Sequence record: OK428535.1
Source of the DNA: Escherichia phage vB_EcoM_Lh1B
Strand: one strand, 5' to 3'
Length of the DNA stretch: 64,000 bases
Each line of letters opens with the position of its first letter. Within the stretch, counting starts at the first letter, position 1. Both the position numbers and the translations under genes were made by a program. The notes below the pieces were generated by a model. The model saw only the letters and a program-made list of their open reading frames with translations, was not told where the DNA came from and did not search any database. Of this stretch, positions 1 to 64,000 are shown piece after piece.

Positions 1-232
1 CTTCATCCATTTTGCAGTGATGGCATTACCTTGCTTTACAGTAAGGTTGTCAGTACCACTTAAACTGTTGTGTTGCTTCTCTACAGGTGTCTCTGTTGCA
101 TCGACAGCTGTAGGATTAATAAAGTTAACTTCGATAGGGATGACTTTAACTCGAGTGGCACCACGAGGTTTATCTTCCGCGACGATACCTATCGAGAAGA
201 TGTGCAACCCTGACTTAGATTTATTCATACCA
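1..232 (-). CDS. hypothetical protein, 5' part (ORF continues past left edge)
   Basis: Reverse-complement of 1-232 translates without stops from ATG (comp. 230-232): MNKSKSGLHIFSIGIVAEDKPRGATRV...; GAGGAGGG SD-like sequence upstream on minus strand; absent from ORF track because truncated. Confidence 0.5.
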
Positions 233-408
233 CCCTCCTCTCATACTACACTTTTTTACGTTTCGATCTCATCGTTTGACAATCGAGGAGTGTACGGGGG
301 TAAGGGGGTTTATGTATTGGATGCGAACATAAACGGAGGTATCCGTAGGATACCGACATCCTTTTTGTAGTTGACCTTGACTTTTAACCTAACGAGGAGT
401 GCAGTACC

Positions 409-726
409 ATGTCTTTATTTCAAACCATTAAAAGTGCATTAGAGCGTAATGATGCAGACAGTGCCTTTACTGCGTTACAGAAAGCCAGTAACGGGAAGCT
501 AGACAGCGTCTTTGCTAACAATCAAAGAATGCGCTTTTACAAAGTGGGGGAAGTAGACCAGTTCTACGACGAACTGTTTACGGGGGTAGTGCAAAGCGCG
601 GTATACGCCATGCCGACTGAACAATTAAGTCAGTTTGAAAAAGGGATGCGTTACCAGCGGTTAAGTAACGACTACGCATTACTGAATCTGGCTATCGATG
701 ACTGCGTCGTGCTGGTCGTATACTAA
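409..726 (+). CDS. hypothetical protein (105 aa)
   Basis: ORF track; GAGGAG 8 nt upstream of ATG. Confidence 0.55.
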   Translation: MSLFQTIKSALERNDADSAFTALQKASNGKLDSVFANNQRMRFYKVGEVDQFYDELFTGVVQSAVYAMPTEQLSQFEKGMRYQRLSNDYALLNLAIDDCVVLVVY

Positions 727-733
727 GTTTTTA

Positions 734-757
734 CAGATAGATGTCATCTTAGTGAGC
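734..757 (+). promoter_or_regulatory. class A upstream motif, divergent copy
   Basis: CAGATAGATGTCATCTTAGTGAGC resembles the AGAYAGATATTAYCTA family; intergenic upstream of 847 gene. Confidence 0.3.
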
Positions 758-846
758 ATTGTGTATAAACCCACAGTCGCTTAAACACCAACTGTTCTTT
801 AGTAACAGTTTTTGGTCGCTTTAGTGTACTTTAAAGGAAATACCAA

Positions 847-2085
847 ATGTATAACGAATACGAATTAGTTTACCAGACACCGAAAGAAGCATTCTTTAAT
901 GCAGTAATTACTAACTCAATTGTACTGTTGGGAATGCAGTTCAGTATTCGGAGTATGGCTTACAGCGACGTAACGTGGCAGGATTGTGCGTACCTGCCAC
1001 AAAAGCTCTCAACCGTTGTCGAAAAGCGGCTGCTTGACAAAGGGGAAGTAAAGTGCCGTTTAGGCCACCACGTCTCTGACTTTGAGCCGTGGGTTGAGTT
1101 AACCATGACATTCGAAGGGGATTCGCGGGTAGCTTACCTATCGGGTAATCAAAACATCGGACGCGCCATTGCTGAGGGTAACACAATGTGGGTGCACTAC
1201 ATTCTTACTCTGCTGACCGGTAAACCGGTGTTCGAGTTAACACCTGACATGCCCGCACTAAGCGATAGCAACTGGTGGACTGGCGGAGAGCTGAATACAG
1301 GGTTTAATGAGAAATTACAAAACTTTAATTCAGAGCGACTCGATGTTGATGCGGAAGTGTTAGTGCAGCAGTTCCCCGAATTCACTGCGTACCAAATTAC
1401 TACCGTATGGAATAGAGCGGTAAGCAAGCGCAGATTCTACACGAAAAACGCACCGCGTGAAGCAGCCAAACCTGTGGAAATTGACGAAGACACCAAAGAA
1501 GCACTGCGTGATCTAGTCACCATAGCCAATGATAGCAATATGATGTTCTGGACATCTGATGAAAACGCTAACCATTATTTCGGTGAGATGTTAGACGCCG
1601 ATGTTTGGTCAGTAATGCCGATAGCAGAGCCCGGAAACCTTAAAGATTACCATAAGGTCGAAAAAGGCGATGTGGTTAATGAGAAGGTCGTCACCCTTCT
1701 TAACGTTTTCCGCGAAGTTATCCAGTCAGAAATACTGTTAAGCATCTATAAACGCAAGACCCCGGCCAGTGAAAATGACACGGCGTGGGTATTTGACTGT
1801 CGACCGACAAATACAATATCGCCTGCGTTCTGGATACAGGTGACAGGAAAGCTGCAGCGTGTGAACAGTTCCGTTGTTTCTCGCCTGCCAGATTCTGAAA
1901 NGCGCTCCGTTGCCGAACCTGCTTATTTGNTGTCGGNGAAGGNGGTANGGGATGCGTGGGGTACCAACGAACTGAAACAGTGGCATTACGATGCCATCAT
2001 CAAATGGGGTGTTAACAATGGCTGGAAAGAAGTGACTAAGTACGGCCGTCAACTATTGTTTGTCGCTGATTTGCGTTTACTGTAA
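847..2085 (+). CDS. hypothetical protein (412 aa)
   Basis: Long ORF; AAGGAA upstream; followed by terminator hairpin; contains n-masked codons near C-terminus. Confidence 0.7.
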   Translation: MYNEYELVYQTPKEAFFNAVITNSIVLLGMQFSIRSMAYSDVTWQDCAYLPQKLSTVVEKRLLDKGEVKCRLGHHVSDFEPWVELTMTFEGDSRVAYLSGNQNIGRAIAEGNTMWVHYILTLLTGKPVFELTPDMPALSDSNWWTGGELNTGFNEKLQNFNSERLDVDAEVLVQQFPEFTAYQITTVWNRAVSKRRFYTKNAPREAAKPVEIDEDTKEALRDLVTIANDSNMMFWTSDENANHYFGEMLDADVWSVMPIAEPGNLKDYHKVEKGDVVNEKVVTLLNVFREVIQSEILLSIYKRKTPASENDTAWVFDCRPTNTISPAFWIQVTGKLQRVNSSVVSRLPDSEXRSVAEPAYLXSXKXVXDAWGTNELKQWHYDAIIKWGVNNGWKEVTKYGRQLLFVADLRLL

Positions 2086-2095
2086 TCTCGTCATC

Positions 2096-2124
2096 GGGGG
2101 TCTTGTACCCCCTTCTTATTTTTT
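2096..2124 (+). terminator. intrinsic terminator
   Basis: GGGGGTCTTGTACCCCC hairpin followed by TTCTTATTTTTT. Confidence 0.7.
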
Positions 2125-2145
2125 AACCGTAAAGAGTATTTAACC

Positions 2146-2727
2146 ATGCCACAACCAATTATTGAACAACATGAAATGAACTACGAAGAACTGACCCGCC
2201 GCTATCGCGTGAAAGCCCCACGGGTAGTAGAAGGTTGCGAGAAATACAAAGAAGCAGACTTCGTGGTATTCCAACGCGAAGGTGTTCCGATGCTGGTGTT
2301 CGTAAAACACGTCACCACCGATAACGACGACCGTCTAGTGATGCTGTATAACGTGATGGCTACCGTACTAGATACTGATATTGGGTTGTTACGTCGTTAT
2401 AAATCATCCTACGAACAGAAAGCGAAGGTGGTTGCTTTTGACTTACCACGCACGGTACTAGTAGATGGTTCCCGTCCGGCTATTCTTCGTTTTACGAAAA
2501 GCGAAGACGACAGTAACCCAGCGCATATTGTTCAGCCACTAACGCTGTCGCAAGATACGTTACAGCAGAACGGTGGGATGGATTGGCTAAACGTCATGTT
2601 ACCGGGCCTAGCTGAAGGTCAGGAACTGCATCTGGTTTGCTACACCCCATCCGTCGAGCACACCTATGCGCGTTACCTTACCGAAGAACACGGTTTCCGT
2701 AACCACCGTGGTATTTACATTGCGTAA
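2146..2727 (+). CDS. hypothetical protein (193 aa)
   Basis: ORF track; follows terminator; no recognisable motif. Confidence 0.65.
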   Translation: MPQPIIEQHEMNYEELTRRYRVKAPRVVEGCEKYKEADFVVFQREGVPMLVFVKHVTTDNDDRLVMLYNVMATVLDTDIGLLRRYKSSYEQKAKVVAFDLPRTVLVDGSRPAILRFTKSEDDSNPAHIVQPLTLSQDTLQQNGGMDWLNVMLPGLAEGQELHLVCYTPSVEHTYARYLTEEHGFRNHRGIYIA

Positions 2728-2736
2728 GGTGAGTGT

Positions 2737-3300
2737 ATGTTCCGTTTACTAGAAATTCGAAACGATATCTGGCAAGAGCACATCCGCAACGATCCGGAGT
2801 GGGAAGGGGTTGAAAGTGATTTACCGGATAACCCCGACCAGCTGTTGGTGTTCCTTTATAGCGATAAAGCCAAACAGATCAAGGGGATATTTGAACGTAA
2901 AACGACAAGCTTGTCGACCTTACTGAGCTGCATTTGCTGTGGCGTCAGTGAGCTTGATCCCAATCTATTCACCAACTATCTTGCGCGTAAAGTCCGTACA
3001 CCGCTACTGGAGGTTACACTCCCGCCAGATATTCGTATCAGTAAAACTGTACCGACTGTTTTGCGTTTACAGGATGTCTCTGGCAGCAGCGACGACGGGG
3101 AAACAACGATTACCCTTTCCTCGTCAGAGAGTGAACTCGCAACCGAATCGTTTCTTAGCGAAGTCGAGGCCGGATTAAAGCAGGACGTAATCGTCTATAA
3201 TCTCGGCGGTGTGCCCATTGAGCCCATTTTACACTTCTTTGAAAGCCAAACCTGCCATCTCGTAGAGAGCTTAACATATCACTTTAAAGGAGCCTTATAA
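2737..3300 (+). CDS. hypothetical protein (187 aa)
   Basis: ORF track; AAGGTGAG upstream. Confidence 0.65.
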   Translation: MFRLLEIRNDIWQEHIRNDPEWEGVESDLPDNPDQLLVFLYSDKAKQIKGIFERKTTSLSTLLSCICCGVSELDPNLFTNYLARKVRTPLLEVTLPPDIRISKTVPTVLRLQDVSGSSDDGETTITLSSSESELATESFLSEVEAGLKQDVIVYNLGGVPIEPILHFFESQTCHLVESLTYHFKGAL

Positions 3301-3584
3301 TGAAACTCGAAGGTTATATTGTTACTGATAAGCCGTTTGTTGAGGCTAACCTTTCACGTTCTCAAGTTGTCTATAAAGACATCGATGTCCCTGCTGAAAT
3401 TGTTAAAGCGAANCCCAGCTGGCNAATCAACCNCGTTTCTTTGGAAATCACNAANCCGTTTATCAACGANCCAACCGNCCCATTTGTCGACATGGGTAAT
3501 TTCCGCGAGATTCTTTCCCCGCATCAATACCAGACAGTTGCACAGAAGAAAGGGAAGCTGCTCATTGAAACGTTGAGTGTGTAG
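3300..3584 (+). CDS. hypothetical protein (94 aa)
   Basis: ATG overlaps upstream stop (TAATG); AAGGAG upstream; n-masked middle. Confidence 0.55.
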   Translation: MKLEGYIVTDKPFVEANLSRSQVVYKDIDVPAEIVKAXPSWXINXVSLEIXXPFINXPTXPFVDMGNFREILSPHQYQTVAQKKGKLLIETLSV

Positions 3585-3589
3585 TTTAT

Positions 3590-3630
3590 CTCCAGTAACC
3601 ACGAGGGTTACTGGAGTCCTCTTATTTTTT
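3590..3630 (+). terminator. intrinsic terminator
   Basis: CTCCAGTAACC-ACGAG-GGTTACTGGAG hairpin followed by TCCTCTTATTTTTT. Confidence 0.75.
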
Positions 3631-3663
3631 ACACTTAACTCAAATTAATTTGAGGTGTGGTAT

Positions 3664-4251
3664 ATGACAGAACGTATTTTACGACTGCAAGAGAACAAGT
3701 TAGAAGACCTGCACGTAATGCGTAGTCGTGGCTTGTTTCCGGTGGGGCTTGATGTGAGTGGATTATTAACTGCCGCAGAGCACGGGGATAGGGTCATTAC
3801 AATGCATTCGCGTGGGAGCGAAGTGGTCTCTGCGATTTTCATCGATAAGGTTATTCCAGACTCGGAAAGCGGTAGGGAGGCAGGACACATCATTTACGAA
3901 TACTTTCGCAGCATTCTATACGAGGAAAAGATAAATGTCAAAACTTTTATGGAGTACGCTAAGCGAAATAACTACATCGATGCGCGACTGATGGTCACGG
4001 AAGGCACCCCAACTATAAACGGTAAAGTCCATCATCGTTTACTTGGGGCGCAGTTGCCGAGACTGGGTGAGTTACCGACGNNGNTAGAGCTANACCAAAA
4101 AACAGATTGGCGACACAAAATCGAAGTGCTTCACAAGCTTTACGATTTATCGATCGTTCAAATCAAACTGGTGGACTTCACGCCTGCAAATATGCAAATC
4201 GCTAAGCGAGCATTGGGTTTTCGTATTCTTAACACAACCTTCACATTGTAA
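3664..4251 (+). CDS. hypothetical protein (195 aa)
   Basis: ORF track frame; start moved from GTG 3655 to ATG 3664 with TGAGGTG upstream. Confidence 0.65.
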   Translation: MTERILRLQENKLEDLHVMRSRGLFPVGLDVSGLLTAAEHGDRVITMHSRGSEVVSAIFIDKVIPDSESGREAGHIIYEYFRSILYEEKINVKTFMEYAKRNNYIDARLMVTEGTPTINGKVHHRLLGAQLPRLGELPTXXELXQKTDWRHKIEVLHKLYDLSIVQIKLVDFTPANMQIAKRALGFRILNTTFTL

Positions 4252-4256
4252 AATAT

Positions 4257-4283
4257 CTCAGATATATATTACCTAGGTGAGAG
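4257..4283 (+). promoter_or_regulatory. class A upstream motif (phage promoter-like)
   Basis: CTCAGATATATATTACCTAGGTGAGAG; near-identical copy at 62815-62840. Confidence 0.5.
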
Positions 4284-4303
4284 TTAAGAGATTAACTCAA
4301 CTG

Positions 4304-4331
4304 GCTACCCTCGGGTAGCCTATTCTTTTTT
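4304..4331 (+). terminator. intrinsic terminator
   Basis: GGCTACCC-TCG-GGTAGCC hairpin followed by TATTCTTTTTT. Confidence 0.75.
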
Positions 4332-4334
4332 AAA

Positions 4335-4350
4335 CCAATCGACTATAGAG
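4335..4350 (+). promoter_or_regulatory. class B upstream motif
   Basis: CCAATCGACTATAGAG directly after terminator T-run, about 20 nt before ATG. Confidence 0.4.
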
Positions 4351-4356
4351 TAAAAC

Positions 4357-4758
4357 ATGACTATCAAGAAGTTCTTACAAGCAGTAGTAGTTCTGGCCGC
4401 ATGTGGTATTGCAGCAACTTATGCTTTCGATAAGCCAGACGTGACTGAATACACATCAGCTGATTCGGATTATGGCATTGCACCGAATGAAAAACCGGAA
4501 CTGATGCGTGAGGTCGAACAGTTACAAATCTACAGACTGACGGACGGTAAGAACTGCACAGGGCTGGTTATCGCTGATAAGAAATTGAAAATGTATCAGC
4601 GGTTAATCGACATATCGTGCAATCAACCAAAAGTCACCTCGGTCAGTGTATCGCCACTGGAATTACCGAATTTGGTTGCTGTGAGCTTTTATCACAACGA
4701 TGTGCTCGTCGGTCGCATCACCCTCAATCGTGGAGATATCAAAAATGAAATGCAATAA
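4357..4758 (+). CDS. putative lipoprotein (133 aa)
   Basis: N-terminus MTIKKFLQAVVVLAAC with LAAC lipobox-like signal; preceded by terminator and conserved upstream motifs. Confidence 0.6.
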   Translation: MTIKKFLQAVVVLAACGIAATYAFDKPDVTEYTSADSDYGIAPNEKPELMREVEQLQIYRLTDGKNCTGLVIADKKLKMYQRLIDISCNQPKVTSVSVSPLELPNLVAVSFYHNDVLVGRITLNRGDIKNEMQ

Positions 4759-5236
4759 CGTCAATCGCCNCTTGGCCAAAGTGGTGCTTTTTACTGTGCT
4801 GTTGATGGCAGTTGTTGTTGGGCTACGGATTTCTAAGGCACGCGCTGACGAATTCAGCGGGTTCCAGGGCAGTATTAACGGCAGCATTCCAGCATATACC
4901 CGCACCATCAATCTTAATGATAAGCCGTTCTGGTGCAATGCGCGTAAGCTGCTTAAGAAACAGTGTCGTGTAGTTGACATATCCTTCAACGGTCGTGTCG
5001 CTATCGTACACCGTCCTGGCGATAAAGATTGCCCAGGTGGTTGGTGGGGTGCAGTCGACCGTCACAATGGTGACGCGTTATGGCTTATCCCTAATCGTGA
5101 TGAACTATCAGTGGAGAAAATTTGCAGCAAAGATTTCAGGGCCGGTTTTGTACAGCGACCGGATACCAAAACTCTGGCCTCCATCGCTATGTACTACGGT
5201 ATGGAAACCATCAAAACAATCGACTATTCAGAATAA
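4745..5236 (+). CDS. small exported/membrane-anchored 4-Cys protein (paralog family member)
   Basis: Start set to ATG 4745 (GGAG upstream, 14-nt overlap with previous gene); hydrophobic N-terminus; PFWC motif and 4 Cys shared with next gene. Confidence 0.6.
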   Translation: MKCNNVNRXLAKVVLFTVLLMAVVVGLRISKARADEFSGFQGSINGSIPAYTRTINLNDKPFWCNARKLLKKQCRVVDISFNGRVAIVHRPGDKDCPGGWWGAVDRHNGDALWLIPNRDELSVEKICSKDFRAGFVQRPDTKTLASIAMYYGMETIKTIDYSE

Positions 5237-5258
5237 CTCAAAAAATTGAGGTACTATT

Positions 5259-5669
5259 ATGAAACATTTTTTATTACCAGTTTTACTTGCTACTCTGGCC
5301 ATTAGCTTCTTCGCTCGCGCTGGAAGTATCGAGTTACCAAAAGTTGTTAACGATCACGAATACGGCGGGCCGTTCTGGTGCCAGAACTCTGACGTACAAG
5401 GCGGTAGCTGTCAGATCGTTGCGATGTCCGATAACAACCGTTACCTGTTAGTGAAAACGATGGGCGGTGTCGCATGTGGCGACCCTGAATACGGGGTTAT
5501 TAACATGGCAACAGGTCAGGCCGAATCCATGAACTACAATGATAACCAAGCCTGCAGTGGTGAAGCCGTTGCTGAGTTTACTCGCGACCCAGGTGATAAT
5601 GCCCTGACGGTTATCATGTACGACCCTACGATTAAGAAAAACGTGGGCATCAATAAACTCGACTTTTAA
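5259..5669 (+). CDS. small secreted 4-Cys protein (paralog family member)
   Basis: Signal-peptide-like MKHFLLPVLLATLAISFFARAGS; PFWC motif; 4 Cys. Confidence 0.65.
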   Translation: MKHFLLPVLLATLAISFFARAGSIELPKVVNDHEYGGPFWCQNSDVQGGSCQIVAMSDNNRYLLVKTMGGVACGDPEYGVINMATGQAESMNYNDNQACSGEAVAEFTRDPGDNALTVIMYDPTIKKNVGINKLDF

Positions 5670-5682
5670 GTAAGGAAACAAC

Positions 5683-6066
5683 ATGCGTGGACTTATGGGT
5701 ATTATCGCGGCGGTGTTCTTGACCGCTTCTGCTTCAGCTACAACCAGCGTAGAAGATTTACTGCCAGGCACACCGTATCAGTACAACCCGCCTTCATTCG
5801 AAGTCTGTACTGGCGACAATGGCAGATGTGAAGAAGTCAGCCGTCACGACGAGTATATCCTGGTCCACGCAAAGGGCGAGGAAACTTGTCCGGCTGGTTA
5901 CTACTTCTTGTTGAACTCAAAGGCACAAGAGATTGTGCCGGTAGAGACAATAACGTGCGACCCGACGCTTCGCGCGTCGCTCGCTTACAATACGAAAACC
6001 AAACAACGCCTCCTGGTTATTGAACAGCAAGGGGTGGTGCGTGGTTCAGTAGCGCTCGACCAGTAA
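5683..6066 (+). CDS. small secreted 4-Cys protein (paralog family member)
   Basis: Signal-peptide-like MRGLMGIIAAVFLTASASA; C-x7-C plus two further Cys; AAGGAAA upstream. Confidence 0.65.
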   Translation: MRGLMGIIAAVFLTASASATTSVEDLLPGTPYQYNPPSFEVCTGDNGRCEEVSRHDEYILVHAKGEETCPAGYYFLLNSKAQEIVPVETITCDPTLRASLAYNTKTKQRLLVIEQQGVVRGSVALDQ

Positions 6067-6077
6067 CCGAAAAGTTT

Positions 6078-6100
6078 TCAGACAGATGTTATAACGTGAG
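6078..6100 (+). promoter_or_regulatory. class A upstream motif, divergent copy
   Basis: TCAGACAGATGTTATAACGTGAG followed by small hairpin 6096-6117. Confidence 0.35.
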
Positions 6101-6122
6101 ATGACGACCCATCTCACTTTGG

Positions 6123-6166
6123 CCCTGCGGTGATTTCCCCAACACTTAGCCGCAGGGTCCTTTTTA
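6123..6166 (+). terminator. hairpin with T-run (terminator/attenuator-like, long loop)
   Basis: CCCTGCGG...CCGCAGGG stem with about 20-nt loop followed by TCCTTTTT. Confidence 0.4.
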
Positions 6167-6178
6167 ATCGACTATTAC
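6165..6178 (+). promoter_or_regulatory. class B upstream motif
   Basis: TAATCGACTATTAC after hairpin/T-run, before GTAAGGATT RBS region. Confidence 0.45.
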
Positions 6179-6195
6179 TCGTAAGGATTAAGCAA

Positions 6196-6696
6196 ATGAA
6201 CATGAACATTCTCGACGATACCCGTTCTTCTTTCTTTACTCAGATGAACGTCAATCCCGAACGTACCCNTGCCATTCTTTCCACTGGCTGGAAGTTAAAG
6301 CTGTTAGGCGAGTTAACCCTAAACCGCACCGACTGGCCAGAAGAAGCGACCGTATTGATTAACAGCATTCACAGCGAGTGGCTAGATGCTGCGTTGAATG
6401 CCCCACAACTACGTCCGTACTATCGGATGCTTCATGCGGGTTATGAAGTATACCGCAAAGGTTGGTACGCTGCAGCCACTTATTGCAAAACCCCTGAAGG
6501 TCGTGAAGACAACACTGTCGACCACGTATTAGTAAACAATTTCTGGGGCGACCAAATCGAAGTCTTACAACTTTCCACCGGNGACCGTATTCCGGCCTGT
6601 GAGTTATTCGAAACTAACGCACAAATGTACGAACCATATGCAATGATTCGTGGCCGTAAGGTCCCAATCATTTCCCTTATGCATATGGGGCTGTAA
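6196..6696 (+). CDS. hypothetical protein (166 aa)
   Basis: Start set to ATG 6196 downstream of hairpins and TTAATCGACTATTAC motif; track ORF starts further upstream at 6130. Confidence 0.6.
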   Translation: MNMNILDDTRSSFFTQMNVNPERTXAILSTGWKLKLLGELTLNRTDWPEEATVLINSIHSEWLDAALNAPQLRPYYRMLHAGYEVYRKGWYAAATYCKTPEGREDNTVDHVLVNNFWGDQIEVLQLSTXDRIPACELFETNAQMYEPYAMIRGRKVPIISLMHMGL

Positions 6697-6704
6697 ATAC
6701 GAGA

Positions 6705-6732
6705 GGTAGCCCGTAGGCTACCTTCTTTTTTT
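6705..6732 (+). terminator. intrinsic terminator
   Basis: GGTAGCC-CGTA-GGCTACC hairpin followed by TTCTTTTTTT. Confidence 0.75.
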
Positions 6733-6750
6733 GTTGAAGAAGGATTAAAC

Positions 6751-7377
6751 ATGAACGAGATTACCCTGATTCGTTTCATCGACGACATGGTGACGTGTCA
6801 GAAAGCGAATCGTCAGGATACCAAACTGCGTATCAATCTGATGGAAGAAGAGGTAGAAGGGTTTCTGGAATACCCGCGATTGGTGAAGTGGTTTAAAGAA
6901 GCGCTGCCGCGTAGCTGGGAACAGCTAGAAGCGTGGTTTGCTCTACCTATTGCAGAACGTAATCCCAATAATACGATCTTCACCGGAACTACTGCATTAG
7001 ATTTGGCTGGTTCGGTGGAGCAACCTAAACGTTTAGTTTTCTTCTACGTCAATGGCGATTCAATAATGGCTGATACAGTTAACTGGATTTCCGATGAGTT
7101 AACTGTAAACACCACTTTGGTCGGTAGCGCTGCTGATGCCTGGGTTGTTGGTCAGCACCAATCGCAACCGTACGAAGAAATCAAAACCGGTTATTTAATC
7201 CCGATATATCTCGACGGCGTGGCACCGGGTCGCAGCGCAGAACTGTTCAAATTCCTGCTTACTGAAACGTTAAAGGTTGTCGATTCTGATGCCGGGCGTG
7301 CGTGGTATGAATTAACCAAAGAGCGCACCGATAGTTTTTGGGAATCACTCGGACACCGTAAGTTTATTCCGCAATAA
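6751..7377 (+). CDS. hypothetical protein (208 aa)
   Basis: ORF track; bracketed by terminators; no clear Mre11 phosphoesterase motifs. Confidence 0.65.
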   Translation: MNEITLIRFIDDMVTCQKANRQDTKLRINLMEEEVEGFLEYPRLVKWFKEALPRSWEQLEAWFALPIAERNPNNTIFTGTTALDLAGSVEQPKRLVFFYVNGDSIMADTVNWISDELTVNTTLVGSAADAWVVGQHQSQPYEEIKTGYLIPIYLDGVAPGRSAELFKFLLTETLKVVDSDAGRAWYELTKERTDSFWESLGHRKFIPQ

Positions 7378-7388
7378 CTCTCCTCTCT

Positions 7389-7420
7389 GGAACCCTTCGG
7401 GGTTCCATTTNTTCTTTTTT
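7389..7420 (+). terminator. intrinsic terminator
   Basis: GGAACCC-TTCG-GGGTTCC hairpin followed by T-rich run. Confidence 0.75.
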
Positions 7421-7473
7421 ACGCATGACCTTTTGGATATGAACNNCTAATNCTTTCTCATTANAAGGCAAAC

Positions 7474-9984
7474 ATGCACAAGGTCGAACGTATCATTTTN
7501 AAAGNNTTTACCGGCATGGGGTTACATGAAANNNAAANNTTTGATTTCACCCTTAANTCAACCGTTACCANCATCCTCGGTGGCAACGGCTGCGGTAAAA
7601 CAAGCCTCCTGTCTGTTTTTCTCCCCTTAGCTCCAGCAAAATCAGAATTCCGTGAAGGTGGTTCCTACACTAACTACGCGTTAGTTGGGGACGACCGTCT
7701 TAAGTTTGAAGTCCTGCGTCGTGGCTCTTCTCTGTCTTGTAGTATTTTCAATATCACTAAAGGTGTCTCCATCGTAGACTCGGTAAACGCCAAAGTTTAC
7801 AACTCCATGGTGGAGCAATTAACCGGAATCACCAAAGAAATCAAAGAGTTAATTAATGGTGAGACCTTATTAACTGACGCCACTACCGAAGTTCGTCGTA
7901 AATGGTTTACGTTAATGTCAGAATCTGATCTGACGTACGTTGTTGGTTGCTATCGACGTTTGCGTAAACTCGCTTCCAGTTTAAGTGGGGCCATTGAGCA
8001 CACCGGCCGTAAAATCGGTGAGGCAAAAATGCGCGTGGTGGACGATGAAGAAGATCGTGCACGTTTAGAAGTTCGTTTGAAAGAACTCGATGCTGAGCTT
8101 CAGGAATTAAACCGCACAATTGAAGCGAGACCCGGTTTAGATAACGCCGTTTCGGTTGATAGTATCCGGAAACGCATTGCTTCGTTGCAACCGGCTGTAA
8201 AACTCATTATGGAACGTTATGGCGTTCTGCCTTCTGACGAACTGATTAACGAGTTTCAAAGTCGTGTGGTTGCCTGGCGTGAGCAAGCTGCCTCTGCTGA
8301 AACTGAATGCAACATGTACAATAAAGAGTTGTCACAGCTACTGGATGAGGAGTCGCGTCAAGCGTATCTGATGCGCAACCATACCGGTCTAAAACAAACA
8401 ATCGACAGCTTAAAACAGGAACTGGCAACGTTCCAACAGAACTGGATGTTCCCGGCTCTGTTTGAAGGTACCCGCATTGATGTGGATAGCATTCAGAACG
8501 CGTTAAACGATGCCTGTAACTGGAATTTACCGTTGTCCATGCATCTGGACCAGTTAAAGACAACAGATCGCCTGGGAGCGTTAGAGAAGCGTTTACAGGG
8601 TATGGATTTAACCTCTGCGGGTCTATCTGAAAAGCTGCAACGTTGTGAGAATGTGCTACACGGTTTATACCACGACCGTCAACACTTCTTAGAAACTGCA
8701 GAAGTTGATTGTCCACAGTGTAACCACCGTTTCCGTCCTGGGATTCGTAAGTCGTTACCTGAAATTGAAAAGGCCATCAACGATAATGAAGGTTGGAAGA
8801 AGCAGCTGAAAGACGAAATGGATAGTCTTTTGCGTGACCGCAAAGAGATTGAAGAGGACGTCCGTAGCTTACGTACGATTCGCGAAATCGTCATGTCGTA
8901 TTCCAACCATCCTGTTGTCGGTTTGTTTTTCCGTAAACTGCAGGAGCTGGATATCTTCACCACGGCGCGGGATCGTTACGGTGCCATTGCACGTGCCTTT
9001 ACTGAAGAGCTAGATTCGGCCATGATGTATCTGCGTCAATCGGCGAAGCTTGCAACAGCGGAACGGGAATGGCAAGAGGCTGTTGCCGCAGTAGGTAACG
9101 TTGATGGTGCGCTGAGCCAGAAAATTGAACATATCCGTTCACAACTGGACGGGGCTAACCGTCGACTGATAGAATACCGCAGACAAGCCAATGAGCTGGA
9201 ACGCGAAACCACCCAACTGCAACAAACCAAAGAAGCAATCGAACGTTTCCAAAAAGGCTACGAACATCTGGTATCGGAAATGAACATCTCCGTTAACAAC
9301 GTCGTGGTTCGTGAGTTGTTAAACCGACGCGAAGCGAAGCTCGATGCGTATACTTCAGCTCGTGAACGGTTTCGTCAAATGGAAGGGGCTATTGCACGTT
9401 TAGCGGAATTGGAAAAAGAGCAAGCTGAGTTGCTCAAAGAACACCATCNNGNCNGATTGATTATCAATGCCGTCTCACCCGAAAAAGGATTATTGCGTCG
9501 TTACTTTTATGCTGCGATTACCCGCATCATGGATTTAATGAATCGGTATATCGAAATGGTGTGGGCATATCCGATGCAGGTTATTCCATGCGATCTAACC
9601 GACGGGGATTTGGATTATACTTTCCCGGTGCGATTAAAAGACCATGAAGAACTGGTGCCGGATGTGAAGAAAGGTTCGAAGGCACAGCGTATTATCTTTA
9701 ACATGATGTTTCGTTTAACGGCGTATAAAGCGCTTGGTTTACAAAACTATCCTTTGTTNTTNGATNAANCCNCNNAAGGCATGGATGAANAACANAAAAA
9801 NCGCCTGGTCAACTTCTTTAAATCGTTGGNGTTGTTGGGGGAGTTTTCTNAANTGCTGGTCGTTTCGCATGAAGCGGAAGTTCATTCTAAACTTAACGAA
9901 GCCACCTACTGTGTCGTGGAGCCAGAAGGTGTAACGCTTCCACCGGTTTATAACGAAGGGGTAATAATCAAATATGCATCATAA
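7474..9984 (+). CDS. SbcC/Rad50-like SMC-family ATPase
   Basis: Walker A GGNGCGKTS near N-terminus; long predicted coiled-coil middle with CPQC (CxxC hook-like) near residue 410; C-terminal ...LVVSHEAEV after partly n-masked Walker B/signature region. Confidence 0.75.
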   Translation: MHKVERIIXKXFTGMGLHEXXXFDFTLXSTVTXILGGNGCGKTSLLSVFLPLAPAKSEFREGGSYTNYALVGDDRLKFEVLRRGSSLSCSIFNITKGVSIVDSVNAKVYNSMVEQLTGITKEIKELINGETLLTDATTEVRRKWFTLMSESDLTYVVGCYRRLRKLASSLSGAIEHTGRKIGEAKMRVVDDEEDRARLEVRLKELDAELQELNRTIEARPGLDNAVSVDSIRKRIASLQPAVKLIMERYGVLPSDELINEFQSRVVAWREQAASAETECNMYNKELSQLLDEESRQAYLMRNHTGLKQTIDSLKQELATFQQNWMFPALFEGTRIDVDSIQNALNDACNWNLPLSMHLDQLKTTDRLGALEKRLQGMDLTSAGLSEKLQRCENVLHGLYHDRQHFLETAEVDCPQCNHRFRPGIRKSLPEIEKAINDNEGWKKQLKDEMDSLLRDRKEIEEDVRSLRTIREIVMSYSNHPVVGLFFRKLQELDIFTTARDRYGAIARAFTEELDSAMMYLRQSAKLATAEREWQEAVAAVGNVDGALSQKIEHIRSQLDGANRRLIEYRRQANELERETTQLQQTKEAIERFQKGYEHLVSEMNISVNNVVVRELLNRREAKLDAYTSARERFRQMEGAIARLAELEKEQAELLKEHHXXXLIINAVSPEKGLLRRYFYAAITRIMDLMNRYIEMVWAYPMQVIPCDLTDGDLDYTFPVRLKDHEELVPDVKKGSKAQRIIFNMMFRLTAYKALGLQNYPLXXDXXXXGMDEXXKXRLVNFFKSLXLLGEFSXXLVVSHEAEVHSKLNEATYCVVEPEGVTLPPVYNEGVIIKYAS

Positions 9985-10165
9985 AGGTTGGCGCTTATGG
10001 GCTTGGTGGGGTTTCCAGTTCCTTCAGTTTGTTGTGATGGTACTGTACCTCTCCTTTTGTGCAACCGTAGTGGTTATCGCTGCGGTCGTTTATTTAGCTG
10101 CTGCTCTTAAAGAACGTCTGTTCGACACGCGTTGTGAGTGGCGAGATATGGGGGAACGGACATGA
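9974..10165 (+). CDS. small hydrophobic membrane peptide (63 aa)
   Basis: ORF track; W-rich then TM-like VVMVLYLSFCATVVVIAAVVYLAAAL; overlaps upstream stop. Confidence 0.4.
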   Translation: MHHKGWRLWAWWGFQFLQFVVMVLYLSFCATVVVIAAVVYLAAALKERLFDTRCEWRDMGERT

Positions 10166-10266
10166 TTGAAGGTATCGTATTAACCGGTATTGCACTGTGG
10201 TTGATTCGTGGTGCCTGGGGTTGGATTATCCGCACGAAAGGATGGGCGTTCCATGGCAACACGTAA
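10162..10266 (+). CDS. tiny membrane peptide (34 aa)
   Basis: ATGA overlap with previous stop; translates MIEGIVLTGIALWLIRGAWGWIIRTKGWAFHGNT; below ORF-track size cutoff. Confidence 0.3.
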   Translation: MIEGIVLTGIALWLIRGAWGWIIRTKGWAFHGNT

Positions 10267-10444
10267 ACCACGTCGCTTAAAATCTTGGGNGGTTGTGGTA
10301 ATGCACACTGTAGTGTTGCTGGGTNTTTTCTTGTCTCGTGCCACNCCTGCCTTTTGGGGCTTAGTTGTTTTGGTGTTCTTAGAAGGGGTTTACTTCGGTA
10401 ATCTGTGGAGCAAGCCCCCCGNGTTTAAGGGACCCGGCTTATGA
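10253..10444 (+). CDS. small membrane peptide (63 aa)
   Basis: ATG 10253 within track ORF 10208-10444; MATRKPRRLKSW then hydrophobic stretch; n-masked codons. Confidence 0.3.
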   Translation: MATRKPRRLKSWXVVVMHTVVLLGXFLSRAXPAFWGLVVLVFLEGVYFGNLWSKPPXFKGPGL

Positions 10445-10572
10445 CAGTCGTGAATAGTGTCAACGCGGCGATGATTGNAACGGGTGCGTATGACGGTGCC
10501 ACATGGACAGATGTTGGTATCACGCTTATCATTTGCGCAATCGGAGCGTTTGTAGCAACATGGTTATTTTAG
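10441..10572 (+). CDS. tiny membrane peptide (43 aa)
   Basis: ATGA overlap with previous stop; ...GITLIICAIGAFVATWLF hydrophobic C-terminus. Confidence 0.3.
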   Translation: MTVVNSVNAAMIXTGAYDGATWTDVGITLIICAIGAFVATWLF

Positions 10573-10685
10573 TGAAATGGGTTGGGTGTATCGTCTGTAG
10601 CCTGATACTAGGAGCGGGCGCATACGCCCTAGGCGCAATCCTTGCATTGACGCAAGGTTGGTTTTAACAGGAGGGTAATTACGAA

Positions 10686-10964
10686 GTGGGAGAAGTATCA
10701 TGTAACAGTGAAACAGTCTCTGATCCCGTGGTCGTGGGTTCAGGGGCGGCCGAGCCAACCCGGCGTATCGTTCTTTCGAGCGCGGGGATGGCTATAGGGT
10801 CTTCAAAGAACCTTCTAGCAGACATCGCGGAAGTCTGCGGGCCGGATGATTTTGCAGTTTCACGTACAGTCGGGGAAGACTGGCGTGGTAATCAGAAGCG
10901 CCATGAGCGAATGTGGCGACGGAAGGTTACCTCAGCATCGCGACGTTTTCAACGTCGTTGCTGA
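10686..10964 (+). CDS. hypothetical protein (92 aa)
   Basis: ORF track; AGGAGG upstream; overlaps alternative ORF 10846-11166 so uncertain. Confidence 0.3.
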   Translation: MGEVSCNSETVSDPVVVGSGAAEPTRRIVLSSAGMAIGSSKNLLADIAEVCGPDDFAVSRTVGEDWRGNQKRHERMWRRKVTSASRRFQRRC

Positions 10965-11110
10965 TTATAGACACGGTTCCGATAGAGAACTGGTCTTCAC
11001 CTCTGGCGGTATACACCGCTTAAGTTTACCGGTAAACTTAAGAAAACACAAACCCAATTCTTCGTTACTCNCTTTCATCGCAGGTGAAAGCTCACTTAGG
11101 AATTCAGCTC

Positions 11111-11599
11111 ATGGCCGAAATTGTCATTCTTTCCTCATCCTCAGATTTAACGGAAGCACAAAATAAACAGCTGTTGGGGCTGCATTATAAATTTCTGAAC
11201 CACCAACGTACCATACTCCATATCGAAAAAGGTGAGATTCCGAACCTCACTCTGGAGAAACTGTTGGCGGGGAACCGTGCTTGTGTTGCTCTGGAAGGGG
11301 GTACCCCTGTTGGTTACTGTTTGTATCGCGTAATCGCTGGGGTTCTGAAGATTCGTACGATGTTCGTGTCTGAAATGGCACGCCGTCGTAAAACGATGAC
11401 GCAGATTTTTGATGCGCTTGATGTGAATGNGCAGTTCACCAGTGCGCATGGGGGAATATACGCTTGCCAGGAAGCTGGTATTGCGTTCTTTACCNCTCGC
11501 GGTTTTGACAAGACCGTCTCTACAGACGGACAATGGCTTGAATTTAAGAAGCAGGTTCTTGCGGAAGCAGATGAACCTTTAAGGACTGCGGTAGCATAG
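11111..11599 (+). CDS. possible GNAT-family acetyltransferase (weak)
   Basis: Start set to ATG 11111 (AGGAA upstream); ...GTPVGYCLYRV...MFVSEMARRRKTMTQIFDAL...ACQEAGIAFFT.RGF resembles GNAT core and C-terminal motif only loosely. Confidence 0.4.
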   Translation: MAEIVILSSSSDLTEAQNKQLLGLHYKFLNHQRTILHIEKGEIPNLTLEKLLAGNRACVALEGGTPVGYCLYRVIAGVLKIRTMFVSEMARRRKTMTQIFDALDVNXQFTSAHGGIYACQEAGIAFFTXRGFDKTVSTDGQWLEFKKQVLAEADEPLRTAVA

Positions 11600-11670
11600 T
11601 CCTGTTTTAGCACTCCTTACGATTATGCCTCACTATGAGTGGGGTATTTTTTACGCGAGGAGTGCTATTT

Positions 11671-11880
11671 ATGTTTCACCGTCCCGGGTTTTCAGCTTTA
11701 AACACCGATGTCTGTTGGGCTGAGTACGAGCGGGTGAAGGAGTTCTTACCCGTAAATCCTAAACACATCAACGTGGGTACTATCGGGCGTGTTGCGTTCG
11801 ATGACACTCCGCTGAGTACGTGTATTAAAGCTGCGCTTGGTACGCTGCCGGCGTCTATAGTGTTTGAGGAATTAAAATGA
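11671..11880 (+). CDS. hypothetical protein (69 aa)
   Basis: ATG 11671 with GCGAGGAG upstream within track ORF 11635-11880. Confidence 0.4.
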   Translation: MFHRPGFSALNTDVCWAEYERVKEFLPVNPKHINVGTIGRVAFDDTPLSTCIKAALGTLPASIVFEELK

Positions 11881-12395
11881 CGGACATTCGTGTTGACATA
11901 TATGGGGAAATTCATACCACGGCCGATCGTAATCGTGTTGAATGGGCTATCATCGATAACCATCGGAAAAAACCATACGATTTTTTACTGTGTGAAGAAC
12001 TGGGGCCGTATGAACATCACACTGCAAAAGCGCAAGATAAGGCATTAAAGGAGAAGATGTACTCTATTGGACCCATGGGGCTGGAGTTGGCTAAGAAACT
12101 CGGCATCCCTGCTATTGGGATCGATGACTGGAGCGACGCAACCTACGCTAAAGATATCAAGGATAAAAAGGGAATGGCTGTAAACTTTAGCCGTTCTTTT
12201 TATATTNGTGAAACTAAAATGGTTGCAAAAATTAAAAAGTATATGGCAAAAGGGCGTTGTGCTGTTATGCTTGGCGACTCACACTTGCGCACCACGAAAA
12301 CTAAAGAGCTTGGTGATGCGTCCCTTATCTGGGAAACGTTTAAGGATAATCCTGAAGTGAAGTTTCACAGGAGCCCTAAACGCGAGATTGATTAA
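11877..12395 (+). CDS. hypothetical protein (172 aa)
   Basis: ORF track; ATGA overlap with upstream stop. Confidence 0.6.
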   Translation: MTDIRVDIYGEIHTTADRNRVEWAIIDNHRKKPYDFLLCEELGPYEHHTAKAQDKALKEKMYSIGPMGLELAKKLGIPAIGIDDWSDATYAKDIKDKKGMAVNFSRSFYIXETKMVAKIKKYMAKGRCAVMLGDSHLRTTKTKELGDASLIWETFKDNPEVKFHRSPKREID

Positions 12396-12413
12396 ATCTA
12401 AAGGAGCATTAAA

Positions 12414-12836
12414 ATGGTTACCGCTATTCGCGAAACAAAATCACTATACGATCATTTATCAGAAGAAGAAACAGCCTTATTCTACGACCTGTTACCTGAA
12501 ACCAAAGCAAATGTTCAGTGGTGGTTACGTTTAGCGCTACGTGATAAAGTTGGGGAAACGCCGGTTAGTATTCTCGCACACACGTTGGACATGACACCCA
12601 TGATTGAAATCGCGATTACCCGCCCTAAATTCTGGCGACCTGGTATGGTGCGTGAGGCGTATCTACTCCAACGCTTAGGTGTTGACCCGGAGAAGTGTTG
12701 GCGTAAGATGGACGACCATCGCTACCGTGAAGAAATTACGAATAGCCTCAACACTATGTTGGCAATGAAACGACTCGGTATCGAANACGAAGGTTTCGAG
12801 TCTGCGGTGCAAGCGTGGGTGAGAAGGAATAGCTAA
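12414..12836 (+). CDS. hypothetical protein (140 aa)
   Basis: AAGGAGCATTAAAATG start context. Confidence 0.6.
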   Translation: MVTAIRETKSLYDHLSEEETALFYDLLPETKANVQWWLRLALRDKVGETPVSILAHTLDMTPMIEIAITRPKFWRPGMVREAYLLQRLGVDPEKCWRKMDDHRYREEITNSLNTMLAMKRLGIEXEGFESAVQAWVRRNS

Positions 12837-13085
12837 ATGCAAAAAACAATCATCGGAATAATGGTTAGTTCTTTCTGTGGTTTCCCTACCCCGCAGACAG
12901 AACCCCAATATTTGGGCGCAGGCAAACCTGATCCGGAAGTCCGTAAGTTGCGCGAAGAAGCAAAAGCCAGAGTTCTTACTGAGCTGGAATCGTTGCTTCA
13001 GTCTCCGGTTATTTCACAATGGGGTATGGCAATAGATGTCACTCGAACTGATCGACGAGGCTATTATCTCCCACGACCTGTTTAA
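12837..13085 (+). CDS. hypothetical protein (82 aa)
   Basis: ORF track; 3' end overlaps macrodomain gene start by about 50 nt, so uncertain. Confidence 0.35.
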   Translation: MQKTIIGIMVSSFCGFPTPQTEPQYLGAGKPDPEVRKLREEAKARVLTELESLLQSPVISQWGMAIDVTRTDRRGYYLPRPV

Positions 13086-13536
13086 CGCGCCTGAGCGCTT
13101 CAAGGTCGTTACAGTTAACTGTGTTGGTGCAATGGGAAGGGGCATTGCCTTGGCGTGCCGAGAACGCTTCCCATCGCTTTATAATGACTATCGCCAGAAA
13201 TGTCGTAAAGAGCAAATCGTTATCGGTGAGGTCTATTGTTATCCTGAGGAAGGGGTAATACTCCTTCCTACTAAAACCCATTTTCGCTATAAATCGCAGA
13301 TTTACTATGTCACGTCCGGCATTGATGCGCTGGCGCGACTAGGGGAAGACTTAGAAGGAGGGATTGCGATACCNCCCCTAGGGATGGCTAACGGTTGGTT
13401 ACGTTACCATGAGCGATTGGAAATCTTTATACACTTACAGAAACGACTACAGCACACGGAGCAGACTTATCGATTCTATTTACCAGACACCCTGCTGAGG
13501 GAAGCAGAGAAAATCATCCCAAAAAGTTTCAAATAG
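13036..13536 (+). CDS. macrodomain protein, TARG1/DarG-like
   Basis: DLFNAPERFKVVTVNCVGAMGRGIALACRERFP...IGEVYCYPEEGVILLPTK...GGIAI.PLGMANGWL lines up by eye with the TARG1-type block DLFxCP...C....RMGAGIA...FKKKF...GEV...TK...P.IGCG. Confidence 0.65.
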   Translation: MSLELIDEAIISHDLFNAPERFKVVTVNCVGAMGRGIALACRERFPSLYNDYRQKCRKEQIVIGEVYCYPEEGVILLPTKTHFRYKSQIYYVTSGIDALARLGEDLEGGIAIXPLGMANGWLRYHERLEIFIHLQKRLQHTEQTYRFYLPDTLLREAEKIIPKSFK

Positions 13537-13559
13537 ATATTATTATCAGGGCACATTAC
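13533..13559 (+). promoter_or_regulatory. class A upstream motif, divergent copy
   Basis: ATAGATATTATTATCAGGGCACATTAC resembles ATAGATATTATCTACAGGGAC at 22623. Confidence 0.35.
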
Positions 13560-13635
13560 AAAGGAGCACAATGCCGTCCGCGCCGTCTTCCCGGATTGGG
13601 AACGGAAAAGTATAAATCCGTTTGGAGATACATCC

Positions 13636-14358
13636 ATGTTTCNCACCATTTTATTTCTTCTGGTAGCAGTGACCACATTCAACAGCAACGCTTCTTACCA
13701 GACCACCAGTAACAAACACCAAAAAGAATTCGTCCTTATCCAGGACCAGTTCAATGAGATTAAACCTCTCATCGTCACCGCATCTCGAAAACAAGGCGTA
13801 CATGCCGGGATGCTCGCGACCACCATTTATCGTGAATCCCGTTTTAATAAAAACGTGGGTAAGAATAAATCGAGCAGTGCTAGTAGTGTTGTCCAAATGA
13901 CGACAGGCACTAAACGCTCCATGATACGTCTGTATGGGAAACAACTTAACATCCCAAAGAATGCGGACCTTAATAAACCGAAGTATGCTGTACAGCTTGC
14001 TGCCGTTTACATGAAACACATCGAGGATCATCTGACAAAACAACTCAAACGCAAGCCGAGCACAGCCGAAATCGCTTTAGGCTATCGCTTCGGTGAGGGT
14101 GCCGCTGTTGCGATGATTAAAAAGAAATCACCGGTCGGGAAACGCTGGATGGCNNGCNACNGAAAAGACGCAGCATTCTACGGTGCGAAAATGACACCAC
14201 CGAAAGNTGAAANACNNCNGNTTNNNTTTGNGNAGGNAGNCCANGNCCAACGNGTCGCCGAACTTCAGAAAATCTGGGATACGCTGTACACCAAAATATC
14301 ACCTGCGGCCGGTACATTACTGGCAAATAACACTATCATGAAAGGAGCATTGCTATGA
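13636..14358 (+). CDS. lytic transglycosylase-like protein with N-terminal hydrophobic signal/anchor
   Basis: Hydrophobic N-terminus MF.TILFLLVAVTTF; YRESRFN...SSASSVVQMT...AAVYM resembles the SLT E-S motif block; GGAGA upstream; C-terminal third n-masked. Confidence 0.55.
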   Translation: MFXTILFLLVAVTTFNSNASYQTTSNKHQKEFVLIQDQFNEIKPLIVTASRKQGVHAGMLATTIYRESRFNKNVGKNKSSSASSVVQMTTGTKRSMIRLYGKQLNIPKNADLNKPKYAVQLAAVYMKHIEDHLTKQLKRKPSTAEIALGYRFGEGAAVAMIKKKSPVGKRWMXXXXKDAAFYGAKMTPPKXEXXXXXFXXXXXXQXVAELQKIWDTLYTKISPAAGTLLANNTIMKGALL

Positions 14359-14948
14359 CACTCGTAACACGCCCCTGGTATCCAGGTCTTAAAACAGCCG
14401 NACAAATCACCGCCAAAGACGTTTACGAACTGATTCGCGCGGGTGCGGAACACGTTCAAACCAATCCGAACTACGTTGAGCGTCCTATCGGTGAAGTCGA
14501 TGGGGAAGCTGTCGAAGCACCTGTCTACGTTGAGTACGGCGAATGGTTCGCAGAGAACCACGGTTTCTACGACGCGTTAAACGCGGCGTTTGGTGATGAC
14601 GAAGACGAAGGTATCGAATTCGACTGGAACGTTAATCTGGCGCTGATGTGGATTTGTGGTTTACGTCCAGCAATTAACGAAACCGAAGCAGGCTTCGTGC
14701 TGACGTGGCGACAGTCGGCGGGTTACGATAAAGAACTCGACTTCAAACAGGCGTATATGGATGTGTCGATTGCACTGCAGAAACTGTTCTTCGGCGATCG
14801 TGCTTTCTGCCAGCTCAGCTGGTTGACCATCCTGGAAAAACTGGCAACGTGCCACAAACTGTGGCGAGCAGAAGATGCCCCAGAACATCTTTTCGTGCTC
14901 GAATATGCAGTGGTACCGAACCAGCCGTTCTTTGAGGCCGAAGCGTAA
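14355..14948 (+). CDS. hypothetical protein (197 aa)
   Basis: ATGA overlap with upstream stop; followed by terminator. Confidence 0.65.
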   Translation: MTLVTRPWYPGLKTAXQITAKDVYELIRAGAEHVQTNPNYVERPIGEVDGEAVEAPVYVEYGEWFAENHGFYDALNAAFGDDEDEGIEFDWNVNLALMWICGLRPAINETEAGFVLTWRQSAGYDKELDFKQAYMDVSIALQKLFFGDRAFCQLSWLTILEKLATCHKLWRAEDAPEHLFVLEYAVVPNQPFFEAEA

Positions 14949-14953
14949 TTAAC

Positions 14954-14987
14954 GGTCAGACCTTCGGGTCTGACCNCCTTTTATTTA
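14954..14987 (+). terminator. intrinsic terminator
   Basis: GGTCAGACC-TTCG-GGTCTGACC hairpin followed by CCTTTTATTT. Confidence 0.75.
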
Positions 14988-14999
14988 ATTCTTGGGTGT

Positions 15000-15266
15000 G
15001 TGTTCGTGAAACGTTTAATAAATATTCTCTACTGGATGGAGAAACGCTATAGCCACAACATTCCGATGATGTATAGTTTGTTATTCTCTACGGTAATGTT
15101 GGTGATCGGTGCGATTGTCGCGCATCTGATGGAACTCACGTCTCCATGGGCGCAACTCTTTCTTACCATCTGGATGTTGTTCTCAGGCTACCACATACGT
15201 GGTTTCATAACCCGATTCTTTCGCTGGCGTAGTACCTGGCACGTCTTTAATTCCGACCGTAACTAG
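15000..15266 (+). CDS. small membrane protein (start uncertain)
   Basis: Two hydrophobic helices (LLFSTVMLVIGAIVAHL; LFLTIWMLFSGY); GTG start in track, alternative internal ATG. Confidence 0.4.
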   Translation: MFVKRLINILYWMEKRYSHNIPMMYSLLFSTVMLVIGAIVAHLMELTSPWAQLFLTIWMLFSGYHIRGFITRFFRWRSTWHVFNSDRN

Positions 15267-15326
15267 TTTTTTACAGCAGTAACTAATCATCTGAAAATAC
15301 CATTGACTTTTATAAGGACTATTAAC

Positions 15327-16460
15327 ATGCAATTTCCAATTTCCGTAATCGAAGATATGGCTCGTGTAGTACGTGACCGTGCGTATGTGCTTAGCTACGA
15401 AGGTATTCGTGCATATTCAGAAGCTCTGATTGCACAACACGTCACTGGCACCGGTGTTATCAACCCGGATCTTTACAATGCGCTGGTCGATAACAATGTG
15501 GAGGCTTATCTGCCGCTGCCGCACCTGCGTAATAAGTTGTGCCTTTCTTCTCAAACTCTTCAGTTTGATAACCTGCCGCCACTGAAATATTCGCCAGATG
15601 ACCGTTGGGGAAGTATGCTGGGCGTAGCTTTCCAAAATTGCCACGCGCCTTATAACTGGTCTATTCTCGTTGAAGGTGTTGATGGTGTCTGGTATGCCAT
15701 TGCACATTCTGACGGATTCTTCTTCGAACCAGGTGAGTTGATTAAACCAGTAAGTGCCCCACAAGGTCGTGCTAAGGTTGGGCATTGTTACATTGAATTG
15801 ACTCATGTCCAGTGGACTATCGAAGACTGGCGTGCTGCCTCCGTTATCTTCGGTGACGGTAAACCACACTCAGTTACTTTCGAGCGTTGTGAAGCAGAGC
15901 ATGTTGAAGAGACTGACAATGACGAAGTGGGAGATCGTTACGCGCCGCTGGAAGAGTGTCGTAACATCGNNAACANCNACTGGGTGAAAGTCTTTACGGC
16001 CAACCCCGGTTTCCGTGGCCANACNATCAACCCCGGNGAAGNAACCTGGGAAGGTTTCGTACAACTCGCAGATAAACTCGGTTATGACGTGTGGGATTAT
16101 ACCTACAAACGTCCATACCCGAATGCGTCGGAAGATGAAGACCACGATGAAATCATTCTGGAAAACCTGGCTGATATCGAAAACGTGTTCATCGATGATG
16201 AAATCTTCATCACCCTCGGCATTGAGCGTCCGAAATCAACCGCATATCCGGTATCGGTTGCCAGCGTTATTCAGGAACTGGGCAAGATGCAGGAGCAGAC
16301 CGTCGAAGTGAAAATCGACGAAGAGCAAATGCATATCGTTGCACAGGTACAGAAAACTCTGAACCTGGATAAACTGTACGCGGAAATCCGCAAGCAGCCG
16401 AAAAAGAAACGTACTGCTGCCACAATCAAAGCAATGATGCGTGAAATTATCGGCAAGTAA
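15327..16460 (+). CDS. hypothetical protein (378 aa)
   Basis: Start set to ATG 15327 (TAAGGACT upstream); Lys-rich C-terminus; followed by bidirectional terminator. Confidence 0.7.
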   Translation: MQFPISVIEDMARVVRDRAYVLSYEGIRAYSEALIAQHVTGTGVINPDLYNALVDNNVEAYLPLPHLRNKLCLSSQTLQFDNLPPLKYSPDDRWGSMLGVAFQNCHAPYNWSILVEGVDGVWYAIAHSDGFFFEPGELIKPVSAPQGRAKVGHCYIELTHVQWTIEDWRAASVIFGDGKPHSVTFERCEAEHVEETDNDEVGDRYAPLEECRNIXNXXWVKVFTANPGFRGXXINPXEXTWEGFVQLADKLGYDVWDYTYKRPYPNASEDEDHDEIILENLADIENVFIDDEIFITLGIERPKSTAYPVSVASVIQELGKMQEQTVEVKIDEEQMHIVAQVQKTLNLDKLYAEIRKQPKKKRTAATIKAMMREIIGK

Positions 16461-16478
16461 TGCGATAAAAAATAAAAG

Positions 16479-16516
16479 CCTACCTACTCCCAAGGGAGTA
16501 GGTAGTTCTTTTTTTC
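16479..16516. terminator. bidirectional intrinsic terminator
   Basis: CCTACCTACTCCC-AAG-GGAGTAGGTAG hairpin flanked by A-run upstream and T-run downstream, between convergent genes. Confidence 0.75.
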
Positions 16517-16517
16517 T

Positions 16518-17141
16518 TTAATTTGTTAACCCGTTATCTTTCAGGATTTTCAACATCGCATCATTCAACGCCTGCAGTTCTTGATTCTGCTTAGTGAGTG
16601 TTGCAACTTGTTCTGTCAGAGGAACCTGCTCACGGATTTTGGCTTTACGCACCGCTTCCATTTGCAAGTGTTCTTCTTCCGTCACCGTCCCTTCGTAATC
16701 CATCGATGTGATGTCCACACGTGCATCGATTCCTAAACCGCGTTCTAAGATGCTTTTCAGGTCGTTCGTTAGCAGTGTGACATCGACGTATTCGGGTATT
16801 AATGCCAGGTCAATAACCACCACATTGCGTCTATAATTTAACCCGTTCAGTCCAGGATACGTCTCAATGTACGTATCAGGCAACTCGTAGACTTGACCGT
16901 CCCTCGACTTTAATGTTACAATCGAGGCTTCGACATTAGCGTCGCTGATATAGTCGTCACGAGTTAGGCCGACAGGTTTATAATACTTGTTATAAACGTC
17001 AATATTATTACGTTGGAGTTTCGGAAAGTTCTGTACCGCGTCAACACGGTAAATCACTTTATCTGGCAACGTATAAGGTGCCTTAACCTTGAACAACCCC
17101 TCAAGGTTAACCTGAGGCGTGTTAGGCAACAGTTGTGCCAT
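16518..17141 (-). CDS. hypothetical protein (207 aa)
   Basis: ORF track, minus strand; ends at bidirectional terminator. Confidence 0.65.
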   Translation of the reverse strand: MAQLLPNTPQVNLEGLFKVKAPYTLPDKVIYRVDAVQNFPKLQRNNIDVYNKYYKPVGLTRDDYISDANVEASIVTLKSRDGQVYELPDTYIETYPGLNGLNYRRNVVVIDLALIPEYVDVTLLTNDLKSILERGLGIDARVDITSMDYEGTVTEEEHLQMEAVRKAKIREQVPLTEQVATLTKQNQELQALNDAMLKILKDNGLTN

Positions 17142-17151
17142 TTAACCCTCC

Positions 17152-18531
17152 TTAGGCTTCTGGCTCTGCCNCAGGGACATCCCAAACAGCTTTGCGGGCC
17201 AAGACACGATACTCCACGTTATCGAATTCGAAGACGTAGAAGTAAACGTTAGGATCGACGTCGTCTACGAGCTTCACGATATCCAGCGGGGTGGAATGTG
17301 GGTGATACTCTTCCGCTGCGATTAACGCCTGGAAGAACAAGTCCAGCCACTCGGTGGTTTTCTTCGACATTCTCGCAATATCTGCATTGTTAGTGCCGAT
17401 TAATGCGTAGTCGGGAATCGTATCATGCAGGGTCGTTTTGCGTGAATCGTTTTCAGGGCCCGCGATAACTACAGCGTTTAGTGATTTATAGATGGACGGT
17501 AAATCCGTTACATCGGTAGTTGGAGTTGAGATTGCTCCACTATTTTTTTCCGTAATGGTTTGAACAGTCCACTCCCCAAATCGGGAGATTGCTTTGACCC
17601 AGAAATCATATGGGAGAATCGGCGAGTATAATGCCGCAACGTCTTCCTCATTTGGAANCCCACNAATTGACCAACCGGGAACAATTGTGAANTTGGNGGT
17701 CGTAAANATTTCTGGGAACACCTTGACACCCAACGCCACAGNAAAACTGGNGTTTNCCAAAATGTAATCACNNAACNCTTGTTTAATCCTGNTCGGGTTA
17801 CGACCCGCGCGTCCGTAGATGATAGCCGACATCGGTATCGGTAAGGTGGAATCAAAGTCTTCCTGGTCGTGCCAAGTATAGATGTTAGTAATCAGGCTAG
17901 TGTACGGATAACCGTCAGCTAATTCGTTAATCTTATTATGGTGATCCGGAAGGTTGAACCCTTCCATTGCCTTTTCGACTACAGATTTCACAGCCAAGAA
18001 AGTATCAACCGGTAATATCGGCATTTGGACTTCAATTTCAAATCCGGTATAGTCCTGATTGAAATCTTCATCAGCAAACCAGAGAATAATCTGGTTATTC
18101 ACATCAGATGGGTCTTCGACTTTATCTGCTGTGGTTTCAAGTTTCCAACTGACCCAACGTGGGAACCAGTTACTGTTAGTCTGAATCATCGCGCCAGACT
18201 GAACACCGCTGATGACACTATTAAATTGCCCCAACAGCAAACGCTGGAATTCAACTTCGTCGTTTCTTAAGTTGCCCAGGATAGACTGTTGGTAGATCCA
18301 TTGGGAAACAGTAAGAACGTGGTCGCTAAAGACGGCCGGGGTCTTAATAGGCAACTCGTCACGTTTAGAAGTAAAAGCAACCAGTTCCACCTGCAGATTT
18401 TCTTTAGTAAAATACTGCTTGCTTTTAGCGAACGAATATGACAGCTCAGACAACTCACCTACCGGAGCGGTGTTGCCAGGGCCATTATCAATCAGAGCCG
18501 CTATTTGAATAAAGCCTTGTAAATCATACAT
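17152..18531 (-). CDS. hypothetical protein (459 aa), possibly structural
   Basis: Long minus-strand ORF co-oriented with downstream 207-aa gene; n-masked central region. Confidence 0.7.
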   Translation of the reverse strand: MYDLQGFIQIAALIDNGPGNTAPVGELSELSYSFAKSKQYFTKENLQVELVAFTSKRDELPIKTPAVFSDHVLTVSQWIYQQSILGNLRNDEVEFQRLLLGQFNSVISGVQSGAMIQTNSNWFPRWVSWKLETTADKVEDPSDVNNQIILWFADEDFNQDYTGFEIEVQMPILPVDTFLAVKSVVEKAMEGFNLPDHHNKINELADGYPYTSLITNIYTWHDQEDFDSTLPIPMSAIIYGRAGRNPXRIKQXXXDYILXNXSFXVALGVKVFPEXFTTXXFTIVPGWSIXGXPNEEDVAALYSPILPYDFWVKAISRFGEWTVQTITEKNSGAISTPTTDVTDLPSIYKSLNAVVIAGPENDSRKTTLHDTIPDYALIGTNNADIARMSKKTTEWLDLFFQALIAAEEYHPHSTPLDIVKLVDDVDPNVYFYVFEFDNVEYRVLARKAVWDVPXAEPEA

Positions 18532-18555
18532 AATTAAAAACTCTCCGAGGTGAGC

Positions 18556-19065
18556 ATGATAGCATCAGTTTTCAAACTGCTTCCATTCTTACAAATGCTG
18601 TGGGAAGCATTTAAACCGGGCGAGGGGGAGAAAGTAACACGAGCCGGGAAAATAGTGACACTAGTGATAGTGGCACTGATCGCGTTCTCTGCATTTGTCT
18701 CATACGCCTACATTGTTCAATACCACACACTGGTTAGCGTTCAATCGCGTACTCAGTATCTGGAGATATCCTATAAGGAGCTAAAAGAGAAGTCCGATCA
18801 TGGCGAAGTGGAGAACAATAAGTTGTACGATCGTCTCTTCACGTGCCTGGGTTCTCGACCGCCATATGATGGTACCAAATCTCCAACAGGAACAGGCACT
18901 GAGGCCGCGGTTCCGCCTGTANAAANCAANCCNGTAANNCCNCCGGCNCCGTTNAATCCNTCTANCCCNCCNNCCAAGAAATACCNGGCCNCTTCTCNCC
19001 CGGTAGGGTCGCAGGAGGCAAATGATTTCCGACAGGAGATTATCAGTACGCTTAATAATCCATGA
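18556..19065 (+). CDS. membrane protein with N-terminal TM helix and Pro-rich C-terminal region
   Basis: Start set to ATG 18556 (GAGGTGA upstream); TM IVTLVIVALIAFSAFVSYAYIV; charged helical segment; n-masked Pro-rich region. Confidence 0.55.
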   Translation: MIASVFKLLPFLQMLWEAFKPGEGEKVTRAGKIVTLVIVALIAFSAFVSYAYIVQYHTLVSVQSRTQYLEISYKELKEKSDHGEVENNKLYDRLFTCLGSRPPYDGTKSPTGTGTEAAVPPVXXXXVXXPXPXNXSXXXXKKYXAXSXPVGSQEANDFRQEIISTLNNP

Positions 19066-19074
19066 GGAGCATAC

Positions 19075-19554
19075 ATGAAGTTATTTTTGGTGGCGATACT
19101 GGTGCTATTGTTGACAGGATGCCCTGGAGCCATCCGTCACGTAGACCCAGATTACTCCTCAACCGGAGATTGGCCTTTTCGTCCTTTAGAACACCCACCA
19201 GTTTATGCTGGTGGGAACAGTCCTGAGGCGAAAAAGCTGGCAGGGAAAATGTTTGTTGCGGATGTGAACGCTTATGCTTATTACGTTTATCTGTACGCTA
19301 AGTCGTTGAACAATTACGCAGAAGCTAAGGGGTGGCGCACCCCGATGGCCGCACCGCTTTGTGAAGAGTTTATTCGCCCCACTCTTCATGATATACCCTC
19401 CGGGATATATCTCGACCCTGGTTCTCGTAGCCCTCAAGACATTAGTCGTGATTTGTCACGACAGATTAAGTCNCTCATTCGCAGCTATCGCGAAGACAGA
19501 GAGTCTTTTAATCATGCCTACGAACGGCACAAAAGTAGTTGCCTTGTGCAATGA
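19075..19554 (+). CDS. putative lipoprotein (159 aa)
   Basis: MKLFLVAILVLLLTGC lipobox-like LTGC; followed by terminator. Confidence 0.6.
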   Translation: MKLFLVAILVLLLTGCPGAIRHVDPDYSSTGDWPFRPLEHPPVYAGGNSPEAKKLAGKMFVADVNAYAYYVYLYAKSLNNYAEAKGWRTPMAAPLCEEFIRPTLHDIPSGIYLDPGSRSPQDISRDLSRQIKXLIRSYREDRESFNHAYERHKSSCLVQ

Positions 19555-19557
19555 AAA

Positions 19558-19598
19558 CTCCCTCTTACCTTCGGGTAAGAGGGGATTTCCTTTTTTAN
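19558..19598 (+). terminator. intrinsic terminator
   Basis: CCTCTTACC-TTCG-GGTAAGAGG hairpin followed by GGATTTCCTTTTTT. Confidence 0.75.
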
Positions 19599-19610
19599 NT
19601 TAATANTCAA

Positions 19611-19635
19611 TANTGTGATATATAATCTCNTGGNG
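19611..19635 (+). promoter_or_regulatory. AT-rich promoter-like element
   Basis: GTGATATATAATCTC between terminator and exonuclease gene; partly n-masked. Confidence 0.3.
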
Positions 19636-19642
19636 AGTTGAA

Positions 19643-20362
19643 ATGACATATCCTAAAATTCTGCCTGTTTTAACGCCCACCGTTGTTGTTGGGACGGACT
19701 TAGAGACCCTGGCTTTACGTCCAGATGCCTACATCTTAACGTTGGCAAACGTGGCATTCGATGTTCCGACAATGAAAATGATCGGTTCATGTTACCACAA
19801 AATCGACCCCAATGATGCAAAAGCAAAAGAAATCTTCTACATCGATCCACAAACGGTCGGTTATTGGGAAGGTAAAGGCGACCCCGAATACGCACCGAGC
19901 GAGAAAGCACGTATTGAAGCGTTTTCTGGGACCACTCCACTGCCAGAAGCACTGTGGGCGGCCAAAAAATGGTTGGATGATCTGGGCAACGTGAAAATGG
20001 TTATCACCATGCGCGGTCCCGATTTCGATGCTCCAATTCTGATGAACGCATTCGCGCAGTGCGATATCCCGCCGGGCAAGTACCGCAAGTTTTCTATATT
20101 GGACTCTGACCGGACTGCAGAACGTATTGCATATGCGTTTGGCCTGGAACCGAACTGGCACGCAGAAGCGCACCATTGGACCCGTGGCAAAGAAGCGTAC
20201 GAGCATAACGCTAGCTTCGATGCTGCGAAGGAAGCGTATTCTACGGCACGCATCTATCATTTGGCCCTGGTCGCGCGTACGTACGGCTTCGAACGCATGT
20301 TAGAAGCCCACCGCGAAATGTGCACAGGTGAATACATTCCACCGCAGTTGCGAGGAGAATAA
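19643..20362 (+). CDS. DnaQ-like DEDDh 3'-5' exonuclease
   Basis: VVVGTDLETLAL (Exo I D-x-E) and YEHNASFDAAKEAY (Exo III H-x4-D) motifs. Confidence 0.65.
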   Translation: MTYPKILPVLTPTVVVGTDLETLALRPDAYILTLANVAFDVPTMKMIGSCYHKIDPNDAKAKEIFYIDPQTVGYWEGKGDPEYAPSEKARIEAFSGTTPLPEALWAAKKWLDDLGNVKMVITMRGPDFDAPILMNAFAQCDIPPGKYRKFSILDSDRTAERIAYAFGLEPNWHAEAHHWTRGKEAYEHNASFDAAKEAYSTARIYHLALVARTYGFERMLEAHREMCTGEYIPPQLRGE

Positions 20363-21876
20363 TGAAAGACGTCGACGTAGCGGTTATTTATACCGATGGT
20401 AGTCATACTGAGTCCCCGAAAGGTTCGGGGGCTGGTATTCATGGTTATTTATTCAACAACGGAGATTTGGAAGACAGTCAGGCTTATAGCCATCCGGGTG
20501 TTTCANAANGGATTACCACTGTTGGATANAAAAAAGNGCCGCAGGNTGNGAAGTGTCCGGNGTTGCCGGACACCGTTNAATTTNTNGACGCCGTTNTTCC
20601 CGTTCCNAAANAGTTNTNCNCAGATGTGGGNGNGTTAATCNCCTTCATCACGTTNTTTGAGAACGCGCCCTTCCGCGCGAAGAACTATATCATCTACGTG
20701 GATGCCAGTTACGTTGTAAACACTTTTAACGAGTGGATAGACGGCTGGCATAAACGTGGTTGGGTTCGTGCTGACGGTACTCCGCTGGCGAACAAAGAAC
20801 TTATTGTTCGTATCTGGGAAATCAAACAGCAGATGAAAAAAGAAGGACGGGGTGTTAAGGTTATCAAAATCAAAGGACACTCCGGCCACTACGGTAACGA
20901 CCGGGCGGACGAATTGGCTAGAAAAGGTTCAGCCATCACAGCGACCAACGACGGCGTTCCATATCAGCCGTACTGGTCGAAGGATGAGTTGCCTGCATCC
21001 GCGGAACCCGAGCCCATCGCCGCTGGGATGAACCTTGCGGCATATCCGCCTATTTGTACGGTTAAATATTGCTATCCGTTGGTGAACGAGGACCATCCTA
21101 CTGTAAAAGTGAAAGATGAAACTTTCTATTACATGTTTGGTGGCAACCATGCAAAGAACAAGGACGACTTGGTGTTTATTGGGAAAATGATTCCTGATGC
21201 ACACTTTTCCGTAATGTTCACTAAACAACCGTGGGATAACATCTACACGATTGTAAATACCCACGCCGCCCTGGCATGGAAAGATACACCGAAGATGCGG
21301 CAGTATGATCCAATCGGTGTTGTTAACAATGAGTTCGTTAAACGTAAGAAGTTCGTTGATGTGGCAGGTGATGGATTACCGGCAGACAAGATGCATTTCA
21401 GTGGAGAAGATTCCAATGTCTGGTTCTTTGAAGACCTGGCCATCTCCAGAATGCTTCGCCCGCCCTTATTGTCGTACCGTGCGCTGGATATTCGTGATGA
21501 ACTCGCTACAACGTTGCGAGATGTTCTGCATCAGGAAAAGGGTTACGTCTTAAACGACATTACCGACTTGCTATTCGACGACAAAGGTAAACCTGTCAAG
21601 GAATACTACCGTAGCGTCGATAAGTCAATAACGTTAAAGATTGACTTTCCGATGGGTAAACGACCTGTCTCGGTTATTTTGACTCGCGGTATCGATATTC
21701 CATCACGTACGGAAATCAACCGTATTAAAGAACCCGAAGGCCGTTATTACATCGCGGTGTGTCGTCCTGAAAAATACTACATCCGTTACTTCTTAATCTA
21801 TATCGGTAAAGAGTATCATGGGTTGTGGTGTGCGTATTACGCAAACCGTCGCATACTGCGAGAAGAAGAGGTGTAA
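20362..21876 (+). CDS. RNase HI domain protein with about 300-aa C-terminal extension
   Basis: N-terminal VAVIYTDGS...; WHKRGWVRADGTPLANKEL...VKVIKIKGHSGHYGNDRADELARKG aligns by eye with E. coli RNase HI WKKRGWKTADKKPVKNVDL...VKGHAGHPENERCDELAR; overlapping stop-start with exonuclease gene. Confidence 0.8.
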   Translation: MKDVDVAVIYTDGSHTESPKGSGAGIHGYLFNNGDLEDSQAYSHPGVSXXITTVGXKKXPQXXKCPXLPDTVXFXDAVXPVXKXXXXDVXXLIXFITXFENAPFRAKNYIIYVDASYVVNTFNEWIDGWHKRGWVRADGTPLANKELIVRIWEIKQQMKKEGRGVKVIKIKGHSGHYGNDRADELARKGSAITATNDGVPYQPYWSKDELPASAEPEPIAAGMNLAAYPPICTVKYCYPLVNEDHPTVKVKDETFYYMFGGNHAKNKDDLVFIGKMIPDAHFSVMFTKQPWDNIYTIVNTHAALAWKDTPKMRQYDPIGVVNNEFVKRKKFVDVAGDGLPADKMHFSGEDSNVWFFEDLAISRMLRPPLLSYRALDIRDELATTLRDVLHQEKGYVLNDITDLLFDDKGKPVKEYYRSVDKSITLKIDFPMGKRPVSVILTRGIDIPSRTEINRIKEPEGRYYIAVCRPEKYYIRYFLIYIGKEYHGLWCAYYANRRILREEEV

Positions 21877-21877
21877 C

Positions 21878-22618
21878 ATGTTGCGAGTCGTGAGTGAATC
21901 GCTCACGCTCCACACACAAAGTCTGATTAACTGTGTGGAGCAATACGGATGGATGTCGTGGATGGCAACGAACCGTGAGTTTGGTGCTGCGCCCATGGAA
22001 GATTACGACGTGTTGTACAAGTGGGGATTTGAAGCGGCTTGTGATGTTGTGGCAGAGCTGGTTACCGAAACAATTGCGCGTTACAACGCAAGATGTGATG
22101 AACCGATGCCTAAACAAGTCCCGCCGCAAATACCTCCGCTACCGACAATCGATCGTGAGCATTGTCGAATCTGGACAATGGAAGAGTTGTACGACGAACA
22201 CGTTAGAATGCTGAAACCGAACGAGCTAATAACCGGTGCGTTGAACTGGTTCTTACATCGTTTCTGGACAGAGTTGGTCGATGTGGCGGGTGACGAAGAT
22301 AATTGTTCTCAGGTTATTTGGTACGATCGAGCGATGTTTCATCGCAGTCTTAAAGATCGTAGTCTCTGCAACCTGTATATTGTTGACCCGTGTGAAGACA
22401 TTGTAAAGGTTGCAGAAGGTAACTCTTATTCCGACTTGGTGATGCCCGTGGTAGAAAAACCGATGGGTATTTTCCTGCAGGGNGACGNTTGGGTTTTAAC
22501 GGATGATATCTCGGGCTACCTGCTGGACCCGGATGACATTCACTCGGACGAACCTGATACCATCGAGTATTTTCACTTTACAGAACAGGCAGCACGCTTC
22601 TTGCATCTCTTAAAGTAA
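21878..22618 (+). CDS. hypothetical protein (246 aa)
   Basis: ATG 21878 with AGAGGTG upstream, immediately after RNase H gene stop. Confidence 0.65.
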   Translation: MLRVVSESLTLHTQSLINCVEQYGWMSWMATNREFGAAPMEDYDVLYKWGFEAACDVVAELVTETIARYNARCDEPMPKQVPPQIPPLPTIDREHCRIWTMEELYDEHVRMLKPNELITGALNWFLHRFWTELVDVAGDEDNCSQVIWYDRAMFHRSLKDRSLCNLYIVDPCEDIVKVAEGNSYSDLVMPVVEKPMGIFLQXDXWVLTDDISGYLLDPDDIHSDEPDTIEYFHFTEQAARFLHLLK

Positions 22619-22620
22619 TC

Positions 22621-22646
22621 TGAGATAGATATTATCTACAGGGACG
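22621..22646 (+). promoter_or_regulatory. class A upstream motif (phage promoter-like)
   Basis: TGAGATAGATATTATCTACAGGGACG with internal palindrome TAGATATTATCTA. Confidence 0.45.
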
Positions 22647-22671
22647 TAACCTTAAGGAGAATTTATTCACG

Positions 22672-23406
22672 ATGCTTAAAGTCGAAGTGCCAGTGCTTTT
22701 AAACCTCACGCCCCAGTTCTTTGAAGCGTTGTTCGAAAAGCATTGGCCCGCGTTCGCGAAGAACGAACTAAAGGATAACCCACAGTGGTATCCACTGCGC
22801 GATGAATTCAAGTACACAGCCATCAACGTCTGTATAGAAGTCTTCACTGCGTGGTTACAAGAGATGTACGACTGCATCAACACCGAACGGTTGTTCACGC
22901 TAGAACATGTAGAGATTAATGTTGTTGACGTCTACGAAGGTTACACCTACGAAGAAGGCATTACTGCCACGGGGTTAAGCCAACAAGACGTTGAAGAACA
23001 AATCTTTGCGTGGATCGAGTGGTTCACGGAAAAGTTGATGCTGGCTGATTTTGTCACGCAGGTGGAAGATGTATTCATCCCAATGTACGAGCGGTTAGCT
23101 GAGATACGTCGTAACCATCGTCTGCTCGGTTACTGGTATGACACTTATACCACCTCCTCAACATTGTGGTCTTCCGCTACTGCCGCATTTGGCATAACTG
23201 AAGGCGATTACGATGTCATTCATTCCGGCCCTTGGCAGTATGGTTTCGGCACCCTGTGGCACGAGCTGACCGATGCCATGTGCCTGGACTTTTATCTGTG
23301 TGGAGGTAAGTTTTACACGGATAACTGCGTGAGCCAAATTCCGAATGGTGCGATGGTGGTGATGTGTCGCATCCGTAAAGAAGTCGCTGAGAAACTAAAC
23401 TACTGA
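22672..23406 (+). CDS. hypothetical protein (244 aa)
   Basis: ORF track; preceded by conserved class A motif and AAGGAGA. Confidence 0.7.
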   Translation: MLKVEVPVLLNLTPQFFEALFEKHWPAFAKNELKDNPQWYPLRDEFKYTAINVCIEVFTAWLQEMYDCINTERLFTLEHVEINVVDVYEGYTYEEGITATGLSQQDVEEQIFAWIEWFTEKLMLADFVTQVEDVFIPMYERLAEIRRNHRLLGYWYDTYTTSSTLWSSATAAFGITEGDYDVIHSGPWQYGFGTLWHELTDAMCLDFYLCGGKFYTDNCVSQIPNGAMVVMCRIRKEVAEKLNY

Positions 23407-23419
23407 AGGAGTATTTAAA

Positions 23420-23791
23420 ATGACGCAAGACGAATTTGAAACGATGGTAAAACAGTATTACAAAGAAGGGACTATTCTGTACATAGTCGCACCCGAGAGC
23501 GAAAACTGGTTGACGTTATCGTCGCGGGTAACCACCCTACGCGGCCCAGTTTCTCAAGAAATAAGACAGATGGCTCGTATAGTTCGAGATACCGCCATCC
23601 AGGGCGGTAAAGTCGTCAGCTTCTCCCACCTCTCTCCGATCGGCCACTCTAACTTAGAAACCGAAGTTGATGTCGTTGCTACTGTTGGTTTTGATTTAGA
23701 TGGCTCTCCAGGCTCGAACCTTGTCGTGATTAAGAAATGGCGTGGATACGATGCAATCCCATCGCCAGGGGTGTGGCCGGCAACCAACTAG
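23420..23791 (+). CDS. hypothetical protein (123 aa)
   Basis: GAAGGAG upstream. Confidence 0.6.
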   Translation: MTQDEFETMVKQYYKEGTILYIVAPESENWLTLSSRVTTLRGPVSQEIRQMARIVRDTAIQGGKVVSFSHLSPIGHSNLETEVDVVATVGFDLDGSPGSNLVVIKKWRGYDAIPSPGVWPATN

Positions 23792-23801
23792 AGGGGTCGC
23801 T

Positions 23802-24209
23802 ATGTTAAAGGTGTATAGCGAGTCATTGATGGACTTGCAAGAGTATCTAAAGCATGTGGAAATTAACGGCAACCGTGGAATGATATACTCCATGGTTGTC
23901 GAGATTTTAATTAAAATCGTGCTTGTTTCATTCCACGTAGCAGAAAATGGCACTGCTGTACCAGGAGATGTTTATAAAGGCGTTATTAAGCATCTTAGCG
24001 AGCGCTACAGTTGTTTACGTGAACCGGATATCTTTAATGAGGTGCAGCGTGTTGTGTTGCTTATCCTCGACAACCGTGAAGACTTGGCGTACAAGCTTGC
24101 GCATGAATTGGCAGACACGTCACAGCACGGTGGACAACTGAAATATAACGTTGTGGATCTCGTAGCGTGCAGATACTGGTATACGCAGCCCGAGGTAAGT
24201 AACTTTTAA
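23802..24209 (+). CDS. hypothetical protein (135 aa)
   Basis: ATG 23802 with GAGGGG upstream within track ORF. Confidence 0.6.
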   Translation: MLKVYSESLMDLQEYLKHVEINGNRGMIYSMVVEILIKIVLVSFHVAENGTAVPGDVYKGVIKHLSERYSCLREPDIFNEVQRVVLLILDNREDLAYKLAHELADTSQHGGQLKYNVVDLVACRYWYTQPEVSNF

Positions 24210-24219
24210 GGAGCATTAG

Positions 24220-24759
24220 ATGCAAATCGTAATTGACTTCGCTCTGTCGGAGTCGAGACGTCAGCTAGATGAAATTCTGTTAGGATTAAAACGTGACGTG
24301 GAATTTGAACTTCACGATGCGTTGGCCGTCCACGAAAATCGTTTGTCTGACGAAATAGGTTCGGGTGTAGATGTGGCTATCTGTGACACTGGGGATATGG
24401 TAAATCAGCTTATTGAACGTATGTTCACGCGGCTGCGTAACATTCTGAACTATCCCCATCGTTTTGAACTGGTAGAAGGGACGGACCAAATCACCGACTT
24501 ATTGAGTGAAGCCTTTGATAAGGTTGGTGAATCTCTGGCGGGGTTACATCAAGAGAACCTGGGCGAGACATATGTTGCTGTGGTCATTAACGGGCAAACG
24601 TCGAACGTTACGGATACGGTAACATGGTCCGATATCGTTGACCAGCCAATCATTGACAAAATCACCAAGCTGTATCNTGAGGCGGAGATGAAGGTGCTGG
24701 CTATCTGTCGTCGCGAACTGCTCTATCTCGGCGAGAAATATGGGAAACCTGTTGAATGA
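24220..24759 (+). CDS. hypothetical protein (179 aa)
   Basis: TAAGGAGCATTAGATG start context. Confidence 0.65.
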   Translation: MQIVIDFALSESRRQLDEILLGLKRDVEFELHDALAVHENRLSDEIGSGVDVAICDTGDMVNQLIERMFTRLRNILNYPHRFELVEGTDQITDLLSEAFDKVGESLAGLHQENLGETYVAVVINGQTSNVTDTVTWSDIVDQPIIDKITKLYXEAEMKVLAICRRELLYLGEKYGKPVE

Positions 24760-25298
24760 AAATATTCATTGATTTACTCGATGACGAATTTCGTGAAATA
24801 TTTCCAGCGGCGTTGTTCGAGTTTAAGCGTAAGTGTGAAGACTATCTGATACCGAAGAATATCGATCGTCAACACCTCGCTGGACTTATCTCTGCGGCGT
24901 ACGTCAATATCGCGGTAAATGAAGTTCATCAACTCGCGCAACGTATTGCGTGTTTCGAATACAACGACGAAGACATTGAAGACGGCTTCCTGCAGTCTAA
25001 GATGGGTCGCTTCTCACTCGAACTCAAGACCGATGAGGTTATTGATAAGGTCGGTAAAGCCTTTGATGAAATGAAGGACATCGAAATGATGATTAAGATG
25101 TCTGGACCGGAAGCAGGCCCATTGAAAGAAGCGTGGGAACATCTCAACCGCGACGAGTATAAAGAGATGTACATGGGTGAGTTCACCACCATGCTACGTC
25201 ACCTCGAAGCACAGGTCTGGGAGCATATCGTTTCACGTCTGAAAGAAATACTGATTGTGATTGAGCCAATGCAGCCACTCGCTATTAGTAAATTCTAG
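24756..25298 (+). CDS. hypothetical protein (180 aa)
   Basis: ATGA overlap with upstream stop; followed by terminator. Confidence 0.65.
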   Translation: MKIFIDLLDDEFREIFPAALFEFKRKCEDYLIPKNIDRQHLAGLISAAYVNIAVNEVHQLAQRIACFEYNDEDIEDGFLQSKMGRFSLELKTDEVIDKVGKAFDEMKDIEMMIKMSGPEAGPLKEAWEHLNRDEYKEMYMGEFTTMLRHLEAQVWEHIVSRLKEILIVIEPMQPLAISKF

Positions 25299-25303
25299 TT
25301 AAA

Positions 25304-25338
25304 CGGACACTCTTCGGGGTGTCCGTAGTTTTATTTTA
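25304..25338 (+). terminator. intrinsic terminator
   Basis: CGGACAC-TCTTCGG-GGTGTCCG hairpin followed by TAGTTTTATTTT. Confidence 0.75.
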
Positions 25339-25352
25339 ATCGACCATTAATC
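25337..25352 (+). promoter_or_regulatory. class B upstream motif
   Basis: TAATCGACCATTAATC directly after terminator T-run. Confidence 0.45.
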
Positions 25353-25366
25353 TAAAGGAGTATTAA

Positions 25367-26290
25367 ATGGACAGCTTTCTTTTTGATTTGGCAGAATCGG
25401 TAAATGTAGATGTAATCGGTATGCGCGAATCCCCGAGTAATTTCTTAAACGGTCTTACTAAAATCGACGAACGTGTGAAATCCAGAAGTGGAGATCCCGC
25501 CATCATCGAGCAATACGCAATAGCCCATTGTGGCGAGATAGGCCAGCACTTTATACCGATTGAGGCGTTCCTAAAGAACTGCTTCGCCGAAGAATGCACC
25601 GCAGACTTCCTGTCTCTTGCCTACGGCTGGCGATACGGGGGTATCCAAATGGAATTTGATCTTAATATTTTTGAACAAGTTCTACTTGGCGACGTTCTCA
25701 CTGAGATACCACGCAGCTGGATAGACAAGATTCCCGGTTGGGCCGTCTCCTTTTCAGTGTGCTATCGCGCTAAAGATATCGGTATCCAAGAAAAGACTTA
25801 CGTTTTCGGTCGGCGAATGTTTAAAGGGAAAGATTGTTTAACAATGATGATTTTTGGAAAACGTATCGAGGGGGAAACCTTTGAAATCGTGGACGTGGGT
25901 GACGGCTTTGTATCCTTGCGTGTGGCGGAAACTGGTACGCCGGCCAATGAGAAAACGTTACGCATTGTCGGCGCTACCATGTTTACATTCTCACTGATCC
26001 CGCACAACCCTACACCCGTCAAACTGAGACAATTAACTGGAAAGAAACGTATCGCCAATTACCACATTGAACCAAAATCTAAACCGACTGTCCTCTCCAC
26101 CGTAAAAGCACAAAGCGAGTATCTTGAAGAATTTGATACTGATACGGAGAAAAGAACACAAGGTAGCAGATGTGCGCATATGCGTCGTGCACACTGGTGT
26201 ACTTACTGGCTCGGTCCACGTGACGGGAATCGGACAAAGATTTTGAAATGGATACCGCCGACATTTGTCAACGGTTCTAAATGCAAATAA
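25367..26290 (+). CDS. hypothetical protein (307 aa)
   Basis: AAAGGAG upstream; Cys/His-containing C-terminus; ends at bidirectional terminator. Confidence 0.7.
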   Translation: MDSFLFDLAESVNVDVIGMRESPSNFLNGLTKIDERVKSRSGDPAIIEQYAIAHCGEIGQHFIPIEAFLKNCFAEECTADFLSLAYGWRYGGIQMEFDLNIFEQVLLGDVLTEIPRSWIDKIPGWAVSFSVCYRAKDIGIQEKTYVFGRRMFKGKDCLTMMIFGKRIEGETFEIVDVGDGFVSLRVAETGTPANEKTLRIVGATMFTFSLIPHNPTPVKLRQLTGKKRIANYHIEPKSKPTVLSTVKAQSEYLEEFDTDTEKRTQGSRCAHMRRAHWCTYWLGPRDGNRTKILKWIPPTFVNGSKCK

Positions 26291-26294
26291 AATA

Positions 26295-26350
26295 AAGCCT
26301 ACCCACTCCCGTAAGGGGAGTGGGTACTGCTTACTTNNTNTTTATTTTTT
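26295..26350. terminator. bidirectional intrinsic terminator
   Basis: CCCACTCCC-GTAA-GGGGAGTGGG hairpin with A-run upstream and T-run downstream, between convergent genes. Confidence 0.7.
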
Positions 26351-27097
26351 GTTTGCTTTCAGGGTCTTGAGGCGATCACCGGTTACGTTCAGACATTCTG
26401 TCAGTTCATTAATCTGTTTCATAAACAGTCCGAACAGCTCAACCCAGTCAGCACCCATGTCAGCCATTTTCACTAACTCTGCCGCCACATTAGGATGGAC
26501 TTGTGAATTAGAGATAATGTCTACAGAGACGTTGATGCTTTCAACTGTACGGTCAATACCTTTCTGGAGTTTCTTAGTCACTTCCAGGTTCAGCGCTTTG
26601 GCACGATTAAACGCAACGTCAATCTCACCTGCACTGTGGTAGGTCTTTTCAATCGCACGCTGGTCGATCACATTGTTGGTGTACGACTTCGCCAGTTTTT
26701 CAACCAGGTCTTTCGGATTGATGTTTTTCAGTGGATAGTTCAGGTCTTTGAACTTAAACCNAATCGNNNGAGTTAACATGCCCNGGTCGTGTGTCATCGC
26801 GCCGAAACGTTTGTCGATGGGACTTAAAACCCCTTCCTGAATCTTCTGGAGCACAGCCCATACAGATTCCAACCGTTCTATGTGGTCCATCACATACGTG
26901 TTGAAGCCCGGTGGTACGGGTACAAGCATTCCGGTAAAGTTTAAAAACTTCTCTTGCTGCATCCACTTGGACACATCAGACATGTCGTCATAGGTGGTCA
27001 GCGCGAGTTCCTGTTGAGAGCCGCTGAAGGCTTTAGGCAGAATCGTGGATGCTTTGGCAACAAAGCCCGACAACGCTGCAAGTGGATTAACATTCAT
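26342..27097 (-). CDS. hypothetical protein (251 aa)
   Basis: Minus-strand ORF; stop embedded in bidirectional terminator T-run. Confidence 0.7.
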   Translation of the reverse strand: MNVNPLAALSGFVAKASTILPKAFSGSQQELALTTYDDMSDVSKWMQQEKFLNFTGMLVPVPPGFNTYVMDHIERLESVWAVLQKIQEGVLSPIDKRFGAMTHDXGMLTXXIXFKFKDLNYPLKNINPKDLVEKLAKSYTNNVIDQRAIEKTYHSAGEIDVAFNRAKALNLEVTKKLQKGIDRTVESINVSVDIISNSQVHPNVAAELVKMADMGADWVELFGLFMKQINELTECLNVTGDRLKTLKANKK

Positions 27098-27195
27098 TCT
27101 ATCAACCTCGAATATATAAGGGATTGGGCTACATAGTAAGTCTTTTACGTATCACCCAAACCTTATGTACGAGAACTGCAAAAAGGTAACACCTG

Positions 27196-27495
27196 ATGAA
27201 AATCAAATTACTGACTCGTGCTTTAACCTCTCGTATCGAACCTGAGATTTACACCACCCCGACGAAGAAGAATACCGATGGTAGTCCGATCGTGGTTGGT
27301 AAAATCCTGAACGTGACCACACGTGCTGATGGTCAACGCGTTCTGGAAATCGAAATCGACGAACGTAACCGTAACCGCTTCAAAAGCATTTCTAACATCA
27401 ATCCTAAGGATGACAACCAAGTCACCGAGTGGGCAGAAGTGCATTTCGAAGTTTGGCATAAACGTCGTCTGTTACTCCCACTGAAAAAACGCTAA
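27196..27495 (+). CDS. hypothetical protein (99 aa)
   Basis: ORF track; basic C-terminus. Confidence 0.6.
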   Translation: MKIKLLTRALTSRIEPEIYTTPTKKNTDGSPIVVGKILNVTTRADGQRVLEIEIDERNRNRFKSISNINPKDDNQVTEWAEVHFEVWHKRRLLLPLKKR

Positions 27496-27510
27496 TTGAC
27501 GGNGCGNTAA

Positions 27511-29004
27511 ATGGCAGGTCCAGCTAAACAAGTCATGGGTGAAGTGATTCGCCCTCGTTTTAACGTATATACCATCATGGACCACGCTCTCGGTAACTAC
27601 GAGCGCGGGGAAGATGGTTTGTACTACCTCAACGGTGGTTTTGCCCACATCATGGGCTTCGCAGGTCGTGGGAATACCTTTAAGTCTACCTTATTGGACT
27701 TCTGTATTTTCATGATTCTGCAACGTTATAATGCAGCCTGGGGATCGAAATACGATACCGAAGTTACGGCAGCATTAAGTCGTCTGGAAACGGGGTACAT
27801 TTCCGCAGCGAAAGCAAACGGATTAGAAGTATCGCCAACAGGCGGCGTGCTGGACCTGATCCACGAAGGTCGTTACAACATGGTTGGCTCGGATATCATG
27901 GCGGGTGAGGAGTATTACTCTGCTTATATCCGTGACGAAGTCGAAAAACGTTTCAAAGAGTATATGGCTGGTAAGGCACGTGAAACACCGTTCCCGGACC
28001 CAATCCGTCGCTCTGCGAAAAAGATTCTCGACCCGTGGTTGTACTCGATTGACTCCCTGTCCGAATGGCACACCTCTTCCCTGGAAGAGAAACACGCCAA
28101 ATCAGAAGTCGGTGATTCTGAACAGAACATCCTGAACGCCCACGATGCGCTGCAGAAATCGAACATGATGAGCCGTTGGCCGTCTGCGTTTGCGCGTGGT
28201 GGTTTCTATATGGGCTTCGTTGCTCAGTTGGCCGACGATGCGGGNAAAGCAATGGCGGCAGGTGGCCGGGGTGGACCGAAGGCGAACGGTAAACTGTTGG
28301 ACGATGCAGGCGATGATCTGAAGTTTGCGGGTATCCCGCGCCGTCAGTTGTCGTTCTTAACTAACTCCCTGCTGGTTGCAACCAAGTCTGGTGAGTTGAA
28401 GCAGGATCAGACTTACAACGCGAAGACCGGTGTAAACGAAGAGAAATACCCGACTGCGCGTTCGAAAGCAATGAATGCTTCGGTGAACGACCTGAAAGAA
28501 ATTGTTTTCACGCAGTACCGTGCGAAGGGTGGTCACACAGGCGTTAAGTTCAAAATGGTCTTCTCGCAGGAGATGGGTCTGCTTTATCACCTCTCTCTGT
28601 GGCATTACCTGAGCGACACACTGAAAGATGAATGGGGCTACAAACGTAGTGGTGCTAACTATACCCTCGATTTGCTACCTGGTACATCTTTCATGCGTAC
28701 CACGATTCGCGACATGTGTGACAGCAACCCGCGTTTGCGCCGTGCGTTGGAAATCACCGCCGCACTAGCGTACATGCAGAATAACTACCACCGACTGGAA
28801 ATGAAGTACCATCTCTCACCGGCGGAGCTTTATAAAGTTATCGACGAAAAGTGGGACTGGAATGAAATTCTGGACAATACAGTGGAATACTGGATGTTCA
28901 AGGATCAGGAAGTCAAAGGTGGTAAGCGTTGCTTAACAGCAATGTCATTACTGGCGATGGCCGTGGATGGTCTGGAACCTAAGTTCTTGACTAAGAAGAA
29001 ATAA
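27511..29004 (+). CDS. hypothetical protein (497 aa)
   Basis: Long ORF followed by terminator; no confident motif. Confidence 0.75.
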   Translation: MAGPAKQVMGEVIRPRFNVYTIMDHALGNYERGEDGLYYLNGGFAHIMGFAGRGNTFKSTLLDFCIFMILQRYNAAWGSKYDTEVTAALSRLETGYISAAKANGLEVSPTGGVLDLIHEGRYNMVGSDIMAGEEYYSAYIRDEVEKRFKEYMAGKARETPFPDPIRRSAKKILDPWLYSIDSLSEWHTSSLEEKHAKSEVGDSEQNILNAHDALQKSNMMSRWPSAFARGGFYMGFVAQLADDAXKAMAAGGRGGPKANGKLLDDAGDDLKFAGIPRRQLSFLTNSLLVATKSGELKQDQTYNAKTGVNEEKYPTARSKAMNASVNDLKEIVFTQYRAKGGHTGVKFKMVFSQEMGLLYHLSLWHYLSDTLKDEWGYKRSGANYTLDLLPGTSFMRTTIRDMCDSNPRLRRALEITAALAYMQNNYHRLEMKYHLSPAELYKVIDEKWDWNEILDNTVEYWMFKDQEVKGGKRCLTAMSLLAMAVDGLEPKFLTKKK

Positions 29005-29007
29005 GCA

Positions 29008-29038
29008 TGGGCGGGGCAACCCGCCTGTTTTTTCCCCT
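29008..29038 (+). terminator. intrinsic terminator
   Basis: GGCGGG-GCAA-CCCGCC hairpin followed by TGTTTTTTCC. Confidence 0.7.
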
Positions 29039-29049
29039 NAGGATTAGCG

Positions 29050-29325
29050 ATGCGTTATCAGAAAGATATTGTAGAGCGTCTGTGTCTGGGTCTCGCTGGT
29101 ATTAGCCAGGAACTTAGCACCGCGTTCCATAACGAGTTCTCAGCACCGCGACATGCACTGTCTGAATTTAGTCATCAGGTAAATGCCCATTACGGCAACC
29201 TGATTAATGATAAACCGAAGGTTGATGCGGTCGGTGTGCCTGAACACAATGAAGATATCCCGTACTGGATTGAAGACCTGGAACGTGTGGTTCTTCCAGT
29301 GCTCCGTGAGAGGATGAAAAAATGA
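29050..29325 (+). CDS. hypothetical protein (91 aa)
   Basis: ORF track; ATGA-type overlap with next gene. Confidence 0.55.
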   Translation: MRYQKDIVERLCLGLAGISQELSTAFHNEFSAPRHALSEFSHQVNAHYGNLINDKPKVDAVGVPEHNEDIPYWIEDLERVVLPVLRERMKK

Positions 29326-29990
29326 GATTAGACCCGGCACGGCGAAAAAAAGCAGAAGCTTATGCTTTACAGTTACTGAACTTAGTTGACCCGACCGGGA
29401 TTAACGCGGAAGCTGCCAAGCGCGCTTTCTCACGAATGTCTGACGAAGAGTTCAATCGTCTGCGCGAAGGGTTGCCTGTTTACAACCCAACTGGTGNCAA
29501 GGTCAAAATTGACCATATGCGCAATATTAAAATTTGCGAAGCGATGGGACTGAACTTGTGTCAGCGCCTGTGGCTCACGGAACCGAAAACCGGTATCCTG
29601 CAGCGTACCCGTTACCCCCATTTAGTCTTCCGCCTGCCTGCACGTCGCCAGACGCAGATGCAAGAGAAGAAAATGGCGGTGGCGAAGAACGATAAAGTCC
29701 GCGATAAACTCTCAGGTCAGGTAGTAGGGCCTTCCAAAGCTTCGGGTGTTTCGTTTCCAGAAGCGTACATCATGTACTCGGATGGACACGACTCAACGCT
29801 CCAGGAGTTCCTGTGGGCGCGTGGTGGTAACGATACGTTACAACGTGCGTTCTATCAATCGCTACGGCAAACCGGTAAAGGTCGCATCAACCTGGAAGGG
29901 GCTGAGCGTACCAGTTCAAAAGCGCCGCGTACATGGTCTTCGTACTTTAAAGCAATGCACATCGGTAACAACTTAGGACGCCCGGAATGA
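29322..29990 (+). CDS. hypothetical protein (222 aa)
   Basis: ORF track; overlapping start/stop chain. Confidence 0.65.
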   Translation: MRLDPARRKKAEAYALQLLNLVDPTGINAEAAKRAFSRMSDEEFNRLREGLPVYNPTGXKVKIDHMRNIKICEAMGLNLCQRLWLTEPKTGILQRTRYPHLVFRLPARRQTQMQEKKMAVAKNDKVRDKLSGQVVGPSKASGVSFPEAYIMYSDGHDSTLQEFLWARGGNDTLQRAFYQSLRQTGKGRINLEGAERTSSKAPRTWSSYFKAMHIGNNLGRPE

Positions 29991-30715
29991 GATTAGGACG
30001 CCGTTTCTTAGTCGATATCGACACAATCTTCGATACACGAATTGGTTGGGCGAAAGTGTTGCAGCCTGATGTATTAGAGAAGCTTGATTTAGAAGTGTAT
30101 CGGATGCGGTTCACGGATGCGTGGGCCGAAGTGGTAGGAATTCAGGACTGGAATAAAAAGTTCGCGGAGCGTGATAAACGCGCGTTGCAGAACGCGCAGC
30201 CAACAGAAATGTTGCTTACGCTAAAGAACGAAGTACAGGCAATGTTAATGACGATACAGATGCACGCTCCTATCGAGCGACCAGTCTTAACGTTTAACCT
30301 GTGGCCGTACGCCGATCTCGATGATGAAGAACGTCATGCGTTTTTGGAAGAACTGCGTTACTACTATAACGAAGTGCAAGTAGACGTCGTTGTTATTCCT
30401 CACAGCGATCTTACACCAGGACGACTTGCTTCGGCGTGGGACGGTTGGATAATGTACGACTGGTACCCGTGGATAGAACAACACGCGGGCCATTTCCAGA
30501 AACCGATTCCGGACTTCACTATTACCCGACCGAGTATGCTGACCAGCGAATTAACGGAAGAAGCCATCGCGCAAATAAAAAGAGATAAGGTGAACCCCTT
30601 TAAGGAGTCCACCCGTTTTCTTGCTCAGTACGTCGGTACTGACGTAAAGGACACTGCGCTGTTTAGTCTTCGTCGTCATCAGCAGGACGACGACTCGCAA
30701 ACGCAGACGCCATGA
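29987..30715 (+). CDS. hypothetical protein (242 aa)
   Basis: ORF track; 3' end overlaps convergent minus-strand ORF. Confidence 0.65.
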   Translation: MRLGRRFLVDIDTIFDTRIGWAKVLQPDVLEKLDLEVYRMRFTDAWAEVVGIQDWNKKFAERDKRALQNAQPTEMLLTLKNEVQAMLMTIQMHAPIERPVLTFNLWPYADLDDEERHAFLEELRYYYNEVQVDVVVIPHSDLTPGRLASAWDGWIMYDWYPWIEQHAGHFQKPIPDFTITRPSMLTSELTEEAIAQIKRDKVNPFKESTRFLAQYVGTDVKDTALFSLRRHQQDDDSQTQTP

Positions 30716-31133
30716 TCTGGTCAACGTCAATCTTTTCGCCTACTGGTGCCAACTCACCTTCTTTCGGAGGCCGTACTGCGGCAATCTGTGGGACGGTGGG
30801 TTGGTATCCGTTATTTAAATCTTCTTCATCGTCGTGACGTTTGATACCAACGCCAGCACGGGTCATTAAGAAGCCGTTTAAACTGTTGGCCAAATNTTGA
30901 GTCGCCTCAGCGCCTTTCNCAGCAGCTTTAATTTTCCGCTTCGTCATGACCTGTTTGTCGATGCCGTTGATTAGGCGTTCGATTCGGTCGACGGCTTTTA
31001 AGTCTTTGTGTACTTCACCGTCGTTCACCATATCCGTGACGAGCTTAACGCGTAGCTGTTGTGTTTGGCGGAGAAGCGAATCTTCGTTGTCCACATCTCC
31101 GTCGAACGCTTGGTATTTCACTTCTTCGCTCAT
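30663..31133 (-). CDS. hypothetical acidic protein (156 aa)
   Basis: Minus-strand ORF; acidic N- and C-termini; GAGG on minus strand upstream of start. Confidence 0.55.
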   Translation of the reverse strand: MSEEVKYQAFDGDVDNEDSLLRQTQQLRVKLVTDMVNDGEVHKDLKAVDRIERLINGIDKQVMTKRKIKAAXKGAEATQXLANSLNGFLMTRAGVGIKRHDDEEDLNNGYQPTVPQIAAVRPPKEGELAPVGEKIDVDQIMASAFASRRPADDDED

Positions 31134-31157
31134 GGGATAACCTCATCTCAAAAAGAA

Positions 31158-31184
31158 CTCAGACAGATATTATCTATCCGAGAC
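31158..31184 (+). promoter_or_regulatory. class A upstream motif (phage promoter-like)
   Basis: CTCAGACAGATATTATCTATCCGAGAC preceded by AAAAGAACT as at 62806. Confidence 0.45.
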
Positions 31185-31209
31185 AACATCTCATAATAGG
31201 ATAACACCT

Positions 31210-31740
31210 ATGCTTTTTAAATGGCTTTCAACACTCCTGCGTCGTAAGGCTGTAGAAGCTCGCAGACGCTCTTTGGAGGCTGAGTTTCATAAGAATACCC
31301 ATAACACCCTACACAGAGTGATGGTGGGCTTAGAACTCATTACAGAGCCTCTGGAATATAATGGGAAAGAATACCTTCCTTTTTCATTGCGTGGACAACT
31401 CGAATTACGTATTCGAGATTTTGACACGTTGGTGGAGCGATTGGAATTCTTCATTTCTGAGTATAACCGTGTATCCAGTAGCAACATTCCCAATCAACGT
31501 TGGTTAGAGTTGCCTGAGGCAATCGATAGAAAAGGAGAGAGTTCAGAACCACGATGGCTTGATCATTATTTCGGTGCATCCGATCCTGAAGTCGCGCGCG
31601 AAAAACTGCGCACAGTCTTCGCTATGTTAGAACTGTATCAGCGTGCATTTGATAAACAAACACCCGAACAGGATACGCTGTTTAATCAAACCGCACATAT
31701 CTTCCGCGAGTTAGAAGTGATAGTGGAACACTATCTCTAA
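31210..31740 (+). CDS. hypothetical protein (176 aa)
   Basis: ORF track; preceded by class A motif. Confidence 0.65.
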   Translation: MLFKWLSTLLRRKAVEARRRSLEAEFHKNTHNTLHRVMVGLELITEPLEYNGKEYLPFSLRGQLELRIRDFDTLVERLEFFISEYNRVSSSNIPNQRWLELPEAIDRKGESSEPRWLDHYFGASDPEVAREKLRTVFAMLELYQRAFDKQTPEQDTLFNQTAHIFRELEVIVEHYL

Positions 31741-31773
31741 CTTTTAATCTATTCCCTTGTAACAAGGTGATGT

Positions 31774-32652
31774 ATGGATGATGAGAAAAAGCCGCCGCTG
31801 AATAGCACACGCGAGCAAATTTGGCACGGTACGCCACCGGCGTCAGATTCCAGCTACCCGTTAAGGAAAGCTTATTGGAATCTGGTTAAGTTGATGGGTA
31901 TTAGCGACGGGATATGGAAAGACCTTATCCGTCAACATGTCAACGACCCGGAGTATCTGAAACAGTTTCGCGACAGCAAACTGACCACGATGACCGACCG
32001 CGTTAACCGGCTGAACACCTCACTTACGGGTGGTTCGGTACGTAACCTGACAGTCGATTTTACGTGGAAACGTTTCATCGAGGGATTAGTTATCCTGGAG
32101 ATGCAAACGCTAACAGTCACCCTGCTGACTAAGCGGGGAAGCTTTGACACGAAGTGTTTTGTATTCGACAGTACGTTTGTGCGTGAGGACTTCATTAAGA
32201 ACTTACGTAATGAGAACAGGAAGAAACGTAAAGAGCGTTTCGAGCATCCTGCATCTCACGACGTTAACGAGTATGTCGCGAATATCGACCACACTATCGA
32301 ACATGTGATGAAGCACATTCTCCTGCGTTTAATCTACAAAGTTATTCGTGGGTATAAAATCGATGGTGATAAACTGGAACGGTGGACGACGAACTACGTC
32401 AACAACCCTAAGTTGTGCCCAGGCACATCATCCAAACGTGGGGACAGACGAAACAACATGAAACAGGCGATGCGTCACACCGAGGCAATCACCTGGCGTT
32501 GGTTTCTAATAATCTTACAAGCGCTGGACGTACGTGAGTTCGAAATCACTTTCAAAGTTCGTCATCGTAGTGGTAGAGAATATGAGGTCAGCGACGACGT
32601 TCCGTTAGCGACGTATAGATTCTGGAGTTCCAATGAAACTGAACAACCTTGA
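31774..32652 (+). CDS. hypothetical protein (292 aa)
   Basis: ORF track. Confidence 0.7.
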   Translation: MDDEKKPPLNSTREQIWHGTPPASDSSYPLRKAYWNLVKLMGISDGIWKDLIRQHVNDPEYLKQFRDSKLTTMTDRVNRLNTSLTGGSVRNLTVDFTWKRFIEGLVILEMQTLTVTLLTKRGSFDTKCFVFDSTFVREDFIKNLRNENRKKRKERFEHPASHDVNEYVANIDHTIEHVMKHILLRLIYKVIRGYKIDGDKLERWTTNYVNNPKLCPGTSSKRGDRRNNMKQAMRHTEAITWRWFLIILQALDVREFEITFKVRHRSGREYEVSDDVPLATYRFWSSNETEQP

Positions 32653-33907
32653 TGGGATTACCAACCAGATAAGCAGCACAACGGGCGCAATAGAGAACAA
32701 AGTTAACGATGTTCAAAACCGTGTCCAGTCAACGATTGGTAATGCCGAGCGCGGTATTGAAAGTGCTCAAAATTTGTACAATAACGTAACCGCCAAAGCA
32801 GGGGAAACTTTCGACAAGATCTCCAACATTGGCAACACGATAAGTGAAAAATTTGGTAACGTGTTCGGGGGCGGCGACCAAGTCACGGTAGGTGGTAAAA
32901 AGGCAGCAGGTTCAGCGGCTTCCGGAGTATCGCCGCCACAACGTGTGCCTACTTTTGCTTCCAACACGAAAGAAGCGCTGCCAGTTATCGATCCACAGAA
33001 GCGCGATGTGTCTGAACCCTTTCAGAAGGTAAACCAGGAAGGGAAAACTGCACTGAGCTATCTCTCACCGGGCGGCGCAGGTAGTCTGTTAAGTAAGGGA
33101 TGGGATACACTGACTGATCTTCGCGATAGTGCTTTAAGCGCGGTCGGGACAGATTATGCGTCAGTGAAAGCTCGCCTGGAGTCCACGATGAACATCGCGG
33201 GACAGCTTGCCAAACTACCTGGTGAGGTACAGCGTGAAATCGGTAACTACGTCGATATGGCCAATAGCGCCAAGTGGCAAGTCACCGCACTGATTGACGA
33301 TGTTACGCACACGTTTGATAGCTTTAAGGACCTGGACGACTTCTTGTCTATCGACGGGATCATTGATAGCTTTACGGGCGGGAGTGGGAATTTCTCCTCG
33401 CTGGATATCAACACCTCGTCTGCGTTGATATACGGTATGTCCACAAAGCTCAATCAATACGGTCTGCCGAATCGCATCGATCCGATGATTCAGGCTATCA
33501 CCGATCCTATTGCACAACAAGCGTTGTACGGCGAACTGATGATACAGGCTGCGGCTGCGGGCAATCTCAATTCTGTTGAGTATTACTTGCCTAAACTACA
33601 GCCAGGTCAAGGTGCTGAGATTGCAGATACTGTTATTCAGAATCTTCTGATGAACCTTAACGTTGAGCCGGGGGTGGGTTACAGCACCTACGGTCAGCGA
33701 CTGTTGACGTTGTTTAATGCGCTTAATCCAAACTGGGATATCTCTAAAACGAATCCTGGAATGGTTGAGCTTAAGCTTTACACGTACGCCAACAGTAATG
33801 CGATTCAAGCACTCCTGACCACCGAGAAACGTCCGTACGTTATCGCCGGTGGTAGTGTCCAATATCAGTCTGCCAGTACGCTGGTGCAGAGCTATTTCGC
33901 CTTGTAA
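32633..33907 (+). CDS. hypothetical protein (424 aa), possibly structural
   Basis: Long ORF; Gly/Ser/Thr/Asn-rich composition. Confidence 0.7.
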   Translation: MKLNNLDGITNQISSTTGAIENKVNDVQNRVQSTIGNAERGIESAQNLYNNVTAKAGETFDKISNIGNTISEKFGNVFGGGDQVTVGGKKAAGSAASGVSPPQRVPTFASNTKEALPVIDPQKRDVSEPFQKVNQEGKTALSYLSPGGAGSLLSKGWDTLTDLRDSALSAVGTDYASVKARLESTMNIAGQLAKLPGEVQREIGNYVDMANSAKWQVTALIDDVTHTFDSFKDLDDFLSIDGIIDSFTGGSGNFSSLDINTSSALIYGMSTKLNQYGLPNRIDPMIQAITDPIAQQALYGELMIQAAAAGNLNSVEYYLPKLQPGQGAEIADTVIQNLLMNLNVEPGVGYSTYGQRLLTLFNALNPNWDISKTNPGMVELKLYTYANSNAIQALLTTEKRPYVIAGGSVQYQSASTLVQSYFAL

Positions 33908-33916
33908 GGTACCTCT

Positions 33917-34768
33917 ATGTCGAAAGATGAAGGTAAGTTTTTGCGTAGTGCGTTGGAACGTCTACGTGTCGATGGTGCATCGGTGGATGCTTTGGCGGCT
34001 GCTTTTGGGTTTACGTTGCCCGCCTCGGTAGAAGCCACATATCCTGTTTTACGTCCCATCCTACCACCAGAAGAAAAGGAAGCCTTTGTACGCTATTTAC
34101 TGCGTATGGGTTACCAGAGTACCTTGGTGGATATCACGCCGTCTACAGACGGTCTGAATCACTTCAACATCTATTCGCAGGGGCGAACTGAGATAGGTCG
34201 GATGGCGAGTAACTTCTATGCTCGCCCTGGTGAGTATTTTGTTACCCCCCACGGACCTTTCCGGACGCTCGAAGGTTATTATCATTACCTGCGTATTCTG
34301 GATTACTTAATGCGTGAAATTNATAACCGCACTTTGGTGATGGAATTTGATATCATGNNACAGGCAGTGAACACCTGGCCTGATATTGAGAAGTTGCGTG
34401 CACTAGATGGCACCGACTGTATCCGGCTAGGTCGTAATCTGAAAGCGGAAATCTACGGAGGAACCAGTTATAAGCCCGGTTCATTTACCCCGGTTACAGA
34501 AAGCCGCTTTATCCATGCGCTGGTAAATAAACTCTTTATACTGTCGGTCGACGGGACATCGTTAGGTAATGTATTTGCAGAGATTCTGCGAGCACGTATC
34601 CCGCTTAAGCATTATTACATGATGCAAGGGCGTAAGATATTCCCAGCACACTGGGACTGGCTACCAAATCTGATTGAGATGATAGCTGAACATATCGATC
34701 CTGAGGACAGTACGTTTGATCGAACCGAACTTTTGAAGAAACTAGGAATCGATGATGGGACTATTTGA
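33917..34768 (+). CDS. hypothetical protein (283 aa)
   Basis: ORF track. Confidence 0.7.
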   Translation: MSKDEGKFLRSALERLRVDGASVDALAAAFGFTLPASVEATYPVLRPILPPEEKEAFVRYLLRMGYQSTLVDITPSTDGLNHFNIYSQGRTEIGRMASNFYARPGEYFVTPHGPFRTLEGYYHYLRILDYLMREIXNRTLVMEFDIMXQAVNTWPDIEKLRALDGTDCIRLGRNLKAEIYGGTSYKPGSFTPVTESRFIHALVNKLFILSVDGTSLGNVFAEILRARIPLKHYYMMQGRKIFPAHWDWLPNLIEMIAEHIDPEDSTFDRTELLKKLGIDDGTI

Positions 34769-35414
34769 TATTCTCAAAAACTTAGACGAGCAGCAGGAAA
34801 AAGAAGTCATTACTGTTGCGCGTGAGTCCATCTCTACGGAGAAGGAACGTGAGTATTGCATGTGGGTTAAACCCACTGAAGAAGGTTGGCAATGGCTGTT
34901 TGGTCAGACAGGTGAAACGTTCCTGGATGTGATTATGCCGGTCGTTAACGGCAAACGTCGTGTGCGGTTGTCCACCGATAAAACCGCAGTGTTGACGTTA
35001 AAACGGCAAGCATCTGACGGACGTATCGAAGAGAACTCGGATATCGGGTTTGCTTCGGGTCTGACCTTCTACGAAGATGGCAATCTTGCACATCTCGTGC
35101 GTCGTATCAAACTCGAACCAGGTGAACTGGCAGAGCAAGGTGCGAAGCATTGGGATATTGATCTGTTCTTTAAACTGGCAGGTCACCCAGTTATCGAATC
35201 GCAGGCAGGTTTCGAAGACCTTGTCAACGAACTGCGCGACTCCACGACATTCGGCGAGTGGGTAAAAGTCGAACTGGAAGTTGAGCGATTTGAGCTGACG
35301 TCTATCAAGGACGTATTGCCGTTTGCAGTAGAAGACGCTATTCCAGGCAACCCGTCGGATGCTGAAGCCCAGGAAGTCATTCGGAACTACTGGGATAATG
35401 AAACCCGCATCTAA
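34752..35414 (+). CDS. hypothetical protein (220 aa)
   Basis: ORF track; followed by terminator. Confidence 0.65.
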   Translation: MMGLFDILKNLDEQQEKEVITVARESISTEKEREYCMWVKPTEEGWQWLFGQTGETFLDVIMPVVNGKRRVRLSTDKTAVLTLKRQASDGRIEENSDIGFASGLTFYEDGNLAHLVRRIKLEPGELAEQGAKHWDIDLFFKLAGHPVIESQAGFEDLVNELRDSTTFGEWVKVELEVERFELTSIKDVLPFAVEDAIPGNPSDAEAQEVIRNYWDNETRI

Positions 35415-35420
35415 GTCGTG

Positions 35421-35455
35421 CCCTCTCCTTCGGGAGAGGGTATCTTTATTTTTTA
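35421..35455 (+). terminator. intrinsic terminator
   Basis: CCCTCTCC-TTCG-GGAGAGGG hairpin followed by TATCTTTATTTTTT. Confidence 0.75.
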
Positions 35456-35472
35456 TCTTAAGGAGTATGTAA

Positions 35473-35835
35473 ATGCAAATCGGCTTCTTCTTTAATCGTC
35501 ACGGAATCGTGTTTGTTTGTGGTGTTCCGGATAGTGACGGGAGACGTGTACNCANNTTAGAACTCGACGAAACATCTATGGTNGNGTGGAAAGAGAAACT
35601 TGCNCCCTTCGCAGAAGGTAAGTTTCAACTATTGCAACTCTACACGCAAGCTGCGTCGCCACGCGTGGCTTTCTCTAGGCTTGGGGACAGTGAAGACACC
35701 ACACACCTGGTTATCTTCAGTGGGCAGCCTGGTCGTGTATTGAGCGAATTATTGATGGGATTCAACCCGCCTAGCAAGCCCAGGATGAATACGTACAATG
35801 TGCACGACAGTAGTCAAATTCTTATTCTTCGATAA
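35473..35835 (+). CDS. hypothetical protein (120 aa)
   Basis: AAGGAGTATGTAAATG start context. Confidence 0.55.
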   Translation: MQIGFFFNRHGIVFVCGVPDSDGRRVXXLELDETSMXXWKEKLXPFAEGKFQLLQLYTQAASPRVAFSRLGDSEDTTHLVIFSGQPGRVLSELLMGFNPPSKPRMNTYNVHDSSQILILR

Positions 35836-35883
35836 TTTACGGCCACGGCTGTACGTATGTAAAAGACCTCAAGGAGAACTATA

Positions 35884-36303
35884 ATGAACAATATCGCGTT
35901 TGAAAAAGGCGTTGGCTTACTTCTGAACAACACCATCGTCGCTGGCACTAATAACGCNAACTGGGAAGCGTTAGCACAACGTCTCAAAGACAAGCCGGTG
36001 AAAATCGTGGTGACGAGCGAGTTACCGTTAAACGGCACAATGGCAAACTGTGGTCCAATGTTTGCAGCGTTTAATGTCGACTATGATTGCGGCTCCGCTT
36101 TCTTACAAAACGCCGCGTTACGTAGCCGTCTGTACAGCTGGCGTTTACTAGGTCCGGTAAGTAAAGCCGCAGGTCAAATGGTTAACCAGGGAACACCGAT
36201 GTCGGGTGTAGAAGACCAGACTATCGCCGTTGTCGTTTCTCGCGCAACCGGCCAGCTTAACTTTGCAATCTGCTACGCGTATCAGGAGGAGGAGTATGTT
36301 TAG
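35884..36303 (+). CDS. hypothetical protein (139 aa)
   Basis: AAGGAGAACTATAATG start context. Confidence 0.6.
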   Translation: MNNIAFEKGVGLLLNNTIVAGTNNXNWEALAQRLKDKPVKIVVTSELPLNGTMANCGPMFAAFNVDYDCGSAFLQNAALRSRLYSWRLLGPVSKAAGQMVNQGTPMSGVEDQTIAVVVSRATGQLNFAICYAYQEEEYV

Positions 36304-37156
36304 TATCATTCAGCAAGTTCAAGCGGTCGAAGAGTGGTTTCGGCAAGCGGATATTTACCAATACGGGACACGCGAGCAGCAGCTAGCCAAGTTCTATCGC
36401 ACATTAGGCGACGTCGCTGAAGGTGTGCAGAAGATGGACAACTTGAAAGTGGCGGCGGCCATGGGTCGCTCTCTTTGGGCGTTCGTTGGTCTGTTGCACT
36501 TCGGCAAGCACACGAACGTGGGAGATTTCGTTATTCCACTGGATGCAGCTATAAAAGACCGCACCACGGGAAACACCAAAGAGTTCCGTCTTCATAACCT
36601 TTTTGTTGTTGCCACCGAAGTGGTTGGACTCATATTGCAAGATGAGCACGAGCCCCACAGCTACGTTACCGAGCTGCATAGTTTGGCGCGACAATACCGA
36701 ATGTTGGCGCGTATCTGCGGCCTGGAATTCGGCCGTGTAATATACAACGGACATCGTGTGCTAATCAACACGAAAGGTGAAATGAACGGCATCGGGTTGT
36801 TTGTTCCCGCGTCTGATGATTTTACTGGCGATAAATTGCCTGGTTCTAGACAGATGTCTGGGCCAGCCATCTGTCTGATGTTCCAGACTGTCCTGGACAG
36901 TTGTGTCGCTACGCACCTTGCGCCCTATTGCCACCGGCCGTTTAAACGCGACGAGTTGCCGACAATCAATGCTGCACTCGCAACTACGTTAAACGAACTG
37001 CTGGACAAATATGTTCGTGACTCAGTGCGCTGGAATCGTATCCTGTTCGAACGTGTACCTGAAATAACCGCAGCCTACACAGATGGCGGTGTGAATGTGG
37101 TGATGAATGATGATCTACTTTACTTATTTGAAAGCTTAAAGAGGGATAGTATCTAA
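36296..37156 (+). CDS. hypothetical protein (286 aa), possibly all-alpha NTP pyrophosphatase-like (weak)
   Basis: Start set to ATG 36296 (AGGAGGAGG upstream); stop overlaps thyA start (TAATG). Confidence 0.6.
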
Positions 37157-38187
37157 TGAAACAGTATCTTGAAATGATGCAGAATATTCTGGATGAAGGG
37201 CATGTTAAAGGCGATCGTACTGGGACAGGGACGCTCTCCGTCTTTGGTCGCCAAATGCGTTTTGATTTGCGCAAAGGTTTCCCGTTAGTCACGACTAAGA
37301 AACTCCACCTGCGTTCTATTATTCACGAACTGCTGTGGTTCCTTAGTGGCGATACCAACACCAAATATCTGGAAGATAACGGCGTTACCATTTGGCGGGA
37401 GTGGCAAGATGAAAATGGGAACCTTGGCCCCCTGTATGGGGAACAGTGGAGACGTTGGAAAGATGTGAAACTGGTGCCTAAGAAAAATGCAGCTTTACTC
37501 GAGAAACTGCAAGATGCTGGATACGTGGATTATGGCGACGCGGACGACGGTTCACAAATGTTCGATGCGCGTGTACTTCTGAAACTACACGACCAAATCT
37601 CTAAGGTGATTGACCAACTGCGTAACGATCCTGACAGTCGCCGTATTATTGTCAGCGCATGGAATGTGGGTGAGTTGGATCAAATGGCGTTAGCGCCGTG
37701 TCATGCTTTCTTCCAATTTTACACTCGTGAGCTGTCTATCGACGAGCGGGTGAATTGGGCAGAAGATAACGATAACGAACTCTGGTCTGATTATGTCCAC
37801 AGCACGTACGTACCCGCACCTAAGCGATTAGAGTGGTTGGATAAAGCCAACGTGCCAACCCGTATGTTGTCATGTCAGCTGTATGCACGTTCCCAAGACT
37901 TCTTCCTGGGAACACCGTTCAACATCGCGTCTTACGCATTACTCGTACACATGGTAGCTCAGCAAGTTAACATGGTCCCGGGCGATTTCGTTTGGAGTGG
38001 TGGTGACGTACATCTGTACTCCAACCATCTGGAACAGGCTAAATTGCAGCTGACGCGCCAACCTTTACCTTTACCGAAACTGGTCATCAAGCGTAAACCG
38101 GATTCTATCTTCGATTATAAGTTCGAAGATTTCGAAATCCGGGATCACGTATCCCATGAAAAAATATCTGCACCTGTCGCTATCTAA
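37156..38187 (+). CDS. thyA: thymidylate synthase (ThyA-type) with two in-frame insertions
   Basis: [38 protein letters not shown]...[18 protein letters not shown]...[32 protein letters not shown]...[29 protein letters not shown]...[10 protein letters not shown]...PKLVIKRKP...FEDFEI matches E. coli ThyA blocks including catalytic Cys and PFN motif. Confidence 0.9.
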
Positions 38188-38199
38188 TTAGGAGCGTTT

Positions 38200-38736
38200 A
38201 TGGCTGACAACGTCGTTCCATTCAAACCTAAAGTGGCGGTTGCTACGGACGAACCGCCGTTTATTCCTGTCAATGGACAGAAGATCATCGAGTTTCCAGA
38301 CGAACATCGTGGACAATTGCACGTTCCACAACCGGACGGGACGATGAAAGCTATCGGTTTCCCGATAGCTGAACAAGAATGGTGGACGCTTCTGGCCATC
38401 CAGATGATGTCGCGTGGTCTGGGTGTGTCTACGGAACCTGTCGTTCGCATTAATACCGACCCGTATATCCACGAACAAGGCAGTTGGATGGAACGACGTC
38501 GGACAATGGAGATGCAGATTAGCAAAGAAACGCTTTTGCAAATCGCAGAATCCACACCTTTCATCCTGACCTCATCTTTTAACGGGGATATGGATGAAGA
38601 CCTCTACATGCACCTTTCAGGCTTAGCAGCTGAGCACCGTATTGCAGAAGAAGAGCCTATCTATACCGAAGCGATGATTATCCATCCGACCGGCTTAGAA
38701 GGTAATACCTTTAAACTGATTTGGGTGGAGCTATGA
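38200..38736 (+). CDS. hypothetical protein (178 aa)
   Basis: ORF track; GGAGCG upstream. Confidence 0.65.
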   Translation: MADNVVPFKPKVAVATDEPPFIPVNGQKIIEFPDEHRGQLHVPQPDGTMKAIGFPIAEQEWWTLLAIQMMSRGLGVSTEPVVRINTDPYIHEQGSWMERRRTMEMQISKETLLQIAESTPFILTSSFNGDMDEDLYMHLSGLAAEHRIAEEEPIYTEAMIIHPTGLEGNTFKLIWVEL

Positions 38737-38984
38737 CTGACCGACTTACTAAAACAATTCGACTACCACAAGAGCGTAATGTTCGCAAAGGCGTTGTTTT
38801 AACGGGGGAACAACGGGTTGAATTAAAGGCCCTGTTCCCGGAACAAACCGATTATCATGTCGACCAAACGGNATTAAAAGAGTTTGCAAAGAACGCTCCT
38901 GAAATGCTGCTGCGTAAGAAAGAAGAAGAACTGAATATGCTCCGTAACAGCGTAGACGTTCTCTTTAAAACAATGGAGAAATAA
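38733..38984 (+). CDS. hypothetical protein (83 aa)
   Basis: ATG 38733 with GGGTGGAG upstream (track ORF begins at TTG 38721). Confidence 0.5.
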   Translation: MTDRLTKTIRLPQERNVRKGVVLTGEQRVELKALFPEQTDYHVDQTXLKEFAKNAPEMLLRKKEEELNMLRNSVDVLFKTMEK

Positions 38985-38985
38985 G

Positions 38986-39753
38986 ATGATGAAGCTCTTT
39001 GCGTTCTCCGATGAATTCTACACAGTGGAATTCGACGACTACGAATACGGGTTATTAGGGGCCGTCGACATGGAAGACGCTAAACGGCAGCTTCCCACTA
39101 GCGAAATAGAAATCATTGAGATTGGGGAAACTAATCTTAGTGGTATTTTGATGCTGGGGCGGCGACCNCGNCCTGNGGAACCNGNGNNGGAAAAANAGNA
39201 AANGNNANNGNTTTTTTTGGTTTTTGAGCCGAAAGACCCCGCAGCGATAGCGAAGGTAGTCGATACGTTACGGCCACAGATTGGCGTCGCGATTGAAAAT
39301 TATCGNTGGGCTCGTTTCTCAGGCGACACGCCGATATTTTCGAATAAGCACTGGTTGTTATGTATCAACAACGACACGATAATGGTACCGTTAACAGGGG
39401 AGAAGAATTTTGAAGATAACTTCGTCCCTGGCGAAGAGTCTGTTATCTTCGAGTATACCCATGTCATCGGAAAGCCGAGCTTCTACCAAGTTCTGATTGA
39501 TGTCTTGACTCACGTCGGTCGAACCATCGAATACCACTACTGGGCACGCCAGGCGCGTTCTAAATGGTTCTCGTTGACGTACGTCGAAGGTTGGGAACGT
39601 GTTGTTGAAAAGATTGACGGGCGCTATGAGCAGATTTGGTTCCTGAACCCGGCTTTCCGTGAAGAATTACCCGCATGGGTAAAAGAAGAGGCGAGCAAGC
39701 TGACGGTTGGCTTTACTAAGCAGGGCGCGCCGTATATGGTTAACTACAAATAA
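38986..39753 (+). CDS. hypothetical protein (255 aa)
   Basis: ORF track; n-masked segment. Confidence 0.65.
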   Translation: MMKLFAFSDEFYTVEFDDYEYGLLGAVDMEDAKRQLPTSEIEIIEIGETNLSGILMLGRRXXPXEXXXEKXXXXXXFLVFEPKDPAAIAKVVDTLRPQIGVAIENYXWARFSGDTPIFSNKHWLLCINNDTIMVPLTGEKNFEDNFVPGEESVIFEYTHVIGKPSFYQVLIDVLTHVGRTIEYHYWARQARSKWFSLTYVEGWERVVEKIDGRYEQIWFLNPAFREELPAWVKEEASKLTVGFTKQGAPYMVNYK

Positions 39754-39764
39754 GGTGAAAACAG

Positions 39765-40244
39765 ATGTCTATAACTCGGATCGATTATCGTGCCGTAGTA
39801 AAAGAACTGTCCAAAGGTCTTATCGAACTGGACTCCGATGAAGCCCGCAACTGTGGCTTCCTGCCACACATTGCACTGAGTGAGTTCCGTACCATCCGTT
39901 ACGGTGCCGGTCGTCAGAAGGGCGTTACAACACACACCGTTGATATGTCAGCAAAGTTCCACGGCAGCGTTCTGTATCTGGTCCACAATGAATCGTTACG
40001 AAACGAAGTAGTGGAGAAGTTCCATGAAAAGGCTGCCGGGAACGGTTGGTTGACCGTGCACTGTAACTACTTGCCTGAGGGTTGGAAACGCGCGACAGGT
40101 GCTGGTATATCCGGCTACGAGAAATTCGGCTTGGTTATTGTCGACGAAGCGGGTTTCTTCTTCAACAAGTTCAGTTACGATAAAATCTATCGCAGTCTGG
40201 TTGACGTAGTAACGCCAGACGTTGTGATTCACCTGATTAATTAA
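39765..40244 (+). CDS. hypothetical protein with P-loop-NTPase-like fragments
   Basis: YGAGRQKGVTT (deviant Walker A-like) and GLVIVDEAGFF (Walker B-like). Confidence 0.55.
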   Translation: MSITRIDYRAVVKELSKGLIELDSDEARNCGFLPHIALSEFRTIRYGAGRQKGVTTHTVDMSAKFHGSVLYLVHNESLRNEVVEKFHEKAAGNGWLTVHCNYLPEGWKRATGAGISGYEKFGLVIVDEAGFFFNKFSYDKIYRSLVDVVTPDVVIHLIN

Positions 40245-40256
40245 GTAGAGGAAAAT

Positions 40257-40445
40257 ATGGCTGGAGAACTCGGTCGTGGGCAAGCCACAACGTTCATGTA
40301 TCGTGATGGGTTAGGTGCGGATGTAAACATGTCTCCGGATGACGAGATGGTTATCCCTGGACTTGACCCCGACGCAGGTGTGGAAGGTGGCGTTGACCCG
40401 TCGAAAGACGACGACAACTGCACTGGTGGTGCGTGCAAGATTTAA
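40257..40445 (+). CDS. small highly acidic protein (62 aa)
   Basis: AGAGGAAAATATG start; about 13 Asp/Glu versus 4 Lys/Arg; followed by terminator. Confidence 0.5.
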   Translation: MAGELGRGQATTFMYRDGLGADVNMSPDDEMVIPGLDPDAGVEGGVDPSKDDDNCTGGACKI

Positions 40446-40455
40446 AATACGTATT

Positions 40456-40490
40456 AGGGTGTCCATATGGACACCCTACTTATTTTTTTG
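40456..40490 (+). terminator. intrinsic terminator
   Basis: AGGGTGTCC-ATAT-GGACACCCT hairpin followed by ACTTATTTTTTTG. Confidence 0.75.
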
Positions 40491-40507
40491 TTTAAGGAGC
40501 TATCAAA

Positions 40508-41449
40508 ATGGGCGAACGTTTCATTATCCAGATTCCGTATAACGTTATTGTTGAACCTAATCAGTACCTGGCACAGATTAATGAGCTTCTGGCTGGATTC
40601 TGCCAACGTCAGTTTGTTAAACCGNGGTCCTTTGANAAACTNTACACCCTNTGCGNGAACAGNGAAACCGGTCACACTTACGTCGAAGGTAAAGTCTTCA
40701 NAGGCNACCAGCGTTTGGAAANAAATGATTTCGAAATGCCGTGGACGTTGGAGGGTGTCGAATATCGTGGTACGGTTGATCGCCCGCGTTACGTGCCTTT
40801 GTACACCATCCCACAATGTATTACTAACGTTATGGGTTGGTCTAAAGCGCGTGGTATTCTGGATAACGGCGTCTGGTATAGCCAAGCCACCAAACTCTAC
40901 GAAGAAGACGGTGAAGCAGCAACCGGCATCAGCAAAACCAAAGAACGTCTTATCATGGACGGCCTAGGCGATGCAATGGTGGTACTGGTTAACTTGATGG
41001 AACTCATTAAGTTTGACTCAACCGATATCACCACATACGTCAACGACGCACGTTCAAAGAAACCACACGCCGGGAACAGTCATTACCTGTTCCACAAAAT
41101 GCGTTTCCATCTTACTTGTGCAGTTGATTATATCTGGGATCAGGCAGGCATCGACTCAGCTAAGCAACTCGAATATAAACACTTCGAGAACAGCGACGCG
41201 GTAATGATCGAATGTCACTTCGCGCAGATGGTCGAATACGCCAATGCGCTGGCTAATGCGTACAACATTACCCTGGAACAGTGCTTCTCACTGGCTTGGG
41301 ATGAAATCAAAGACCGTAAGGGTTTCCTGAACGCGGACGGTATCTTCGTTAAAGAAGCAGACATGACCGCTGCTGAAATCGAAGTAAACGGTTCCCTTAC
41401 TGTAAAAGATGAGGCGCTTACCGATGGCGAAGAAACTGTTCACGGTTGA
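40508..41449 (+). CDS. possible MazG-like NTP pyrophosphohydrolase (313 aa)
   Basis: YEEDGEAATGISKTKERLIMDGLGDAMVVLVNL and ITLEQCFSLAWDEIKDRKG resemble the MazG EExxE...GD and C-terminal helix motifs; N-terminal part n-masked. Confidence 0.5.
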   Translation: MGERFIIQIPYNVIVEPNQYLAQINELLAGFCQRQFVKPXSFXKXYTXCXNXETGHTYVEGKVFXGXQRLEXNDFEMPWTLEGVEYRGTVDRPRYVPLYTIPQCITNVMGWSKARGILDNGVWYSQATKLYEEDGEAATGISKTKERLIMDGLGDAMVVLVNLMELIKFDSTDITTYVNDARSKKPHAGNSHYLFHKMRFHLTCAVDYIWDQAGIDSAKQLEYKHFENSDAVMIECHFAQMVEYANALANAYNITLEQCFSLAWDEIKDRKGFLNADGIFVKEADMTAAEIEVNGSLTVKDEALTDGEETVHG

Positions 41450-41846
41450 TTACGATGAATACGTTGATCGTTTACTGGTCAACAATATCGTCTGGGAAGA
41501 CCACGGTCTAATGCCATGGCATCTGAAACTCCTAGCGGAGCGTTCAGAACAATGCGGTGGTTTGGAGTTCGTACTCACCGACACACCAATTCCGGTACCT
41601 CATATTGCGCCGGTAGAAAATCTGTACTTCTTCGATGCTAATGTGAAGTTATTACAGCAGGTACTCTATACGCATGACTGGCGTGGTGGTTGTCAGTTCC
41701 CAGAGAACGTTCTAAAGCTCTCTGAGCGCTTCGGCACCGACATTGCATACTGTCAAACGTTCCCAAAAGACTTGGGACGAAACAGCGTGGTACTGTGGTA
41801 TTACCCTCCGGTAAAAGACATCGTGAAAGTGATTATCGAACGCTAA
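41424..41846 (+). CDS. hypothetical protein (140 aa; start uncertain)
   Basis: ATG 41424 (GAGG upstream) or ATG 41409; overlaps 3' end of previous gene; followed by bidirectional terminator. Confidence 0.55.
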   Translation: MAKKLFTVDYDEYVDRLLVNNIVWEDHGLMPWHLKLLAERSEQCGGLEFVLTDTPIPVPHIAPVENLYFFDANVKLLQQVLYTHDWRGGCQFPENVLKLSERFGTDIAYCQTFPKDLGRNSVVLWYYPPVKDIVKVIIER

Positions 41847-41856
41847 AAAATAAAAG

Positions 41857-41900
41857 CAAACGAGTACCCCGTAAGGGGTACTCGCGTTACTTATTTTTTT
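41857..41900. terminator. bidirectional intrinsic terminator
   Basis: CGAGTACCCC-GTAA-GGGGTACTCG hairpin with A-run upstream and T-run downstream, between convergent gene blocks. Confidence 0.75.
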
Positions 41901-41902
41901 TG

Positions 41903-42454
41903 TTACGCTTGAGTCATGTCGGAGATGTCATAAACCAGACCGTTCAACTCAGTAACGGTGATCAGTTTACTGATATCGACACCATCGCTCGGAACTTCGG
42001 TCAAATAAACTTCAACCGTACCCGTCCACGCCAGTGACTTTCCATTGAAACGCAAATTGTGTTTCGTGGAAGACGTCATTGACTCGTTTGCGTAGATCTC
42101 CGATACGTCAATCATCCAGTTATACTTAGCCTGCAATAACGGGACAAGATCAGCAGCAGTAGATGCGCTACTACCGTCCACAGACAGCACCACGTTTTCA
42201 AACAGGTGGGCTACGTCCAATCGACGGTAAGTAAGACCCATCTTACCAAACGTACCTTTCTCAACGATACCAGAAACATCGAGACTGGTGTTCAGTCTGG
42301 TGTACTGTTCTGGGTCAGGATCGGCTGCGGTGATGTGCGACGGGTTACCGAACGACAATTTATCGATGGTCACGCCCTTACCAGTCAGTCCGGGATTCTG
42401 GGACACGATAAGATCGTAAACCAACTCTTTTGCGGTCTTTCCAAATAAACTCAT
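41903..42454 (-). CDS. hypothetical protein (183 aa), possibly structural
   Basis: Last gene of the minus-strand block before bidirectional terminator. Confidence 0.65.
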   Translation of the reverse strand: MSLFGKTAKELVYDLIVSQNPGLTGKGVTIDKLSFGNPSHITAADPDPEQYTRLNTSLDVSGIVEKGTFGKMGLTYRRLDVAHLFENVVLSVDGSSASTAADLVPLLQAKYNWMIDVSEIYANESMTSSTKHNLRFNGKSLAWTGTVEVYLTEVPSDGVDISKLITVTELNGLVYDISDMTQA

Positions 42455-42476
42455 AATGCGCTACCTCTGTGGTGTA

Positions 42477-44738
42477 TTATCGCGCTTGTGGTAGGAAAAT
42501 GTTCGCGATTTGTCGTGCCGGTATGATATCTAACGCGGCGTTGACGATGCTGCCCTGTGACCAGGNACTTGCCCNNTTCTNCGCCCAGATAGACGCGTTG
42601 ATTTTAGCCTGCGCGATACCGTTGGTACGCTCGTAAAGCGTGGCAGCACCCAACACAGACATAAATTCACTGAACTTGTTATCATCATCAAACACACCAA
42701 TATCAGTTACAATCGGCATGTACATAACACGCGACAGGTCGCGAATAGTTACCTGTATATCACACGACAACGGCAGACCGTCAGCACGCCACCCTAACCC
42801 ACCTGTACCAAACTGGAGACTCAAGTTAGTTACCATGGCATTACGCATGGAATAACGACCACGAGAATAACACTCCAGATAGAACGGGTGCGTAAACGAT
42901 TGTTTACCGGTTGCTAACGGGCAAACTGCCGCTAACCAGAACGACAACGGGACAATCAGATCCTGGAACACATCTAAGTCGTTACCCGACCAACAGCGAA
43001 GAGGAATGCTTAGCGAGATATCGTCACCTGAGGTGTCTGAGGAGTCCCACACTTCCGGGAAGTCAATCACTGACGAGTTGTACAGCGACATAATCCCTGA
43101 TAAATGCAAGAAATCGAGTGCGCCTGTAAAGGCGGACTTCAACCCAGTAATGAGACCATCGACTGCGTCGAAACCAGTCTTACCACCAGAGAGGTTTACT
43201 TCCAAAGAACGTGCTTTCTGTGTGGCGGAGTTAACCGTGCCAGAGATTTCAGGTTCTTTGGTGGTGTTGGAGAACGAACGCCCTACGGTATCACGTCCAT
43301 CAACACGCCAAGTAATCCACTGCGAACCATTGCGTATCTCCGAAGCGATGTTCGAAGTTAACCCATCCATAGCGCCTTCTAAAATATCGATATAGTCTTT
43401 GAAGACGCTACCGACAGATTCTTTCTGGCCTTGGTCCATCCAGTTTTCAATCTTCCCAATGTCGAGATTATTCTCATCCATTGAGTTTGCTTCGGTCTGA
43501 CTTTTAGCAACCTGAGCCTGGTTCTTTTCAACCTGTGCCATACGCTCGGCAAGCTCTTTACGTTGCGCATCACCTTCGTTTTCGAAGTTTTCAGCTTTAC
43601 CTCCTTGTGACTGAGCATCCTGAATGCTTCCGTTCATCCCTGCTACCAGTTCGTCTTCTTTGTTATCGACGTTTTCAAAACCGGCATCGTACCCTTTACC
43701 GGCTTTGGCTACGTATTCAAGGTTACGTAAAGAAACCTCGTACTGCGCAGCTTTCTCCAAATGGGTTGTTGAGTACGTCGCTTCCAGATAGAAGTTTCGC
43801 AAACGTCGAGCCATGTCCTCTTCGTTACTCGACTCTTTACGAATTTTATCGATGGTTTTCGCCTGGTAGTTGGCTAATGTTTGGTAGCGGTTAATCATTC
43901 GATAGATATCGAACTCACCATCAGCTGTCCAGATTTCTGGCAGCATGGAGTACCACTCTTTGCGGTCGCCGTTGTACTTATTAGCAGTACCGCCTTTCTC
44001 AGACCCATCTACAGCATTAGCAAGCTGGAAAGTCCCTAACACACCCGTTGGTACCAATCGGCGATAAACTAACTGGGTGTTGACCATATTCTGCACAGCG
44101 CGCAGATACAAGTGCATTGTCGGTTTCACGTAGTAGTAGCGAGAAGTCTGCTTGTTCAGCACCATCTTCAACATACGTGGTGTAATTAGAATAACCGCAA
44201 AGGCAACCGTACCTACCGCGGCCCATATTGCTGCGGCGGCAACATACGTCCCCATCGCACGTAACATACCTGGGTAGTCACCTGTGCGCGCCAGATACGC
44301 TAGGTTGGAATCGTACATATTCGCGAAGAATGCAGCGACCCCGATATATCGAGGTTTACCGAAACGACAATGAAGATAAAAACTGTTTTGGTTAATAGCT
44401 TCGTAATAGAAAGTACCTAGACGATAGGAACCACGTTGGTCTTGACCTTTAACGTACTTTGAGTACGAGCCACGACCTGCATCAGGTTGTGCAAAAGCAC
44501 CTGTTGAACTCGGATCAGCAAACATCGTAAACTGCGGCGGCGCATTTAACGCTTGCGAACCACCCATCGTGGTATCTTCAAACGAGAGCATCGCGTTAGA
44601 GTAACGACGCAAACCCAGGAAACGCTCATCGCGTTGTGCGGTTGTACCGCCAAACAGGCCGGTTACCCANCCNNAATCTTTTAGTTGTCTTGCTTCCATG
44701 TAAAACCTCTCTGTAAGATGATTAGGGGGTGTTGCCAC
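42477..44738 (-). CDS. hypothetical virion-associated protein (753 aa)
   Basis: Long minus-strand ORF immediately downstream of the giant gene; internal hydrophobic segment GTYVAAAAIWAAVGTVAFAVILI; coiled-coil-like middle. Confidence 0.75.
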   Translation of the reverse strand: MATPPNHLTERFYMEARQLKDXXWVTGLFGGTTAQRDERFLGLRRYSNAMLSFEDTTMGGSQALNAPPQFTMFADPSSTGAFAQPDAGRGSYSKYVKGQDQRGSYRLGTFYYEAINQNSFYLHCRFGKPRYIGVAAFFANMYDSNLAYLARTGDYPGMLRAMGTYVAAAAIWAAVGTVAFAVILITPRMLKMVLNKQTSRYYYVKPTMHLYLRAVQNMVNTQLVYRRLVPTGVLGTFQLANAVDGSEKGGTANKYNGDRKEWYSMLPEIWTADGEFDIYRMINRYQTLANYQAKTIDKIRKESSNEEDMARRLRNFYLEATYSTTHLEKAAQYEVSLRNLEYVAKAGKGYDAGFENVDNKEDELVAGMNGSIQDAQSQGGKAENFENEGDAQRKELAERMAQVEKNQAQVAKSQTEANSMDENNLDIGKIENWMDQGQKESVGSVFKDYIDILEGAMDGLTSNIASEIRNGSQWITWRVDGRDTVGRSFSNTTKEPEISGTVNSATQKARSLEVNLSGGKTGFDAVDGLITGLKSAFTGALDFLHLSGIMSLYNSSVIDFPEVWDSSDTSGDDISLSIPLRCWSGNDLDVFQDLIVPLSFWLAAVCPLATGKQSFTHPFYLECYSRGRYSMRNAMVTNLSLQFGTGGLGWRADGLPLSCDIQVTIRDLSRVMYMPIVTDIGVFDDDNKFSEFMSVLGAATLYERTNGIAQAKINASIWAXXXASXWSQGSIVNAALDIIPARQIANIFLPQAR

Positions 44739-44747
44739 CCCCTACGA

Positions 44748-47700
44748 TTAGCTTGCTTTCCGACTTACGTTTAACGACGGTGTCGGTTGGGTTATTTCCT
44801 GCCTACGTGCAGCTGAGCCCGGAGGAGGCACATTTGCCGCTTGCTGGATACTACCACCCCGTGTGTCGTTTGCCGCTCTTGGATTTGATTTCAAAATATC
44901 ACGAATCTCTTTCAAGTAATCGCGAGACTGAATCAGTACCTTGAGCTGCTGAACATCTATCGGGTCACCATTCAGCGTTGGCGTCGATGCTGTAGCATCA
45001 GAAGTTGGGGCGGCAATTGGACGAGCTGCTGCGTTAACCTGCGCTTCCGCGCCTGCTTTCACTTTAGCAACATCCGTCNCAGACAATCCTTCTGCTGCAG
45101 CTTGCGACGCTACGGTTTCGGCCGTTGTTGAGGCATCGGATGTTCCGGTACCGCCTGTGGTTGGNGTAGGTGCTGCTGGTCCTACATTACCTGCGGCGGT
45201 AGCCATTGCATCTTGTGCCGCCATGGCCCCTTTCTGCGTCAATGCGTCATCACGACGATTAGCATTATCTGCTGGCAGGTTATCTGCNGGCGACAGACTC
45301 GGGTCATTAGCGGCCGGTGCACCCATTGCCGCTGCCGGGTTAGTTGGTGAATTAGGCGACAATCCTGCAACCATATCCTTCGTCTTGCTCGGAACGGCAG
45401 CGACTTCGTTGGCGGAAATTGCGCCCATGCGGCGGTTCAGTTCCTGAATAACCCCGTCTACGCTACGTATACGACCGTTGCTGTAGAAGACGTTGGCATT
45501 CCCTCTCAGTATTGCGGATGTAATCCCAGGAGCACTCGATGCCGCCATATTCGGATTACGCTTCCATGCTTCCAGGAATTTCTTACCGCCGCCTGCACCC
45601 AGGAAGTGGTACAGATAAGCCACGGCTGGNGGNGGTGCTTTACCACCCAGGTCACGTTGTGCTTTTTGGATGTTGTCACGAATGAACTGTACACCCAAAA
45701 TANCATNCNCCCNCGGGNCCNTCTGGTTAACACGCGGAANACCNAACTTCCNCGAANACCCCTTCATCATCCCGTCCCACGNGCCGTTAACAAACTGGAA
45801 CAACCCAGATGCCGAAGCATACGGGTTTTTAGCGGTGTAGTTAAATCCGGACTCCNCCTTAGCCATTGCTAACGCCACTGCAGGTGGCACGCCCATCATG
45901 TTCGCTGCATCGGTAATCAATGCTTTGATATTCGGAACGTTCAACGCACCCTTTCTACCCAACATTTCTATCGGGTATTTTTCAGCCAGTGACTTATAAT
46001 CACCGTCTTTCACTTCACTCAGGTTAATCGAAGACGAACCAGTGGTCATTGCAGCGTAGTTCCGCACACCGCCAACCGCATCGACGACTTGACCCAAGTT
46101 ACCCGGCACACCACCACTCGTACCCGATGGAATGTAGCCTGAGGCGCGAGCACCGTCAGATGACAAAGAATCTCCCGAACTGATGTTCGAGTCTTCTTCA
46201 TCTTCACCGGTAACTTCCAGAGAACTGCGGTTCTTGTTACGATCCTTCCAGCGTGCACGCTTGCCATTATTTTTAATGGCTTTAATCATGTTACGCACGG
46301 CAAGGTCAGCTTCTTTTGACAACAGCTTCAGCGTTTCCAGCTCGGCTTTGATAGACGATGGGTTCGTGTTAGCATCGCCCCCTAGTGGGTTGATGTTCAC
46401 TTCCCACACCGACTGTCTTATACCGCCTTTCAGGCTGTAGGCAGTTGACATCATCAGACTGATTTCGTACAGGTAGCCGCCGGTCAGTTTCAAGTTCAGC
46501 GGATCGGCTGTTGGCAGGTAACGCTTCACCCCAACCAAATACGTCATGAATACCGGTAAGAAGCGGTCAAAGAACCACCGTTTCAAACGATCTTCTTTCG
46601 GTGTGCCGATAGCGTCTGGAACCATCGAGGCGATGGCTTTCTTCCAGTCACCTTTATAGCTTGCGGTTTTCACGTCGATGTCTTTGATGACGTTCTTCTC
46701 GAATACCGTAATCAACGTGCGTGTGGCGTTGTCGATGGTGGTAAAACCATAAGTCTTCCAACGCACCGACTCCATCGCATTCATGTCTTTCTGGTCGAGC
46801 ACCGCGTTCCAGTCTACCTGAATCTGAACCTGCTCTGTTCCGTCTTCCCAACCTTCTACCTTCGCCAGATTTTTATTACGTTCGTTATCCAACTGTCCAA
46901 GTTTGTTGATAGCTTCATCAACACCCGCGGACTTAATCCCCTCCACGGCCGGTGCCATTCCGTACTTACGNGCTTTCTTATCGTCCATTCTGAACTTGAT
47001 TGCACNCNCGACTTCATTCTGCACTTCCATAACCTCTTCACCGCTCAAAAACTCCTTCGGTGTAAAGGTTACAACGTCCCAGGCTTTCGAGAAGAAGCCT
47101 TGGTTGACTTTGCGTGGGTCTGTTAACGAAGAGAACGCTTTTGCATCCTTAGTCATCTTCATTTTGTTGAAGAGTGTCTGCATGTCCTCTTTCGATACTT
47201 TCTTAGCATCGCCGACGTCAGCCAACTGGATACTATTCGGCATTGATTTCAGTGCCGNAATCCAGCGGAGATAAATCGGAATAAAGCGCTGAAGCATAAA
47301 CGCTTGGAAGGCCAACATCTCGCCTTTTTCCTCGACGTTAATACCGAACCCTTCAGCTAACTTCTGAACGTCTTTTCCACCTAGCCCACGGAGACTGGCT
47401 TGGCCATCTTCCGCGTAAGACACATACTCACGCAATGCGTCTTCTAAGTAACGCGCTTTCGCCCCGTCATCCGACGACCACTTATCGTAATCACGGAAAC
47501 CGTACTGAGCTAAACGCATCTTATCCAGGTACTGGGTATAGGTAGTCGTTGCGATCTTGTACNCGGCGTAACCNNCCNCGGNGNNCNCNCCACCGATAAG
47601 AATTGCCGGCCAACCCACCGCAGTCACGACGGCAGAGGCCCCGGTTCCCACNNCGGNCACCNCGGGTGCCNCCAAACGGGTTACTGCGAACTTACCAACA

Positions 47701-50700
47701 TTCCACGCAGCCTTACCTAAAAGACCTACGGGTTTTAACACACCCCATTTCGTGATAGAACCGAGTATATTACCCACAGTTCCCAAGATACTGACGATGG
47801 GGCCGATGATAGGTAAGCCTTTCACCATATCCCACAGACCGCCAGATTTCCCTTTGGAGCCCTGCNCTTTCTCTTTCTTCNCCTTNCNTTTCNCACNCCA
47901 ACNTTTGAAGAAGTTAAAGTAGTCGCGTTTTTCATCACCTTCAGGCGGCTTGTTACGTTTACCGAACTTCGCAAACATGGTACGAATAATACCATCGTCG
48001 CCACCTGCACGGGATACTGATTCGCGCATGGTGTTAAACCACGACATCTCTTGCAAGCCAATCATTCGGTCCAAGCGTTCGAATAACCTTGCACCTGCTG
48101 ACTTGGCGGCATTCTTCCCTTTGTTGATAACCCTCCCTGCTGCATCACGGGCGGTCTCAAGGTCTTCCTTCGCATCGCCGTAGACTTTACGGCCAGAAAG
48201 GCCACCTTTCGCGTTCAAATGGCTGCGATAAAACTCAGCAACATCGTCATCGCGTCCAGCCAACCGACGTTCAACTTCGTAACGTGTAGCAATGTCGTGT
48301 CGTGCTCCACGATATCCATCGAGCATATCCCCAGCCCGGCCTCGGAAACCACTGAACCAACCNCGCAGGCNGTCGCGTCCACGACCAAAGAACGCTTTTG
48401 TTCTTGACCAACGTCCACCAAAACGTTCAGACAATGACGATTTCGCACGATCATACGCCCCGCGTACTGCACGACCGATCGTACTACCGCCACCCCCGAC
48501 GCCCTTCTCCATTTCCTCTGTCCAACTTTCGTCTTCCGGATCTCCCGGTAAACGTTGGTTCAACAGTTTATAGATACGGATAAGGATGTGGTTGGTTTTC
48601 TTGCCGGTTGATGAGAAGAGACTGAAACCACCACCCCCACCATCTTTACGGCCTTTCCACCAACGCGTCAGTGGGTTGTCGGTAANCATGTCTTTCAGAC
48701 GATCGACACCACGTTTCGCAAAACCGAGCACTTTACCCGGTAAGCTCGTTACACGGTTGAACGCTTTCTGGAGACGTGTCTTTTCTTCGCCTTCCGGAAT
48801 CTCGTTCAGCCAGTCCTTAATCTTACCAACGATGCTGCCTGCTTTCGGTGACAGGAAATCCAGGAACCGCTTCGGTAGCTTAGCCACCTTATTAAAGCCT
48901 AAGCCAATCTTACTGGCCAGACCTTGGGTCAGTGCTTGGATTTTCCCGCCTTTATAGTAGCGGAGTTTACCCGCAGCGGCTAAGTCAGCGGCTGCTAATA
49001 CCAGATTACCTGCGGAGTCAACAATATCACTCCCCAGTTTGATGTCGTCCAGCGTTTTCAGCTGAACCATTTTACCATCAATGACCTGATAGTATTCTCC
49101 AGCTTCCAGACGTGCACCTTGCAGAACAACGTTACCGTGGTCATCGTAAACATCGCGGATACCCAGTAGTCCTTTACCGAAGGAACTTACCGCTTCAAAA
49201 CCACCACGGACACTACCACTGATAAGGCCACGCATCCGGGTTAAGAAACCAGGACCTTCGCCACCTCCCATGCCTGCGACTTTACCGCGTGCCCAACCAC
49301 CGAACTGGTTCAGTTTATTCCAGGCACCCTTAACACCACGTTTCGCAAAGCCGCCGATTCCTGCTGCGGTGTCGAACAANACACCGCCCCAACGACGAAT
49401 AAGCCCATCCTCACCGATGATAATACGACGGCGTCTACCGCCACCGCTACCACCACCAGGGCGAGGCGGACCCATTTCTTCATCACCAGAACCAGCACCC
49501 CCTGCTAACGAAGCCAGAAGAACCCCTTCTTCGTCCATACTTCTGACGTGTTCCAGAATTTTCTGGAGGGTGTCACTGTTGTTGTTACCACGAATCGCTT
49601 CGATGATACCGTCAAAGTTATTCCGTGGTGCTTCTTCGCCGCGGTTACGTTGACTCAACAATTCAACAAAGTTAGTCGAGGTTTTACCGTAGAGAACTGC
49701 GGCTAACTGCCGAGGCGACATTCCGCGGCCTTTACCACCGCCACGTAAANCNGGNGGTAACGACGTGTCATCGGCACCACCACTTGCCCCTTGGTTCATT
49801 CGGCGCAGATAGTCGCCTAACGCCGAACCATTTTGCAGCTTACGTTGAATCTCCTGGTCACGAGTCAATGCGCGCCCGCTGCGTGTCTTACCCATCGCCA
49901 AGTCATTAAACAAGGTATAGGGATCGGACAGGTCTTTATCCACGCCGAAGGTGTCACTCTTCGCGTCGTAGTTAAAGATACCCGCATCACGCAACGCTCG
50001 CTCGCCGTAAATATTCACCGCCTCGTCGATAATTGCCTGACGTTGGGTGATAGATGACTGCACTGTGGAGATTTTGCGAGCCAGTTCGTTACTTAATTCG
50101 TTGCTACCACCGAGTAAGCTGTCTGAATGCCCCTGTAACGCTTCCTTAATGCGTTCTGCGGCGTTTCCTGGCATATACCGATGAAGATGCATCGGGTCTT
50201 TCAGAATCGCTTCTACGTCGAATGCGCGGCCCTGCGAGGCACGTGACTCGATATAGTCGGCAAGATGCTGTCGATCCTTCTGCGAGAGCGTTTTGCCACG
50301 GTCAACAAAATCCACAGTGCTGTTAATGGAATTTTGGAGACGCAGGCGCTGCTCATCGTTTGCAACCGCTTTGCGTACACGGTTACCGACCACTTTGCGG
50401 TCTACGAAACCACGACTGGTGATGTCGTATTCCAGATCGGCATGTTCGCCATAGCCACGACGAACAGATTTGTTAATCTCTGCCAGCCAGGCAGGAATAA
50501 CTTCAACCAGGCTAAGATACGCTTTACGGTCAAACTTCGCCGAACGACTTAACGTTTCGCCATTACGCTCATCGAGGAAGGCTTTCTCACGGTTTAACGG
50601 TTGGACAATACCGAGTTCATTCAGTACCCGGAACAAATCCGCCAACGGTCCTTGTGTTTCGCCTGCGATAGCTGAGTTCGAGATAGAGGAAAGATTACCA

Positions 50701-51722
50701 AAGGTGAACGCGCCCTTCTGCAGGCGTTTCATGACCTCTGGATTTTTCTCCATCTCCTCACGAGTCCATTTCTGGAGTTTCTCGATTTGTGGGCCGAGTA
50801 GTTTCTTCGCAAGGAATCCGCTACCCCATGCAGTTGCTTTATCGCGAGCATTTGTTTTGCGACGTTCGGCAGTCAACGAAGAGCTGTCGCTCATGCCGAA
50901 ATCGTCTTCAACACCCATGCCGAGAACAGACTCTAACAAACCACGACCTTCGCCAAATATACCAGAAATTTTCTTCTTGGTATTTTCGCGAATCATGTCC
51001 ATAAACCCGTCAGCATAACGCAANGGGTTCATCCATTCCGCAGCCTGGCGTTTAACGTTTGCCCAACGGACTTCTGAGAAATCTTCCTTCGCGTAGTCTG
51101 GCAGCGCCGTGTTCTTCACGATGGCTTCTAAAGCAGGCGTGTTACGATCGAACTCCGACTGCTTCATCTTCACGATGTCTTGAATGGCGAACAGGGTACG
51201 GTATTGCAATTCGAGTTTCTTACGCTCGATGTTTAAGAATACCCCACGGCTTAACCCGGTTAGCAGGTTAATGTCTTTCGCCATCCCAATCATGGTTTGG
51301 TGCATTGCATCCGCGCGCATCTCTTTGATGCTGTCGCGGAGCTTATCCTCTACCATGCGGTCCTGCAGTTGACGTTGTTCGTCGGCGTCCTTTGGCACGC
51401 CTGAGAAAACGTCGCCCAGTTCACGATCCATCAATGCCTGATTAGGATCGTAATTTTGGTAATCCAACTGGTCAGATTTTGACCACTTGTCGATGCGCTT
51501 AGTAACTGCATCCGGCAAGTATTTCTTCATCGTCGGACCGAGTTGGCGCGCTTGCATCTTCAGCGTGCGCTCGGTCTTCTCAAGCTCCCCTTTCGTATGG
51601 GCGTAAATGTCCTTTGCTGCAGCTGCCGCTGACTGATAACCCTCGTATGCATCAGCTGCCGGCTTAGGCATCCCCTTGAGGATAACTTGGTCGCGTTTCC
51701 CTTCTGGCCAGATAGTTGACAT
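44748..51722 (-). CDS. giant virion-associated protein with C-proximal lytic transglycosylase domain (about 2320 aa from proposed start)
   Basis: Uninterrupted ORF 44748-51905; start proposed at ATG comp. 51720-51722 (AGGAAG SD-like) because the ORF otherwise overlaps the divergent RNAP gene start; GVPPAVALAMAK.ESGFNYTAKNPYASASGLFQFVNG SLT-like motif about 2040 residues in; Gly/Arg-rich low-complexity tracts. Confidence 0.8.
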   Translation of the reverse strand: MSTIWPEGKRDQVILKGMPKPAADAYEGYQSAAAAAKDIYAHTKGELEKTERTLKMQARQLGPTMKKYLPDAVTKRIDKWSKSDQLDYQNYDPNQALMDRELGDVFSGVPKDADEQRQLQDRMVEDKLRDSIKEMRADAMHQTMIGMAKDINLLTGLSRGVFLNIERKKLELQYRTLFAIQDIVKMKQSEFDRNTPALEAIVKNTALPDYAKEDFSEVRWANVKRQAAEWMNXLRYADGFMDMIRENTKKKISGIFGEGRGLLESVLGMGVEDDFGMSDSSSLTAERRKTNARDKATAWGSGFLAKKLLGPQIEKLQKWTREEMEKNPEVMKRLQKGAFTFGNLSSISNSAIAGETQGPLADLFRVLNELGIVQPLNREKAFLDERNGETLSRSAKFDRKAYLSLVEVIPAWLAEINKSVRRGYGEHADLEYDITSRGFVDRKVVGNRVRKAVANDEQRLRLQNSINSTVDFVDRGKTLSQKDRQHLADYIESRASQGRAFDVEAILKDPMHLHRYMPGNAAERIKEALQGHSDSLLGGSNELSNELARKISTVQSSITQRQAIIDEAVNIYGERALRDAGIFNYDAKSDTFGVDKDLSDPYTLFNDLAMGKTRSGRALTRDQEIQRKLQNGSALGDYLRRMNQGASGGADDTSLXXXLRGGGKGRGMSPRQLAAVLYGKTSTNFVELLSQRNRGEEAPRNNFDGIIEAIRGNNNSDTLQKILEHVRSMDEEGVLLASLAGGAGSGDEEMGPPRPGGGSGGGRRRRIIIGEDGLIRRWGGXLFDTAAGIGGFAKRGVKGAWNKLNQFGGWARGKVAGMGGGEGPGFLTRMRGLISGSVRGGFEAVSSFGKGLLGIRDVYDDHGNVVLQGARLEAGEYYQVIDGKMVQLKTLDDIKLGSDIVDSAGNLVLAAADLAAAGKLRYYKGGKIQALTQGLASKIGLGFNKVAKLPKRFLDFLSPKAGSIVGKIKDWLNEIPEGEEKTRLQKAFNRVTSLPGKVLGFAKRGVDRLKDMXTDNPLTRWWKGRKDGGGGGFSLFSSTGKKTNHILIRIYKLLNQRLPGDPEDESWTEEMEKGVGGGGSTIGRAVRGAYDRAKSSLSERFGGRWSRTKAFFGRGRDXLXGWFSGFRGRAGDMLDGYRGARHDIATRYEVERRLAGRDDDVAEFYRSHLNAKGGLSGRKVYGDAKEDLETARDAAGRVINKGKNAAKSAGARLFERLDRMIGLQEMSWFNTMRESVSRAGGDDGIIRTMFAKFGKRNKPPEGDEKRDYFNFFKXWXXKXKXKKEKXQGSKGKSGGLWDMVKGLPIIGPIVSILGTVGNILGSITKWGVLKPVGLLGKAAWNVGKFAVTRLXAPXVXXVGTGASAVVTAVGWPAILIGXXXXXXGYAXYKIATTTYTQYLDKMRLAQYGFRDYDKWSSDDGAKARYLEDALREYVSYAEDGQASLRGLGGKDVQKLAEGFGINVEEKGEMLAFQAFMLQRFIPIYLRWIXALKSMPNSIQLADVGDAKKVSKEDMQTLFNKMKMTKDAKAFSSLTDPRKVNQGFFSKAWDVVTFTPKEFLSGEEVMEVQNEVXXAIKFRMDDKKXRKYGMAPAVEGIKSAGVDEAINKLGQLDNERNKNLAKVEGWEDGTEQVQIQVDWNAVLDQKDMNAMESVRWKTYGFTTIDNATRTLITVFEKNVIKDIDVKTASYKGDWKKAIASMVPDAIGTPKEDRLKRWFFDRFLPVFMTYLVGVKRYLPTADPLNLKLTGGYLYEISLMMSTAYSLKGGIRQSVWEVNINPLGGDANTNPSSIKAELETLKLLSKEADLAVRNMIKAIKNNGKRARWKDRNKNRSSLEVTGEDEEDSNISSGDSLSSDGARASGYIPSGTSGGVPGNLGQVVDAVGGVRNYAAMTTGSSSINLSEVKDGDYKSLAEKYPIEMLGRKGALNVPNIKALITDAANMMGVPPAVALAMAKXESGFNYTAKNPYASASGLFQFVNGXWDGMMKGXSXKXGXPRVNQXXPXXXXILGVQFIRDNIQKAQRDLGGKAXXPAVAYLYHFLGAGGGKKFLEAWKRNPNMAASSAPGITSAILRGNANVFYSNGRIRSVDGVIQELNRRMGAISANEVAAVPSKTKDMVAGLSPNSPTNPAAAMGAPAANDPSLSXADNLPADNANRRDDALTQKGAMAAQDAMATAAGNVGPAAPXPTTGGTGTSDASTTAETVASQAAAEGLSXTDVAKVKAGAEAQVNAAARPIAAPTSDATASTPTLNGDPIDVQQLKVLIQSRDYLKEIRDILKSNPRAANDTRGGSIQQAANVPPPGSAARRQEITQPTPSLNVSRKAS

Positions 51723-51898
51723 CGCCGACTTCCTGGCAACATTCAGGGTACTGAGTATCGGGCTTCGTTTTTTCTCGTCTTTGGGACGGGGNGGTTCNCC
51801 NAAANCNTCCCANTCGTCGANTNTATCTAAATCNATATCATCNAAACCNTCTTTNCCTCTTTTTGCCNTAANNTTTNTTCCAATTNAGGAGNTTAAAA

Positions 51899-53512
51899 AT
51901 GACAAAGCTAAAATGGGTTNACTTTTACTTGTTAAACNNCAACAAGTCCCTGGTGTCGCATTTAAAACCAGTTACAACAACAGACACCTTTCAGGGACTG
52001 ACGAAAAACTTTCACCCTGAAGGACTGTATTCAACCGAAATTTTTGGCCTCACAGGGAGCGAAGCACGAGACTCAACGTTCTCGTACATTGATATCAAAC
52101 TGGATATCATTTCGCCGACCGTTTGTTTGGCATTGTTCCAGCTGAAACAGCTGTACGAAGAAATCTGTTCCGGGAAGCGATTCGCTATCTGGAATGAGAA
52201 AGAAAAAGATTTCGAGCCGGCTCTGCCCAGTGATAAAGGTGCAGACACCGGCTTCAACTTCTTCCTACGCTACTACGAACAACTGACACCGGGACGCAAC
52301 GAATCGATGCGTCGCGACGAGACAGTCGATTTCTTCAATAAGTTCCGTCCGGTCAGTCTCAGCCGCTATGTGCTGGTTCTGCCTGCGGGATTACGTGATT
52401 TGGTCATTCGTCAGGATGGCCGCGACCAAGAAGAAGAGATTGGCGGACTCTACCGTCGTCTGATTTCTCTGGCGCGTGCAATCCCCGACCGCAGTACGCG
52501 AACGGAACTGACTGACCCGGTTCGCTGGAAGCTCCAACAAACCTTTAATGATATCTGGATGTACTTCTTCAACATCCAGGATGGTAAAGGTGGTTTTGCA
52601 CGTCGTAAAGTGACGTCACGTAAGTTAATGAACGGTACGCGTAACGTACTGTCTTCATTCTCAACCGGTTCCAAGGTCATGGGTCGCGAAGATGCGATTC
52701 GTCCAACGGATACCCGTATCGGTTTGTACCAAACCCTGAAGGCATTACTGCCTGTGGCTCAATACCACATCCGTGAACGTTACCTCAGTAACATCCGGGC
52801 AGGGGACGGCAACTTATACGGCGTTAACACCAAAACACTCAAGCGTGAGTTCCTGGAAGTCTCCGGGCGGGTGTATGACCTTTTCACTACCGACGATGGC
52901 ATCGAAACACTCATCAACAGAATGGAAGCGCGCGAGCTTCGACATAAACCGCTGATGATTGATCCGGACCATTACGTGGCATTAATCTACCAGGACAAAC
53001 GCAGCTTCAAAATCTTTTACGATATTGAAGACCTGCCGGAAGGACGTGACCGCAAGCTTGTCCGCGGACTGAGCTTAGCAGAACTCCTCTATTTGTCAGG
53101 TTACGATATTTGGAATGACTACTTCTCGTTCATCACGCGTTATCCGGTTACGGGACGCGGTTCGACTTACTCCTCGACCATAAGATTGGAGACCACCACC
53201 TCTTCCCTCTATTTGCATGAACTGGAAGACGATTGGGNCACGTTAAAAGANAAGGGNGCAATTNGNTTCCCTGACCGTACCGTGAAAACNTTTGTGGAAT
53301 CCATGGCACCACATCCANCCCNATTAGGGGGNTTGGGNGGNGACNACGANGGNGACACCGGCNCANCAAANAGCCCGATGTCAACCGAAGCGCTCGNGGA
53401 AAATCGGAAGTGGGTCAGTTCGAAAAACTACTGGTTTGCAACAGACGGCAGTTTCAAAATCAATCCGGTTAACAACGTGATTAAAAGAACGACTGCTGCG
53501 CTGTTGAAATGA
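51899..53512 (+). CDS. RNA polymerase beta-prime-like subunit, N-terminal fragment
   Basis: FSYIDIKLDIISPTV and VLVLPAGLRDLVIRQDGRD....IGGLYRRLISL align with E. coli RpoC HIELASPTAHIW and [35 protein letters not shown]; partly resolved GGD-x-(D/E)-GD-TG at 53342-53362 compatible with the DxDGD catalytic loop. Confidence 0.75.
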   Translation: MTKLKWVXFYLLNXNKSLVSHLKPVTTTDTFQGLTKNFHPEGLYSTEIFGLTGSEARDSTFSYIDIKLDIISPTVCLALFQLKQLYEEICSGKRFAIWNEKEKDFEPALPSDKGADTGFNFFLRYYEQLTPGRNESMRRDETVDFFNKFRPVSLSRYVLVLPAGLRDLVIRQDGRDQEEEIGGLYRRLISLARAIPDRSTRTELTDPVRWKLQQTFNDIWMYFFNIQDGKGGFARRKVTSRKLMNGTRNVLSSFSTGSKVMGREDAIRPTDTRIGLYQTLKALLPVAQYHIRERYLSNIRAGDGNLYGVNTKTLKREFLEVSGRVYDLFTTDDGIETLINRMEARELRHKPLMIDPDHYVALIYQDKRSFKIFYDIEDLPEGRDRKLVRGLSLAELLYLSGYDIWNDYFSFITRYPVTGRGSTYSSTIRLETTTSSLYLHELEDDWXTLKXKXAIXFPDRTVKXFVESMAPHPXXLGXLXXDXXXDTGXXXSPMSTEALXENRKWVSSKNYWFATDGSFKINPVNNVIKRTTAALLK

Positions 53513-53530
53513 TACCCATAAGGCACATGT

Positions 53531-56500
53531 ATGATTTTTCTGAAACAGTTTAACCAGCGCTTTACCGTGCGCAAGACCGATGAGTTCGGTCGTCCGCGTA
53601 TTATCCCGCTGGAGAAGCTCCAGCTCCCACGTGGTTCTATCTACCACACCATCGATTTAGACCAGGTGGTTTTAGCACCACCGTTAACTACACCGTNTTT
53701 TGNCCNGGTGGAAAAACCGGCGATGATTCGCCACCACTTCCAGCTGCCTGAAGACGGCATTATTGGCCACCCGCGTAAGAAACCGGTTGTTGGCCAAGAA
53801 CGTCAAATCTTCCAGTACCATCGTAACAATCGTCGTATTCGTCGCATGATTGAAGACGGCGTGGTACGTTCCGATCCGAAAGTGCTGCTCATCGAAAACT
53901 ACACCCCGATGCTGCCGCATTATTTCTACCCTGATACTCTGATGTCCTGGTACGAACGTCTGCACAACATTCAGCTGCTGATAACTAACCAGATGAAAAC
54001 TGACTCACGTGAGTACATGCGTCAGAACTACTACATCATCGAACTGGGTAACGTACTGCCTTCTTTCGATCGTTTTAAAATGACGTATAACGATCGTGTT
54101 AAAACCAAACTGGAGCGCTTTAAAGACTTTAACCTGCTGTGGTTACTGGAGTTGTTCGGTTGGGTGTACGGCGATCAGCAAGCAACACTGTTTGACGGTA
54201 TGGACATGAACCAGCTGTCACGTGTGAACTTTATCTTCACACACAACGGTGGTTTTACATCCATGAACATGGGTGTAATTGAAAGAATGCGTAAGTCTGC
54301 CGGTGGTCGTTTGACTGACGTGCAGATGGGCAGAATGTTCTACCGTACACTGACTACTGTGATGACCACACCGCCGTCTACCGACTACGAAGATGACGAG
54401 TTCGTTACACCGGAAGGGGATGAACGCGTACATCTGGGAGAGGACGACGATGCTGTTGAAACCGTTGCCAGTAAACCGGAAGAAAGCCTCGATATCGTCG
54501 ACGATGAAGCAACACAAAGCGACAACGTTGACGATACATTGAACGATCATGAGTTCGATGAGAAAGAAGATCTGGTCATCGAAGCGCCGAAAGAAGATGT
54601 CAAACCAACCACCATCGTCGTAGAACGCACCATCCCACACGATGCTGTGATTAAACAAGAAGTTGAGCGCCTGGCNGAAGCGGGCCGCGTCACCGCCAAA
54701 GCGTATCAGTTCCTGAACGAATCTTCTAAACGTTTCGTAAACTTACCCAACCCGTACAATCCTAAAGAGACGTACGGCGAAGGTCTGACCATCGATCCGA
54801 AGAAACTCGAAGTTAAAGCCGAGCCTAAGAAGATTGAACGCTTAGTTACGGATGAAGCCTGGGCGGAAAATACCACCGACCAAATCATTCGTCAGTACAA
54901 CCAGGAAATCTTCCCGAAAGATATTCTGGGGGCAGTAGCGTCATCTCAGCGTCTCGGTTTGGCGATTCACAATCACACTGTTNAGAAAGAGATTTCCGTT
55001 ACCGGGAATATCGAACACCACACGTTGCGTATTCAGCCGATTGGCGGAGAACCAACCACGGTACGTTTCTCAATTCCTGCATTAACCGAAGACGGTACTT
55101 GGGTTGCGAATGGTGTGGAATATACAATGCGTCGTCAGCGTGTTGATCTTCCCATCCGTAAAGTGTCCCACGATACTGTAGCGTTAACCACTGCCTACGG
55201 GAAGAACTTTGTCCGTCGCAGTGATAAAGTCGTCAATGATTACGGACGTTGGCTCACTAACGCGATTATTACTCGCGCGGTCGATCCAAAGAACACCGAA
55301 ATCACTGATGCAAAACTGGCGAATGTGTTCGATCCGCTGTCTAAACTGCCGCGTCAGTACACCGAGGTGGCACGTCGTGTAGCAGCATTCAACGCAATTG
55401 GGTACCAATGGAACTTTGACATTAAACAGAAAGCGGCATTCTTTAACGAAGGGCAACTGGCAGATGCGGACCGTGTCGAGCTGGTACCTGTGGCGAAGAA
55501 ACCGCGGAGTCATGTCATCGTCGGTATGGATAAAAACTCCCAGCTTTATCGAGTGGATAAGGATAAGACCGAACCACTGGGTACACTCGCCGAGGTCTTT
55601 GGCGTGGACACCTCTAAGGCTCCACGTGAAATGACCGAACTGTCACTGATGGGCAAATCAATCTCGCTGGGCTTTGTGTTTGCGTACTATCTCGGATTAA
55701 CCGGGATGTTGAAACACTTTGGTATCAGTTACGAGGTTCTCTCTGTCGGACAACGTATCGATAAAGGTCAGTTCGACTCCATTATTCGTCTCCAGGATGC
55801 GAAAATTGCAATTGTCTGCGAGAACGATCAACAGAGGATGATTGTCAACGGCTTAGACCGTTACATTAAACACTTTACCACGTATACCGAGTCGGAAGTT
55901 GACCGGGAAGACATTTACCTGAACCTGTTACGTGATGCAGATGGGCTAACACCACGCTACATCAAAGAGCTGAAACTGATGCGGACCGCATTTGTTGACG
56001 ACATGCACGCGCGTATCCTCAGGAAAATGGGCGAGCCGGNAACCTTTATCGGCTTACTGGAGCGTTCTAACGAACTGCTGCAGACGGACCACACGTTACC
56101 GGAAATTAACGGTGACGAAATGATGTTCATCGGGAACCAACGTATTTCGTATCACATCTACACCGCGATGGTGCGGGCGATGCGTAACTACAACAACGCG
56201 CCTAACTCGAATCGTAAGTTTGAGTTGACGCAGGACATGGTCTGGGGTGCAATTAACTCCGACCCGTCTGTTCTACTGGCTCCTGGTGCAAACCCGGTAC
56301 AGAACATCAAAGAAAAAGATGTTGTTACCATGGGCGGTACAGGTGGTCGTAACCGCAAGACCATGGTCTACAGTACCCGTGAATTCCAACCGAGCGACCT
56401 GGGGATTGTCTCCGGTAACACGGTCGATAACGGCGATGTAGGTATCACCGCCTTTGCAACAAACAATCCGCGTTACGACACCGTGGACGGCACGACCTTT

Positions 56501-57736
56501 AAAAAGGACCTCGATAAACTGAAGCCAGGTGAGGCACTGTCATTTATTGATGGCTTGGTGCCGGATACCCTGATGGACGATGCTAAGCGTCAGAACTTCG
56601 TTGGGATTCAATTCGGTTCTGCGACCAGTTGTGTTGGCGCAACCACCACACCGTATCGTACCGAGCAAGAAAAGTTCGTGGCACACCGTACTTCTGTGAA
56701 GCACGCACGCGTAATCGATAAACCTGGCAAGATTGTGGAGGTTCTTAACGACCACGTTAAAATCAAATACGACGACGGAGAGGAAGAAGCTTTCCCACTG
56801 GGCCGTTGGTTCGGTCCGCACGAAGGGACTTACTACCCACACACCCTGGTAACGAAATGGAAGCGCGGAGATAAACTCCCTGCCGGTGCCGTTATCACGT
56901 ACAACGAACAACACTTTGAACCAGACATCTACGATCCAACGCAGGTCAGTTTTAAAAACGGGATACTGGCAACTGTCGCTTTGATTGAAGGGGAAGAAGT
57001 AATTGAGGACTCCAACGCCATTAGTGAGCGGTTCGCTGCTAAGGCTGAAGCCGATGTTACCAAACTCAAAGAAGTCACAATGACGTTTACCCAGAACCTG
57101 TTGGAGATGGTAAAAGAAGGGGACCACGTAGACGTGGATTCAATTCTATGCACCTTCACCGACAACCTGACCGGCGATATGAGCGGGTTCAGTAAAGAAG
57201 CAGCGGAAACGCTGCGTGAGTTAAGCTCCTTTGCACCACGCTCTGGTGTTCGTGGGTTTATCGACAAAATCGAAGTGGTTTACCACGGCGAGGTGGAAGA
57301 TATGACCCCGTCTTTGGCGGAGATGGTTCGTAAATACGACCGTATACGTCGGAAGACTGCGCTGGCTCTCAAACGTGACGAGCCGAAGGATGGTCGAGTC
57401 AACGGTGATTTTCGTGTTGAGGGGGTGCCGTTAGCGTACAATAGCCTGTGTGTCCGATTCTACATCACACACCGGGTAGAGATGGCAGCAGCGGATAAGA
57501 TGGTTATTGCTAACCAGCTGAAAACGACGGTTCAGGAAGTGATGTATGGAACCAACAAAACGGAAGACGGGCAGGAACTCGACATTATCTTTGGTCGTGA
57601 TTCCGTCGACGCACGTATCGTAGGTTCTATCATGCGCATCGGAACCACCAACGCTGTCGGGTATCGTGGTGGGGAGAATATCGGACGCATCTTAGATGGT
57701 GAAGACGTCCCAGCCTTGCCGGCTAAAATCAACTAA
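53531..57736 (+). CDS. RNA polymerase beta-like subunit, N-terminal and middle part
   Basis: [38 protein letters not shown] aligns with RpoB [64 protein letters not shown] aligns with MPWNGYNFEDSILVSERV; C-terminal RpoB region absent. Confidence 0.75.
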   Translation: [1401 protein letters not shown]

Positions 57737-57783
57737 TGTAGGGCGGGTCGCTCCCGCCCGGTAAATAAACTCCGGAGTTAATA

Positions 57784-58077
57784 ATGGGAATTTTAGATAC
57801 GCTCAAGCAGCAGCATGGGATTCCGGTGGGTCGTAATAGCACGAATCCGGAAACGGAAGGTTATTCCCCACAGCAACGCATGAACTTTGTTGTTCTGGGC
57901 AATGCGGTTGAATTGGCCACCGAAATTATTCACGGACTGCTGAAGGGCAGCAATGGCCTGTCTGACCGCATGGGCGATCAGCGTTTGCTGAAACGAGACA
58001 TCGCTGATATGGTGGGTGCGCGTATTACTGGTCGCATCCAGGATTCTATCAGCACCAAAAACGGGGGTCAGGCATGA
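57784..58077 (+). CDS. hypothetical protein (97 aa)
   Basis: ORF track; overlapping stop-start with next gene. Confidence 0.5.
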   Translation: MGILDTLKQQHGIPVGRNSTNPETEGYSPQQRMNFVVLGNAVELATEIIHGLLKGSNGLSDRMGDQRLLKRDIADMVGARITGRIQDSISTKNGGQA

Positions 58078-59549
58078 TCAACTTATATTCACTTAATGCT
58101 GTCACCAACGCAATGAAACTGGCGAAACAACACCAGGTTCGTTTGGAAGCTGACGTTGACAGTCCTGTTGGTCTACTGACAAAAGCGACTACGCAGCAGA
58201 GCGTTTTCGATACGCAGATAACTGACGAAGAGTTCTTCCAGTCTCTGCCGGATATCACTGCACTGAAAACACCACAATCTGGCACGGGCGAAGCGTCTGT
58301 AATCGCAGATACTGCAGCGGGTCCAGAAACGCTGAACGTCGAAGACCACGAACCGACACTGTTCGAACTGAAACGTATGGCTATCCAACGTTGTCAGGGT
58401 ATGCTTGACTTTGCCCGTAACGTTATTCAGCCGTTTGTTCAACTGGTTATCCAAAACAACCAGGGTATTGAAAACCNGGCNGTTNGNGAANAATGGGNAC
58501 TTGTGCCTGCAGGTATGGACCCGGCGTTGAACTCCCCGGTGGTACAGGCATTAATTGATTCGGTAGAAAACCCGCTGGGCAATGGTACTACGCACCCTGC
58601 AGTTAAAGCCAACGTCCCTGCTGATATCGAACTGCCAGAAACCGGCAGCAAAGCTTACGACGATCTGGTTAAAGAACTGTTGAATGCGCTGGGTTGGAAT
58701 ATCAACGAAGCCGTTCGCAACATGCTCGAAGGGAACATGCTCTCTCCGGTAAGCGACCAGGCACCACACAACCTGAAACGCAACATTCTGTTTATGCTNC
58801 TTTCTGGCTNCTACCTGGAAATGCCGTGGAAAGACTCTGGTCTGAATAGCGGGCAGTGGAAAGCACAGATGCTGCCGTTGCATTACAGCTATATCGGTTG
58901 GGTTTACGCCTACACCCAGAACATCGTTACCCGCATCAAGACCGGTAACATTGTCTTCGGATACGACAACGTTGAGAAGAAAGTGTATATCTGTCAGGAA
59001 GTGATGGACGACTATCTGGAAAAAGGCGGTAGCGTTGAAGCGTTACTGGGCGCTATCTACCAGCTGGACGAAGGTGACACCAATGTCTCCACGCGTGTAG
59101 CTTCACTGTTGGAAAAACAGAAAGACTACATCGCTGCCTGGGGCCACCGTTCTGCGATTCAGCGTGCTAAGCTCGACAGCAGTTGGGTAACACGCAATCG
59201 CCAGTCACTGAAACAAGCGTTTAACGTGGCTATCGATGCGACCGATCCTGAACTGTTCTGGCGTGGACAGGACGGTCAGGTAGCAACGCCGGAGTTCGTT
59301 AAGAAATCAACGGCAAGCTTCATCGATTCGTTCTTCACCACCGACACCACAGACATCACTGAGTTCGTTATCAAGGTCTCCGCGACTGAGGTCTTCGGTG
59401 AATACGAACTGTCCAAGCTGATGCTGGATATTCATCGTGGTATGATTGCTAACCGTCAACCTGACGAGGTGGCAACCGACTGGATGATTAACTACGTCCT
59501 GGATTGGATTTGTGGCGGTGTGGTTATTTCTGTACCGAGCAAAGTTTAA
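58074..59549 (+). CDS. hypothetical protein (491 aa), possibly virion-associated
   Basis: Long ORF in the RNAP/structural neighbourhood. Confidence 0.7.
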   Translation: MINLYSLNAVTNAMKLAKQHQVRLEADVDSPVGLLTKATTQQSVFDTQITDEEFFQSLPDITALKTPQSGTGEASVIADTAAGPETLNVEDHEPTLFELKRMAIQRCQGMLDFARNVIQPFVQLVIQNNQGIENXXVXEXWXLVPAGMDPALNSPVVQALIDSVENPLGNGTTHPAVKANVPADIELPETGSKAYDDLVKELLNALGWNINEAVRNMLEGNMLSPVSDQAPHNLKRNILFMXLSGXYLEMPWKDSGLNSGQWKAQMLPLHYSYIGWVYAYTQNIVTRIKTGNIVFGYDNVEKKVYICQEVMDDYLEKGGSVEALLGAIYQLDEGDTNVSTRVASLLEKQKDYIAAWGHRSAIQRAKLDSSWVTRNRQSLKQAFNVAIDATDPELFWRGQDGQVATPEFVKKSTASFIDSFFTTDTTDITEFVIKVSATEVFGEYELSKLMLDIHRGMIANRQPDEVATDWMINYVLDWICGGVVISVPSKV

Positions 59550-59564
59550 TAAAGAGAGGTGGTC

Positions 59565-60287
59565 ATGAGCGCCATTGAAACAGCACGTCGTGACGCGACG
59601 AAAATTCATGCAGATTTAGTGGACCAAGGCACGGCCACCATCACCAAAGGGGGATGTTACATTTACATCCCTGTTGGCTTCGTGGCTAAAGAGCTGGCGG
59701 TAATTTCTTCGCAAGTCGAAATCGTCGGCATTTTCGCTATCTCCACTGACCGCAAAACCTACGGGGTATCGAACGTCACGACGTTCATTGAAATTACCCC
59801 GTCGGCGTTTGAGGAAATTGACGTTCAGGGTGTGCCGTATTACGAGTTCCGTTTTGACCCCGGCACGGTGGTGTTCCCCAACCGAATGCTGCAAGTGCTA
59901 TCCTCGCCAGTCTACAACATCGCTTCGTACATCTACGACTTCGGAAACCGGCCTTTCTGGTACACCGCAGTAGATGACGCTGAGCTATTGTCTGACACTA
60001 AGACGTGGAACGGCTTTACGGTCTTTAACGACCAGATCACCGCTGACTGTTATGCTGCCCACACACAGCGTAAGGTTGGCGACCCGCGGACGTATTTCCG
60101 CTACACCCTGAAAAAAGACAGCGATTTGATGAATCGGGTGCAGTTTATTCCGCTGCGTTCAGGTTCATTGAACAAAACTTCCCGGTTGGCCAAGATTGCA
60201 GATGTGGAACTGAAACAGGGTATCCGTTCTGCACTCCAGGTCGATCCGGTACGTGCAGAGCCACTCGAGGATTTGTATATGAGGTAA
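59565..60287 (+). CDS. hypothetical protein (240 aa)
   Basis: ATG 59565 with GAGAGG upstream. Confidence 0.65.
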   Translation: MSAIETARRDATKIHADLVDQGTATITKGGCYIYIPVGFVAKELAVISSQVEIVGIFAISTDRKTYGVSNVTTFIEITPSAFEEIDVQGVPYYEFRFDPGTVVFPNRMLQVLSSPVYNIASYIYDFGNRPFWYTAVDDAELLSDTKTWNGFTVFNDQITADCYAAHTQRKVGDPRTYFRYTLKKDSDLMNRVQFIPLRSGSLNKTSRLAKIADVELKQGIRSALQVDPVRAEPLEDLYMR

Positions 60288-60349
60288 CTGAGGTAGGGTT
60301 ATTGTACGTCCCCAATAACCCGCTTCGGTAATAACAACTGGGGAAACCA

Positions 60350-61153
60350 ATGGAAAACTTGTCACTACGTTATAACTGCGTGGCACTCGCTGGGGTCAAT
60401 AAAGGGGCAACGCTAAAGAAAGATGCGGACGGATATTACTACGTCCTGTTAGGTGCATTGAATATTTTCAACTCTGAGAATATTTACTACGCCTATAACG
60501 AGTCAAAACATGTCTTCGAGCGCTCTAACGTTTTCATGCGTAAAGTTTTGGCGGGGAATCTCTTCGGTGAAGAAGACCATCCGCAATACGAACAAGGCAT
60601 GAGCGAAGCCCAGTGGATCGAACGTAACGAATGGATCGAAACGCGTAACGTGTGTATGCACATTCGCGAAGTAGAAGTGAAGCCGACCGACCAGATGTGT
60701 AACGGTCTGCCGGTGATGGAAATTTGGGGTTGGATTAAACCTAACCGTGAACGTGGTCCGCTTCTGGCGGAAGCACTAGAGAACCCACATCAGAACGTGT
60801 GTTTCTCACTGCGTGCTATCGTTCGTGAAGGTCGTCTGGGTACGACAATCGTACGCCGCATCGATAAACTGGTCACCTTTGACTGGGTTATTGAAGATGG
60901 TCTGCAAATCTGTAACAAATACTCTGCGATTCAACGCGGTAGTAAAGTGGCACAGGAATCCACTCGCACTTACGTCGACCGTCCTATTAGTCGTCAGGTG
61001 CTGGAAGACATCCTGTACAATCCGACAACGACCAGCGCTGTTGCCACTGAGTCCCGTCGTGGCGCTCTCCAGCAACTCGCGCAGGAATACCTGCAGCTGG
61101 CTCCGAAAGTGTCCAATCTGCGGGTAATGGGCATGGGTGTAAGGAGCTGGTAA
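60350..61153 (+). CDS. hypothetical protein (267 aa)
   Basis: ORF track. Confidence 0.7.
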   Translation: MENLSLRYNCVALAGVNKGATLKKDADGYYYVLLGALNIFNSENIYYAYNESKHVFERSNVFMRKVLAGNLFGEEDHPQYEQGMSEAQWIERNEWIETRNVCMHIREVEVKPTDQMCNGLPVMEIWGWIKPNRERGPLLAEALENPHQNVCFSLRAIVREGRLGTTIVRRIDKLVTFDWVIEDGLQICNKYSAIQRGSKVAQESTRTYVDRPISRQVLEDILYNPTTTSAVATESRRGALQQLAQEYLQLAPKVSNLRVMGMGVRSW

Positions 61154-61156
61154 AAA

Positions 61157-61786
61157 ATGGCAGAACATGTCGACCCGTCATTAGAGCGGTGGTGTGAACG
61201 CCAGATGCCGCACGTCGCCAAAAAGTTGACGTTACGTAAACTGACTGAACAGCCGCTGCATTTAAGCAAGTGTAAGATACCGACGTTTTCGCCGCGTATC
61301 CCACTTTCGTGCGCGCCAGATGAAGACAAGACCGTGCCCAGGATTTGCTGCTCGGTAGATTTAGAGCGAGCGATTAAGGGTGCACGTCACAACTTCTCTG
61401 CAATCGAAATACCCACACGATTGTATCTTTACGGTTTTGATGAACGTGATGTAGCGCAGCCTTCGGTCAACCTGACACAGGAACCGAATCGGGCGGGTGA
61501 AGTATGGATTGTACCACACCGCATGTCGAACTGGGATATCAAACCGATTTACCTGGGCGAGATGCGATTGTCAGAACTTCGCAACGGTGGTCATGTTTTT
61601 GTCTATCACTTAAGTTTCGGACAAGATGTGCGCCTGTCTACCAGTCAACTGCTGAAAGCCGGCGAGTTTTATCGGCTGATTATCAGCGTCAACTGGGAGC
61701 GCGGTGAAGTTAAGGTCTCGGAGGCGGTCGCCACTGCGCGTACTGCTTTTGATAACGCACTGAACGAATACGTCGTTTCACCGTAG
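61157..61786 (+). CDS. hypothetical protein (209 aa)
   Basis: ORF track. Confidence 0.65.
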   Translation: MAEHVDPSLERWCERQMPHVAKKLTLRKLTEQPLHLSKCKIPTFSPRIPLSCAPDEDKTVPRICCSVDLERAIKGARHNFSAIEIPTRLYLYGFDERDVAQPSVNLTQEPNRAGEVWIVPHRMSNWDIKPIYLGEMRLSELRNGGHVFVYHLSFGQDVRLSTSQLLKAGEFYRLIISVNWERGEVKVSEAVATARTAFDNALNEYVVSP

Positions 61787-61841
61787 TGCCTAGTTCGTGG
61801 TCTGCAAATCACAACTAAAAACCACTACAGTAGGGGGACGC

Positions 61842-62141
61842 ATGAAGGTCGTTAACATCGCAATACCTCCGACCCTTCGTTGTTTGACGCCGGAAGAACT
61901 GAAAGCGTTAGCGATCTACGCTATCCAAGGAAAGGCTGGTAAAGAAGTGCTTGCCGAAATCTTATCGAAACGTTTTGATACAAAACGCAAGGTTAATAAC
62001 ATTATCTCCGGAATCGCGTCGCTAGATATCATGGCACTCTATTGCGACATTAAAGAGGCTGGAGTGACAATCGACTATCGCCGTACTTACTTTCTACTCA
62101 CTGAGCCGTATCGTTCGAATATGGCAATAAAGCAGATGTAA
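61842..62141 (+). CDS. hypothetical protein (99 aa)
   Basis: ATG 61842 with TAGGGGGA upstream. Confidence 0.55.
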   Translation: MKVVNIAIPPTLRCLTPEELKALAIYAIQGKAGKEVLAEILSKRFDTKRKVNNIISGIASLDIMALYCDIKEAGVTIDYRRTYFLLTEPYRSNMAIKQM

Positions 62142-62194
62142 TTTTTTACATGACGTTGGTTTCATGTGTTGGGGAACAAAATAAGGACAAGAAA

Positions 62195-62743
62195 ATGTTT
62201 TATCTGGATAGCGATGGCGTTTTTGCACGCTGGCGTAAATACGTTTTATCCACACATTTTCCCGGAANGACGATTAAAGAGTTTAACGCATTACCTGAAC
62301 TCCGCCGTCGTAGTTTGGTTCGTTCGATGTATCAGAACGATCCTGACTTGTTTTACAAACTCGAACCAATTGAGGGTGTAGAGCGAATCCTGGAAACGGT
62401 AGATAGACTTTGCGACAGTTGGGCAATACTCACCTCTGGGTCAGAAGATCACTACGACCACCAATTGGTTGTGGATTCAAAACAACGGTGGTTCATGAAG
62501 CACTTTGGGGTACCAGCTGACAAAGTCATCGTCACCGAAAGTTCAGGGCAGAAGAAAGCTTACGCCTCGCGAGGTAATTTGCTTGTCGACGATTATGGTC
62601 GTAACTGTCGAGAATGGATTTTGCAAGGTGGTGCGGCGATATGGTCGCGAACTGAAGAACCGAACATTGATGGCATTTGCCTCCAGTGTGAAGCGTTCTA
62701 CAATGACCCGATTACTCACTCGGGGACACTACTGCAAGTCTAA
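62195..62743 (+). CDS. HAD-superfamily phosphatase, 5'(3')-deoxyribonucleotidase-like
   Basis: Start ATG 62195 (AAGGACAAG upstream); N-terminal FYLDSDGVF (DxDGV motif I), LTSGS and LLVDDYGRN (DD motif IV). Confidence 0.6.
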   Translation: MFYLDSDGVFARWRKYVLSTHFPGXTIKEFNALPELRRRSLVRSMYQNDPDLFYKLEPIEGVERILETVDRLCDSWAILTSGSEDHYDHQLVVDSKQRWFMKHFGVPADKVIVTESSGQKKAYASRGNLLVDDYGRNCREWILQGGAAIWSRTEEPNIDGICLQCEAFYNDPITHSGTLLQV

Positions 62744-62752
62744 GCTCTACTA

Positions 62753-62796
62753 GGCTCATCCTATCTTCGGATACGGGTGAGCCTTTTTATTTTATT
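62753..62796 (+). terminator. intrinsic terminator
   Basis: GGCTCATCC...GGGTGAGCC stem (one mismatch) followed by TTTTTATTTTATT. Confidence 0.6.
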
Positions 62797-62814
62797 AATT
62801 GCATTCAAAAAGAA

Positions 62815-62840
62815 CTGAGATATATATTACTTAGGTGAGC
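62815..62840 (+). promoter_or_regulatory. class A upstream motif (phage promoter-like)
   Basis: CTGAGATATATATTACTTAGGTGAGC; downstream of terminator, followed by hairpin AGCGTTA-CACG-TAACGCT (62838-62856). Confidence 0.5.
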
Positions 62841-62856
62841 GTTACACGTTAACGCT

Positions 62857-62872
62857 TTAATCGACTATTACC
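62857..62872 (+). promoter_or_regulatory. class B upstream motif
   Basis: TTAATCGACTATTACC after hairpin, before GAAGGAG RBS. Confidence 0.45.
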
Positions 62873-62889
62873 CAGAAGGAGTATTTACA

Positions 62890-63288
62890 ATGACTAACCA
62901 ACTACGCCAAGACCCGTTTGTTGCCATGATGCTTTGTGCTAAAGCCGAGAGCAACGAAGCCGATTTAATTCGTCTGTTGACTGATGACGAATACCTTATC
63001 TCTGAACGTGATAAACGTTTAGAAGAACTCTATAAGCCAGAAACCGGTGAATCGCTCGGTAATCAAAACGCCTGGAAATTTCTTATTCTCGTAGCTGATG
63101 AAAAATGGCGAGCAGAAAATCCCATCGTCTGCGATATTACAGACTTACCGTACAAATACGGCGGACTCATCACTAGCGACCTGCATCTTAAAGCGTTCTT
63201 TGCTGGTGAAGCAATTCAAGAACTGCAAGATGTTCTTGTTACAGCAACAAACACTTTGAGACGTTTACGCGCTGAGCAGCTAATCTGA
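62890..63288 (+). CDS. hypothetical protein (132 aa)
   Basis: GAAGGAG upstream; preceded by class A/class B motifs. Confidence 0.6.
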   Translation: MTNQLRQDPFVAMMLCAKAESNEADLIRLLTDDEYLISERDKRLEELYKPETGESLGNQNAWKFLILVADEKWRAENPIVCDITDLPYKYGGLITSDLHLKAFFAGEAIQELQDVLVTATNTLRRLRAEQLI

Positions 63289-63342
63289 TCCCTCAAAAAT
63301 AACGAATCGTACAAATCCTTTGACTGTGTAGGAAGGAATAAA

Positions 63343-63732
63343 ATGAAAATCGCAGAGGGGTTAGTAGATGCGTGCAGAGACCCATTCACGCTATGGGTTC
63401 TTTGTGGCTTGCGCCGAGACGATCGTTTCGGTGAGTTTGTTCGAAATCCAGATGCTTTACTAAGCTTCGTAGAAAGCGAGGAGAAGCGTTTAGAGGAGAT
63501 TAAAGAGGAAAGTAGTACCCTTACACCAGATATGGTGGTTTATAGCCGTATGACGTCACACAGGTGGCGTACGACCCATCGGCTGAAGGGAACCTCAATG
63601 AAGGAATTGATTGAAGGGTTATCAAAGGCGCTTTCGTCTGATAACATTATCTGGCCGGTGGTGTATACCAACGAAGACCATTCTGATAACGTGAAGGTTA
63701 CACTGACACGTTGTTATCACACATTCTCGTAG
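63343..63732 (+). CDS. hypothetical protein (129 aa)
   Basis: GGAAGGAA upstream. Confidence 0.6.
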   Translation: MKIAEGLVDACRDPFTLWVLCGLRRDDRFGEFVRNPDALLSFVESEEKRLEEIKEESSTLTPDMVVYSRMTSHRWRTTHRLKGTSMKELIEGLSKALSSDNIIWPVVYTNEDHSDNVKVTLTRCYHTFS

Positions 63733-63736
63733 TAGT

Positions 63737-63752
63737 TAATCGACCATTATCG
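63737..63752 (+). promoter_or_regulatory. class B upstream motif
   Basis: TTAATCGACCATTATC about 15 nt before the TAAGGAA RBS of the HD-domain gene. Confidence 0.45.
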
Positions 63753-63766
63753 TAAGGAATATTTAC

Positions 63767-64000
63767 ATGCAGGGCACTGAACTCAACAAACTTTGGGAAA
63801 AACTGGTTCGTCAATTCCGCGACTTCTATCGTTATACCGATAGTGCGCATCGCATGGATCACATCAACTCAGTTAAATCAAATGCGATTCGTATCGCGTA
63901 TATGCTTGGGCAAACCGAACACCTGAAGCTGATACTGATTGCGGTGGCAGCTCACGATATCTTCTCTACCAAAGAAGACCGTGCGTCGCACCACATCAAA
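63767..64000 (+). CDS. HD-domain phosphohydrolase-like protein, 5' part (continues past right edge)
   Basis: ATG 63767 with TAAGGAA upstream; ...SAHRMDHINSV...IAVAAHDIFS fits the H...HD signature; no stop before window end. Confidence 0.5.
   Translation, partial: MQGTELNKLWEKLVRQFRDFYRYTDSAHRMDHINSVKSNAIRIAYMLGQTEHLKLILIAVAAHDIFSTKEDRASHHIK

Follow-up and report, generated by a model that had tools for sequence, protein, structure and literature searches.

A recurrent intergenic element of an SPN3US-like jumbo phage is a probable early promoter for the virion RNA polymerase

The phage and the analyzed region

The window analyzed here is a stretch of 64,000 nucleotides from sequence record OK428535.1. 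Its first 20 kb are 96-98% identical over their full length to Salmonella phage SPN3US and close relatives, and 60-80% identical to Erwinia jumbo phages. The window is collinear throughout with positions 161185-224459 of SPN3US (NC_027402.1), with few indels. SPN3US is a phiKZ-related, nucleus-forming jumbo phage, and mass spectrometry of its virions revealed five subunits of a virion RNA polymerase (RNAP), namely gp42, 218, 240, 241, and 244 (Ali et al., 2017). The phage studied here is itself phiKZ-related and, like SPN3US, presumably packages a split multisubunit RNAP in its virion. The genes for gp218, gp240, and gp241 are situated in the window (Table 1). Because Pfam recognizes no domain in the virion RNAP ORFs of the window, the identity of these genes rests on the record annotation and the literature.

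Three differences from SPN3US are visible along the alignment. About 225 bp of SPN3US (164764-164989) are missing from the window near position 3579, and about 800 bp of the window (36361-37157) have no megablast match to SPN3US. A segment of 987 bp (window 25298-26284) is absent from SPN3US at the corresponding place. It contains a 307-aa ORF (25367-26290) with no Pfam match and possesses its own upstream terminator and leader box (described below), without a copy of the element that is the subject of this report; it looks like an inserted gene cassette.

Seven copies of a long element

The initial annotation, made from the sequence, described a class A motif that recurs ahead of gene blocks, with near-identical copies at 4257 and 62815. 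All seven copies listed there are present within 1-2 nt of the positions given (Table 1), and the two named copies differ at only 2 of 25 bases. All seven are situated at gene boundaries, upstream of an ORF on the + strand. Copy 2 lies between the stop codon of the ORF at 3655-4251 and the terminator at 4303-4320.

The short core proves nothing by itself, because a search of the window for the 13-mer with at most three mismatches gave 14 matches versus 12.1 expected, which is not significant; the signal needs the flanks. When the seven copies are aligned, conservation reaches about 18 nt upstream and 10 nt downstream of the core, and the length of the element is about 35-39 nt, not 13. A 39-column matrix (PWM) was built from 24 forward-strand copies of SPN3US. 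In the window it finds exactly seven sites, all on the + strand and with scores of 21.9-48.1 bits, and the next best position scores -1.8 bits. In 200 Markov-shuffled windows the best score had a mean of 4.0 and a maximum of 16.1 bits. A held-out matrix, trained only on the 17 SPN3US copies outside the window region, also ranks the same seven sites at the top, from 46.1 down to 8.1 bits, followed by the next best at 2.6 bits. Since the matrix finds the same seven sites and no others in the 64 kb, the initial list was complete and contained no false entries. Copy 3, the weakest of the seven, may be inactive.

Table 1. Positions of the element copies, associated leader and terminator features, and virion RNAP genes in the window. 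Scores are in bits, with the held-out score in parentheses; +1 denotes the predicted start.
Feature	Coordinates	Strand	Initially listed at	PWM score (held-out)	Details
Class A copy 1	720-758	+	734	37.8 (34.1)	Core CAGATAGATGTCATCT at 734-749; predicted +1 G754; downstream gene 847-2085
Class A copy 2	4245-4283	+	4257	48.1 (46.1)	Best in window; core CAGATATATATTACCT at 4259-4274; -10-like ATATTAC at 4266-4272; predicted +1 G4279; downstream gene 4357-4758
Class A copy 3	6065-6103	+	6078	21.9 (8.1)	Weakest; spacer one base short, G at 6098; downstream gene 6196-6696
Class A copy 4	13516-13554	+	13533	32.8	Predicted +1 G13550; overlaps end of ORF 13036-13536; downstream gene 13636-14358
Class A copy 5	22608-22646	+	22621	37.7	Predicted +1 G22642; downstream gene 22672-23406
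Class A copy 6	31146-31184	+	31158	40.0	Divergent junction after - strand ORF 30663-31133; predicted +1 G31180; downstream gene 31210-31740
Class A copy 7	62803-62841	+	62815	43.1	Predicted +1 G62837; downstream gene 62890-63288
5'-terminal stem-loop, predicted copy 2 transcript	4281-4298	+			RNA fold
5'-terminal stem-loop, predicted copy 7 transcript	62837-62857	+			RNA fold; from the exact predicted +1
Other +1 hairpins	6098-6115, 754-782, 31180-31192				
Intrinsic terminator	4303-4332	+			Stem 4303-4320 and U run; 24 nt downstream of predicted +1 of copy 2, upstream of gene
Similar terminator arrangements	6121-6160 (copy 3), 790-810 (copy 1)				
Intrinsic-terminator hairpin, then T run	62753-62783	+			From sequence; end of upstream operon, just before copy 7
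Leader "B box" AATCGACTAT	4339-4346	+			In 5' UTR of copy 2
Further leader boxes	6168-6175, 62861-62868, 25340-25347, 63740-63747				
Virion RNAP subunit genes gp240 and gp241	51899-57736	+			Collinear with SPN3US 212357-218194
Third virion RNAP subunit gene, gp218	29322-29990				Collinear with SPN3US 189763-190431

Anatomy of the element

The full consensus of the 24 SPN3US copies is acTcnAaaaaaTTTCAGATAGATATTATCTangTGAg, which can be divided into the blocks acTcnA-aaaaa-TTTCAGA-TAGATATTAY-CTangT-GAg. Its layout is an A (-29), an A-rich tract, TTTCAGA (-20), TAGATATTAY (-10), six bases, and a G. This conserved G is the seventh base after TATTAY (a spacer of 6 nt) in 23 of the 24 copies, and the numbering used here takes it as +1. 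The A at -29, followed by the A-rich tract, is invariant (24/24), and G-18, A-17, A-15, A-13, T-12, T-10, T-9, and A-8 are likewise invariant or nearly so. TTTCAGA spans -21 to -15 and the (T)AGATATTAY box spans -14 to -7. Within the latter, matrix columns 22-27 (A T A/G T T A) show little or no variation among the 24 copies, with ATATTAY as the resulting box. The element combines an extended, highly conserved AT-rich box of the TATATTAC / TATATTAT type, centered near -10, with further conserved blocks near -20 and -30.

Two subclasses, TAGATATTATCT and TATATATTACYTAGGTGAG, can be distinguished. The commoner is near-palindromic (CAGATAGATATTATCT). The other (CAGATATATATTACYTAGGTGAGAG) includes six almost identical SPN3US copies, among them those at window 4257 and 62815; these six match over about 30 nt and have similar leaders.

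Distribution in the genome and downstream genes

A matrix scan of the whole SPN3US genome, seeded from the seven window copies, revealed 24 strong sites, all on the + strand. Although the genome is 93.6% coding (6.4% non-coding), 23 of these sites are intergenic (binomial P = 7e-27). Equal frequency inside coding regions, which the initial annotation had named as an outcome that would speak against its reading, is thus not what is found. The sole intragenic copy (SPN3US 25208-25257) falls within the annotated gene 23886-25493, ends 267 nt short of the gene that follows, and may be an internal promoter. For most copies in SPN3US, the end of the core is 32-141 nt upstream of the next start codon on the + strand.

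This arrangement extends beyond SPN3US. When copies from SPN3US, Erwinia phages, and uncultured jumbo-phage contigs are pooled, 73 unique ones remain, and in 66 of these a Shine-Dalgarno sequence and a same-strand ORF come next within 150 nt, as opposed to 13% of random positions; the predicted leaders have a median length of 51 nt. In IMG/VR, 120 stretches contain the 16-mer core according to an exact-pattern scan. Matches to all 39 nt of the element, at a score of at least 30 bits, are found there overwhelmingly in contigs of 150-246 kb, including phiEaH2, ChrisDB, Caitlin, Phobos, and several uncultured jumbo-phage genomes; chance matches to the core only are in small unrelated contigs. In SPN3US the element is present in tens of copies, nearly all of them intergenic, and is co-oriented with the downstream operon.

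The genes that follow the copies in SPN3US are informative. Site 28951 is directly upstream of two genes for RNAP homologs (29014-33356), and sites 15596 and 15689 are upstream of the chimallin gene (15768-17621) and the next RNAP-homolog gene (to 19299). The gene at 15768-17621 (RefSeq gp244) was identified as a chimallin homolog (Laughlin et al.). The RNAP homologs at 29014-33356 and after chimallin are assigned to the non-virion enzyme by elimination, because they are absent from the five virion subunits. The non-virion RNAP of SPN3US must be made by the injected polymerase. On the other hand, none of the 24 copies is directly upstream of a virion RNAP gene or of any - strand structural block. 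In SPN3US the copies would serve early genes, including those of the non-virion RNAP and of the nuclear shell, and not virion genes.

Among the proteins encoded downstream of the seven window copies, Pfam detects an SLT domain in the product of 13636-14358 (a transglycosylase) and gives no match for the other six, as is usual for early genes. One of the six near-identical SPN3US copies is directly followed (region 94221-94675) by a gene annotated as encoding an HTH DNA-binding protein (94310-94675), a candidate for an early-made regulator.

Conservation in related phages

The 68 kb of phiEaH2 that are syntenic with the window contain six sites, all on the + strand; the best score on the - strand is 6.8 bits. 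Four of the six precede homologs (37-64% identity) of the proteins downstream of window 720, 13516, 22608, and 31146. The counterpart of copy 1 is at phiEaH2 84320, and the orthologous sites of copies 4, 5, and 6 are at 98714, 107594, and 116289, with downstream proteins that are 64, 37, and 58% identical, respectively. The remaining two sites are syntenic with 4245 and 62803, and their downstream proteins have no detectable homology. Copy 3 (6065) has no counterpart in these 68 kb.

The intergenic region that contains copy 7 (window 62744-62889) was compared with the orthologous regions of phiEaH2, Machina, and SPAsTU. In all three relatives the order of features is kept: a terminator hairpin, an A-rich tract, GATATAT(A/T)TTACYTAGGTGA, a hairpin that varies in sequence, the box CGACYAT, a Shine-Dalgarno sequence, and the codon ATG, whereas the flanks diverge. 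The terminator slot before copy 7 is also occupied by a hairpin of different sequence in each of the three.

Comparison with known early promoters

Infection by phages of the phiKZ type is independent of the host RNAP. The early motif of this group is AT-rich, about 10 nt long, and centered near -10; wherever tested, it is an early promoter, and it has been attributed to the virion RNAP. The initial annotation noted a resemblance between the core and the AT-rich early consensus of phiKZ, TATATTAC. This resemblance is borne out, as the phage is phiKZ-related, the extended architecture is the same, and the published strings match.

The closest published strings are those predicted for N1M2 (TBYAWWWWWTTTCARRYAKATATTATYWAAGTGWA) and OBP (BSHAWWWWWTTTYARRYAKATATTATYWWADTG); those given for 201phi2-1 and phiKZ are ...TTTRARR_BTATATTACDWHDGTG and TATATTAC, respectively (Lewis et al., 2020, PMC7058600). 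Over about 33 nt, the consensus described here is nearly identical to those of OBP and N1M2 (A, W5, TTTCA, RRYAKATATTATY, WAAGTG). N1M2 has 31 copies and SPN3US has 24, and in both phages copies are situated ahead of genes for RNAP subunits and a transglycosylase. OBP and N1M2 have other hosts and belong to other genera, whereas the present element, with its two subclasses, is from a Seoulvirus on Salmonella. The OBP and N1M2 motifs and the present one are alike in being bioinformatic predictions only. 201phi2-1 and phiKZ share TATATTAC...GTG with the SPN3US consensus.

Early promoters of phiKZ and 201phi2-1 are conserved at -10, -20, and -30 (PMC8244752; PMC10914365; PMC11512511), and the conserved blocks of the present element are in the same places. 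Also common to both are the TATATTAC box about 10 nt 5' of the start (a predicted one in the present case), the G 6 nt after the box, and the location before the chimallin gene. In the first 50 kb of phiKZ, intergenic TATATTAC sites have the layout A-rich, TTNAGA/TTAAAC, TATATTAC, 6N, G. An early promoter motif is present at the primary transcription start of phiKZ gp54, the chimallin gene (Wicke et al., 2020, PMC8244752), and the site upstream of this gene scores 31.7 bits under the SPN3US matrix, although most phiKZ sites are weak under it (3-25 bits). The -20 block differs, being TTTCAGA here and TTTAAAC or TTAAGAT in phiKZ/201phi2-1. Furthermore, the positions of the phiKZ and 201phi2-1 sites come from primer extension, dRNA-seq, or ONT-cappable-seq, whereas the present ones are predicted from sequence.

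In AR9, 41 starts mapped by dRNA-seq define early promoters of the form AAATATATATTAT-(6N)-G+1, and in phiKZ and phiR1-37 the start likewise follows the box at a distance of 6 nt (Lavysh et al., 2017, PMC5312081). Early transcription in AR9 is independent of chloramphenicol and was hence attributed to the virion RNAP (PMC5312081). The AR9 box is nearly identical to AGATATATATTAC of the present element, and in both a spacer of 6 nt leads to a G, which is the mapped start in AR9 and the predicted one here; the conserved G after TATTAY fits the rule of AR9, phiKZ, and phiR1-37. However, AR9 infects Bacillus, has uracil in its DNA, and forms no phage nucleus, and its stated consensus is without the TTTCAGA and -29 A blocks.

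Early motifs have been stated in two papers to exist for all phages of the group, and such a motif is already expected by specialists in every one of them. Among the papers searched, none was found that prints the element for SPN3US; the AR9 genome paper (Lavysh 2016) is said to present the early motifs of all related phages.

A probable early promoter for the virion RNA polymerase

Taken as a whole, the element is best explained as an early promoter of this SPN3US-like phage (Seoulvirus, phiKZ-related) for the virion RNAP, to which we give a probability of roughly 0.85. By analogy with phiKZ, 201phi2-1, and AR9, a split multisubunit RNAP would be packaged in the virion and injected together with the DNA. 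Alone or with a co-injected factor, this enzyme would recognize the element of about 35 bp through the A at -29 and the A-rich tract, TTTCAGA at about -20, (T)AGATATTAY at -14 to -7, and the 6-nt spacer. Transcription would then start at the conserved G of GTGAG without the host RNA polymerase, and would yield host-takeover proteins and, elsewhere in the genome, the non-virion RNAP and the nuclear-shell protein. Observed directly are the motif and its statistics, the rules of strand and position that it follows, the degree to which it is conserved, and its agreement with the mapped promoters of relatives. Because transcript data come from relatives only, the start site and the label "early" rest on analogy; it is likewise from the relatives that we infer that initiation probably takes place at the G of GTGAG, early in infection, and that the enzyme reading the motif is presumably the virion RNAP. 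Not all seven copies need be active, since a single deviation can abolish the activity of an AR9 promoter (PMC5312081) and the spacer at 6065 is 1 nt short.

The initial annotation regarded an operator as equally possible. A dimeric phage regulator would bind the dyad TAGATA-T-TATCTA, flanked by TCA..TGA, instead of or beside a promoter function, and an early-made repressor is conceivable given the annotated HTH gene (SPN3US 94310-94675) downstream of one copy. The consensus of the commoner subclass is indeed near-palindromic, and the reverse strand of some sites scores 17-31 bits, but all six symmetric pairs are complementary in only 7 of 82 unique copies. Moreover, there is no selection for symmetry, because the complementarity of symmetric columns equals the expectation for independent columns (e.g., 0.39 vs. 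0.38; 0.51 vs. 0.51). The subclass that is most conserved, TATATATTACYTAGGTGAG, lacks the symmetry, and so do the flanks, with an A tract at one end and GTGAG at the other. All 24 copies of SPN3US point the same way, and AR9 and phiKZ share the box without the dyad. With no covariation in the palindrome, few full dyads, and an asymmetric conserved subclass, the two readings do not stand on an equal footing. A pure operator is unlikely, and even when an added regulatory role is counted with it, the idea seems improbable.

It could also be supposed that the element is read by the non-virion RNAP as a middle-class promoter, or is expressed continuously, rather than being used by the injected virion enzyme. 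The timing of these transcripts is deduced indirectly, the transglycosylase gene (13636-14358) and genes of some abundant proteins are downstream, and several non-virion RNAP genes of 201phi2-1 have middle or late promoters. Nevertheless, the middle and late motifs of phiKZ (TACT at -22; TATG at +1) and the middle/late motif of AR9 (AACA-6N-TA/G) are unlike the element, whereas the mapped early motifs match it closely. Nor can every gene of the non-virion RNAP require that same enzyme for its transcription, and in N1M2 the motif precedes both an RNAP subunit gene and a transglycosylase gene (PMC7058600). We consider a middle-class or continuous promoter to be rather implausible.

Recognition by the host sigma-70 RNAP, with TATTAT as the -10 hexamer, is very improbable. 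A TATAAT-like hexamer is contained in TAGATATTAT; however, 17 nt upstream of TATTAT the matrix reads "acTcn", not TTGACA, and the combination of a TTGACA-like -35, a spacer of 16-18 nt, and a TATAAT-like -10 is not found. A consensus scan of window 1-14000 placed no + strand site at any of the four copies there, and sigma-70-like sites in this region are fewer than in shuffles (15 vs. 20.0). The conserved blocks of the element extend past anything that sigma-70 uses, and infection of the phiKZ type does not depend on the host RNAP. Finally, dispersed repeats without function, or recombination cassettes that gene shuffling has left behind, might be suspected from the six SPN3US copies that are almost identical over about 30 nt with similar leaders and from the strain-specific inserted gene (window 25298-26284) that carries the same leader box, but this is hardly credible, since orientation and position upstream of ORFs are strict, individual bases are invariant amid diverging flanks, positions are kept in phages whose proteins are only 37-64% identical, and promoter function is in any case compatible with cassette mobility.

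The promoter interpretation would provide a map of predicted early transcription units, seven in the window and 24 in the genome, with predicted starts, and it points to A-29, A-13, T-12, T-10, A-8, and G+1 as the bases most likely to matter. Among nucleus-forming jumbo phages, SPN3US is the Salmonella model that is amenable to genetics. The element is nearly identical in phages of Salmonella, Erwinia, Klebsiella, and Pseudomonas, which indicates that the virion RNAP is very conservative in how it recognizes promoters. No sigma-like specificity factor is known for this enzyme, and for this reason the conservation of the element should be useful for biochemistry and for annotating early genes in new jumbo phages.

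Hairpins, terminators, and a box in the leaders

Of the 82 unique copies, 42 have a hairpin (at least 5 bp) that starts at the predicted +1 to +3, compared with 12.6 +/- 3.1 (maximum 20) in shuffles and 6-14 in displaced windows. The stems differ in sequence between copies and between orthologs, and that of copy 7 is kept in orthologs with different sequences, i.e., by compensatory changes. The enrichment of hairpins anchored at +1 provides independent support for the predicted start position and suggests a stabilizing 5' stem-loop. Over their first 34 nt, the leaders are indistinguishable in mean folding energy from random 34-mers of the genome (-4.9 vs. -5.1 kcal/mol); among the folding tests, only the position-specific one, with the hairpin anchored at +1, is significant.

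In three of the seven window copies (720, 4245, and 6065), a terminator-like hairpin is situated before the gene (regions 754-815, 4279-4332, and 6098-6165), so that a full-length early mRNA from these copies would need read-through. The predicted transcript from 4279 would end near 4332, and more generally the arrangement predicts short RNAs of 50-70 nt, or attenuation, at the three copies. In phiKZ and 201phi2-1, too, mapping has located terminators in 5' UTRs that give rise to short RNAs.

The leaders also contain a box, (T)AATCGAC(T/C)ATTA, also written AATCGACYATTA and often followed by ATCTAAAGGAGTATT. Its end is 18-21 nt before the start codon, and it is always 3' of a hairpin or T run. 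The box is found downstream of 19 of 82 class A copies versus 2 expected. Two further boxes, at 25340 and 63740, have no class A site, and the former is within the 987-bp insertion. Possible roles are those of an enhancer or operator of translation, a site of processing, or a second class of promoter. A middle promoter or a nut-like antitermination site was considered and fits poorly with a position downstream of terminators and 18-21 nt from the start codon. Rfam gives no match anywhere in the window.

Promoter, +1 stem-loop, and box might together constitute an "early leader module" that makes abundant RNAs of 50-70 nt and controls early mRNAs, a proposal that we regard as tentative and would not expect to hold in full. 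Such a module would control stability, processing, or translation via an RNA-binding factor or an attenuation switch. The T4-type PeSL cassettes, reportedly described by Arbiol et al. in 2010, are said to combine a terminator/stem-loop with an early promoter in a module between small early genes; they are reportedly associated with the shuffling of gene cassettes and carry promoters read by the host sigma-70 RNAP. The present module resembles them in being compact, repeated, and associated with cassette shuffling, whereas here the promoter would be specific to the phage polymerase and the hairpin is at the predicted 5' end of the transcript. The same leader accompanies the strain-specific inserted gene of window 25298-26284.

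Terminator-like hairpins are twofold more frequent in window 1-14000 than in shuffles (31 vs. 13.6). This punctuation by intrinsic terminators, together with no enrichment of sigma-70-like sites in the same region, fits a genome that is not read by the host RNAP. A single ambiguous base (N) is present at about window 7411, within the T run 3' of the terminator hairpin at 7388-7407.

Follow-up and report, generated by a model that had tools for sequence, protein, structure and literature searches.

The segment at positions 4,257 to 4,356 of this stretch appears to be one copy of a repeated early-promoter cassette, in which a well-formed intrinsic terminator lies between the predicted promoter and the gene. 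Our main reading, to which we give a probability of about 55%, is that this layout imposes constitutive, leaky premature termination within the 5'UTR, by means of a terminator shared with the upstream transcription unit.

The window, that is the whole stretch of 64,000 nucleotides that was analysed, is by its sequence that of an SPN3US-like jumbo phage of the genus Seoulvirus, family Chimalliviridae, and over bases 3600-9000 it shares 95-99% identity with SPN3US and with ~40 related jumbo phages of Salmonella, Escherichia, Proteus and Erwinia. SPN3US, a member of Seoulvirus, is counted among the nucleus-forming phiKZ-like phages. The equivalent of the window in its genome spans ~160.6-224.6 kb, and gp240/241, the annotated virion RNA polymerase genes, fall within it. 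The complete SPN3US genome was searched for all copies of two recurrent motifs, here called class A and class B, and the literature was searched for Seoulvirus transcript ends and for an SPN3US transcriptome or time course, of which none was found. The proteins encoded downstream of the leaders matched only families of unknown function in PHROGs and had no match in Pfam. The elements of the three main sites (site 1 at 4257, site 2 at 6078 and site 3 at 62815) and of related sites in the window are as follows.

727-850, +: weaker third copy of the layout, ahead of gp175, with an A-like motif at 736-756, a 5' hairpin at 753-783, an AU-rich hairpin at 790-810 with a U-run, an SD and ATG 847; no class B
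3590-3616, +: terminator hairpin at the start of the gp179 unit (-18.3 kcal/mol, z -4.7)
3625-3632, +: TTTTTTAC motif, middle-promoter-like, after terminator 3590-3616; TTTTTTAC recurs after terminators
3664-4251, +: gp179 homologue, apparently a single-gene unit, upstream of site 1 (stop codon 4249-4251)
4257-4281, +: site 1 class A1, predicted early promoter CTCAGATATATATTACCTAGGTGAG, with TATATTAC at 4265-4272
4281-4298, +: site 1 small hairpin, GAGTTAA (4281-4287) with TTAACTC (4292-4298), 7 bp, loop GAGA
4303-4309 and 4314-4320, +: site 1 terminator stem, GGCTACC with GGTAGCC, 7-bp and GC-rich, with a tetraloop
4321-4331, +: site 1 terminator U-tract, TATTCTTTTTT (the tract as UAUUCUUUUUU after the tetraloop)
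4337-4346, +: site 1 class B box AATCGACTAT, 10 nt upstream of ATG 4357
4357-4758, +: gp180 homologue (ATG 4357), with a weak RBS, just GAG at 4348-4350
5218-5227, +: class B without class A, within the same operon as gp180, upstream of the gp182 homologue (ATG 5259)
6064-6066, +: site 2 upstream stop codon, preceding the class A variant
6079-6100, +: site 2 class A variant CAGACAGATGTTATAACGTGAG, predicted early promoter, with GATGTTAT at 6085-6092 in place of TATATTAC
6096-6117, +: site 2 small hairpin, arms 6096-6103 and 6110-6117, 8 bp, 6-nt loop
6121-6165, +: site 2 terminator, arms 6121-6131 and 6149-6159, 11-bp GC-rich stem (-20.2 kcal/mol)
6161-6165, +: U5 after the stem of the site 2 terminator
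6166-6175, 6183-6187 and 6196, +: site 2 class B, SD AAGGA and ATG of the gp184 homologue
25303-25326, +: terminator, followed directly by class B at 25338-25347, an SD and ATG 25367; no class A
62752-62793, +: site 3 upstream terminator (hairpin 62752-62784) with U-run (-21 kcal/mol, z -5.7)
62815-62839, +: site 3 class A1, with TATATTAC at 62823-62830
62837-62857 and 62859-62868, +: site 3 hairpin and class B
62876-62881 and 62890, +: site 3 SD and ATG of the gp249 homologue
63738-63747, +: class B AATCGACCAT without class A, upstream of the gp251 homologue

An earlier note on this DNA had described, at 4257 and 6078, a class A motif followed by a short hairpin, a terminator hairpin, a class B motif and an RBS, and every one of these elements was found in place, the RBS being a proper SD (AAGGA) at site 2 and a weak one (GAG only) at site 1. 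The note had also pointed out that the elements near 62815 stand in a different order; they do, though it is 62815 that has the normal order and the other two sites that are the exceptions.

Class A as a predicted early promoter

The core 18-mer of class A occurs twice in the window, where 0.03 copies would be expected, and the motif (TTTCAGATATATATTACYTAGGTGAG) fits published early-promoter strings of phiKZ-like phages along its whole length. These strings come from the paper on phage N1M2, which tabulates the predicted early promoters of N1M2, OBP, 201phi2-1 and phiKZ: the N1M2 consensus reads TBYAWWWWWTTTCARRYAKATATTATYWAAGTGWA (string TTTCARRYAKATATTATYWAAGTGWA), the phiKZ string is TATATTAC, and those of OBP and 201phi2-1 resemble that of N1M2. 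The AT-rich core (TATATTAC or ATATTAT) is present as TATATTAC at sites 1 and 3 and as the variant GATGTTAT at site 2, and the extended consensus, with TTTCARR upstream and GTG downstream, was found at site 1 (TCTCAGAT...GGTGAG), at site 2 (TTTTCAGAC...CGTGAG) and at site 3 (AACTGAGAT...GGTGAG). The class A element of site 2 is invariant in 4 phages, its spacer being 1 nt shorter than in two relatives.

In the SPN3US census the A-type motifs fell into two groups, a strict one, A1 (n=7), and a looser one, A2 (GATAGATATTATCT, n~12), and all of them lie 40-73 nt upstream of start codons, mostly behind a T-run. Copies of A2 precede gp34/35 and gp76/77, the genes of the non-virion RNA polymerase subunits, and many small genes of unknown function carry A-type motifs as well. 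Variants with GATGTTAT also precede other SPN3US genes; the copy at 6078, listed simply as class A in the earlier note, is a class A element of this common sub-variant. In phiKZ, the non-virion RNA polymerase genes are early gene products. The consensus match and the genomic context together led us to file class A in the known family of early promoters, and we identify it, from sequence, as the putative early promoter of the virion RNA polymerase, transcription from it being predicted as well; the earlier suggestion that class A is a promoter is borne out to this extent. Reviews and transcript maps place the start site ~10 nt past the centre of the AT-rich core, and the starts would then fall within GTGAG, at ~4277-4279, 6096-6098 and 62835-62837.

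Class A shares with the early promoters of phiKZ-like phages the AT-rich core and the extended pattern TTTCAGAT...ATATTAC/T...GTG, as well as the setting, ahead of non-virion polymerase genes and of small genes whose function is unknown, in a phage that encodes the virion polymerase. It differs from them in that the strict sub-class here (TATATATTACYTAGGTGAG) always comes with a downstream hairpin and class B, companions of which we found no description in the phiKZ-like literature searched. A host sigma-70 promoter was considered for both motifs, and consensus scans gave no match within either element; the one match nearby, at 4252-4225, lies on the opposite strand.

The 5' hairpin and the class B box

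The small hairpin is shared by nearly all class A cassettes, mostly ones that lack a terminator further downstream, and a special link between hairpin and terminators is therefore unsupported. An exact-match scan of IMG/VR with a 17-mer of A1 returned 85 loci, or 65 distinct units, 43 of them with a chimallivirus context and 22 of them unrelated chance matches, which served as controls. A stem of at least 6 of 7 pairs, anchored at the G after GGT, was found in 37 of the 43 distinct cassettes, compared with a mean of 26.7 and a maximum of 32 of 43 when 5' arms were exchanged between units (200 trials), a control value that is high because the 5' arms resemble one another; covariation support from these paralogous copies thus appears only moderate. 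The mean folding z was -2.2 for the cassettes and -0.7 for the unrelated matches. G:U pairs are common and open half of the distinct stems (pair 1), which argues for a structure in RNA and not in DNA. The stem sequences vary (GAGATTGC/GTAATCTT, GAGCGTTA/TAACGCTT, GAACTTGC/GTAAGTTT and others), and the loops, of 3-8 nt, are conserved among cassettes in neither length nor sequence. At site 2 a compensatory change from U:A to C:G was seen in SPAsTU, and in the site 3 orthologues of pEa_SNUABM_29 and phiEaH2 classes A and B are kept while the hairpin sequence has been replaced and yet still pairs.

The hairpin starts 2-4 nt after the predicted transcript start and is most plausibly a 5'-terminal stem-loop that would protect or stabilise the 5' end. 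Stem-loops of this kind, exemplified by that of ompA, stabilise bacterial mRNAs. Here too the hairpin lies a few nucleotides from the (predicted) 5' end and is conserved in structure, not in sequence; it differs in that a short U-run stands behind many copies, unlike in the ompA type, and in that the 5' end is a predicted one. A run of U3-5 follows the small hairpin in many cassettes of normal order, and a role other than 5'-end protection is therefore possible.

Class B (AATCGACYAT) was found 10 times in the window with at most 1 mismatch, where 4.1 copies would be expected and none of 100 shuffles reached 10, and AATCGACYAT(TA) occurs exactly 11 times in SPN3US, always on the + strand, against ~0.5 expected (an estimate from genome size and motif length). 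It was met in three contexts: after A1 and the hairpin; directly past a terminator (4337, 6166 and 25338); and inside early-type operons (5218 and 63738, and in SPN3US gp56 and gp131). Its sequence is conserved across genera where that of the adjoining hairpin has been replaced, and its distance to the ATG varies in SPN3US from 10 to 31 nt; in lineages of Erwinia phages GACYAT lies 1 nt from the SD. In SPAsTU and pEa_SNUABM_29, class B stands immediately upstream of the gp180 homologue (a 71% identical protein), behind an inserted gene, and since it stays at the start of gp180 despite the insertion, it belongs to the gene start and not to the promoter-terminator module. A phiKZ-type late or middle promoter was considered for class B and rejected, as SPN3US separately carries late-like AGTATGA and middle-like TTTTTTAC motifs of its own, which makes class B a fourth motif. 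Inspected by eye, class B neither pairs convincingly with the 16S rRNA 3' end nor has the symmetry of a palindromic operator, and the combination of class B and SD proved too unspecific when viral contigs were scanned for it, most matches being unrelated.

As to what class B does, a start signal and a recognition site in the mRNA or for translation seem to us equally plausible, each falling well short of an even chance, and some other function takes up the rest. Were it a start signal, class B would be a further promoter class whose TAT abuts the start, much as the TATG of phiKZ late promoters abuts the start site; the early promoter would then be insulated and the gene driven from B. This tandem arrangement, which we regard as a serious, if tentative, alternative for the genes concerned, would fit the place of B right behind the U-run of a terminator at 4337, 6166 and 25338; a promoter may naturally lie at varying distances from the ATG, the constancy of B beside a changing hairpin points the same way, and genes with an early and a second promoter are known in PHIKZ054 and AR9. 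It sits less well with the middle and late motifs that SPN3US already possesses, with the confinement of B to early-type gene clusters and with the Erwinia phages, in which B lies so close to the SD that a start would be possible only at the very edge of B. An internal exact copy of class B at 62069, absent in pEa_SNUABM_29 and phiEaH2 and probably due to chance, also counts against it.

Terminators between promoter and gene

The usual order of the cassette, of which there are at least 7 per SPN3US genome, is terminator, class A, hairpin, class B and RBS. Among the SPN3US A1 cassettes of gp5, 55, 66, 101, 135 and 249, none of the six has a terminator between class A and the gene, and five have a terminator or a T-run ahead of class A. 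A strong terminator between hairpin and class B was found only in the cassettes of gp180 and gp184 (4257 and 6078 in the window), and the three copies of exceptional order, including the weaker one at 727-850, cluster within 6 kb. At both strong sites the upstream gene stops 6-12 nt short of class A, so that its unit's terminator now stands, in effect, beyond the promoter. At site 1 this upstream unit is gp179, which looks like a unit of its own, with a terminator and TTTTTTAC ahead of it; the middle motif of phiKZ is AAanTTACc (PMC4666361). The exceptional order is seen in just 2-3 of the ~21 A-type sites of SPN3US and is perhaps a tolerated by-product of gene packing.

We folded the leaders from class A to the terminator, as the earlier note had proposed, and obtained two independent, stable hairpins at each site, with z = -3.9 at site 1 and -6.8 at site 2; the MFE structure is identical to the centroid. 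Both sites have the stable GC-rich hairpin and following U-tract of an intrinsic terminator, the one at site 1 reaching -13.1 kcal/mol by itself with a pair probability of 0.996, and that at site 2 having a 17-nt loop with an invariant UCCCCAACAC. Given the predicted start, transcripts from class A would thus meet a well-formed terminator before the gene at sites 1 and 2, as had been suggested.

The arrangement is kept in relatives. At site 2 the whole order (A, hairpin, terminator, B, SD) is preserved in SPAsTU and pEa_SNUABM_29 at 82-87% identity, with a compensatory change in the terminator from U:A to C:G in the former and a change from G:U to G:C in the latter. These two phages also keep A1, hairpin and terminator in that order at site 1, where the terminator is conserved in SPN3US as well and shows a G:U-preserving change in SPAsTU; in Huxley, a more distant phage, there is only a T-rich stretch behind the hairpin. 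Directly behind the site 1 terminator, SPAsTU and pEa_SNUABM_29 carry an ORF of 79 aa, with 49% protein identity between them and no frameshift, ahead of which no promoter-like motif and no class B were found. This gene can be reached only through the terminator, which must therefore be leaky or bypassed.

Our main reading would proceed as follows. The injected virion RNA polymerase would use class A and start at about G4277-G4279, and the RNA would begin with the small hairpin. The terminator would have a double role, ending the upstream unit and stopping most class A transcripts, which would yield short two-hairpin RNAs of ~50-55 nt at site 1 and ~68-70 nt at site 2, while a minority of transcripts would read through into the genes. 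The outcome would be a lower early expression of gp180-183 and of gp184, with no RNA switch involved, and class B would either restore expression past the terminator, as a second start signal, or be recognised within the leader of the mRNA. Where transcription starts at these leaders, how efficiently it terminates and which polymerase is at work are what we infer from the sequence and its relatives.

An alternative that we consider unlikely, if not far-fetched, is that the terminator is specific to one polymerase, stopping for example the non-virion enzyme only, while the virion polymerase ignores it, in which case the layout would reflect compact packing with normal early expression. The gp179 unit, with its middle-like TTTTTTAC, is probably of a different temporal class and in need of termination at this point, the stop codons 6-12 nt before class A leave no room for one at the normal position, and the 79-aa gene behind the terminator in the relatives must be expressed, all of which would suit such a specificity. 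Set against this, normal early cassettes are bounded by similar terminators, which suggests that early transcripts end there, and phiKZ and 201phi2-1 terminate strongly right past promoters (of a class that was not stated). Should the virion RNA polymerase ignore intrinsic terminators altogether, early read-through would be complete.

The earlier note had also proposed attenuation or antitermination control, and this stands in the loose sense of a leaky terminator, as the 79-aa gene shows, and is not supported in the sense of a regulated refolding. When the 3' arm of the terminator was blocked, in either leader, its 5' arm found no other partner and the small hairpin kept its fold, so there is no mutually exclusive fold. 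Leader-peptide attenuation was examined through a 10-codon ATG ORF at 6101-6133 and a GTG ORF from 4278 and was rejected, their frames being shifted in SPN3US and pEa_SNUABM_29, and leader ORFs lose their frame through single-base indels among the relatives. Early and late transcription in this phage family takes place inside compartments, and a coupling to translation is unlikely for this reason. A search of 3900-6600 for known RNA families gave no Rfam match at E <= 1. The lack of an alternative fold, of a framed leader ORF and of an Rfam match leaves attenuation by refolding or leader translation unsupported. What would be left is a switch of leader termination, thrown by a factor from phage or host or by a nut- or put-like action of the small hairpin, with the genes turned on only in some conditions or at some stages. 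In favour of this, the order is shared between species, a real gene in the relatives can be reached only past the terminator, antitermination in these phages is put forward as a speculation in the 201phi2-1 study, and most 5'UTR terminators of the phages in the phiKZ study show two discrete read-through modes; against these points, the loops of the small hairpin vary among cassettes, unlike boxB, the hairpin is also present in cassettes that have no terminator, and nothing in the sequence appears to point to factor-dependent antitermination. Regulated antitermination or attenuation is on balance improbable.

Equally improbable, in our judgement, is a joint reading in which the modules of class A, hairpin and terminator are genes of trans-acting, very early sRNAs and class B is an undescribed fourth signal. 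The injected polymerase would then produce RNAs of ~55 and ~70 nt in the first minutes, the C-rich loop UCCCCAACAC of the site 2 terminator could pair with Shine-Dalgarno sequences, Hfq titration would be another possible mode of action, and class B, specific to Seoulvirus, Erskinevirus and Machinavirus, would serve as a promoter of a new class or as a recognition box in the mRNA.

The other option in the earlier note, that class A marks the 3' end of the upstream unit as a processing or termination signal, would agree with its place directly behind the upstream stop and ahead of the terminator at sites 1 and 2, and is nonetheless very hard to credit, given that five of the six normal SPN3US cassettes place it after a T-run or terminator, that a constant 64-73 nt separate it from the start codon that follows and that it matches the early-promoter consensus and precedes the non-virion polymerase genes.

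Relation to known phage systems

Experiments on phiKZ and 201phi2-1 have already shown terminators within phage 5'UTRs. When phiKZ was examined by ONT-cappable-seq together with five further Pseudomonas phages, 42 such terminators came to light; at the phiKZ promoter P112 more than 90% of transcripts stop at T102 in the 5'UTR, giving a 71-nt RNA that was confirmed by northern blot, and 201phi2-1 produces eight short RNAs by premature termination in 5'UTRs. The layout described here has in common with these a terminator within tens of nucleotides of the promoter and upstream of the gene, and the expected outcome is the same, a dominant short RNA with a minority of full-length transcripts. It differs in that the transcripts were mapped there and the leaders here are known from sequence alone, in that the terminator here would serve the upstream unit too, and in that the short RNA would be barely more than two hairpins. 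By these features we take the layout to be the Seoulvirus counterpart of 5'UTR premature termination in phiKZ and 201phi2-1.

Two distinct conserved motifs in tandem ahead of one gene are also known from PHIKZ054, which has early and middle promoters, and from the continuously expressed genes of AR9, which have early and late ones; the difference is that class B matches neither AAanTTACc nor TATG, both kinds of which occur elsewhere in the genome. A possible further likeness is to the PeSLs, the terminator and early-promoter cassettes of T4-like phages, which are likewise short composite cassettes, present in many copies per genome beside small variable genes, with gene insertions exactly at the cassette borders; here such insertions are the 79-aa ORF between terminator and B in SPAsTU and a 307-aa ORF behind the terminator-plus-B junction in the window. 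PeSL promoters are those of the host sigma-70 polymerase, whereas the cassettes described here would be used by a phage polymerase, and the PeSL stem-loop is the terminator, whereas here there is an additional hairpin in the transcript and a separate box adjacent to the RBS. The more original part of the finding is the conserved three-part cassette of promoter, 5' hairpin and RBS-adjacent box, together with the class B box itself.

SPN3US-like phages are a genetic model for the giant nucleus-forming phages, and no transcript map of them was found in the literature searched. The analysis supplies a usable sequence definition of their early promoters, in which the strict promoter class is a three-part cassette conserved across several genera, and it marks two or three spots where early transcription should be cut short. 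Cassettes with and without an internal terminator offer a natural comparison by which to ask whether the injected virion polymerase obeys intrinsic terminators. If class B is a start signal or a site of translation control, it would add a regulatory layer that has not been seen in phiKZ.

Leaders and class B boxes outside the standard cassette

Upstream of the gp175 homologue (gp numbers are those of SPN3US genes), window positions 727-850 carry another leader built like those at sites 1 and 2, bringing the number to three. Class B, the conserved box that elsewhere adjoins the RBS and start codon, is absent from this leader, which is composed of the following elements:

736-756, motif resembling class A, the predicted early promoter (GATAGATGTCAT..GTGAG)
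753-783, 5' hairpin
790-810, AU-rich hairpin with a U-run, followed by an SD sequence
847, ATG of the gp175 homologue

At 25303-25369 of the window, class B comes immediately after a strong terminator and leads into an SD sequence and the ATG of a 307-aa ORF belonging to phrog_6160 (function unknown). SPN3US has no + strand gene at the matching place, and the ORF looks like a gene inserted at a cassette border. An exact copy of class B was also found at 62069-62078, within the coding sequence of the gp247 homologue; since neither pEa_SNUABM_29 nor phiEaH2 retains this copy, it probably arose by chance.

Other promoter-like motifs

Motifs of two further kinds were located upstream of genes in the window:

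252, 3625, 7415, 11647, 15267 and 62142, TTTTTTAC(G), directly after terminators
13532, 22624 and 31162, A2-type motif, a looser form of class A (RATAGATATTAT), ~40-50 nt from the genes

The former is similar to the phiKZ middle-promoter motif AAanTTACc, and its copy at 62142 is kept in both pEa_SNUABM_29 and phiEaH2. The region near 7415 contains an N at 7418, one of 315 N positions scattered over the whole length of the window (for example in 1901-1948, 3413-3478, 7411-7571 and 9449-9850), some of them inside ORFs. The A2-type motifs, the first of which precedes the endolysin region, carry neither the 5' hairpin nor class B. In SPN3US, structural genes such as gp256/257, gp170/171, gp262/263 and gp173 have AGTATGA or TATG-like motifs 20-40 nt ahead of their start codons, a placement expected of phiKZ-type late promoters.

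Downstream proteins and the site-2 terminator loop

The gp180 homologue begins (4357-4410) with the signal peptide MTIKKFLQAVVVLAACG, which includes a lipobox-like LAAC; in the SPAsTU homologue the cysteine is missing. The gp182 homologue (5259-) likewise starts with a signal-peptide-like sequence.

Within the loop of the site-2 terminator (6132-6148), UCCCCAACAC is invariant in four phages while the loop bases flanking it vary, and a similar TTCCCCCAAC is found between the hairpin and class B of the SPN3US gp5 cassette. The C-rich loop could be functional, or it could be a remnant of shared cassette ancestry.

Follow-up and report, generated by a model that had tools for sequence, protein, structure and literature searches.

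A conserved array of four ancient paralogs encoding putatively exported all-beta proteins in an SPN3US-like jumbo phage

The window, that is, the whole 64,000-nucleotide stretch of Escherichia phage vB_EcoM_Lh1B (OK428535.1) analysed here, belongs to a Seoulvirus phage with 99.4 % identity to the SPFM phages, in agreement with the phage origin claimed in an earlier sequence-only reading. Positions 4357–6066 are occupied by four co-directional genes, the equivalents of SPN3US gp180–gp183, which are referred to below as P1–P4 (Table 1). Their coordinates agree with the annotated CDSs of SPN3US (SPN3US_0180 to SPN3US_0183) and of SPFM4, and the four consecutive genes for proteins of 127–163 aa described in the same reading were recovered as ORFs of 133, 163, 136 and 127 aa, all on the plus strand; the equivalents are labelled ‘hypothetical’ in all records. 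The start of P2 overlaps the stop of P1 by 14 nt and is preceded by GGAG 9 nt 5′ of the ATG at 4745, while the P2 sequence contains an ambiguous base (N) at 4770. Gene-order synteny is kept in four genera. The pN/pS values against SPN3US (0.10 for P1, 0.17 for P2, 0.03 for P3 and 0.10 for P4) show that the array genes are under purifying selection, and since they evolve no faster between close relatives than the neighbouring genes, no sign of an arms race is seen at that scale.

Table 1. Positions of the array genes, of the elements predicted around them and of a spanin-like candidate pair elsewhere in the window
Feature	Position	Strand	Remarks
P1, homolog of SPN3US gp180, 133 aa	4357..4758	+	ORF; falls in phrog_9424
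P2, homolog of gp181, 163 aa	4745..5236	+	ORF; phrog_17072
P3, homolog of gp182, 136 aa	5259..5669	+	ORF; phrog_8968
P4, homolog of gp183, 127 aa	5683..6066	+	ORF; phrog_5248
AT-rich promoter-like element tcAGATATATATTACcTAGGTGAG	4255..4281	+	conserved upstream of the array-containing unit
TATATTAC	4265	+	within the AT-rich promoter-like element 4255..4281
Leader hairpin (4281–4298), terminator-like GC hairpin (4303–4320) and T-run	4276..4331	+	fold, terminator scan
TCGACTAT motif	4339..4346	+	11 nt before the start codon of P1
Two stable hairpins, then UCCUUUUU	6096..6166	+	terminator-like end of the four-gene unit
Spanin-like candidate pair	18550–19065 (N-terminal transmembrane segment) and 19075–19554 (LLTGC lipobox)

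It is well supported that, in this SPN3US-like jumbo phage related to phiKZ, the four genes form a discrete transcription unit, with terminator-like hairpins on both sides. The downstream hairpins fold at –32.9 kcal/mol (z = –5.8), a value reached by none of 200 shuffles, and the leader region folds at –22.3 kcal/mol (z = –4.3). An AT-rich element of ~25 nt precedes the unit that contains the array in SPN3US, phiEaH2, ChrisDB, Machina, pSal-SNUABM-04 and STsAS; in the window, it recurs at position 62823. Early (virion RNA polymerase) promoters of jumbo phages have been described as highly conserved AT-rich motifs of ~10 nt (PMC7598289), and the element looks like an early promoter of this type. 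Judged from this upstream motif only, the array is probably expressed early, although the hairpin picked up by the terminator scan stands between the motif and P1, which counts against such timing. The TCGACTAT motif occurs six times in the window, always on the plus strand, against 1.6 copies expected (0 of 100 shuffles reach six); the copies include those before P1, before P3 (5220), before the gp184 homolog (6168) and at 62861.

Pairwise similarity beyond chance, which had been set in advance as the test of the proposed local duplication, was found in Smith–Waterman comparisons against 500 shuffles (z = 13.9 for P2–P3, 9.0 for P2–P4 and 3.5 for P3–P4) and in cross-matches of P2 (2.9e-8) and P4 (0.002) to phrog_8968. 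By these comparisons, P2, P3 and P4 are clear paralogs, each with the four invariant cysteines. P1 belongs with them as a more distant fourth paralog that has one cysteine pair: the P1 family is matched to the four-cysteine family by hhalign with a probability of 93.8 % (E 1.7e-7), and the P1 model is aligned with four-cysteine members by Foldseek at TM 0.5–0.6. The array therefore holds four family members, not three. The AF2 models of P1 (pLDDT 85.5, seven strands) and of the mature part of P3 (pLDDT 90.8, pTM 0.85) both show a compact all-beta domain and lack coiled coils. Identity between paralogs amounts to 15–30 %, and each paralog lineage is kept across three to four phage genera, with P4 orthologs in every genus examined; the duplications are thus ancient, so that the array did arise by duplication, as had been claimed, but not by a recent one. 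It is well supported that the locus encodes one small all-beta domain in four paralogous forms of ancient origin.

The cysteines are placed at C64-x9-C74, C96 and C127 in P2, at C41-x9-C51, C73 and C99 in P3 and at C42-x6-C49, C69 and C92 in P4, and the layout proposed for three of the proteins, C-x7-10-C with two further cysteines, therefore stands with its first-pair spacing corrected to x6–9. Exactly four cysteines follow residue 30 in all 35 four-cysteine family members. In P1, C67 and C88 are invariant in 23 homologs and the first pair is missing, the mature parts of the P1 family having exactly two cysteines. The literal PFWC strings noted earlier (KPFWCNARK and GPFWCQNSD) are both present, but the proline is variable, being replaced in SPN3US P3 (EFWC), phiEaH2 (LFWC) and STsAS P2 (LFSC), and the full PFWC string does not mark the family as a whole. 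The invariant cysteines also bear on the reading of these ORFs as unrelated sequences or non-genes with signal-like N-termini and cysteines acquired by chance, which could appeal to the single-sequence comparisons of P1 with P2–P4 (z = –1.3 to 2.7, not significant). Its probability is negligible: it is refuted by shuffle z-scores of up to 13.9, by cysteines invariant in 35 four-cysteine and 23 P1 homologs, by pN/pS values of 0.03–0.17, by the synteny kept in four genera and by the agreement of profile and fold that ties P1 to the family.

Signal sequences were scored heuristically, as a positive n-region, an h-region of 10–15 residues and a small-x-small site. All four N-termini combine positive charge with a subsequent hydrophobic stretch of 10–15 residues (12-residue Kyte–Doolittle maxima of 2.5–3.2), and the cleavage candidates listed for the four proteins are TYA↓F, ARA↓D, ARA↓G and ASA↓T. 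With the same features in 34 of the 35 four-cysteine homologs and in 22 of 22 P1 homologs in the heuristic scan, the export signals claimed in the sequence-only reading were upheld, and P1–P4 are probably exported to the space between the bacterial membranes. Conserved cysteine pairs combined with a Sec signal are a pattern typical of proteins oxidised in the periplasm. The suggestion of lipoboxes, which had been offered alongside signal sequences, fared less well. With the lipobox defined as [LVI][ASTVI][GAS]C closing the h-region and shared by orthologs, the LAAC pattern at residues 13–16 of P1 has no counterpart in P2–P4 and occurs in one of 22 P1-family clusters, that of SPN3US and the window; the P1 orthologs of STsAS and pEa_SNUABM_29 have no cysteine at this position. 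A lipoprotein family was rejected on these grounds, while P1 itself could be lipidated in this phage.

A periplasmic location would also suit lysis control, with the proteins acting as spanin-like parts or as lysis-inhibition sensors of the T4 RI/RIII type, and the P1/P2 overlap and the P1 lipobox pattern superficially resemble an overlapped spanin pair. The spanin pattern looked for was an i-spanin that has a transmembrane segment at its N-terminus and a coiled-coil periplasmic domain, with a short, proline-rich lipoprotein, the o-spanin, encoded after it or inside it. Here, the putative lipoprotein comes first, the P1 and P3 models are all-beta, the lipobox is missing from 21 of 22 P1-family clusters and the PHROGs have no assigned function, and P1/P2 was rejected as a spanin pair. 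Since, in addition, the single-gene homologs in bacterial islands described below are not accompanied by a holin or endolysin gene, the promoter-like element resembles early promoters and a more convincing spanin-like pair is present at another place in the window (Table 1), lysis control is regarded as very improbable.

In line with the earlier remark that the family was not recognised, P1–P4 gave no meaningful match to Pfam, NCBIfam or PADLOC (Pfam and PADLOC to E ≤ 1), and their PHROG matches were restricted to phrog_9424, phrog_17072, phrog_8968 and phrog_5248, all without assigned function. For 18 family members, a Pfam search at E ≤ 10 returned noise only, while a word-indexed protein search yielded close relatives only and Foldseek against BFVD the family itself only. 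Known anti-phage defence and superinfection-exclusion proteins were represented by no PADLOC match (E ≤ 1) and no annotated PHROG match. The family consists of 22 clusters among 1.84 billion and is limited to SPN3US-like phages (of Salmonella, Erwinia, E. coli and Proteus) and Enterobacterales chromosomes. SPN3US gp180–gp183 are not mentioned in the literature searched (the SPN3US infected-cell proteomics paper lay outside its scope), including the SPN3US essential-gene/head-structure paper and a 2023 mass-spectrometry paper; on the latter two, a reading as virion proteins was tentatively set aside, and their absence from the former is suggestive in favour of the envelope reading preferred below.

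The chromosomal members are found among ‘secreted proteins’ of Enterobacterales islands, for example WP_000642925.1 in E. coli O157:H7. Three clusters, P0055, P0060 and P0068, score 99.5, 90.3 and 52.7 bits against the family profile and share 47–50, 40–42 and 34–35 % identity, respectively, with P3-type proteins over trimmed alignment columns; by sequence, they are true family members. They resemble the phage proteins in length, signal peptide and four cysteines, and the C-termini are near-identical (TVVIYDPTIKKNVGLNTIDF against TVIMYDPTIKKNVGINKLDF). The bacterial copies nest within the P3-type clade and occur in E. coli in 78 of 5426 complete genomes, among them strains of O157:H7 and O111:H8. 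Unlike the four-gene array of the lytic phage, they are single-copy cargo of integrative islands, close to genes for defence, anti-restriction and toxin–antitoxin systems, with an AlpA / YfjP-GTPase / WYL / DUF932 / antirestriction / RadC / CbtA-CbeA context, where they lie directly 5′ of the DUF932 / antirestriction / RadC block and adjoin a pair comprising an OLD-family ATPase/nuclease and a UvrD-type helicase, with genes of an ABC-three-component system and an Mrr-domain protein as further neighbours. The occurrence of single P3-type genes in such CP4-57/CP4-6-like islands suggests that the domain acts autonomously, without any other phage protein, and that its target may be host-envelope or invader-derived.

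The product of an adjacent island gene combines a weakly Ivy-like N-terminal domain with a C-terminal four-cysteine domain (hhalign 61.6 %). The scores of the Ivy-like part are sub-threshold, at 19.2 bits against a Pfam cut-off of 21 and E 0.1 for the best PDB matches (Ivy, 1uuz and 4ps6), and its CENGSC (also CERGNC) is aligned to the CKPHDC loop of Ivy, with the catalytic-site-plugging histidine missing. Considered together, the island homologs, this fusion partner and the early-promoter-like element make an envelope-directed role plausible.

The bacterial P3-type homologs hold the slot of yfjS, downstream of the WYL regulator gene, and the family shows a distant likeness to YfjS and YafY (PF20494), which are likewise small exported proteins of enterobacterial mobile elements (CP4-57 and CP4-6 of E. 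coli K-12). The family HMM scores 13.5 bits against YfjS; in a search of 789 island ORFs, its matches comprised the full set of 30 YfjS/YafY homologs, and nothing else scored comparably. The hhalign probability for the family against YfjS is 79.2 %, or 33.5 % with another alignment, and the P1 family is linked to YfjS at P = 0.004–0.008. In the alignment, ‘GC-x-GG-YYYLVD...C’ corresponds to ‘TCPAGYYFLLN...C’, the two cysteines of YfjS fall on Cys3 and Cys4 of the family, and the C-terminal ‘G-R-h-h-h’ aligns with P1 too. PF20494 (gathering score 27 bits) was matched neither by P1–P4 (E ≤ 1) nor by 18 family members (E ≤ 10), whereas YfjS itself reaches 228.6 bits, and YfjS/YafY are lipoproteins with two cysteines, while P2–P4 have predicted cleavable signal peptides and four. 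Remote homology, and not membership of PF20494, is therefore the probable relation. The neighbours of YfjS, YfjT and YpjK, show no similarity to the family, and a genome-contig scan with YfjS gave only sequences of 87–100 % identity, too close to deepen the YfjS profile. YafY has been characterized as an inner-membrane lipoprotein without an assigned function, the overproduction of which activates the Cpx envelope-stress response (PMC6538781). A link to the flagellar regulon via yafY was rejected, as the FliA promoter inside yafY drives the downstream ykfB and not yafY.

The DUF932 / antirestriction / RadC block is typical anti-defence cargo, and with anti-restriction genes among the island neighbours, counter-defence fits the context as well as protection of the envelope does. 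The proteins would then bind host periplasmic proteases, envelope-stress sensors or abortive-infection triggers, so that the envelope would stay permissive to the phage, or to the island while it is being transferred. The early-promoter-like element fits such a host takeover, and the Cpx activation by the remotely similar YafY (PMC6538781) also speaks for counter-defence, although this effect of overproduction may be non-specific and the YfjS/YafY similarity is moderate (hhalign 33–79 %). No resemblance to any known periplasmic anti-defence protein was found, and counter-defence is considered unlikely.

Interference with the phage’s own receptor pathway, which would be disabled or masked from the periplasm to keep progeny or siblings from adsorbing to infected cells, is the mode of action of exported phage proteins of similar size, such as T5 Llp and Cor, and several paralogs could address several envelope components. 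The receptor of SPN3US has been reported to be the flagella (PMC11428620). The domain is common to the Erwinia and E. coli island homologs whatever the receptor, similarity to the Llp and Cor families is lacking, with PHROG matches only to families of unassigned function, and soluble periplasmic proteins differ from outer-leaflet lipoproteins, the lipobox of P1 not being conserved. Receptor interference is thus distinctly unlikely.

The preferred reading, to which a probability of only about 0.35 is assigned, is that the array encodes early-made periplasmic binders or inhibitors that shield the infected envelope, either by superinfection exclusion or by protection from wall-degrading enzymes. 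Early transcription would start at the conserved AT-rich element, acting as a promoter for the virion RNA polymerase; the proteins made would cross the inner membrane via Sec, be cleaved by signal peptidase I and acquire disulfide bonds through the host DsbA system. The mature proteins might then serve as stable periplasmic binding or inhibitor modules, each paralog with a different envelope-exposed target, and the envelope would be guarded against outside interference during the long jumbo-phage cycle, possibly by blocking the entry of other phages or by neutralising muralytic enzymes in the manner of T4 Spackle or Ivy-type inhibitors. The analogy lies in Ivy (PF08816), PliC/MliC and T4 Spackle being, like the array proteins, small, exported and disulfide-containing, with ~100–130 residues. 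Counting against envelope protection, the Ivy likeness is sub-threshold and resides in the neighbouring island protein, not in the phage proteins, and none of P1–P4 matches Ivy (PF08816). A wider proposal is rather unlikely: the proteins may belong to a hitherto unrecognised class of periplasmic immunity or exclusion modules common to lytic phiKZ-related jumbo phages and CP4-type defence islands of Enterobacterales, with horizontal transfer of the P3 type and distant kinship to YfjS/YafY. Every paralog would then counter a weapon of its own among those that penetrate the envelope or degrade the wall, which might be tail enzymes of phages or other muralytic proteins from outside the cell.

Work on phiKZ-related jumbo phages has centred on protection in the cytoplasm, namely, the protein-shelled phage nucleus by which related phages shield their DNA and the early infection vesicle, and to our knowledge, almost nothing is known of jumbo-phage activity in the periplasm. 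An array with probable early expression that is kept in at least four genera and has one paralog type in common with defence-rich enterobacterial islands is a candidate for exclusion or protection at the level of the envelope, and offers a first testable lead for yfjS and yafY of E. coli K-12 and for the ‘secreted protein’ of 78 of 5426 complete E. coli genomes. Should no phenotype be seen, it would represent an ordinary clade-specific family without an assigned function. If the wider proposal is true, jumbo phages would gain envelope-level protection on top of the phage nucleus, and YfjS/YafY-like proteins would receive their first function.

P1-P4 are firmly supported as a conserved operon made up of four ancient paralogs, whose products are small all-beta proteins of disulfide type that are predicted to be exported. 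Equally firm is the restriction of the family to SPN3US-like phages and to mobile islands of enterobacteria. The 1.7-kb array region is 99.4% identical to the Salmonella SPFM-series phages and 95.7% identical to SPN3US, which belong to Seoulvirus, a genus of 240-kb phiKZ-related jumbo phages. The ORFs match exactly the SPN3US_0180 to SPN3US_0183 CDSs, labelled 'hypothetical protein' in every record, and are tightly packed, with a 14-nt overlap followed by gaps of 22 and 13 nt. P1-P4 are real genes under purifying selection, as synonymous changes far exceed non-synonymous ones between the window and SPN3US (pN/pS 0.03-0.17, with similar values in flanking genes). The window contains 315 isolated, scattered N (e.g. 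at 4770, 3400-3500 and 7474-7560), giving X residues in many translations; the N at 4770 falls in P2 codon 9, inside the signal sequence, and leaves the analysis unaffected. Several of the GenBank records LR535903-LR535913 (SPFM5, 7, 9, 14, 15 and others) align here as 28-29 short shuffled pieces, with scrambled derived proteins (P0006-P0011 and P0061, the last carrying the blocks of P4 in reversed order), and this looks like an artefact of how these records were assembled or deposited.

Features of the array, its signals and related loci (window positions unless a fetched locus, L, is named)
Feature	Position	Strand	Description
P1	4357-4758	+	133 aa
P2	4745-5236	+	163 aa; GGAG ribosome-binding site 9 nt before ATG
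P3	5259-5669	+	136 aa
P4	5683-6066	+	127 aa
AT-rich element tcAGATATATATTACcTAGGTGAG	4255-4281		directly after stop of upstream gene
Hairpin and T-run upstream of P1	4303-4320		region z -4.3
Stable hairpin pair downstream of P4	6096-6159		followed by UCCUUUUU; z -5.8
TCGACTAT copies	4339, 5220, 6168, 36077, 62071, 62861	+	
Second element copy TATATTAC-TTAGGTGAG	62823-62895		then hairpin, TTTAATCGACTAT, ribosome-binding site, ATG at ~62890
Spanin-like first gene	18550-19065	+	N-terminal transmembrane segment, proline-rich tail
Spanin-like second gene	19075-19554	+	159 aa; clear lipobox LLTGC
Exported neighbour protein in islands	L012:10476-11414, L014:12585-13415, L017:9060-9947		weakly Ivy-like N-terminus, Pro/Ala-rich linker, C-terminal four-cysteine domain
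P0055, bacterial cluster			'secreted protein'; E. coli, Salmonella enterica, Citrobacter, Serratia; >390 contigs
P0060, bacterial cluster			E. coli
P0068, bacterial cluster			Edwardsiella tarda; several copies per genome

The export signals that the sequence-only reading attributed to all four proteins were recovered by a heuristic test, each N-terminus combining a basic start, a hydrophobic segment 10-15 residues long and a small-x-small site, with candidate cleavage at TYA↓F, ARA↓D, ARA↓G and ASA↓T in P1, P2, P3 and P4, respectively. By the same heuristic these features occur in 34 of 35 four-cysteine homologs and in all 22 P1 homologs, while the N-terminal sequence itself is poorly conserved. 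In a crude window-wide screen of ORFs of at least 80 aa, only six had a signal-type N-terminus, three of them in the array; P2 escaped only through the screen's choice of an in-frame ATG further upstream, at 4700. The lipobox noted earlier is present in P1 as LAAC but is not a family trait, being found in one of 22 P1-family clusters, and its cysteine is absent from 70%-identical orthologs, whereas the TYA↓F(D/E)KP site is conserved.

P2, P3 and P4 share a C-x6-9-C layout with two further cysteines, the spacing having first been read as x7-10. The PFWC motif proposed to link two of them occurs literally in KPFWCNARK and GPFWCQNSD, but its proline varies (EFWC in SPN3US P3), and the feature retained is an aromatic residue before Cys1. 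Smith-Waterman alignment of the mature parts placed P2-P3 (z 13.9) and P2-P4 (z 9.0) above 500/500 shuffles and P3-P4 (z 3.5) above 496/500, and the PHROG families of the three proteins cross-match, so that the suspected paralogy holds. Single-sequence pairwise comparison found no significant similarity between P1 and P2-P4. However, in profile-profile comparison with the four-cysteine family, the two invariant cysteines of the P1 family fall on Cys3 and Cys4, the probability of the match being 65.6% (E 5.8e-5) with 18 sequences and 93.8% (E 1.7e-7, 72 columns) with 35. AlphaFold2 gave confident models of the mature parts of P3 (pLDDT 90.8, pTM 0.85) and P1 (pLDDT 85.5), each a seven-stranded all-beta domain. 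In Foldseek searches of viral predicted structures, the P1 model retrieved its orthologs and then the top matches of the P3 model, the entries A0A1B2IBY1, A0A345BLK7, A0A1B2IDC2 and A0A8E7G1K3 (TM 0.50-0.61, probability 0.72-1.00). P1 thus belongs to the family as a diverged member whose first cysteine pair has been lost.

The array lies upstream of two unknown genes and an SbcC-like gene, gp186 in SPN3US, where it is essential. This position is kept in Seoulvirus, Erskinevirus (phiEaH2), Machinavirus (Machina, ChrisDB, pSal-SNUABM-04) and Wellingtonvirus (Kwan, pEa_SNUABM_11), each phage carrying one P1-type and two to three four-cysteine genes. In a neighbour-joining tree, built without bootstrap, the P2-type, P3-type, P4-type and Wellingtonvirus-specific lineages are separate. 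Since each spans several genera, the duplications, judged from this tree, are older than the phage genera; the local duplication read from the array thus stands as paralogy, but with duplications that predate those genera. In phage STsAS (L011), the P3-type gene is followed by a 535-bp gap (4411-4946) with no annotated P4-type gene. Just outside the window, approximately 5.5 kb upstream of the array, SPN3US gp172 (L001:281-490) encodes a 69-aa DUF1471 protein; this domain is presumably that of the enterobacterial YdgH/BhsA/McbA-type periplasmic stress proteins, and gp172 would be another host-like exported protein.

The early reading did not recognise the family, and scans of Pfam, NCBIfam and PADLOC likewise gave no match for P1-P4. 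With the mature-domain profile, HMMER was run exhaustively against 1.84 billion cluster representatives and returned only 22 clusters (E <= 0.001), all of 109-164 residues, the intact ones with a signal sequence and four cysteines. Most derive from contigs of jumbo-phage size and three are bacterial. One member, P0058, has 40 N-terminal residues unrelated to the family. Of 5426 complete E. coli genomes, 78 have the P0055 gene on the chromosome, O157:H7 and O111:H8 strains among them. Like the P0068 gene of Edwardsiella, it lies inside CP4-57/CP4-6-type integrative islands (at the thrW-proA site in O157:H7). Locally, AlpA, a YfjP-like GTPase, a WYL regulator (in E. coli) and small ORFs precede the family member, which is followed by DUF932, antirestriction, RadC/JAB, DUF987 and CbeA/CbtA genes. 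Further cargo of the E. coli islands includes an OLD-family ATPase/nuclease adjacent to a UvrD-type helicase, genes of an ABC-three-component system, a TrlF family AAA-like ATPase or an Mrr-domain protein; P0060 neighbours encode dynamin-like, YjcZ-family and patatin-family proteins. E. tarda strain DCF83 has three distinct copies of a 152-aa member (DCF83_11175, DCF83_14800, DCF83_16045), and the one E. tarda locus examined (L017) is within a CP4-like island. All three bacterial clusters nest in the P3-type clade, and P0055 is 47-50% identical to Seoulvirus/Erskinevirus P3, with an almost identical C-terminus, which speaks for horizontal transfer, in either direction, between islands and phages of this lineage.

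A remote relationship to the lipoproteins YfjS and YafY of the E. coli K-12 cryptic prophages is probable from profile comparisons, though not membership. The yfjS gene follows ypjK as the second gene downstream of yfjR, which encodes the WYL regulator; this slot resembles that of the P3-type gene in E. coli islands, and YfjS is an inner-membrane lipoprotein (Pfam PF20494, YfjS_YafY). The four-cysteine profile matched YfjS at 12-14 bits, its cysteines aligning with Cys3 and Cys4. Among 789 ORFs of island and YfjS-homolog loci, it ranked true members first, then all 30 YfjS/YafY homologs (E 3e-4 to 0.04), then C-terminal domains of island neighbour proteins; the other matches were isolated single ORFs (E 0.3-0.8). 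The hhalign probability against YfjS was 79% or 33%, varying with the alignment, and no family member tested reached the Pfam YfjS_YafY model. YafY is an inner-membrane lipoprotein of unknown function whose overproduction activates the Cpx response (PMC6538781). The neighbour protein, exported and 276-312 aa long, is encoded downstream of the family member in E. coli and upstream in Edwardsiella, and its C-terminal end matches the four-cysteine domain, each of the four cysteines being aligned (hhalign 61.6%, P 7.8e-5). Ivy is a periplasmic inhibitor of vertebrate lysozyme. The neighbour's N-terminus hints at a likeness to it, scoring 16.9-19.2 bits against Pfam Ivy, below the cut-off of 21, with Ivy structures 1uuz and 4ps6 as best PDB matches (E 0.1); the CKPHDC loop of Ivy aligns with CENGSC, keeping C-x4-C but not the key histidine.

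Hairpins with T-runs lie on both sides of the four-gene unit, and the tcAGATATATATTACcTAGGTGAG element precedes the array-containing unit nearly base for base in SPN3US, phiEaH2, ChrisDB, Machina, pSal-SNUABM-04 and STsAS. Early promoters of jumbo phages, used by the virion RNA polymerase, are phage-specific, highly conserved AT-rich sequences of ~10 nt that precede early operons and are centred near -10 (PMC7598289). Because the element fits this description, it may be a promoter for early transcription of the array, although the terminator-like hairpin between it and P1 is at odds with a simple early promoter. The layout around the second copy matches the region upstream of P1, and probably marks another early transcription unit. 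The TCGACTAT motif has six copies in the window, on one strand only, against 1.6 expected. Four of them lie 11-39 nt before the start codons of P1, P3, the gene after the array and the gene at 62890, and the motif might serve in promoter function, processing or translation.

Envelope protection or superinfection exclusion ranks first among the possible functions, tentatively, with a probability of roughly 0.35, because a lone P3-type gene persists in islands with defence and anti-restriction genes, because lytic phage and chromosomal island would both gain from excluding competitors, and because the array unit looks early. Counter-defence or host manipulation comes next but is unlikely, and interference with the receptor, which for SPN3US is flagella (PMC11428620), is somewhat more doubtful still. 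A role in lysis control is the least probable: the P1 and P3 models are all-beta, the P1 lipobox is not conserved and the bacterial copies stand alone, while the window holds a better spanin-like pair at 18550-19554, two adjacent genes in PHROGs of unknown function that look like a separated i-spanin/o-spanin-like pair.

For envelope protection or exclusion, the proteins would be exported by Sec and cleaved by signal peptidase, would fold oxidatively in the periplasm and might then serve as stable modules that bind or inhibit targets exposed at the envelope, of which the divergence of the paralogs would imply several. Such working would be analogous to that of T4 Spackle and Ivy-type inhibitors, without relatedness. 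Database entries for P1-P4 existed before, as hypothetical proteins and in PHROGs without an assigned function, but no discussion of SPN3US gp180-gp183 was found in the literature. New are the inclusion of P1, the extreme narrowness of the family, the operon with its early-promoter-like signal, a predicted fold with no known counterpart, the link to enterobacterial island proteins and, tentatively, those to YfjS/YafY and to the Ivy-like fusion. P1-P4 thus represent an uncharacterised variant among the small exported proteins of phages and mobile elements, and one that is easy to test.

Follow-up and report, generated by a model that had tools for sequence, protein, structure and literature searches.

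The DNA directly downstream of the SbcC/Rad50-like gene of Escherichia phage vB_EcoM_Lh1B (OK428535.1) contains a row of very short, hydrophobic ORFs, which raises the question of whether these are real genes and what their products might do. The window that we analyzed, a stretch of 64,000 nucleotides, is that of an SPN3US-like (Seoulvirus) jumbo phage. Five small ORFs lie just 3' of the SbcC/Rad50-like gene between positions 9974 and 10667, all on the + strand, and have the 63, 34, 63, 43 and about 31 codons listed in a preliminary description of the sequence. The features of the locus are as follows.

7388-7407, + strand: intrinsic-terminator-like hairpin and T-tract, closing the upstream unit
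7474-9984, + strand: SbcC/Rad50-like ATPase (SPN3US gp186), first gene of the unit
9974-10165, + strand: ORF1, 63 aa (SPN3US gp187, phrog_16515)
10162-10266, + strand: ORF2, 34 aa (phrog_13448)
10253-10444, + strand: ORF3, 63 aa here (SPN3US gp188, phrog_18173)
10415-10420, + strand: C6 homopolymer run, C5 in most relatives
10441-10572, + strand: ORF4, 43 aa (SPN3US gp189, phrog_29196)
10560/10572-10667, + strand: ORF5, 35 aa from the ATG at 10560 or 31 aa from the GTG at 10572
10686-10964, + strand: ORF6, 92 aa, GTG start (phrog_15402)
11111-11599, + strand: GNAT acetyltransferase (SPN3US gp191), last gene of the unit
11625-11647, + strand: intrinsic-terminator-like hairpin and T-tract, closing the SbcC-to-GNAT unit

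Five overlapping genes for very small membrane proteins

The five ORFs cover 94% of the region 9974-10667, and each contains a hydrophobic 17-mer of transmembrane grade. This tiling was matched by none of 1000 dinucleotide-preserving shuffles, which had a mean of 22%. Comparison with SPAsTU and Erwinia phage pEa_SNUABM_29, relatives with ~70% DNA identity to the window, yielded dN/dS values of 0.07-0.41 and an excess of third-position change for every one of ORF1-5, which indicates that all five are under purifying selection. Only five N bases occur in the region, and none of them breaks a reading frame. Consecutive genes from SbcC to ORF5 overlap by 11, 4, 14, 4 and 13 nt, and the SD-like tracts of ORF1-4 are conserved and embedded in the preceding ORF. 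Gene order is the same in SPN3US, SPAsTU, pEa_SNUABM_29 (where ORF3 is deleted) and one metagenomic relative. Purifying selection, a conserved gene order, the SD-like tracts and the overlaps between neighbors together identify ORF1-5 as true coding genes whose products are very small integral membrane proteins, a character also supported by their Kyte-Doolittle segments. The genes are probably translationally coupled. The same evidence backs the preliminary description, which had proposed coupled, tiny, hydrophobic phage membrane proteins. Starts that overlap the preceding gene occur often in compact phage genomes and are no proof of a protein complex.

The ORFs are very short and several automated annotations omit some of them, but the comparative data effectively dispose of the alternative that they are spurious products of a T/G-rich composition, or that an RNA or antisense feature is conserved instead. 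Purifying selection is seen in the + frames, and relatives with ~70% DNA identity retain the starts, the SD-like tracts and the C-terminal motifs. In addition, Rfam had no match for the region and 0 of 1000 shuffles reproduced the tiling. We also looked for tandem duplication and rejected it as the origin of the cluster, since the five products show no significant pairwise similarity. Tryptophan accounts for 16 of their 242 residues.

Contrary to the earlier label, the genes are not generally unannotated. All five are annotated in SPAsTU, four in SEGD1 and EC001, and three in SPN3US and SPFM13; the records of relatives call them hypothetical proteins or proteins of unknown function. Four of the products matched PHROG families over their full length (ORF1, 3e-30; ORF2, 6e-9; ORF3, 4e-40; ORF4, 8e-33), while no PHROG family was matched by ORF5. 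ORF1 is already in the literature, as gp187 was pointed out as a TMD protein beside SbcC by Thomas et al. 2016. The comparative evidence supports all five ORFs as real, including ORF2 and ORF5, which the SPN3US reference annotation omits. Small membrane proteins are systematically under-annotated, and almost none of those in jumbo phages has an assigned function.

Predicted architecture of the five proteins

The topologies given here are predictions from hydrophobicity, the positive-inside rule and AF2 models. The ATG of ORF1 overlaps the SbcC stop (9982-9984) by 11 nt. Its product has a basic N-terminus (HKGWR), a hydrophobic stretch of ~36 residues, modeled by AF2 as one long helix, and a conserved tail (RLFDxRCEWR). 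ORF1 would be a long single-span helix with a charged tail. ORF2, which is joined to ORF1 by an ATGA stop-start overlap (10162-10165), has one TMD followed by a basic, Trp-rich tail, WxWII(R/K)xKGWAF, and is predicted to be oriented N-out/C-in. ORF3 starts within ORF2, overlapping it by 14 nt, and has a basic N-terminus (MARRKPGRLK). Hydropathy segments at residues 9-29 and 29-51 correspond to a helical hairpin in the AF2 model (H6-29 and H32-53). The likely topology is N-in/C-in with a conserved cytoplasmic tail. The earlier picture of one dominant transmembrane helix per peptide thus fails for ORF3, which is a two-helix hairpin, and ORF1 is modeled as one long helix.

ORF4 contains no basic residues and has a C-terminal TMD ending in WLF, which suggests a tail-anchored peptide. 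Among the genomes examined, it is present solely in Seoulvirus. ORF5 has a single Gly/Ala-rich TMD and a C-terminal ALTQGWF that is invariant in the Seoulvirus, Erskinevirus and Wellingtonvirus relatives. Its predicted orientation is N-in/C-out, which would place the invariant TQGWF end at the periplasmic interface. An ATG inside the final 13-17 nt of ORF4 is kept in all Seoulvirus relatives, and the TAGTG-type junction start for ORF5 is absent in pEa_SNUABM_29. Based on these alignments, the conserved ATG at 10560 is more likely to be the start of ORF5 than the GTG at 10572.

The stop-start junctions named in the preliminary description include ATGA at 10162 and TAGTG at 10572, both of which exist. 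The third, ATGA at 10441, is specific to an allele with a 1-nt indel, as it exists because of one extra C in the run at 10415-10420 (C6 versus C5). This C6 shifts the frame of the final ORF3 codons, producing a protein of 63 aa and the ATGA at 10441-10444, and was found only in the window and in phage EC001 among the sequences compared. In SPN3US, SPFM13, SEGD1 and three metagenomic contigs the run is C5, resulting in an ORF3 of 67 aa and an overlap of 17 nt. In relatives without C6, ORF3 has 67-68 aa and a conserved tail, PP(R/L)LRDPAYD(S/N)RE. The divergent SPAsTU and contig L016 have no such C-run, yet the long ORF3 tail is present.

Transcription unit and distribution in related phages

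No convincing further terminator was found between the hairpins at 7388-7407 and 11625-11647, and SbcC, ORF1-6 and GNAT form one predicted transcription unit bracketed by these terminator-like hairpins. SPN3US gp186, the SbcC/Rad50-like protein, has been shown to be essential. ORF6 has a strong SD, GGAGGG (10670-10675), and is not a membrane protein; it has a conserved EDWRG motif and a very basic tail, and it comes after the cluster in every related genus examined. A footprint, TTTTTTAC-N17-GATATG, lies between the 7388-7407 hairpin and SbcC and is invariant or nearly so in seven of eight aligned genomes (five genera). The exception is CR5, which keeps TTTTTTAC but has TATA instead of TATG. 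Neither the composite motif nor TTTTTTAC alone was significantly enriched in the window, and no extended consensus was obtained. We therefore dropped a promoter-class assignment, and the TATG-containing footprint is suggestive only as a clue to the expression class of the unit.

The wider neighborhood includes four signal-peptide or lipoprotein genes upstream of the unit. A signal-peptide SLT endolysin (SPN3US gp198) lies at 13636-14358, ~3 kb downstream of the cluster, and gp200, a 2-TMD protein with a weak DUF4231 match, is encoded two genes past the endolysin.

SPN3US gp187, gp188 and gp189 are the same genes as ORF1, ORF3 and ORF4, which are 93-100% identical to them. ORF3 is cleanly deleted in pEa_SNUABM_29, which retains ORF1, 2, 4 and 5. 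In Seoulvirus, Erskinevirus, Machinavirus, Wellingtonvirus and CR5, the gene immediately 3' of SbcC encodes a small TMD protein. The two genes overlap at the SbcC stop in the first three, whereas a gap of 4 nt (Kwan) or 10 nt (CR5) separates them in the others. Erskinevirus, Machinavirus and Wellingtonvirus also share the succession of small TMD proteins, EDWRG protein and GNAT after SbcC, so that this block is found in four genera. In Machinavirus and Wellingtonvirus, the proteins at positions 1 and 3 belong to different PHROGs (position 1 checked in Kwan and pEa43), and part of the conservation across genera is therefore positional only.

Other arrangements were found in further phages. In 201phi2-1, the ORF that overlaps the SbcC stop has 41 aa and no clear TMD, and the 2-TMD gp252 follows it. 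Aeromonas phage PS1 has the equivalent signal-peptide transglycosylase directly after SbcC. In phiKZ, Goslar, Ea35-70 and RSL2, SbcC has no TMD gene immediately after it, and gp166.1/167 of phiKZ lie ~850 nt beyond SbcC. The score of ORF5 against phiKZ gp166.1 (z = 5) was attributed to composition, as the hydrophobic block of gp166.1 is broken up by shuffling.

Searches of Pfam, NCBIfam, PADLOC and PHROGs, and of 5.8 billion clustered proteins and 1.84 billion representatives, revealed no homolog of known function for any of ORF1-5, and these databases thus provide no link to a function by homology. For the holin/antiholin-like and exclusion roles suggested for such peptides earlier, and for defense, there was likewise no sequence-family match for any of the five. 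Neither the two protein collections nor IMG/VR and the metagenome contigs contained relatives beyond SPN3US-like phages. An ALTQGWF motif scan of IMG/VR and the metagenome contigs retrieved only SPN3US-like or Wellington-like genomes. Judging from these searches, the families are confined to SPN3US-like phages.

Possible roles at the host envelope

We favor the reading that ORF1-5 are an accessory cassette particular to this clade, whose co-translated inner-membrane micro-proteins act on the host envelope, and assign this reading a probability of roughly 0.5. Translational coupling would set fixed ratios of the five micro-proteins, which would act at the host cytoplasmic membrane. There, they would probably interact among themselves or with a membrane protein of the host via Trp-rich interfacial motifs and small-xxx-small helix motifs. 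The outcome would be altered envelope behavior during infection, be it in membrane integrity, lysis timing or the exclusion of a superinfecting phage. The loss of ORF3 in pEa_SNUABM_29 and the absence of ORF4 outside Seoulvirus are signs of an accessory cassette, and we count the envelope-related gene neighborhood in favor of an envelope function. We do not think that the five proteins are part of DNA repair. The cluster defines a 700-bp knock-out or knock-down target in a model phage that is amenable to genetics. Should the cassette prove to control lysis or exclusion, a gap in chimallivirus biology would be closed; without a phenotype, it would count among the many accessory phage micro-proteins.

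A dedicated role in lysis timing is unlikely but has several points in its favor. ORF3 would serve as the holin (class II or pinholin), with the remaining peptides as antiholin or regulator subunits, and a controlled depolarization would activate or release the Sec-exported SLT endolysin (SPN3US gp198). In its 67-aa form, ORF3 resembles class II holins and pinholins such as phage 21 S21 in its size, its two TMDs, its predicted N-in/C-in topology and the charge of its C-terminal tail. A signal or SAR-like segment is present at the N-terminus of the endolysin, holin annotations are absent from these genomes, and the position of the PS1 transglycosylase right after SbcC shows that lysis genes occupy this block elsewhere in the family. 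Unlike class II holins, however, ORF3 lies outside a lysis cassette: six unrelated genes and a terminator separate the cluster from the endolysin, a distance of 3.2 kb, and the cluster shares its transcription unit with a recombination gene. ORF3 matched no holin family in Pfam, PHROGs or NCBIfam, and gp200 is a nearer holin candidate. An essential lysis function would be expected in all close relatives, whereas pEa_SNUABM_29 lacks ORF3 but has the other four genes.

The lysis genes of phiKZ offer a further comparison. According to Manohar et al. 2026, the phiKZ cassette gp141-144 comprises an i-spanin and an o-spanin, a soluble regulator, and a single-TMD holin of class III whose cytoplasmic domain is large. 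phiKZ belongs to the same virus family, and small membrane proteins in its cassette control how the envelope is disrupted. In contrast to the present cluster, it is contiguous with the endolysin and contains spanins, a class III holin and a soluble regulator, none of which are seen here. We rejected a spanin identity for any of the five proteins, as all are too short for a periplasmic domain and none has a conserved lipobox Cys; the Cys of ORF5 is not conserved in relatives.

About equally unlikely is a function in superinfection exclusion or anti-defense at the membrane, like that of T4 Imm/Sp or Sie proteins, in which the peptides would block DNA entry by a second phage or neutralize a membrane-bound host defense effector. 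Exclusion is usually the work of small inner-membrane proteins. Consistent with such a role, the genes are accessory, limited to the clade and fast-evolving, and have been gained and lost between genera; they share their operon with a recombination gene, not with genes for late structural proteins. Like T4 Imm/Sp-type proteins, they encode small accessory phage inner-membrane proteins outside late clusters. However, those systems are single proteins with no sequence relationship to ORF1-5, no known Sie/Imm or defense family was matched in Pfam, NCBIfam or PADLOC, and five coupled genes exceed the needs of known exclusion systems.

More doubtful is the idea that the cassette represents the missing membrane-permeabilizing part of lysis, or a new five-subunit complex that couples SbcCD or early infection to the inner membrane. 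The lysis version would combine the ORF3 hairpin with the single-span ORF1, ORF2, ORF5 and sometimes ORF4. These subunits would be encoded apart from the Sec-exported endolysin and kept at fixed ratios through coupling to SbcC.

Anchoring or regulation of SbcC by ORF1, possibly together with others, as proposed for T4 gp47.1 with gp46/47, appears improbable. In the membrane-free, proteinaceous nucleus that houses chimallivirus DNA metabolism, a membrane tether has no obvious place. The idea of a membrane partner for SbcC was raised by Thomas et al. 2016, and the small TMD gene directly after SbcC in the four genera and CR5 fits it, as do the overlapping ORF and the subsequent gp252 of 201phi2-1. 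T4 gp47.1, a 46-aa predicted membrane protein of the gene 46/47 SbcCD operon, is alike as a tiny coupled TMD protein, and its gene overlaps gene 47 by 4 nt, comparable to the 11-nt overlap of ORF1 with the SbcC stop. On the other hand, T4 47.1 sits upstream of the SbcD-type gene whereas ORF1-5 are downstream of SbcC, T4 has one such gene as opposed to five, and the role of gp47.1 is itself only proposed. Smith-Waterman comparison of gp47.1 with ORF1-5 against 500 shuffles revealed no similarity (z -0.9 to 1.2). The family of the position-1 protein differs from genus to genus, and the SbcC genes of phiKZ, Goslar, Ea35-70 and RSL2 do without a directly following TMD gene.

The paper on EPI vesicles reported these for Goslar and phiKZ and named no phage membrane proteins. 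Because both phages show vesicles yet do not have the cluster, we judged an essential role of the cluster in EPI vesicles to be unlikely.

A practical gain from this locus is a set of corrected gene models, comprising the start of ORF5, the ORF3 frameshift allele, ORF6 and spurious overlapping calls, among them SPN3US gp190 and the EC001 call at 10846-11166.

A cluster of small membrane-protein genes behind SbcC

Judged by its sequence, the window belongs to the genus Seoulvirus, in the nucleus-forming, phiKZ-related group. The region matches SPN3US-like jumbo phages at 93-97% identity (about 33 records), and Salmonella phage SPAsTU and Erwinia phage pEa_SNUABM_29 at about 69-72%. In one such record, LR535903.1 (SPFM5), the 60-base lines were deposited in reversed order, so that BLAST returns collinear 60-nt blocks backwards. 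The same probably holds for SPFM1, 6-10, 12, 14, 15 and 20, and explains the '14-15 pieces' matches and fragmented gene calls in those records.

The Rad50-like gene upstream of the cluster, gp186 in SPN3US, encodes an SbcC-type ATPase that is essential according to amber mutants (Thomas et al. 2016). Two terminator-like hairpins enclose SbcC, five small ORFs (ORF1-5), ORF6 and a GNAT acetyltransferase gene, with gaps of at most 146 nt.

Features of the SbcC unit
7388-7407: strong terminator-like hairpin
9974-10165, + strand: ORF1, 63 aa
10162-10266, + strand: ORF2, 34 aa
10253-10444, + strand: ORF3, 63 aa in the window
10441-10572, + strand: ORF4, 43 aa
10560 (preferred start, 35 aa) or 10572 to 10667, + strand: ORF5
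10686-10964, + strand: ORF6, 92 aa, GTG start, strong Shine-Dalgarno (SD) sequence, phrog_15402
11625-11647: terminator-like hairpin

All five ORFs proposed in a preliminary description are present, as are its overlapping junctions (ATGA at 10162 and 10441, TAGTG at 10570-10574). ORF1 begins with an ATG 11 nt ahead of the SbcC stop; ORF2 and ORF3 overlap by 14 nt. Of the 694 nt, 94% is covered by ORFs that contain a hydrophobic 17-mer of TM grade. The mean over 1000 dinucleotide-preserving shuffles was 22% and none reached 94%, so the arrangement is not due to chance. Purine-rich SD-like tracts (-5 to -8 kcal/mol) precede the starts of ORF1-4 by 4-11 nt and are kept at each site in all six genomes scored. 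We infer that ORF1-5 share a transcript with SbcC and that their translation is coupled.

Third-position change was in excess in all five ORFs when SPN3US was compared with SPAsTU and pEa_SNUABM_29. With synonymous sites near saturation, dN/dS in these comparisons was 0.23-0.30 for ORF1, 0.07-0.12 for ORF2, 0.17 for ORF3, 0.08-0.16 for ORF4 and 0.18-0.41 for ORF5, compared with 0.07 for SbcC. The five ORFs keep their order in SPN3US, SPAsTU and the metagenomic relative L016, while ORF3 alone is cleanly deleted in pEa_SNUABM_29. The cluster region matched no Rfam family. ORF1-5 are real genes, co-oriented, overlapping and conserved, with extremely hydrophobic, Trp-rich products.

They had been described as unannotated, which does not hold in general: all five are listed for SPAsTU, four for SEGD1 and for EC001, and three for SPN3US and for SPFM13. 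ORF1-4 each belong to a PHROGs family, all of unknown function, and gp187 (ORF1) was already pointed out as a TMD protein adjoining SbcC (Thomas et al. 2016). ORF1-5 are already catalogued as hypothetical proteins and are of a kind familiar from phages: they are small membrane proteins, and sequence does not reveal what they do.

The description of one TM helix each needs amending. ORF3 has two hydrophobic helices, which AF2 models as a hairpin (residues 6-29 and 32-53, mean pLDDT 76). The hydrophobic stretch of ORF1 spans about 36 residues and is modelled as one continuous helix (pLDDT 87), which as a single-sequence model is weak evidence. In the inner membrane, ORF1 would be single-span, ORF2 N-out/C-in, ORF3 an N-in/C-in hairpin and ORF5 N-in/C-out; ORF4, which has no basic residue, would be tail-anchored.

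Corrected gene models and upstream signals

The ATGA at 10441 and the 63-codon ORF3 occur in the window together with a C6 run at 10415-10420, which among the sequences compared is shared by phage EC001 only. The run is C5 in SPN3US, SEGD1, SPFM13 and three SPN3US-like contigs from metagenomes, with an ORF3 of 67-68 aa that ends in PP(R/L)LRDPAYD(S/N)RE and overlaps ORF4 by 17 nt. SPAsTU and L016 also have the long tail, though without such a homopolymer, and its conservation extends out to Erwinia phage Stratton. Since C6 is rare and C5 is found in most relatives, the 10441 junction and the shorter length reflect either an uncommon allele or an error in the homopolymer run. Gene coordinates in the window equal those of EC001 (MN445185.1), which has the same C6 allele, minus exactly 160,000; the two show 38 non-N differences over 9900-10750, where SPFM phages are nearer to the window.

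ORF5 had been given about 31 codons from the TAGTG junction. That start is GTG in the window and ATG in SPAsTU and L016. Because it is missing from pEa_SNUABM_29 and lacks an SD, while every Seoulvirus relative has an ATG within the last 13-17 nt of ORF4, we prefer 10560 over 10572 as the probable start. ORF6, kept in four genera, is not a membrane protein; its EDWRG motif is conserved and its tail is very basic. The SPN3US RefSeq record lacks it and instead annotates gp190, a 40-aa ORF in another frame; EC001 has 10846-11166 in yet another. Both are probably mis-annotations.

Upstream of SbcC, eight genomes of five genera share TTTTTTAC, with GATATG about 17 nt beyond it in all except CR5. 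TATG is the start-site motif reported for promoters of the phiKZ non-virion RNA polymerase. The motif is too short to point to an expression class, and its recurrence was not significant. TTTTTAC, invariant upstream of SbcC in five genera, directly follows the end of a gene or a terminator hairpin at 253, 728, 3626, 7416, 11648, 15268 and 62143; these are seven of the nine plus-strand sites in the window, and each opens an intergenic region. It may be phage-specific transcription punctuation; its overall enrichment against shuffles was not significant.

Distribution among related phages

Behind SbcC, Erskinevirus (Stratton), Machinavirus (pEa_SNUABM_43) and Wellingtonvirus (Kwan) carry a corresponding block, in the order position-1 TMD protein (the ORF1 counterpart by gene order), ORF2-like, 2-TMD protein, 35-aa ORF5-like peptide, EDWRG protein and GNAT. 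The ORF5-like gene of pEa_SNUABM_43 is unannotated. At the C-terminus of ORF5, three genera share ALTQGWF without variation. The position-1 and position-3 (ORF3 counterpart) proteins of Kwan and pEa_SNUABM_43 fall in PHROGs other than those of ORF1 and ORF3, so the relationship is positional and not demonstrably homologous. Kwan has two insertions: a 128-aa HExxH protein (HEAVH; 5179-5565 of its locus; phrog_1365, function unknown) between the position-1 and ORF2-like genes and, further along, a 46-aa TMD peptide. ORF4 was found in Seoulvirus only, among the genomes examined. After SbcC, CR5 has one 113-aa 2-TMD protein, 201phi2-1 has TMD proteins gp252-254 and phiKZ has gp166.1 and gp167. Such TMD genes are absent there from Goslar, Ea35-70 and RSL2.

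ORF1-5 matched no family in Pfam, NCBIfam or PADLOC, and pairwise comparison detected no paralogy among them. Searches of 5.8 billion clustered sequences with ORF1 and ORF3 returned SPN3US-like proteins only, an exhaustive phmmer search of 1.84 billion representatives with ORF1 gave three matches, all in the clade, and scanning IMG/VR and metagenome contigs for motifs hit only SPN3US-like or Wellington-like genomes.

Possible roles and neighbouring genes

We suggest, with a probability of about 0.5, that ORF1-5 form a clade-specific accessory cassette of membrane micro-proteins, which would act on the host envelope. A role in lysis timing is a tentative alternative. ORF3 has the overall layout of class II holins and pinholins, and the SLT endolysin gp198 has a signal or SAR-like N-terminus. 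In Aeromonas phage PS1, SbcC is immediately followed by an SLT transglycosylase with a signal peptide, a hint that this block is a place for lysis genes. However, 3.2 kb and one terminator separate the cluster from the endolysin, pEa_SNUABM_29 does without ORF3, and gp200, with its two TMDs, sits beside the endolysin. The one chimallivirus lysis cassette that has been characterised adjoins its endolysin gene directly and has a different make-up (Manohar et al. 2026). Superinfection exclusion or anti-defence, similarly doubtful, would suit a cassette that is accessory and changes fast. Tethering of SbcCD, as proposed for T4 gp47.1, is the least likely: it fits the tight coupling to SbcC, but DNA metabolism in chimalliviruses takes place inside a membrane-free phage nucleus, the cluster is absent from many of them, and gp47.1 resembles none of ORF1-5. 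Most useful are the revised gene models and the fact that a jumbo phage which is a tractable model offers a small target open to testing.

Neighbouring genes (SPN3US numbering)
4357-6066, + strand: gp180-183, four consecutive small proteins with signal-peptide-like starts
11671-11880, + strand: gp192, small protein after the GNAT gene with a stretch like the EF-Tu N-terminus
13636-14358, + strand: gp198, putative endolysin (SLT domain) with an N-terminal signal-peptide or SAR-like hydrophobic segment
15000-15266, + strand: gp200, 86-88 aa, two TMDs and a basic tail, two genes after the endolysin

The annotations of these genomes list no holin and no spanin; gp200, with a weak DUF4231 match below cut-off, is the most obvious holin candidate. 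Just 5' of the SbcC unit, gp180-183 appear to be an exported-protein island, in which gp180 has a lipobox-like LAAC. The gp192 family, placed in PHROGs of unknown function, may serve as a mimic or decoy of an EF-Tu fragment. The likeness to EF-Tu is clearest in Stratton gp214 (6648-6977 of the Stratton locus), where HVNVGTIGHVDH is identical to E. coli EF-Tu residues 12-23 at 12 of 12 positions, SRS replaces the P-loop GKT, and the top PDB matches are all EF-Tu (E about 1e-4). The version in SPN3US and the window, HINVGTIGRVAFDD, is more degenerate.
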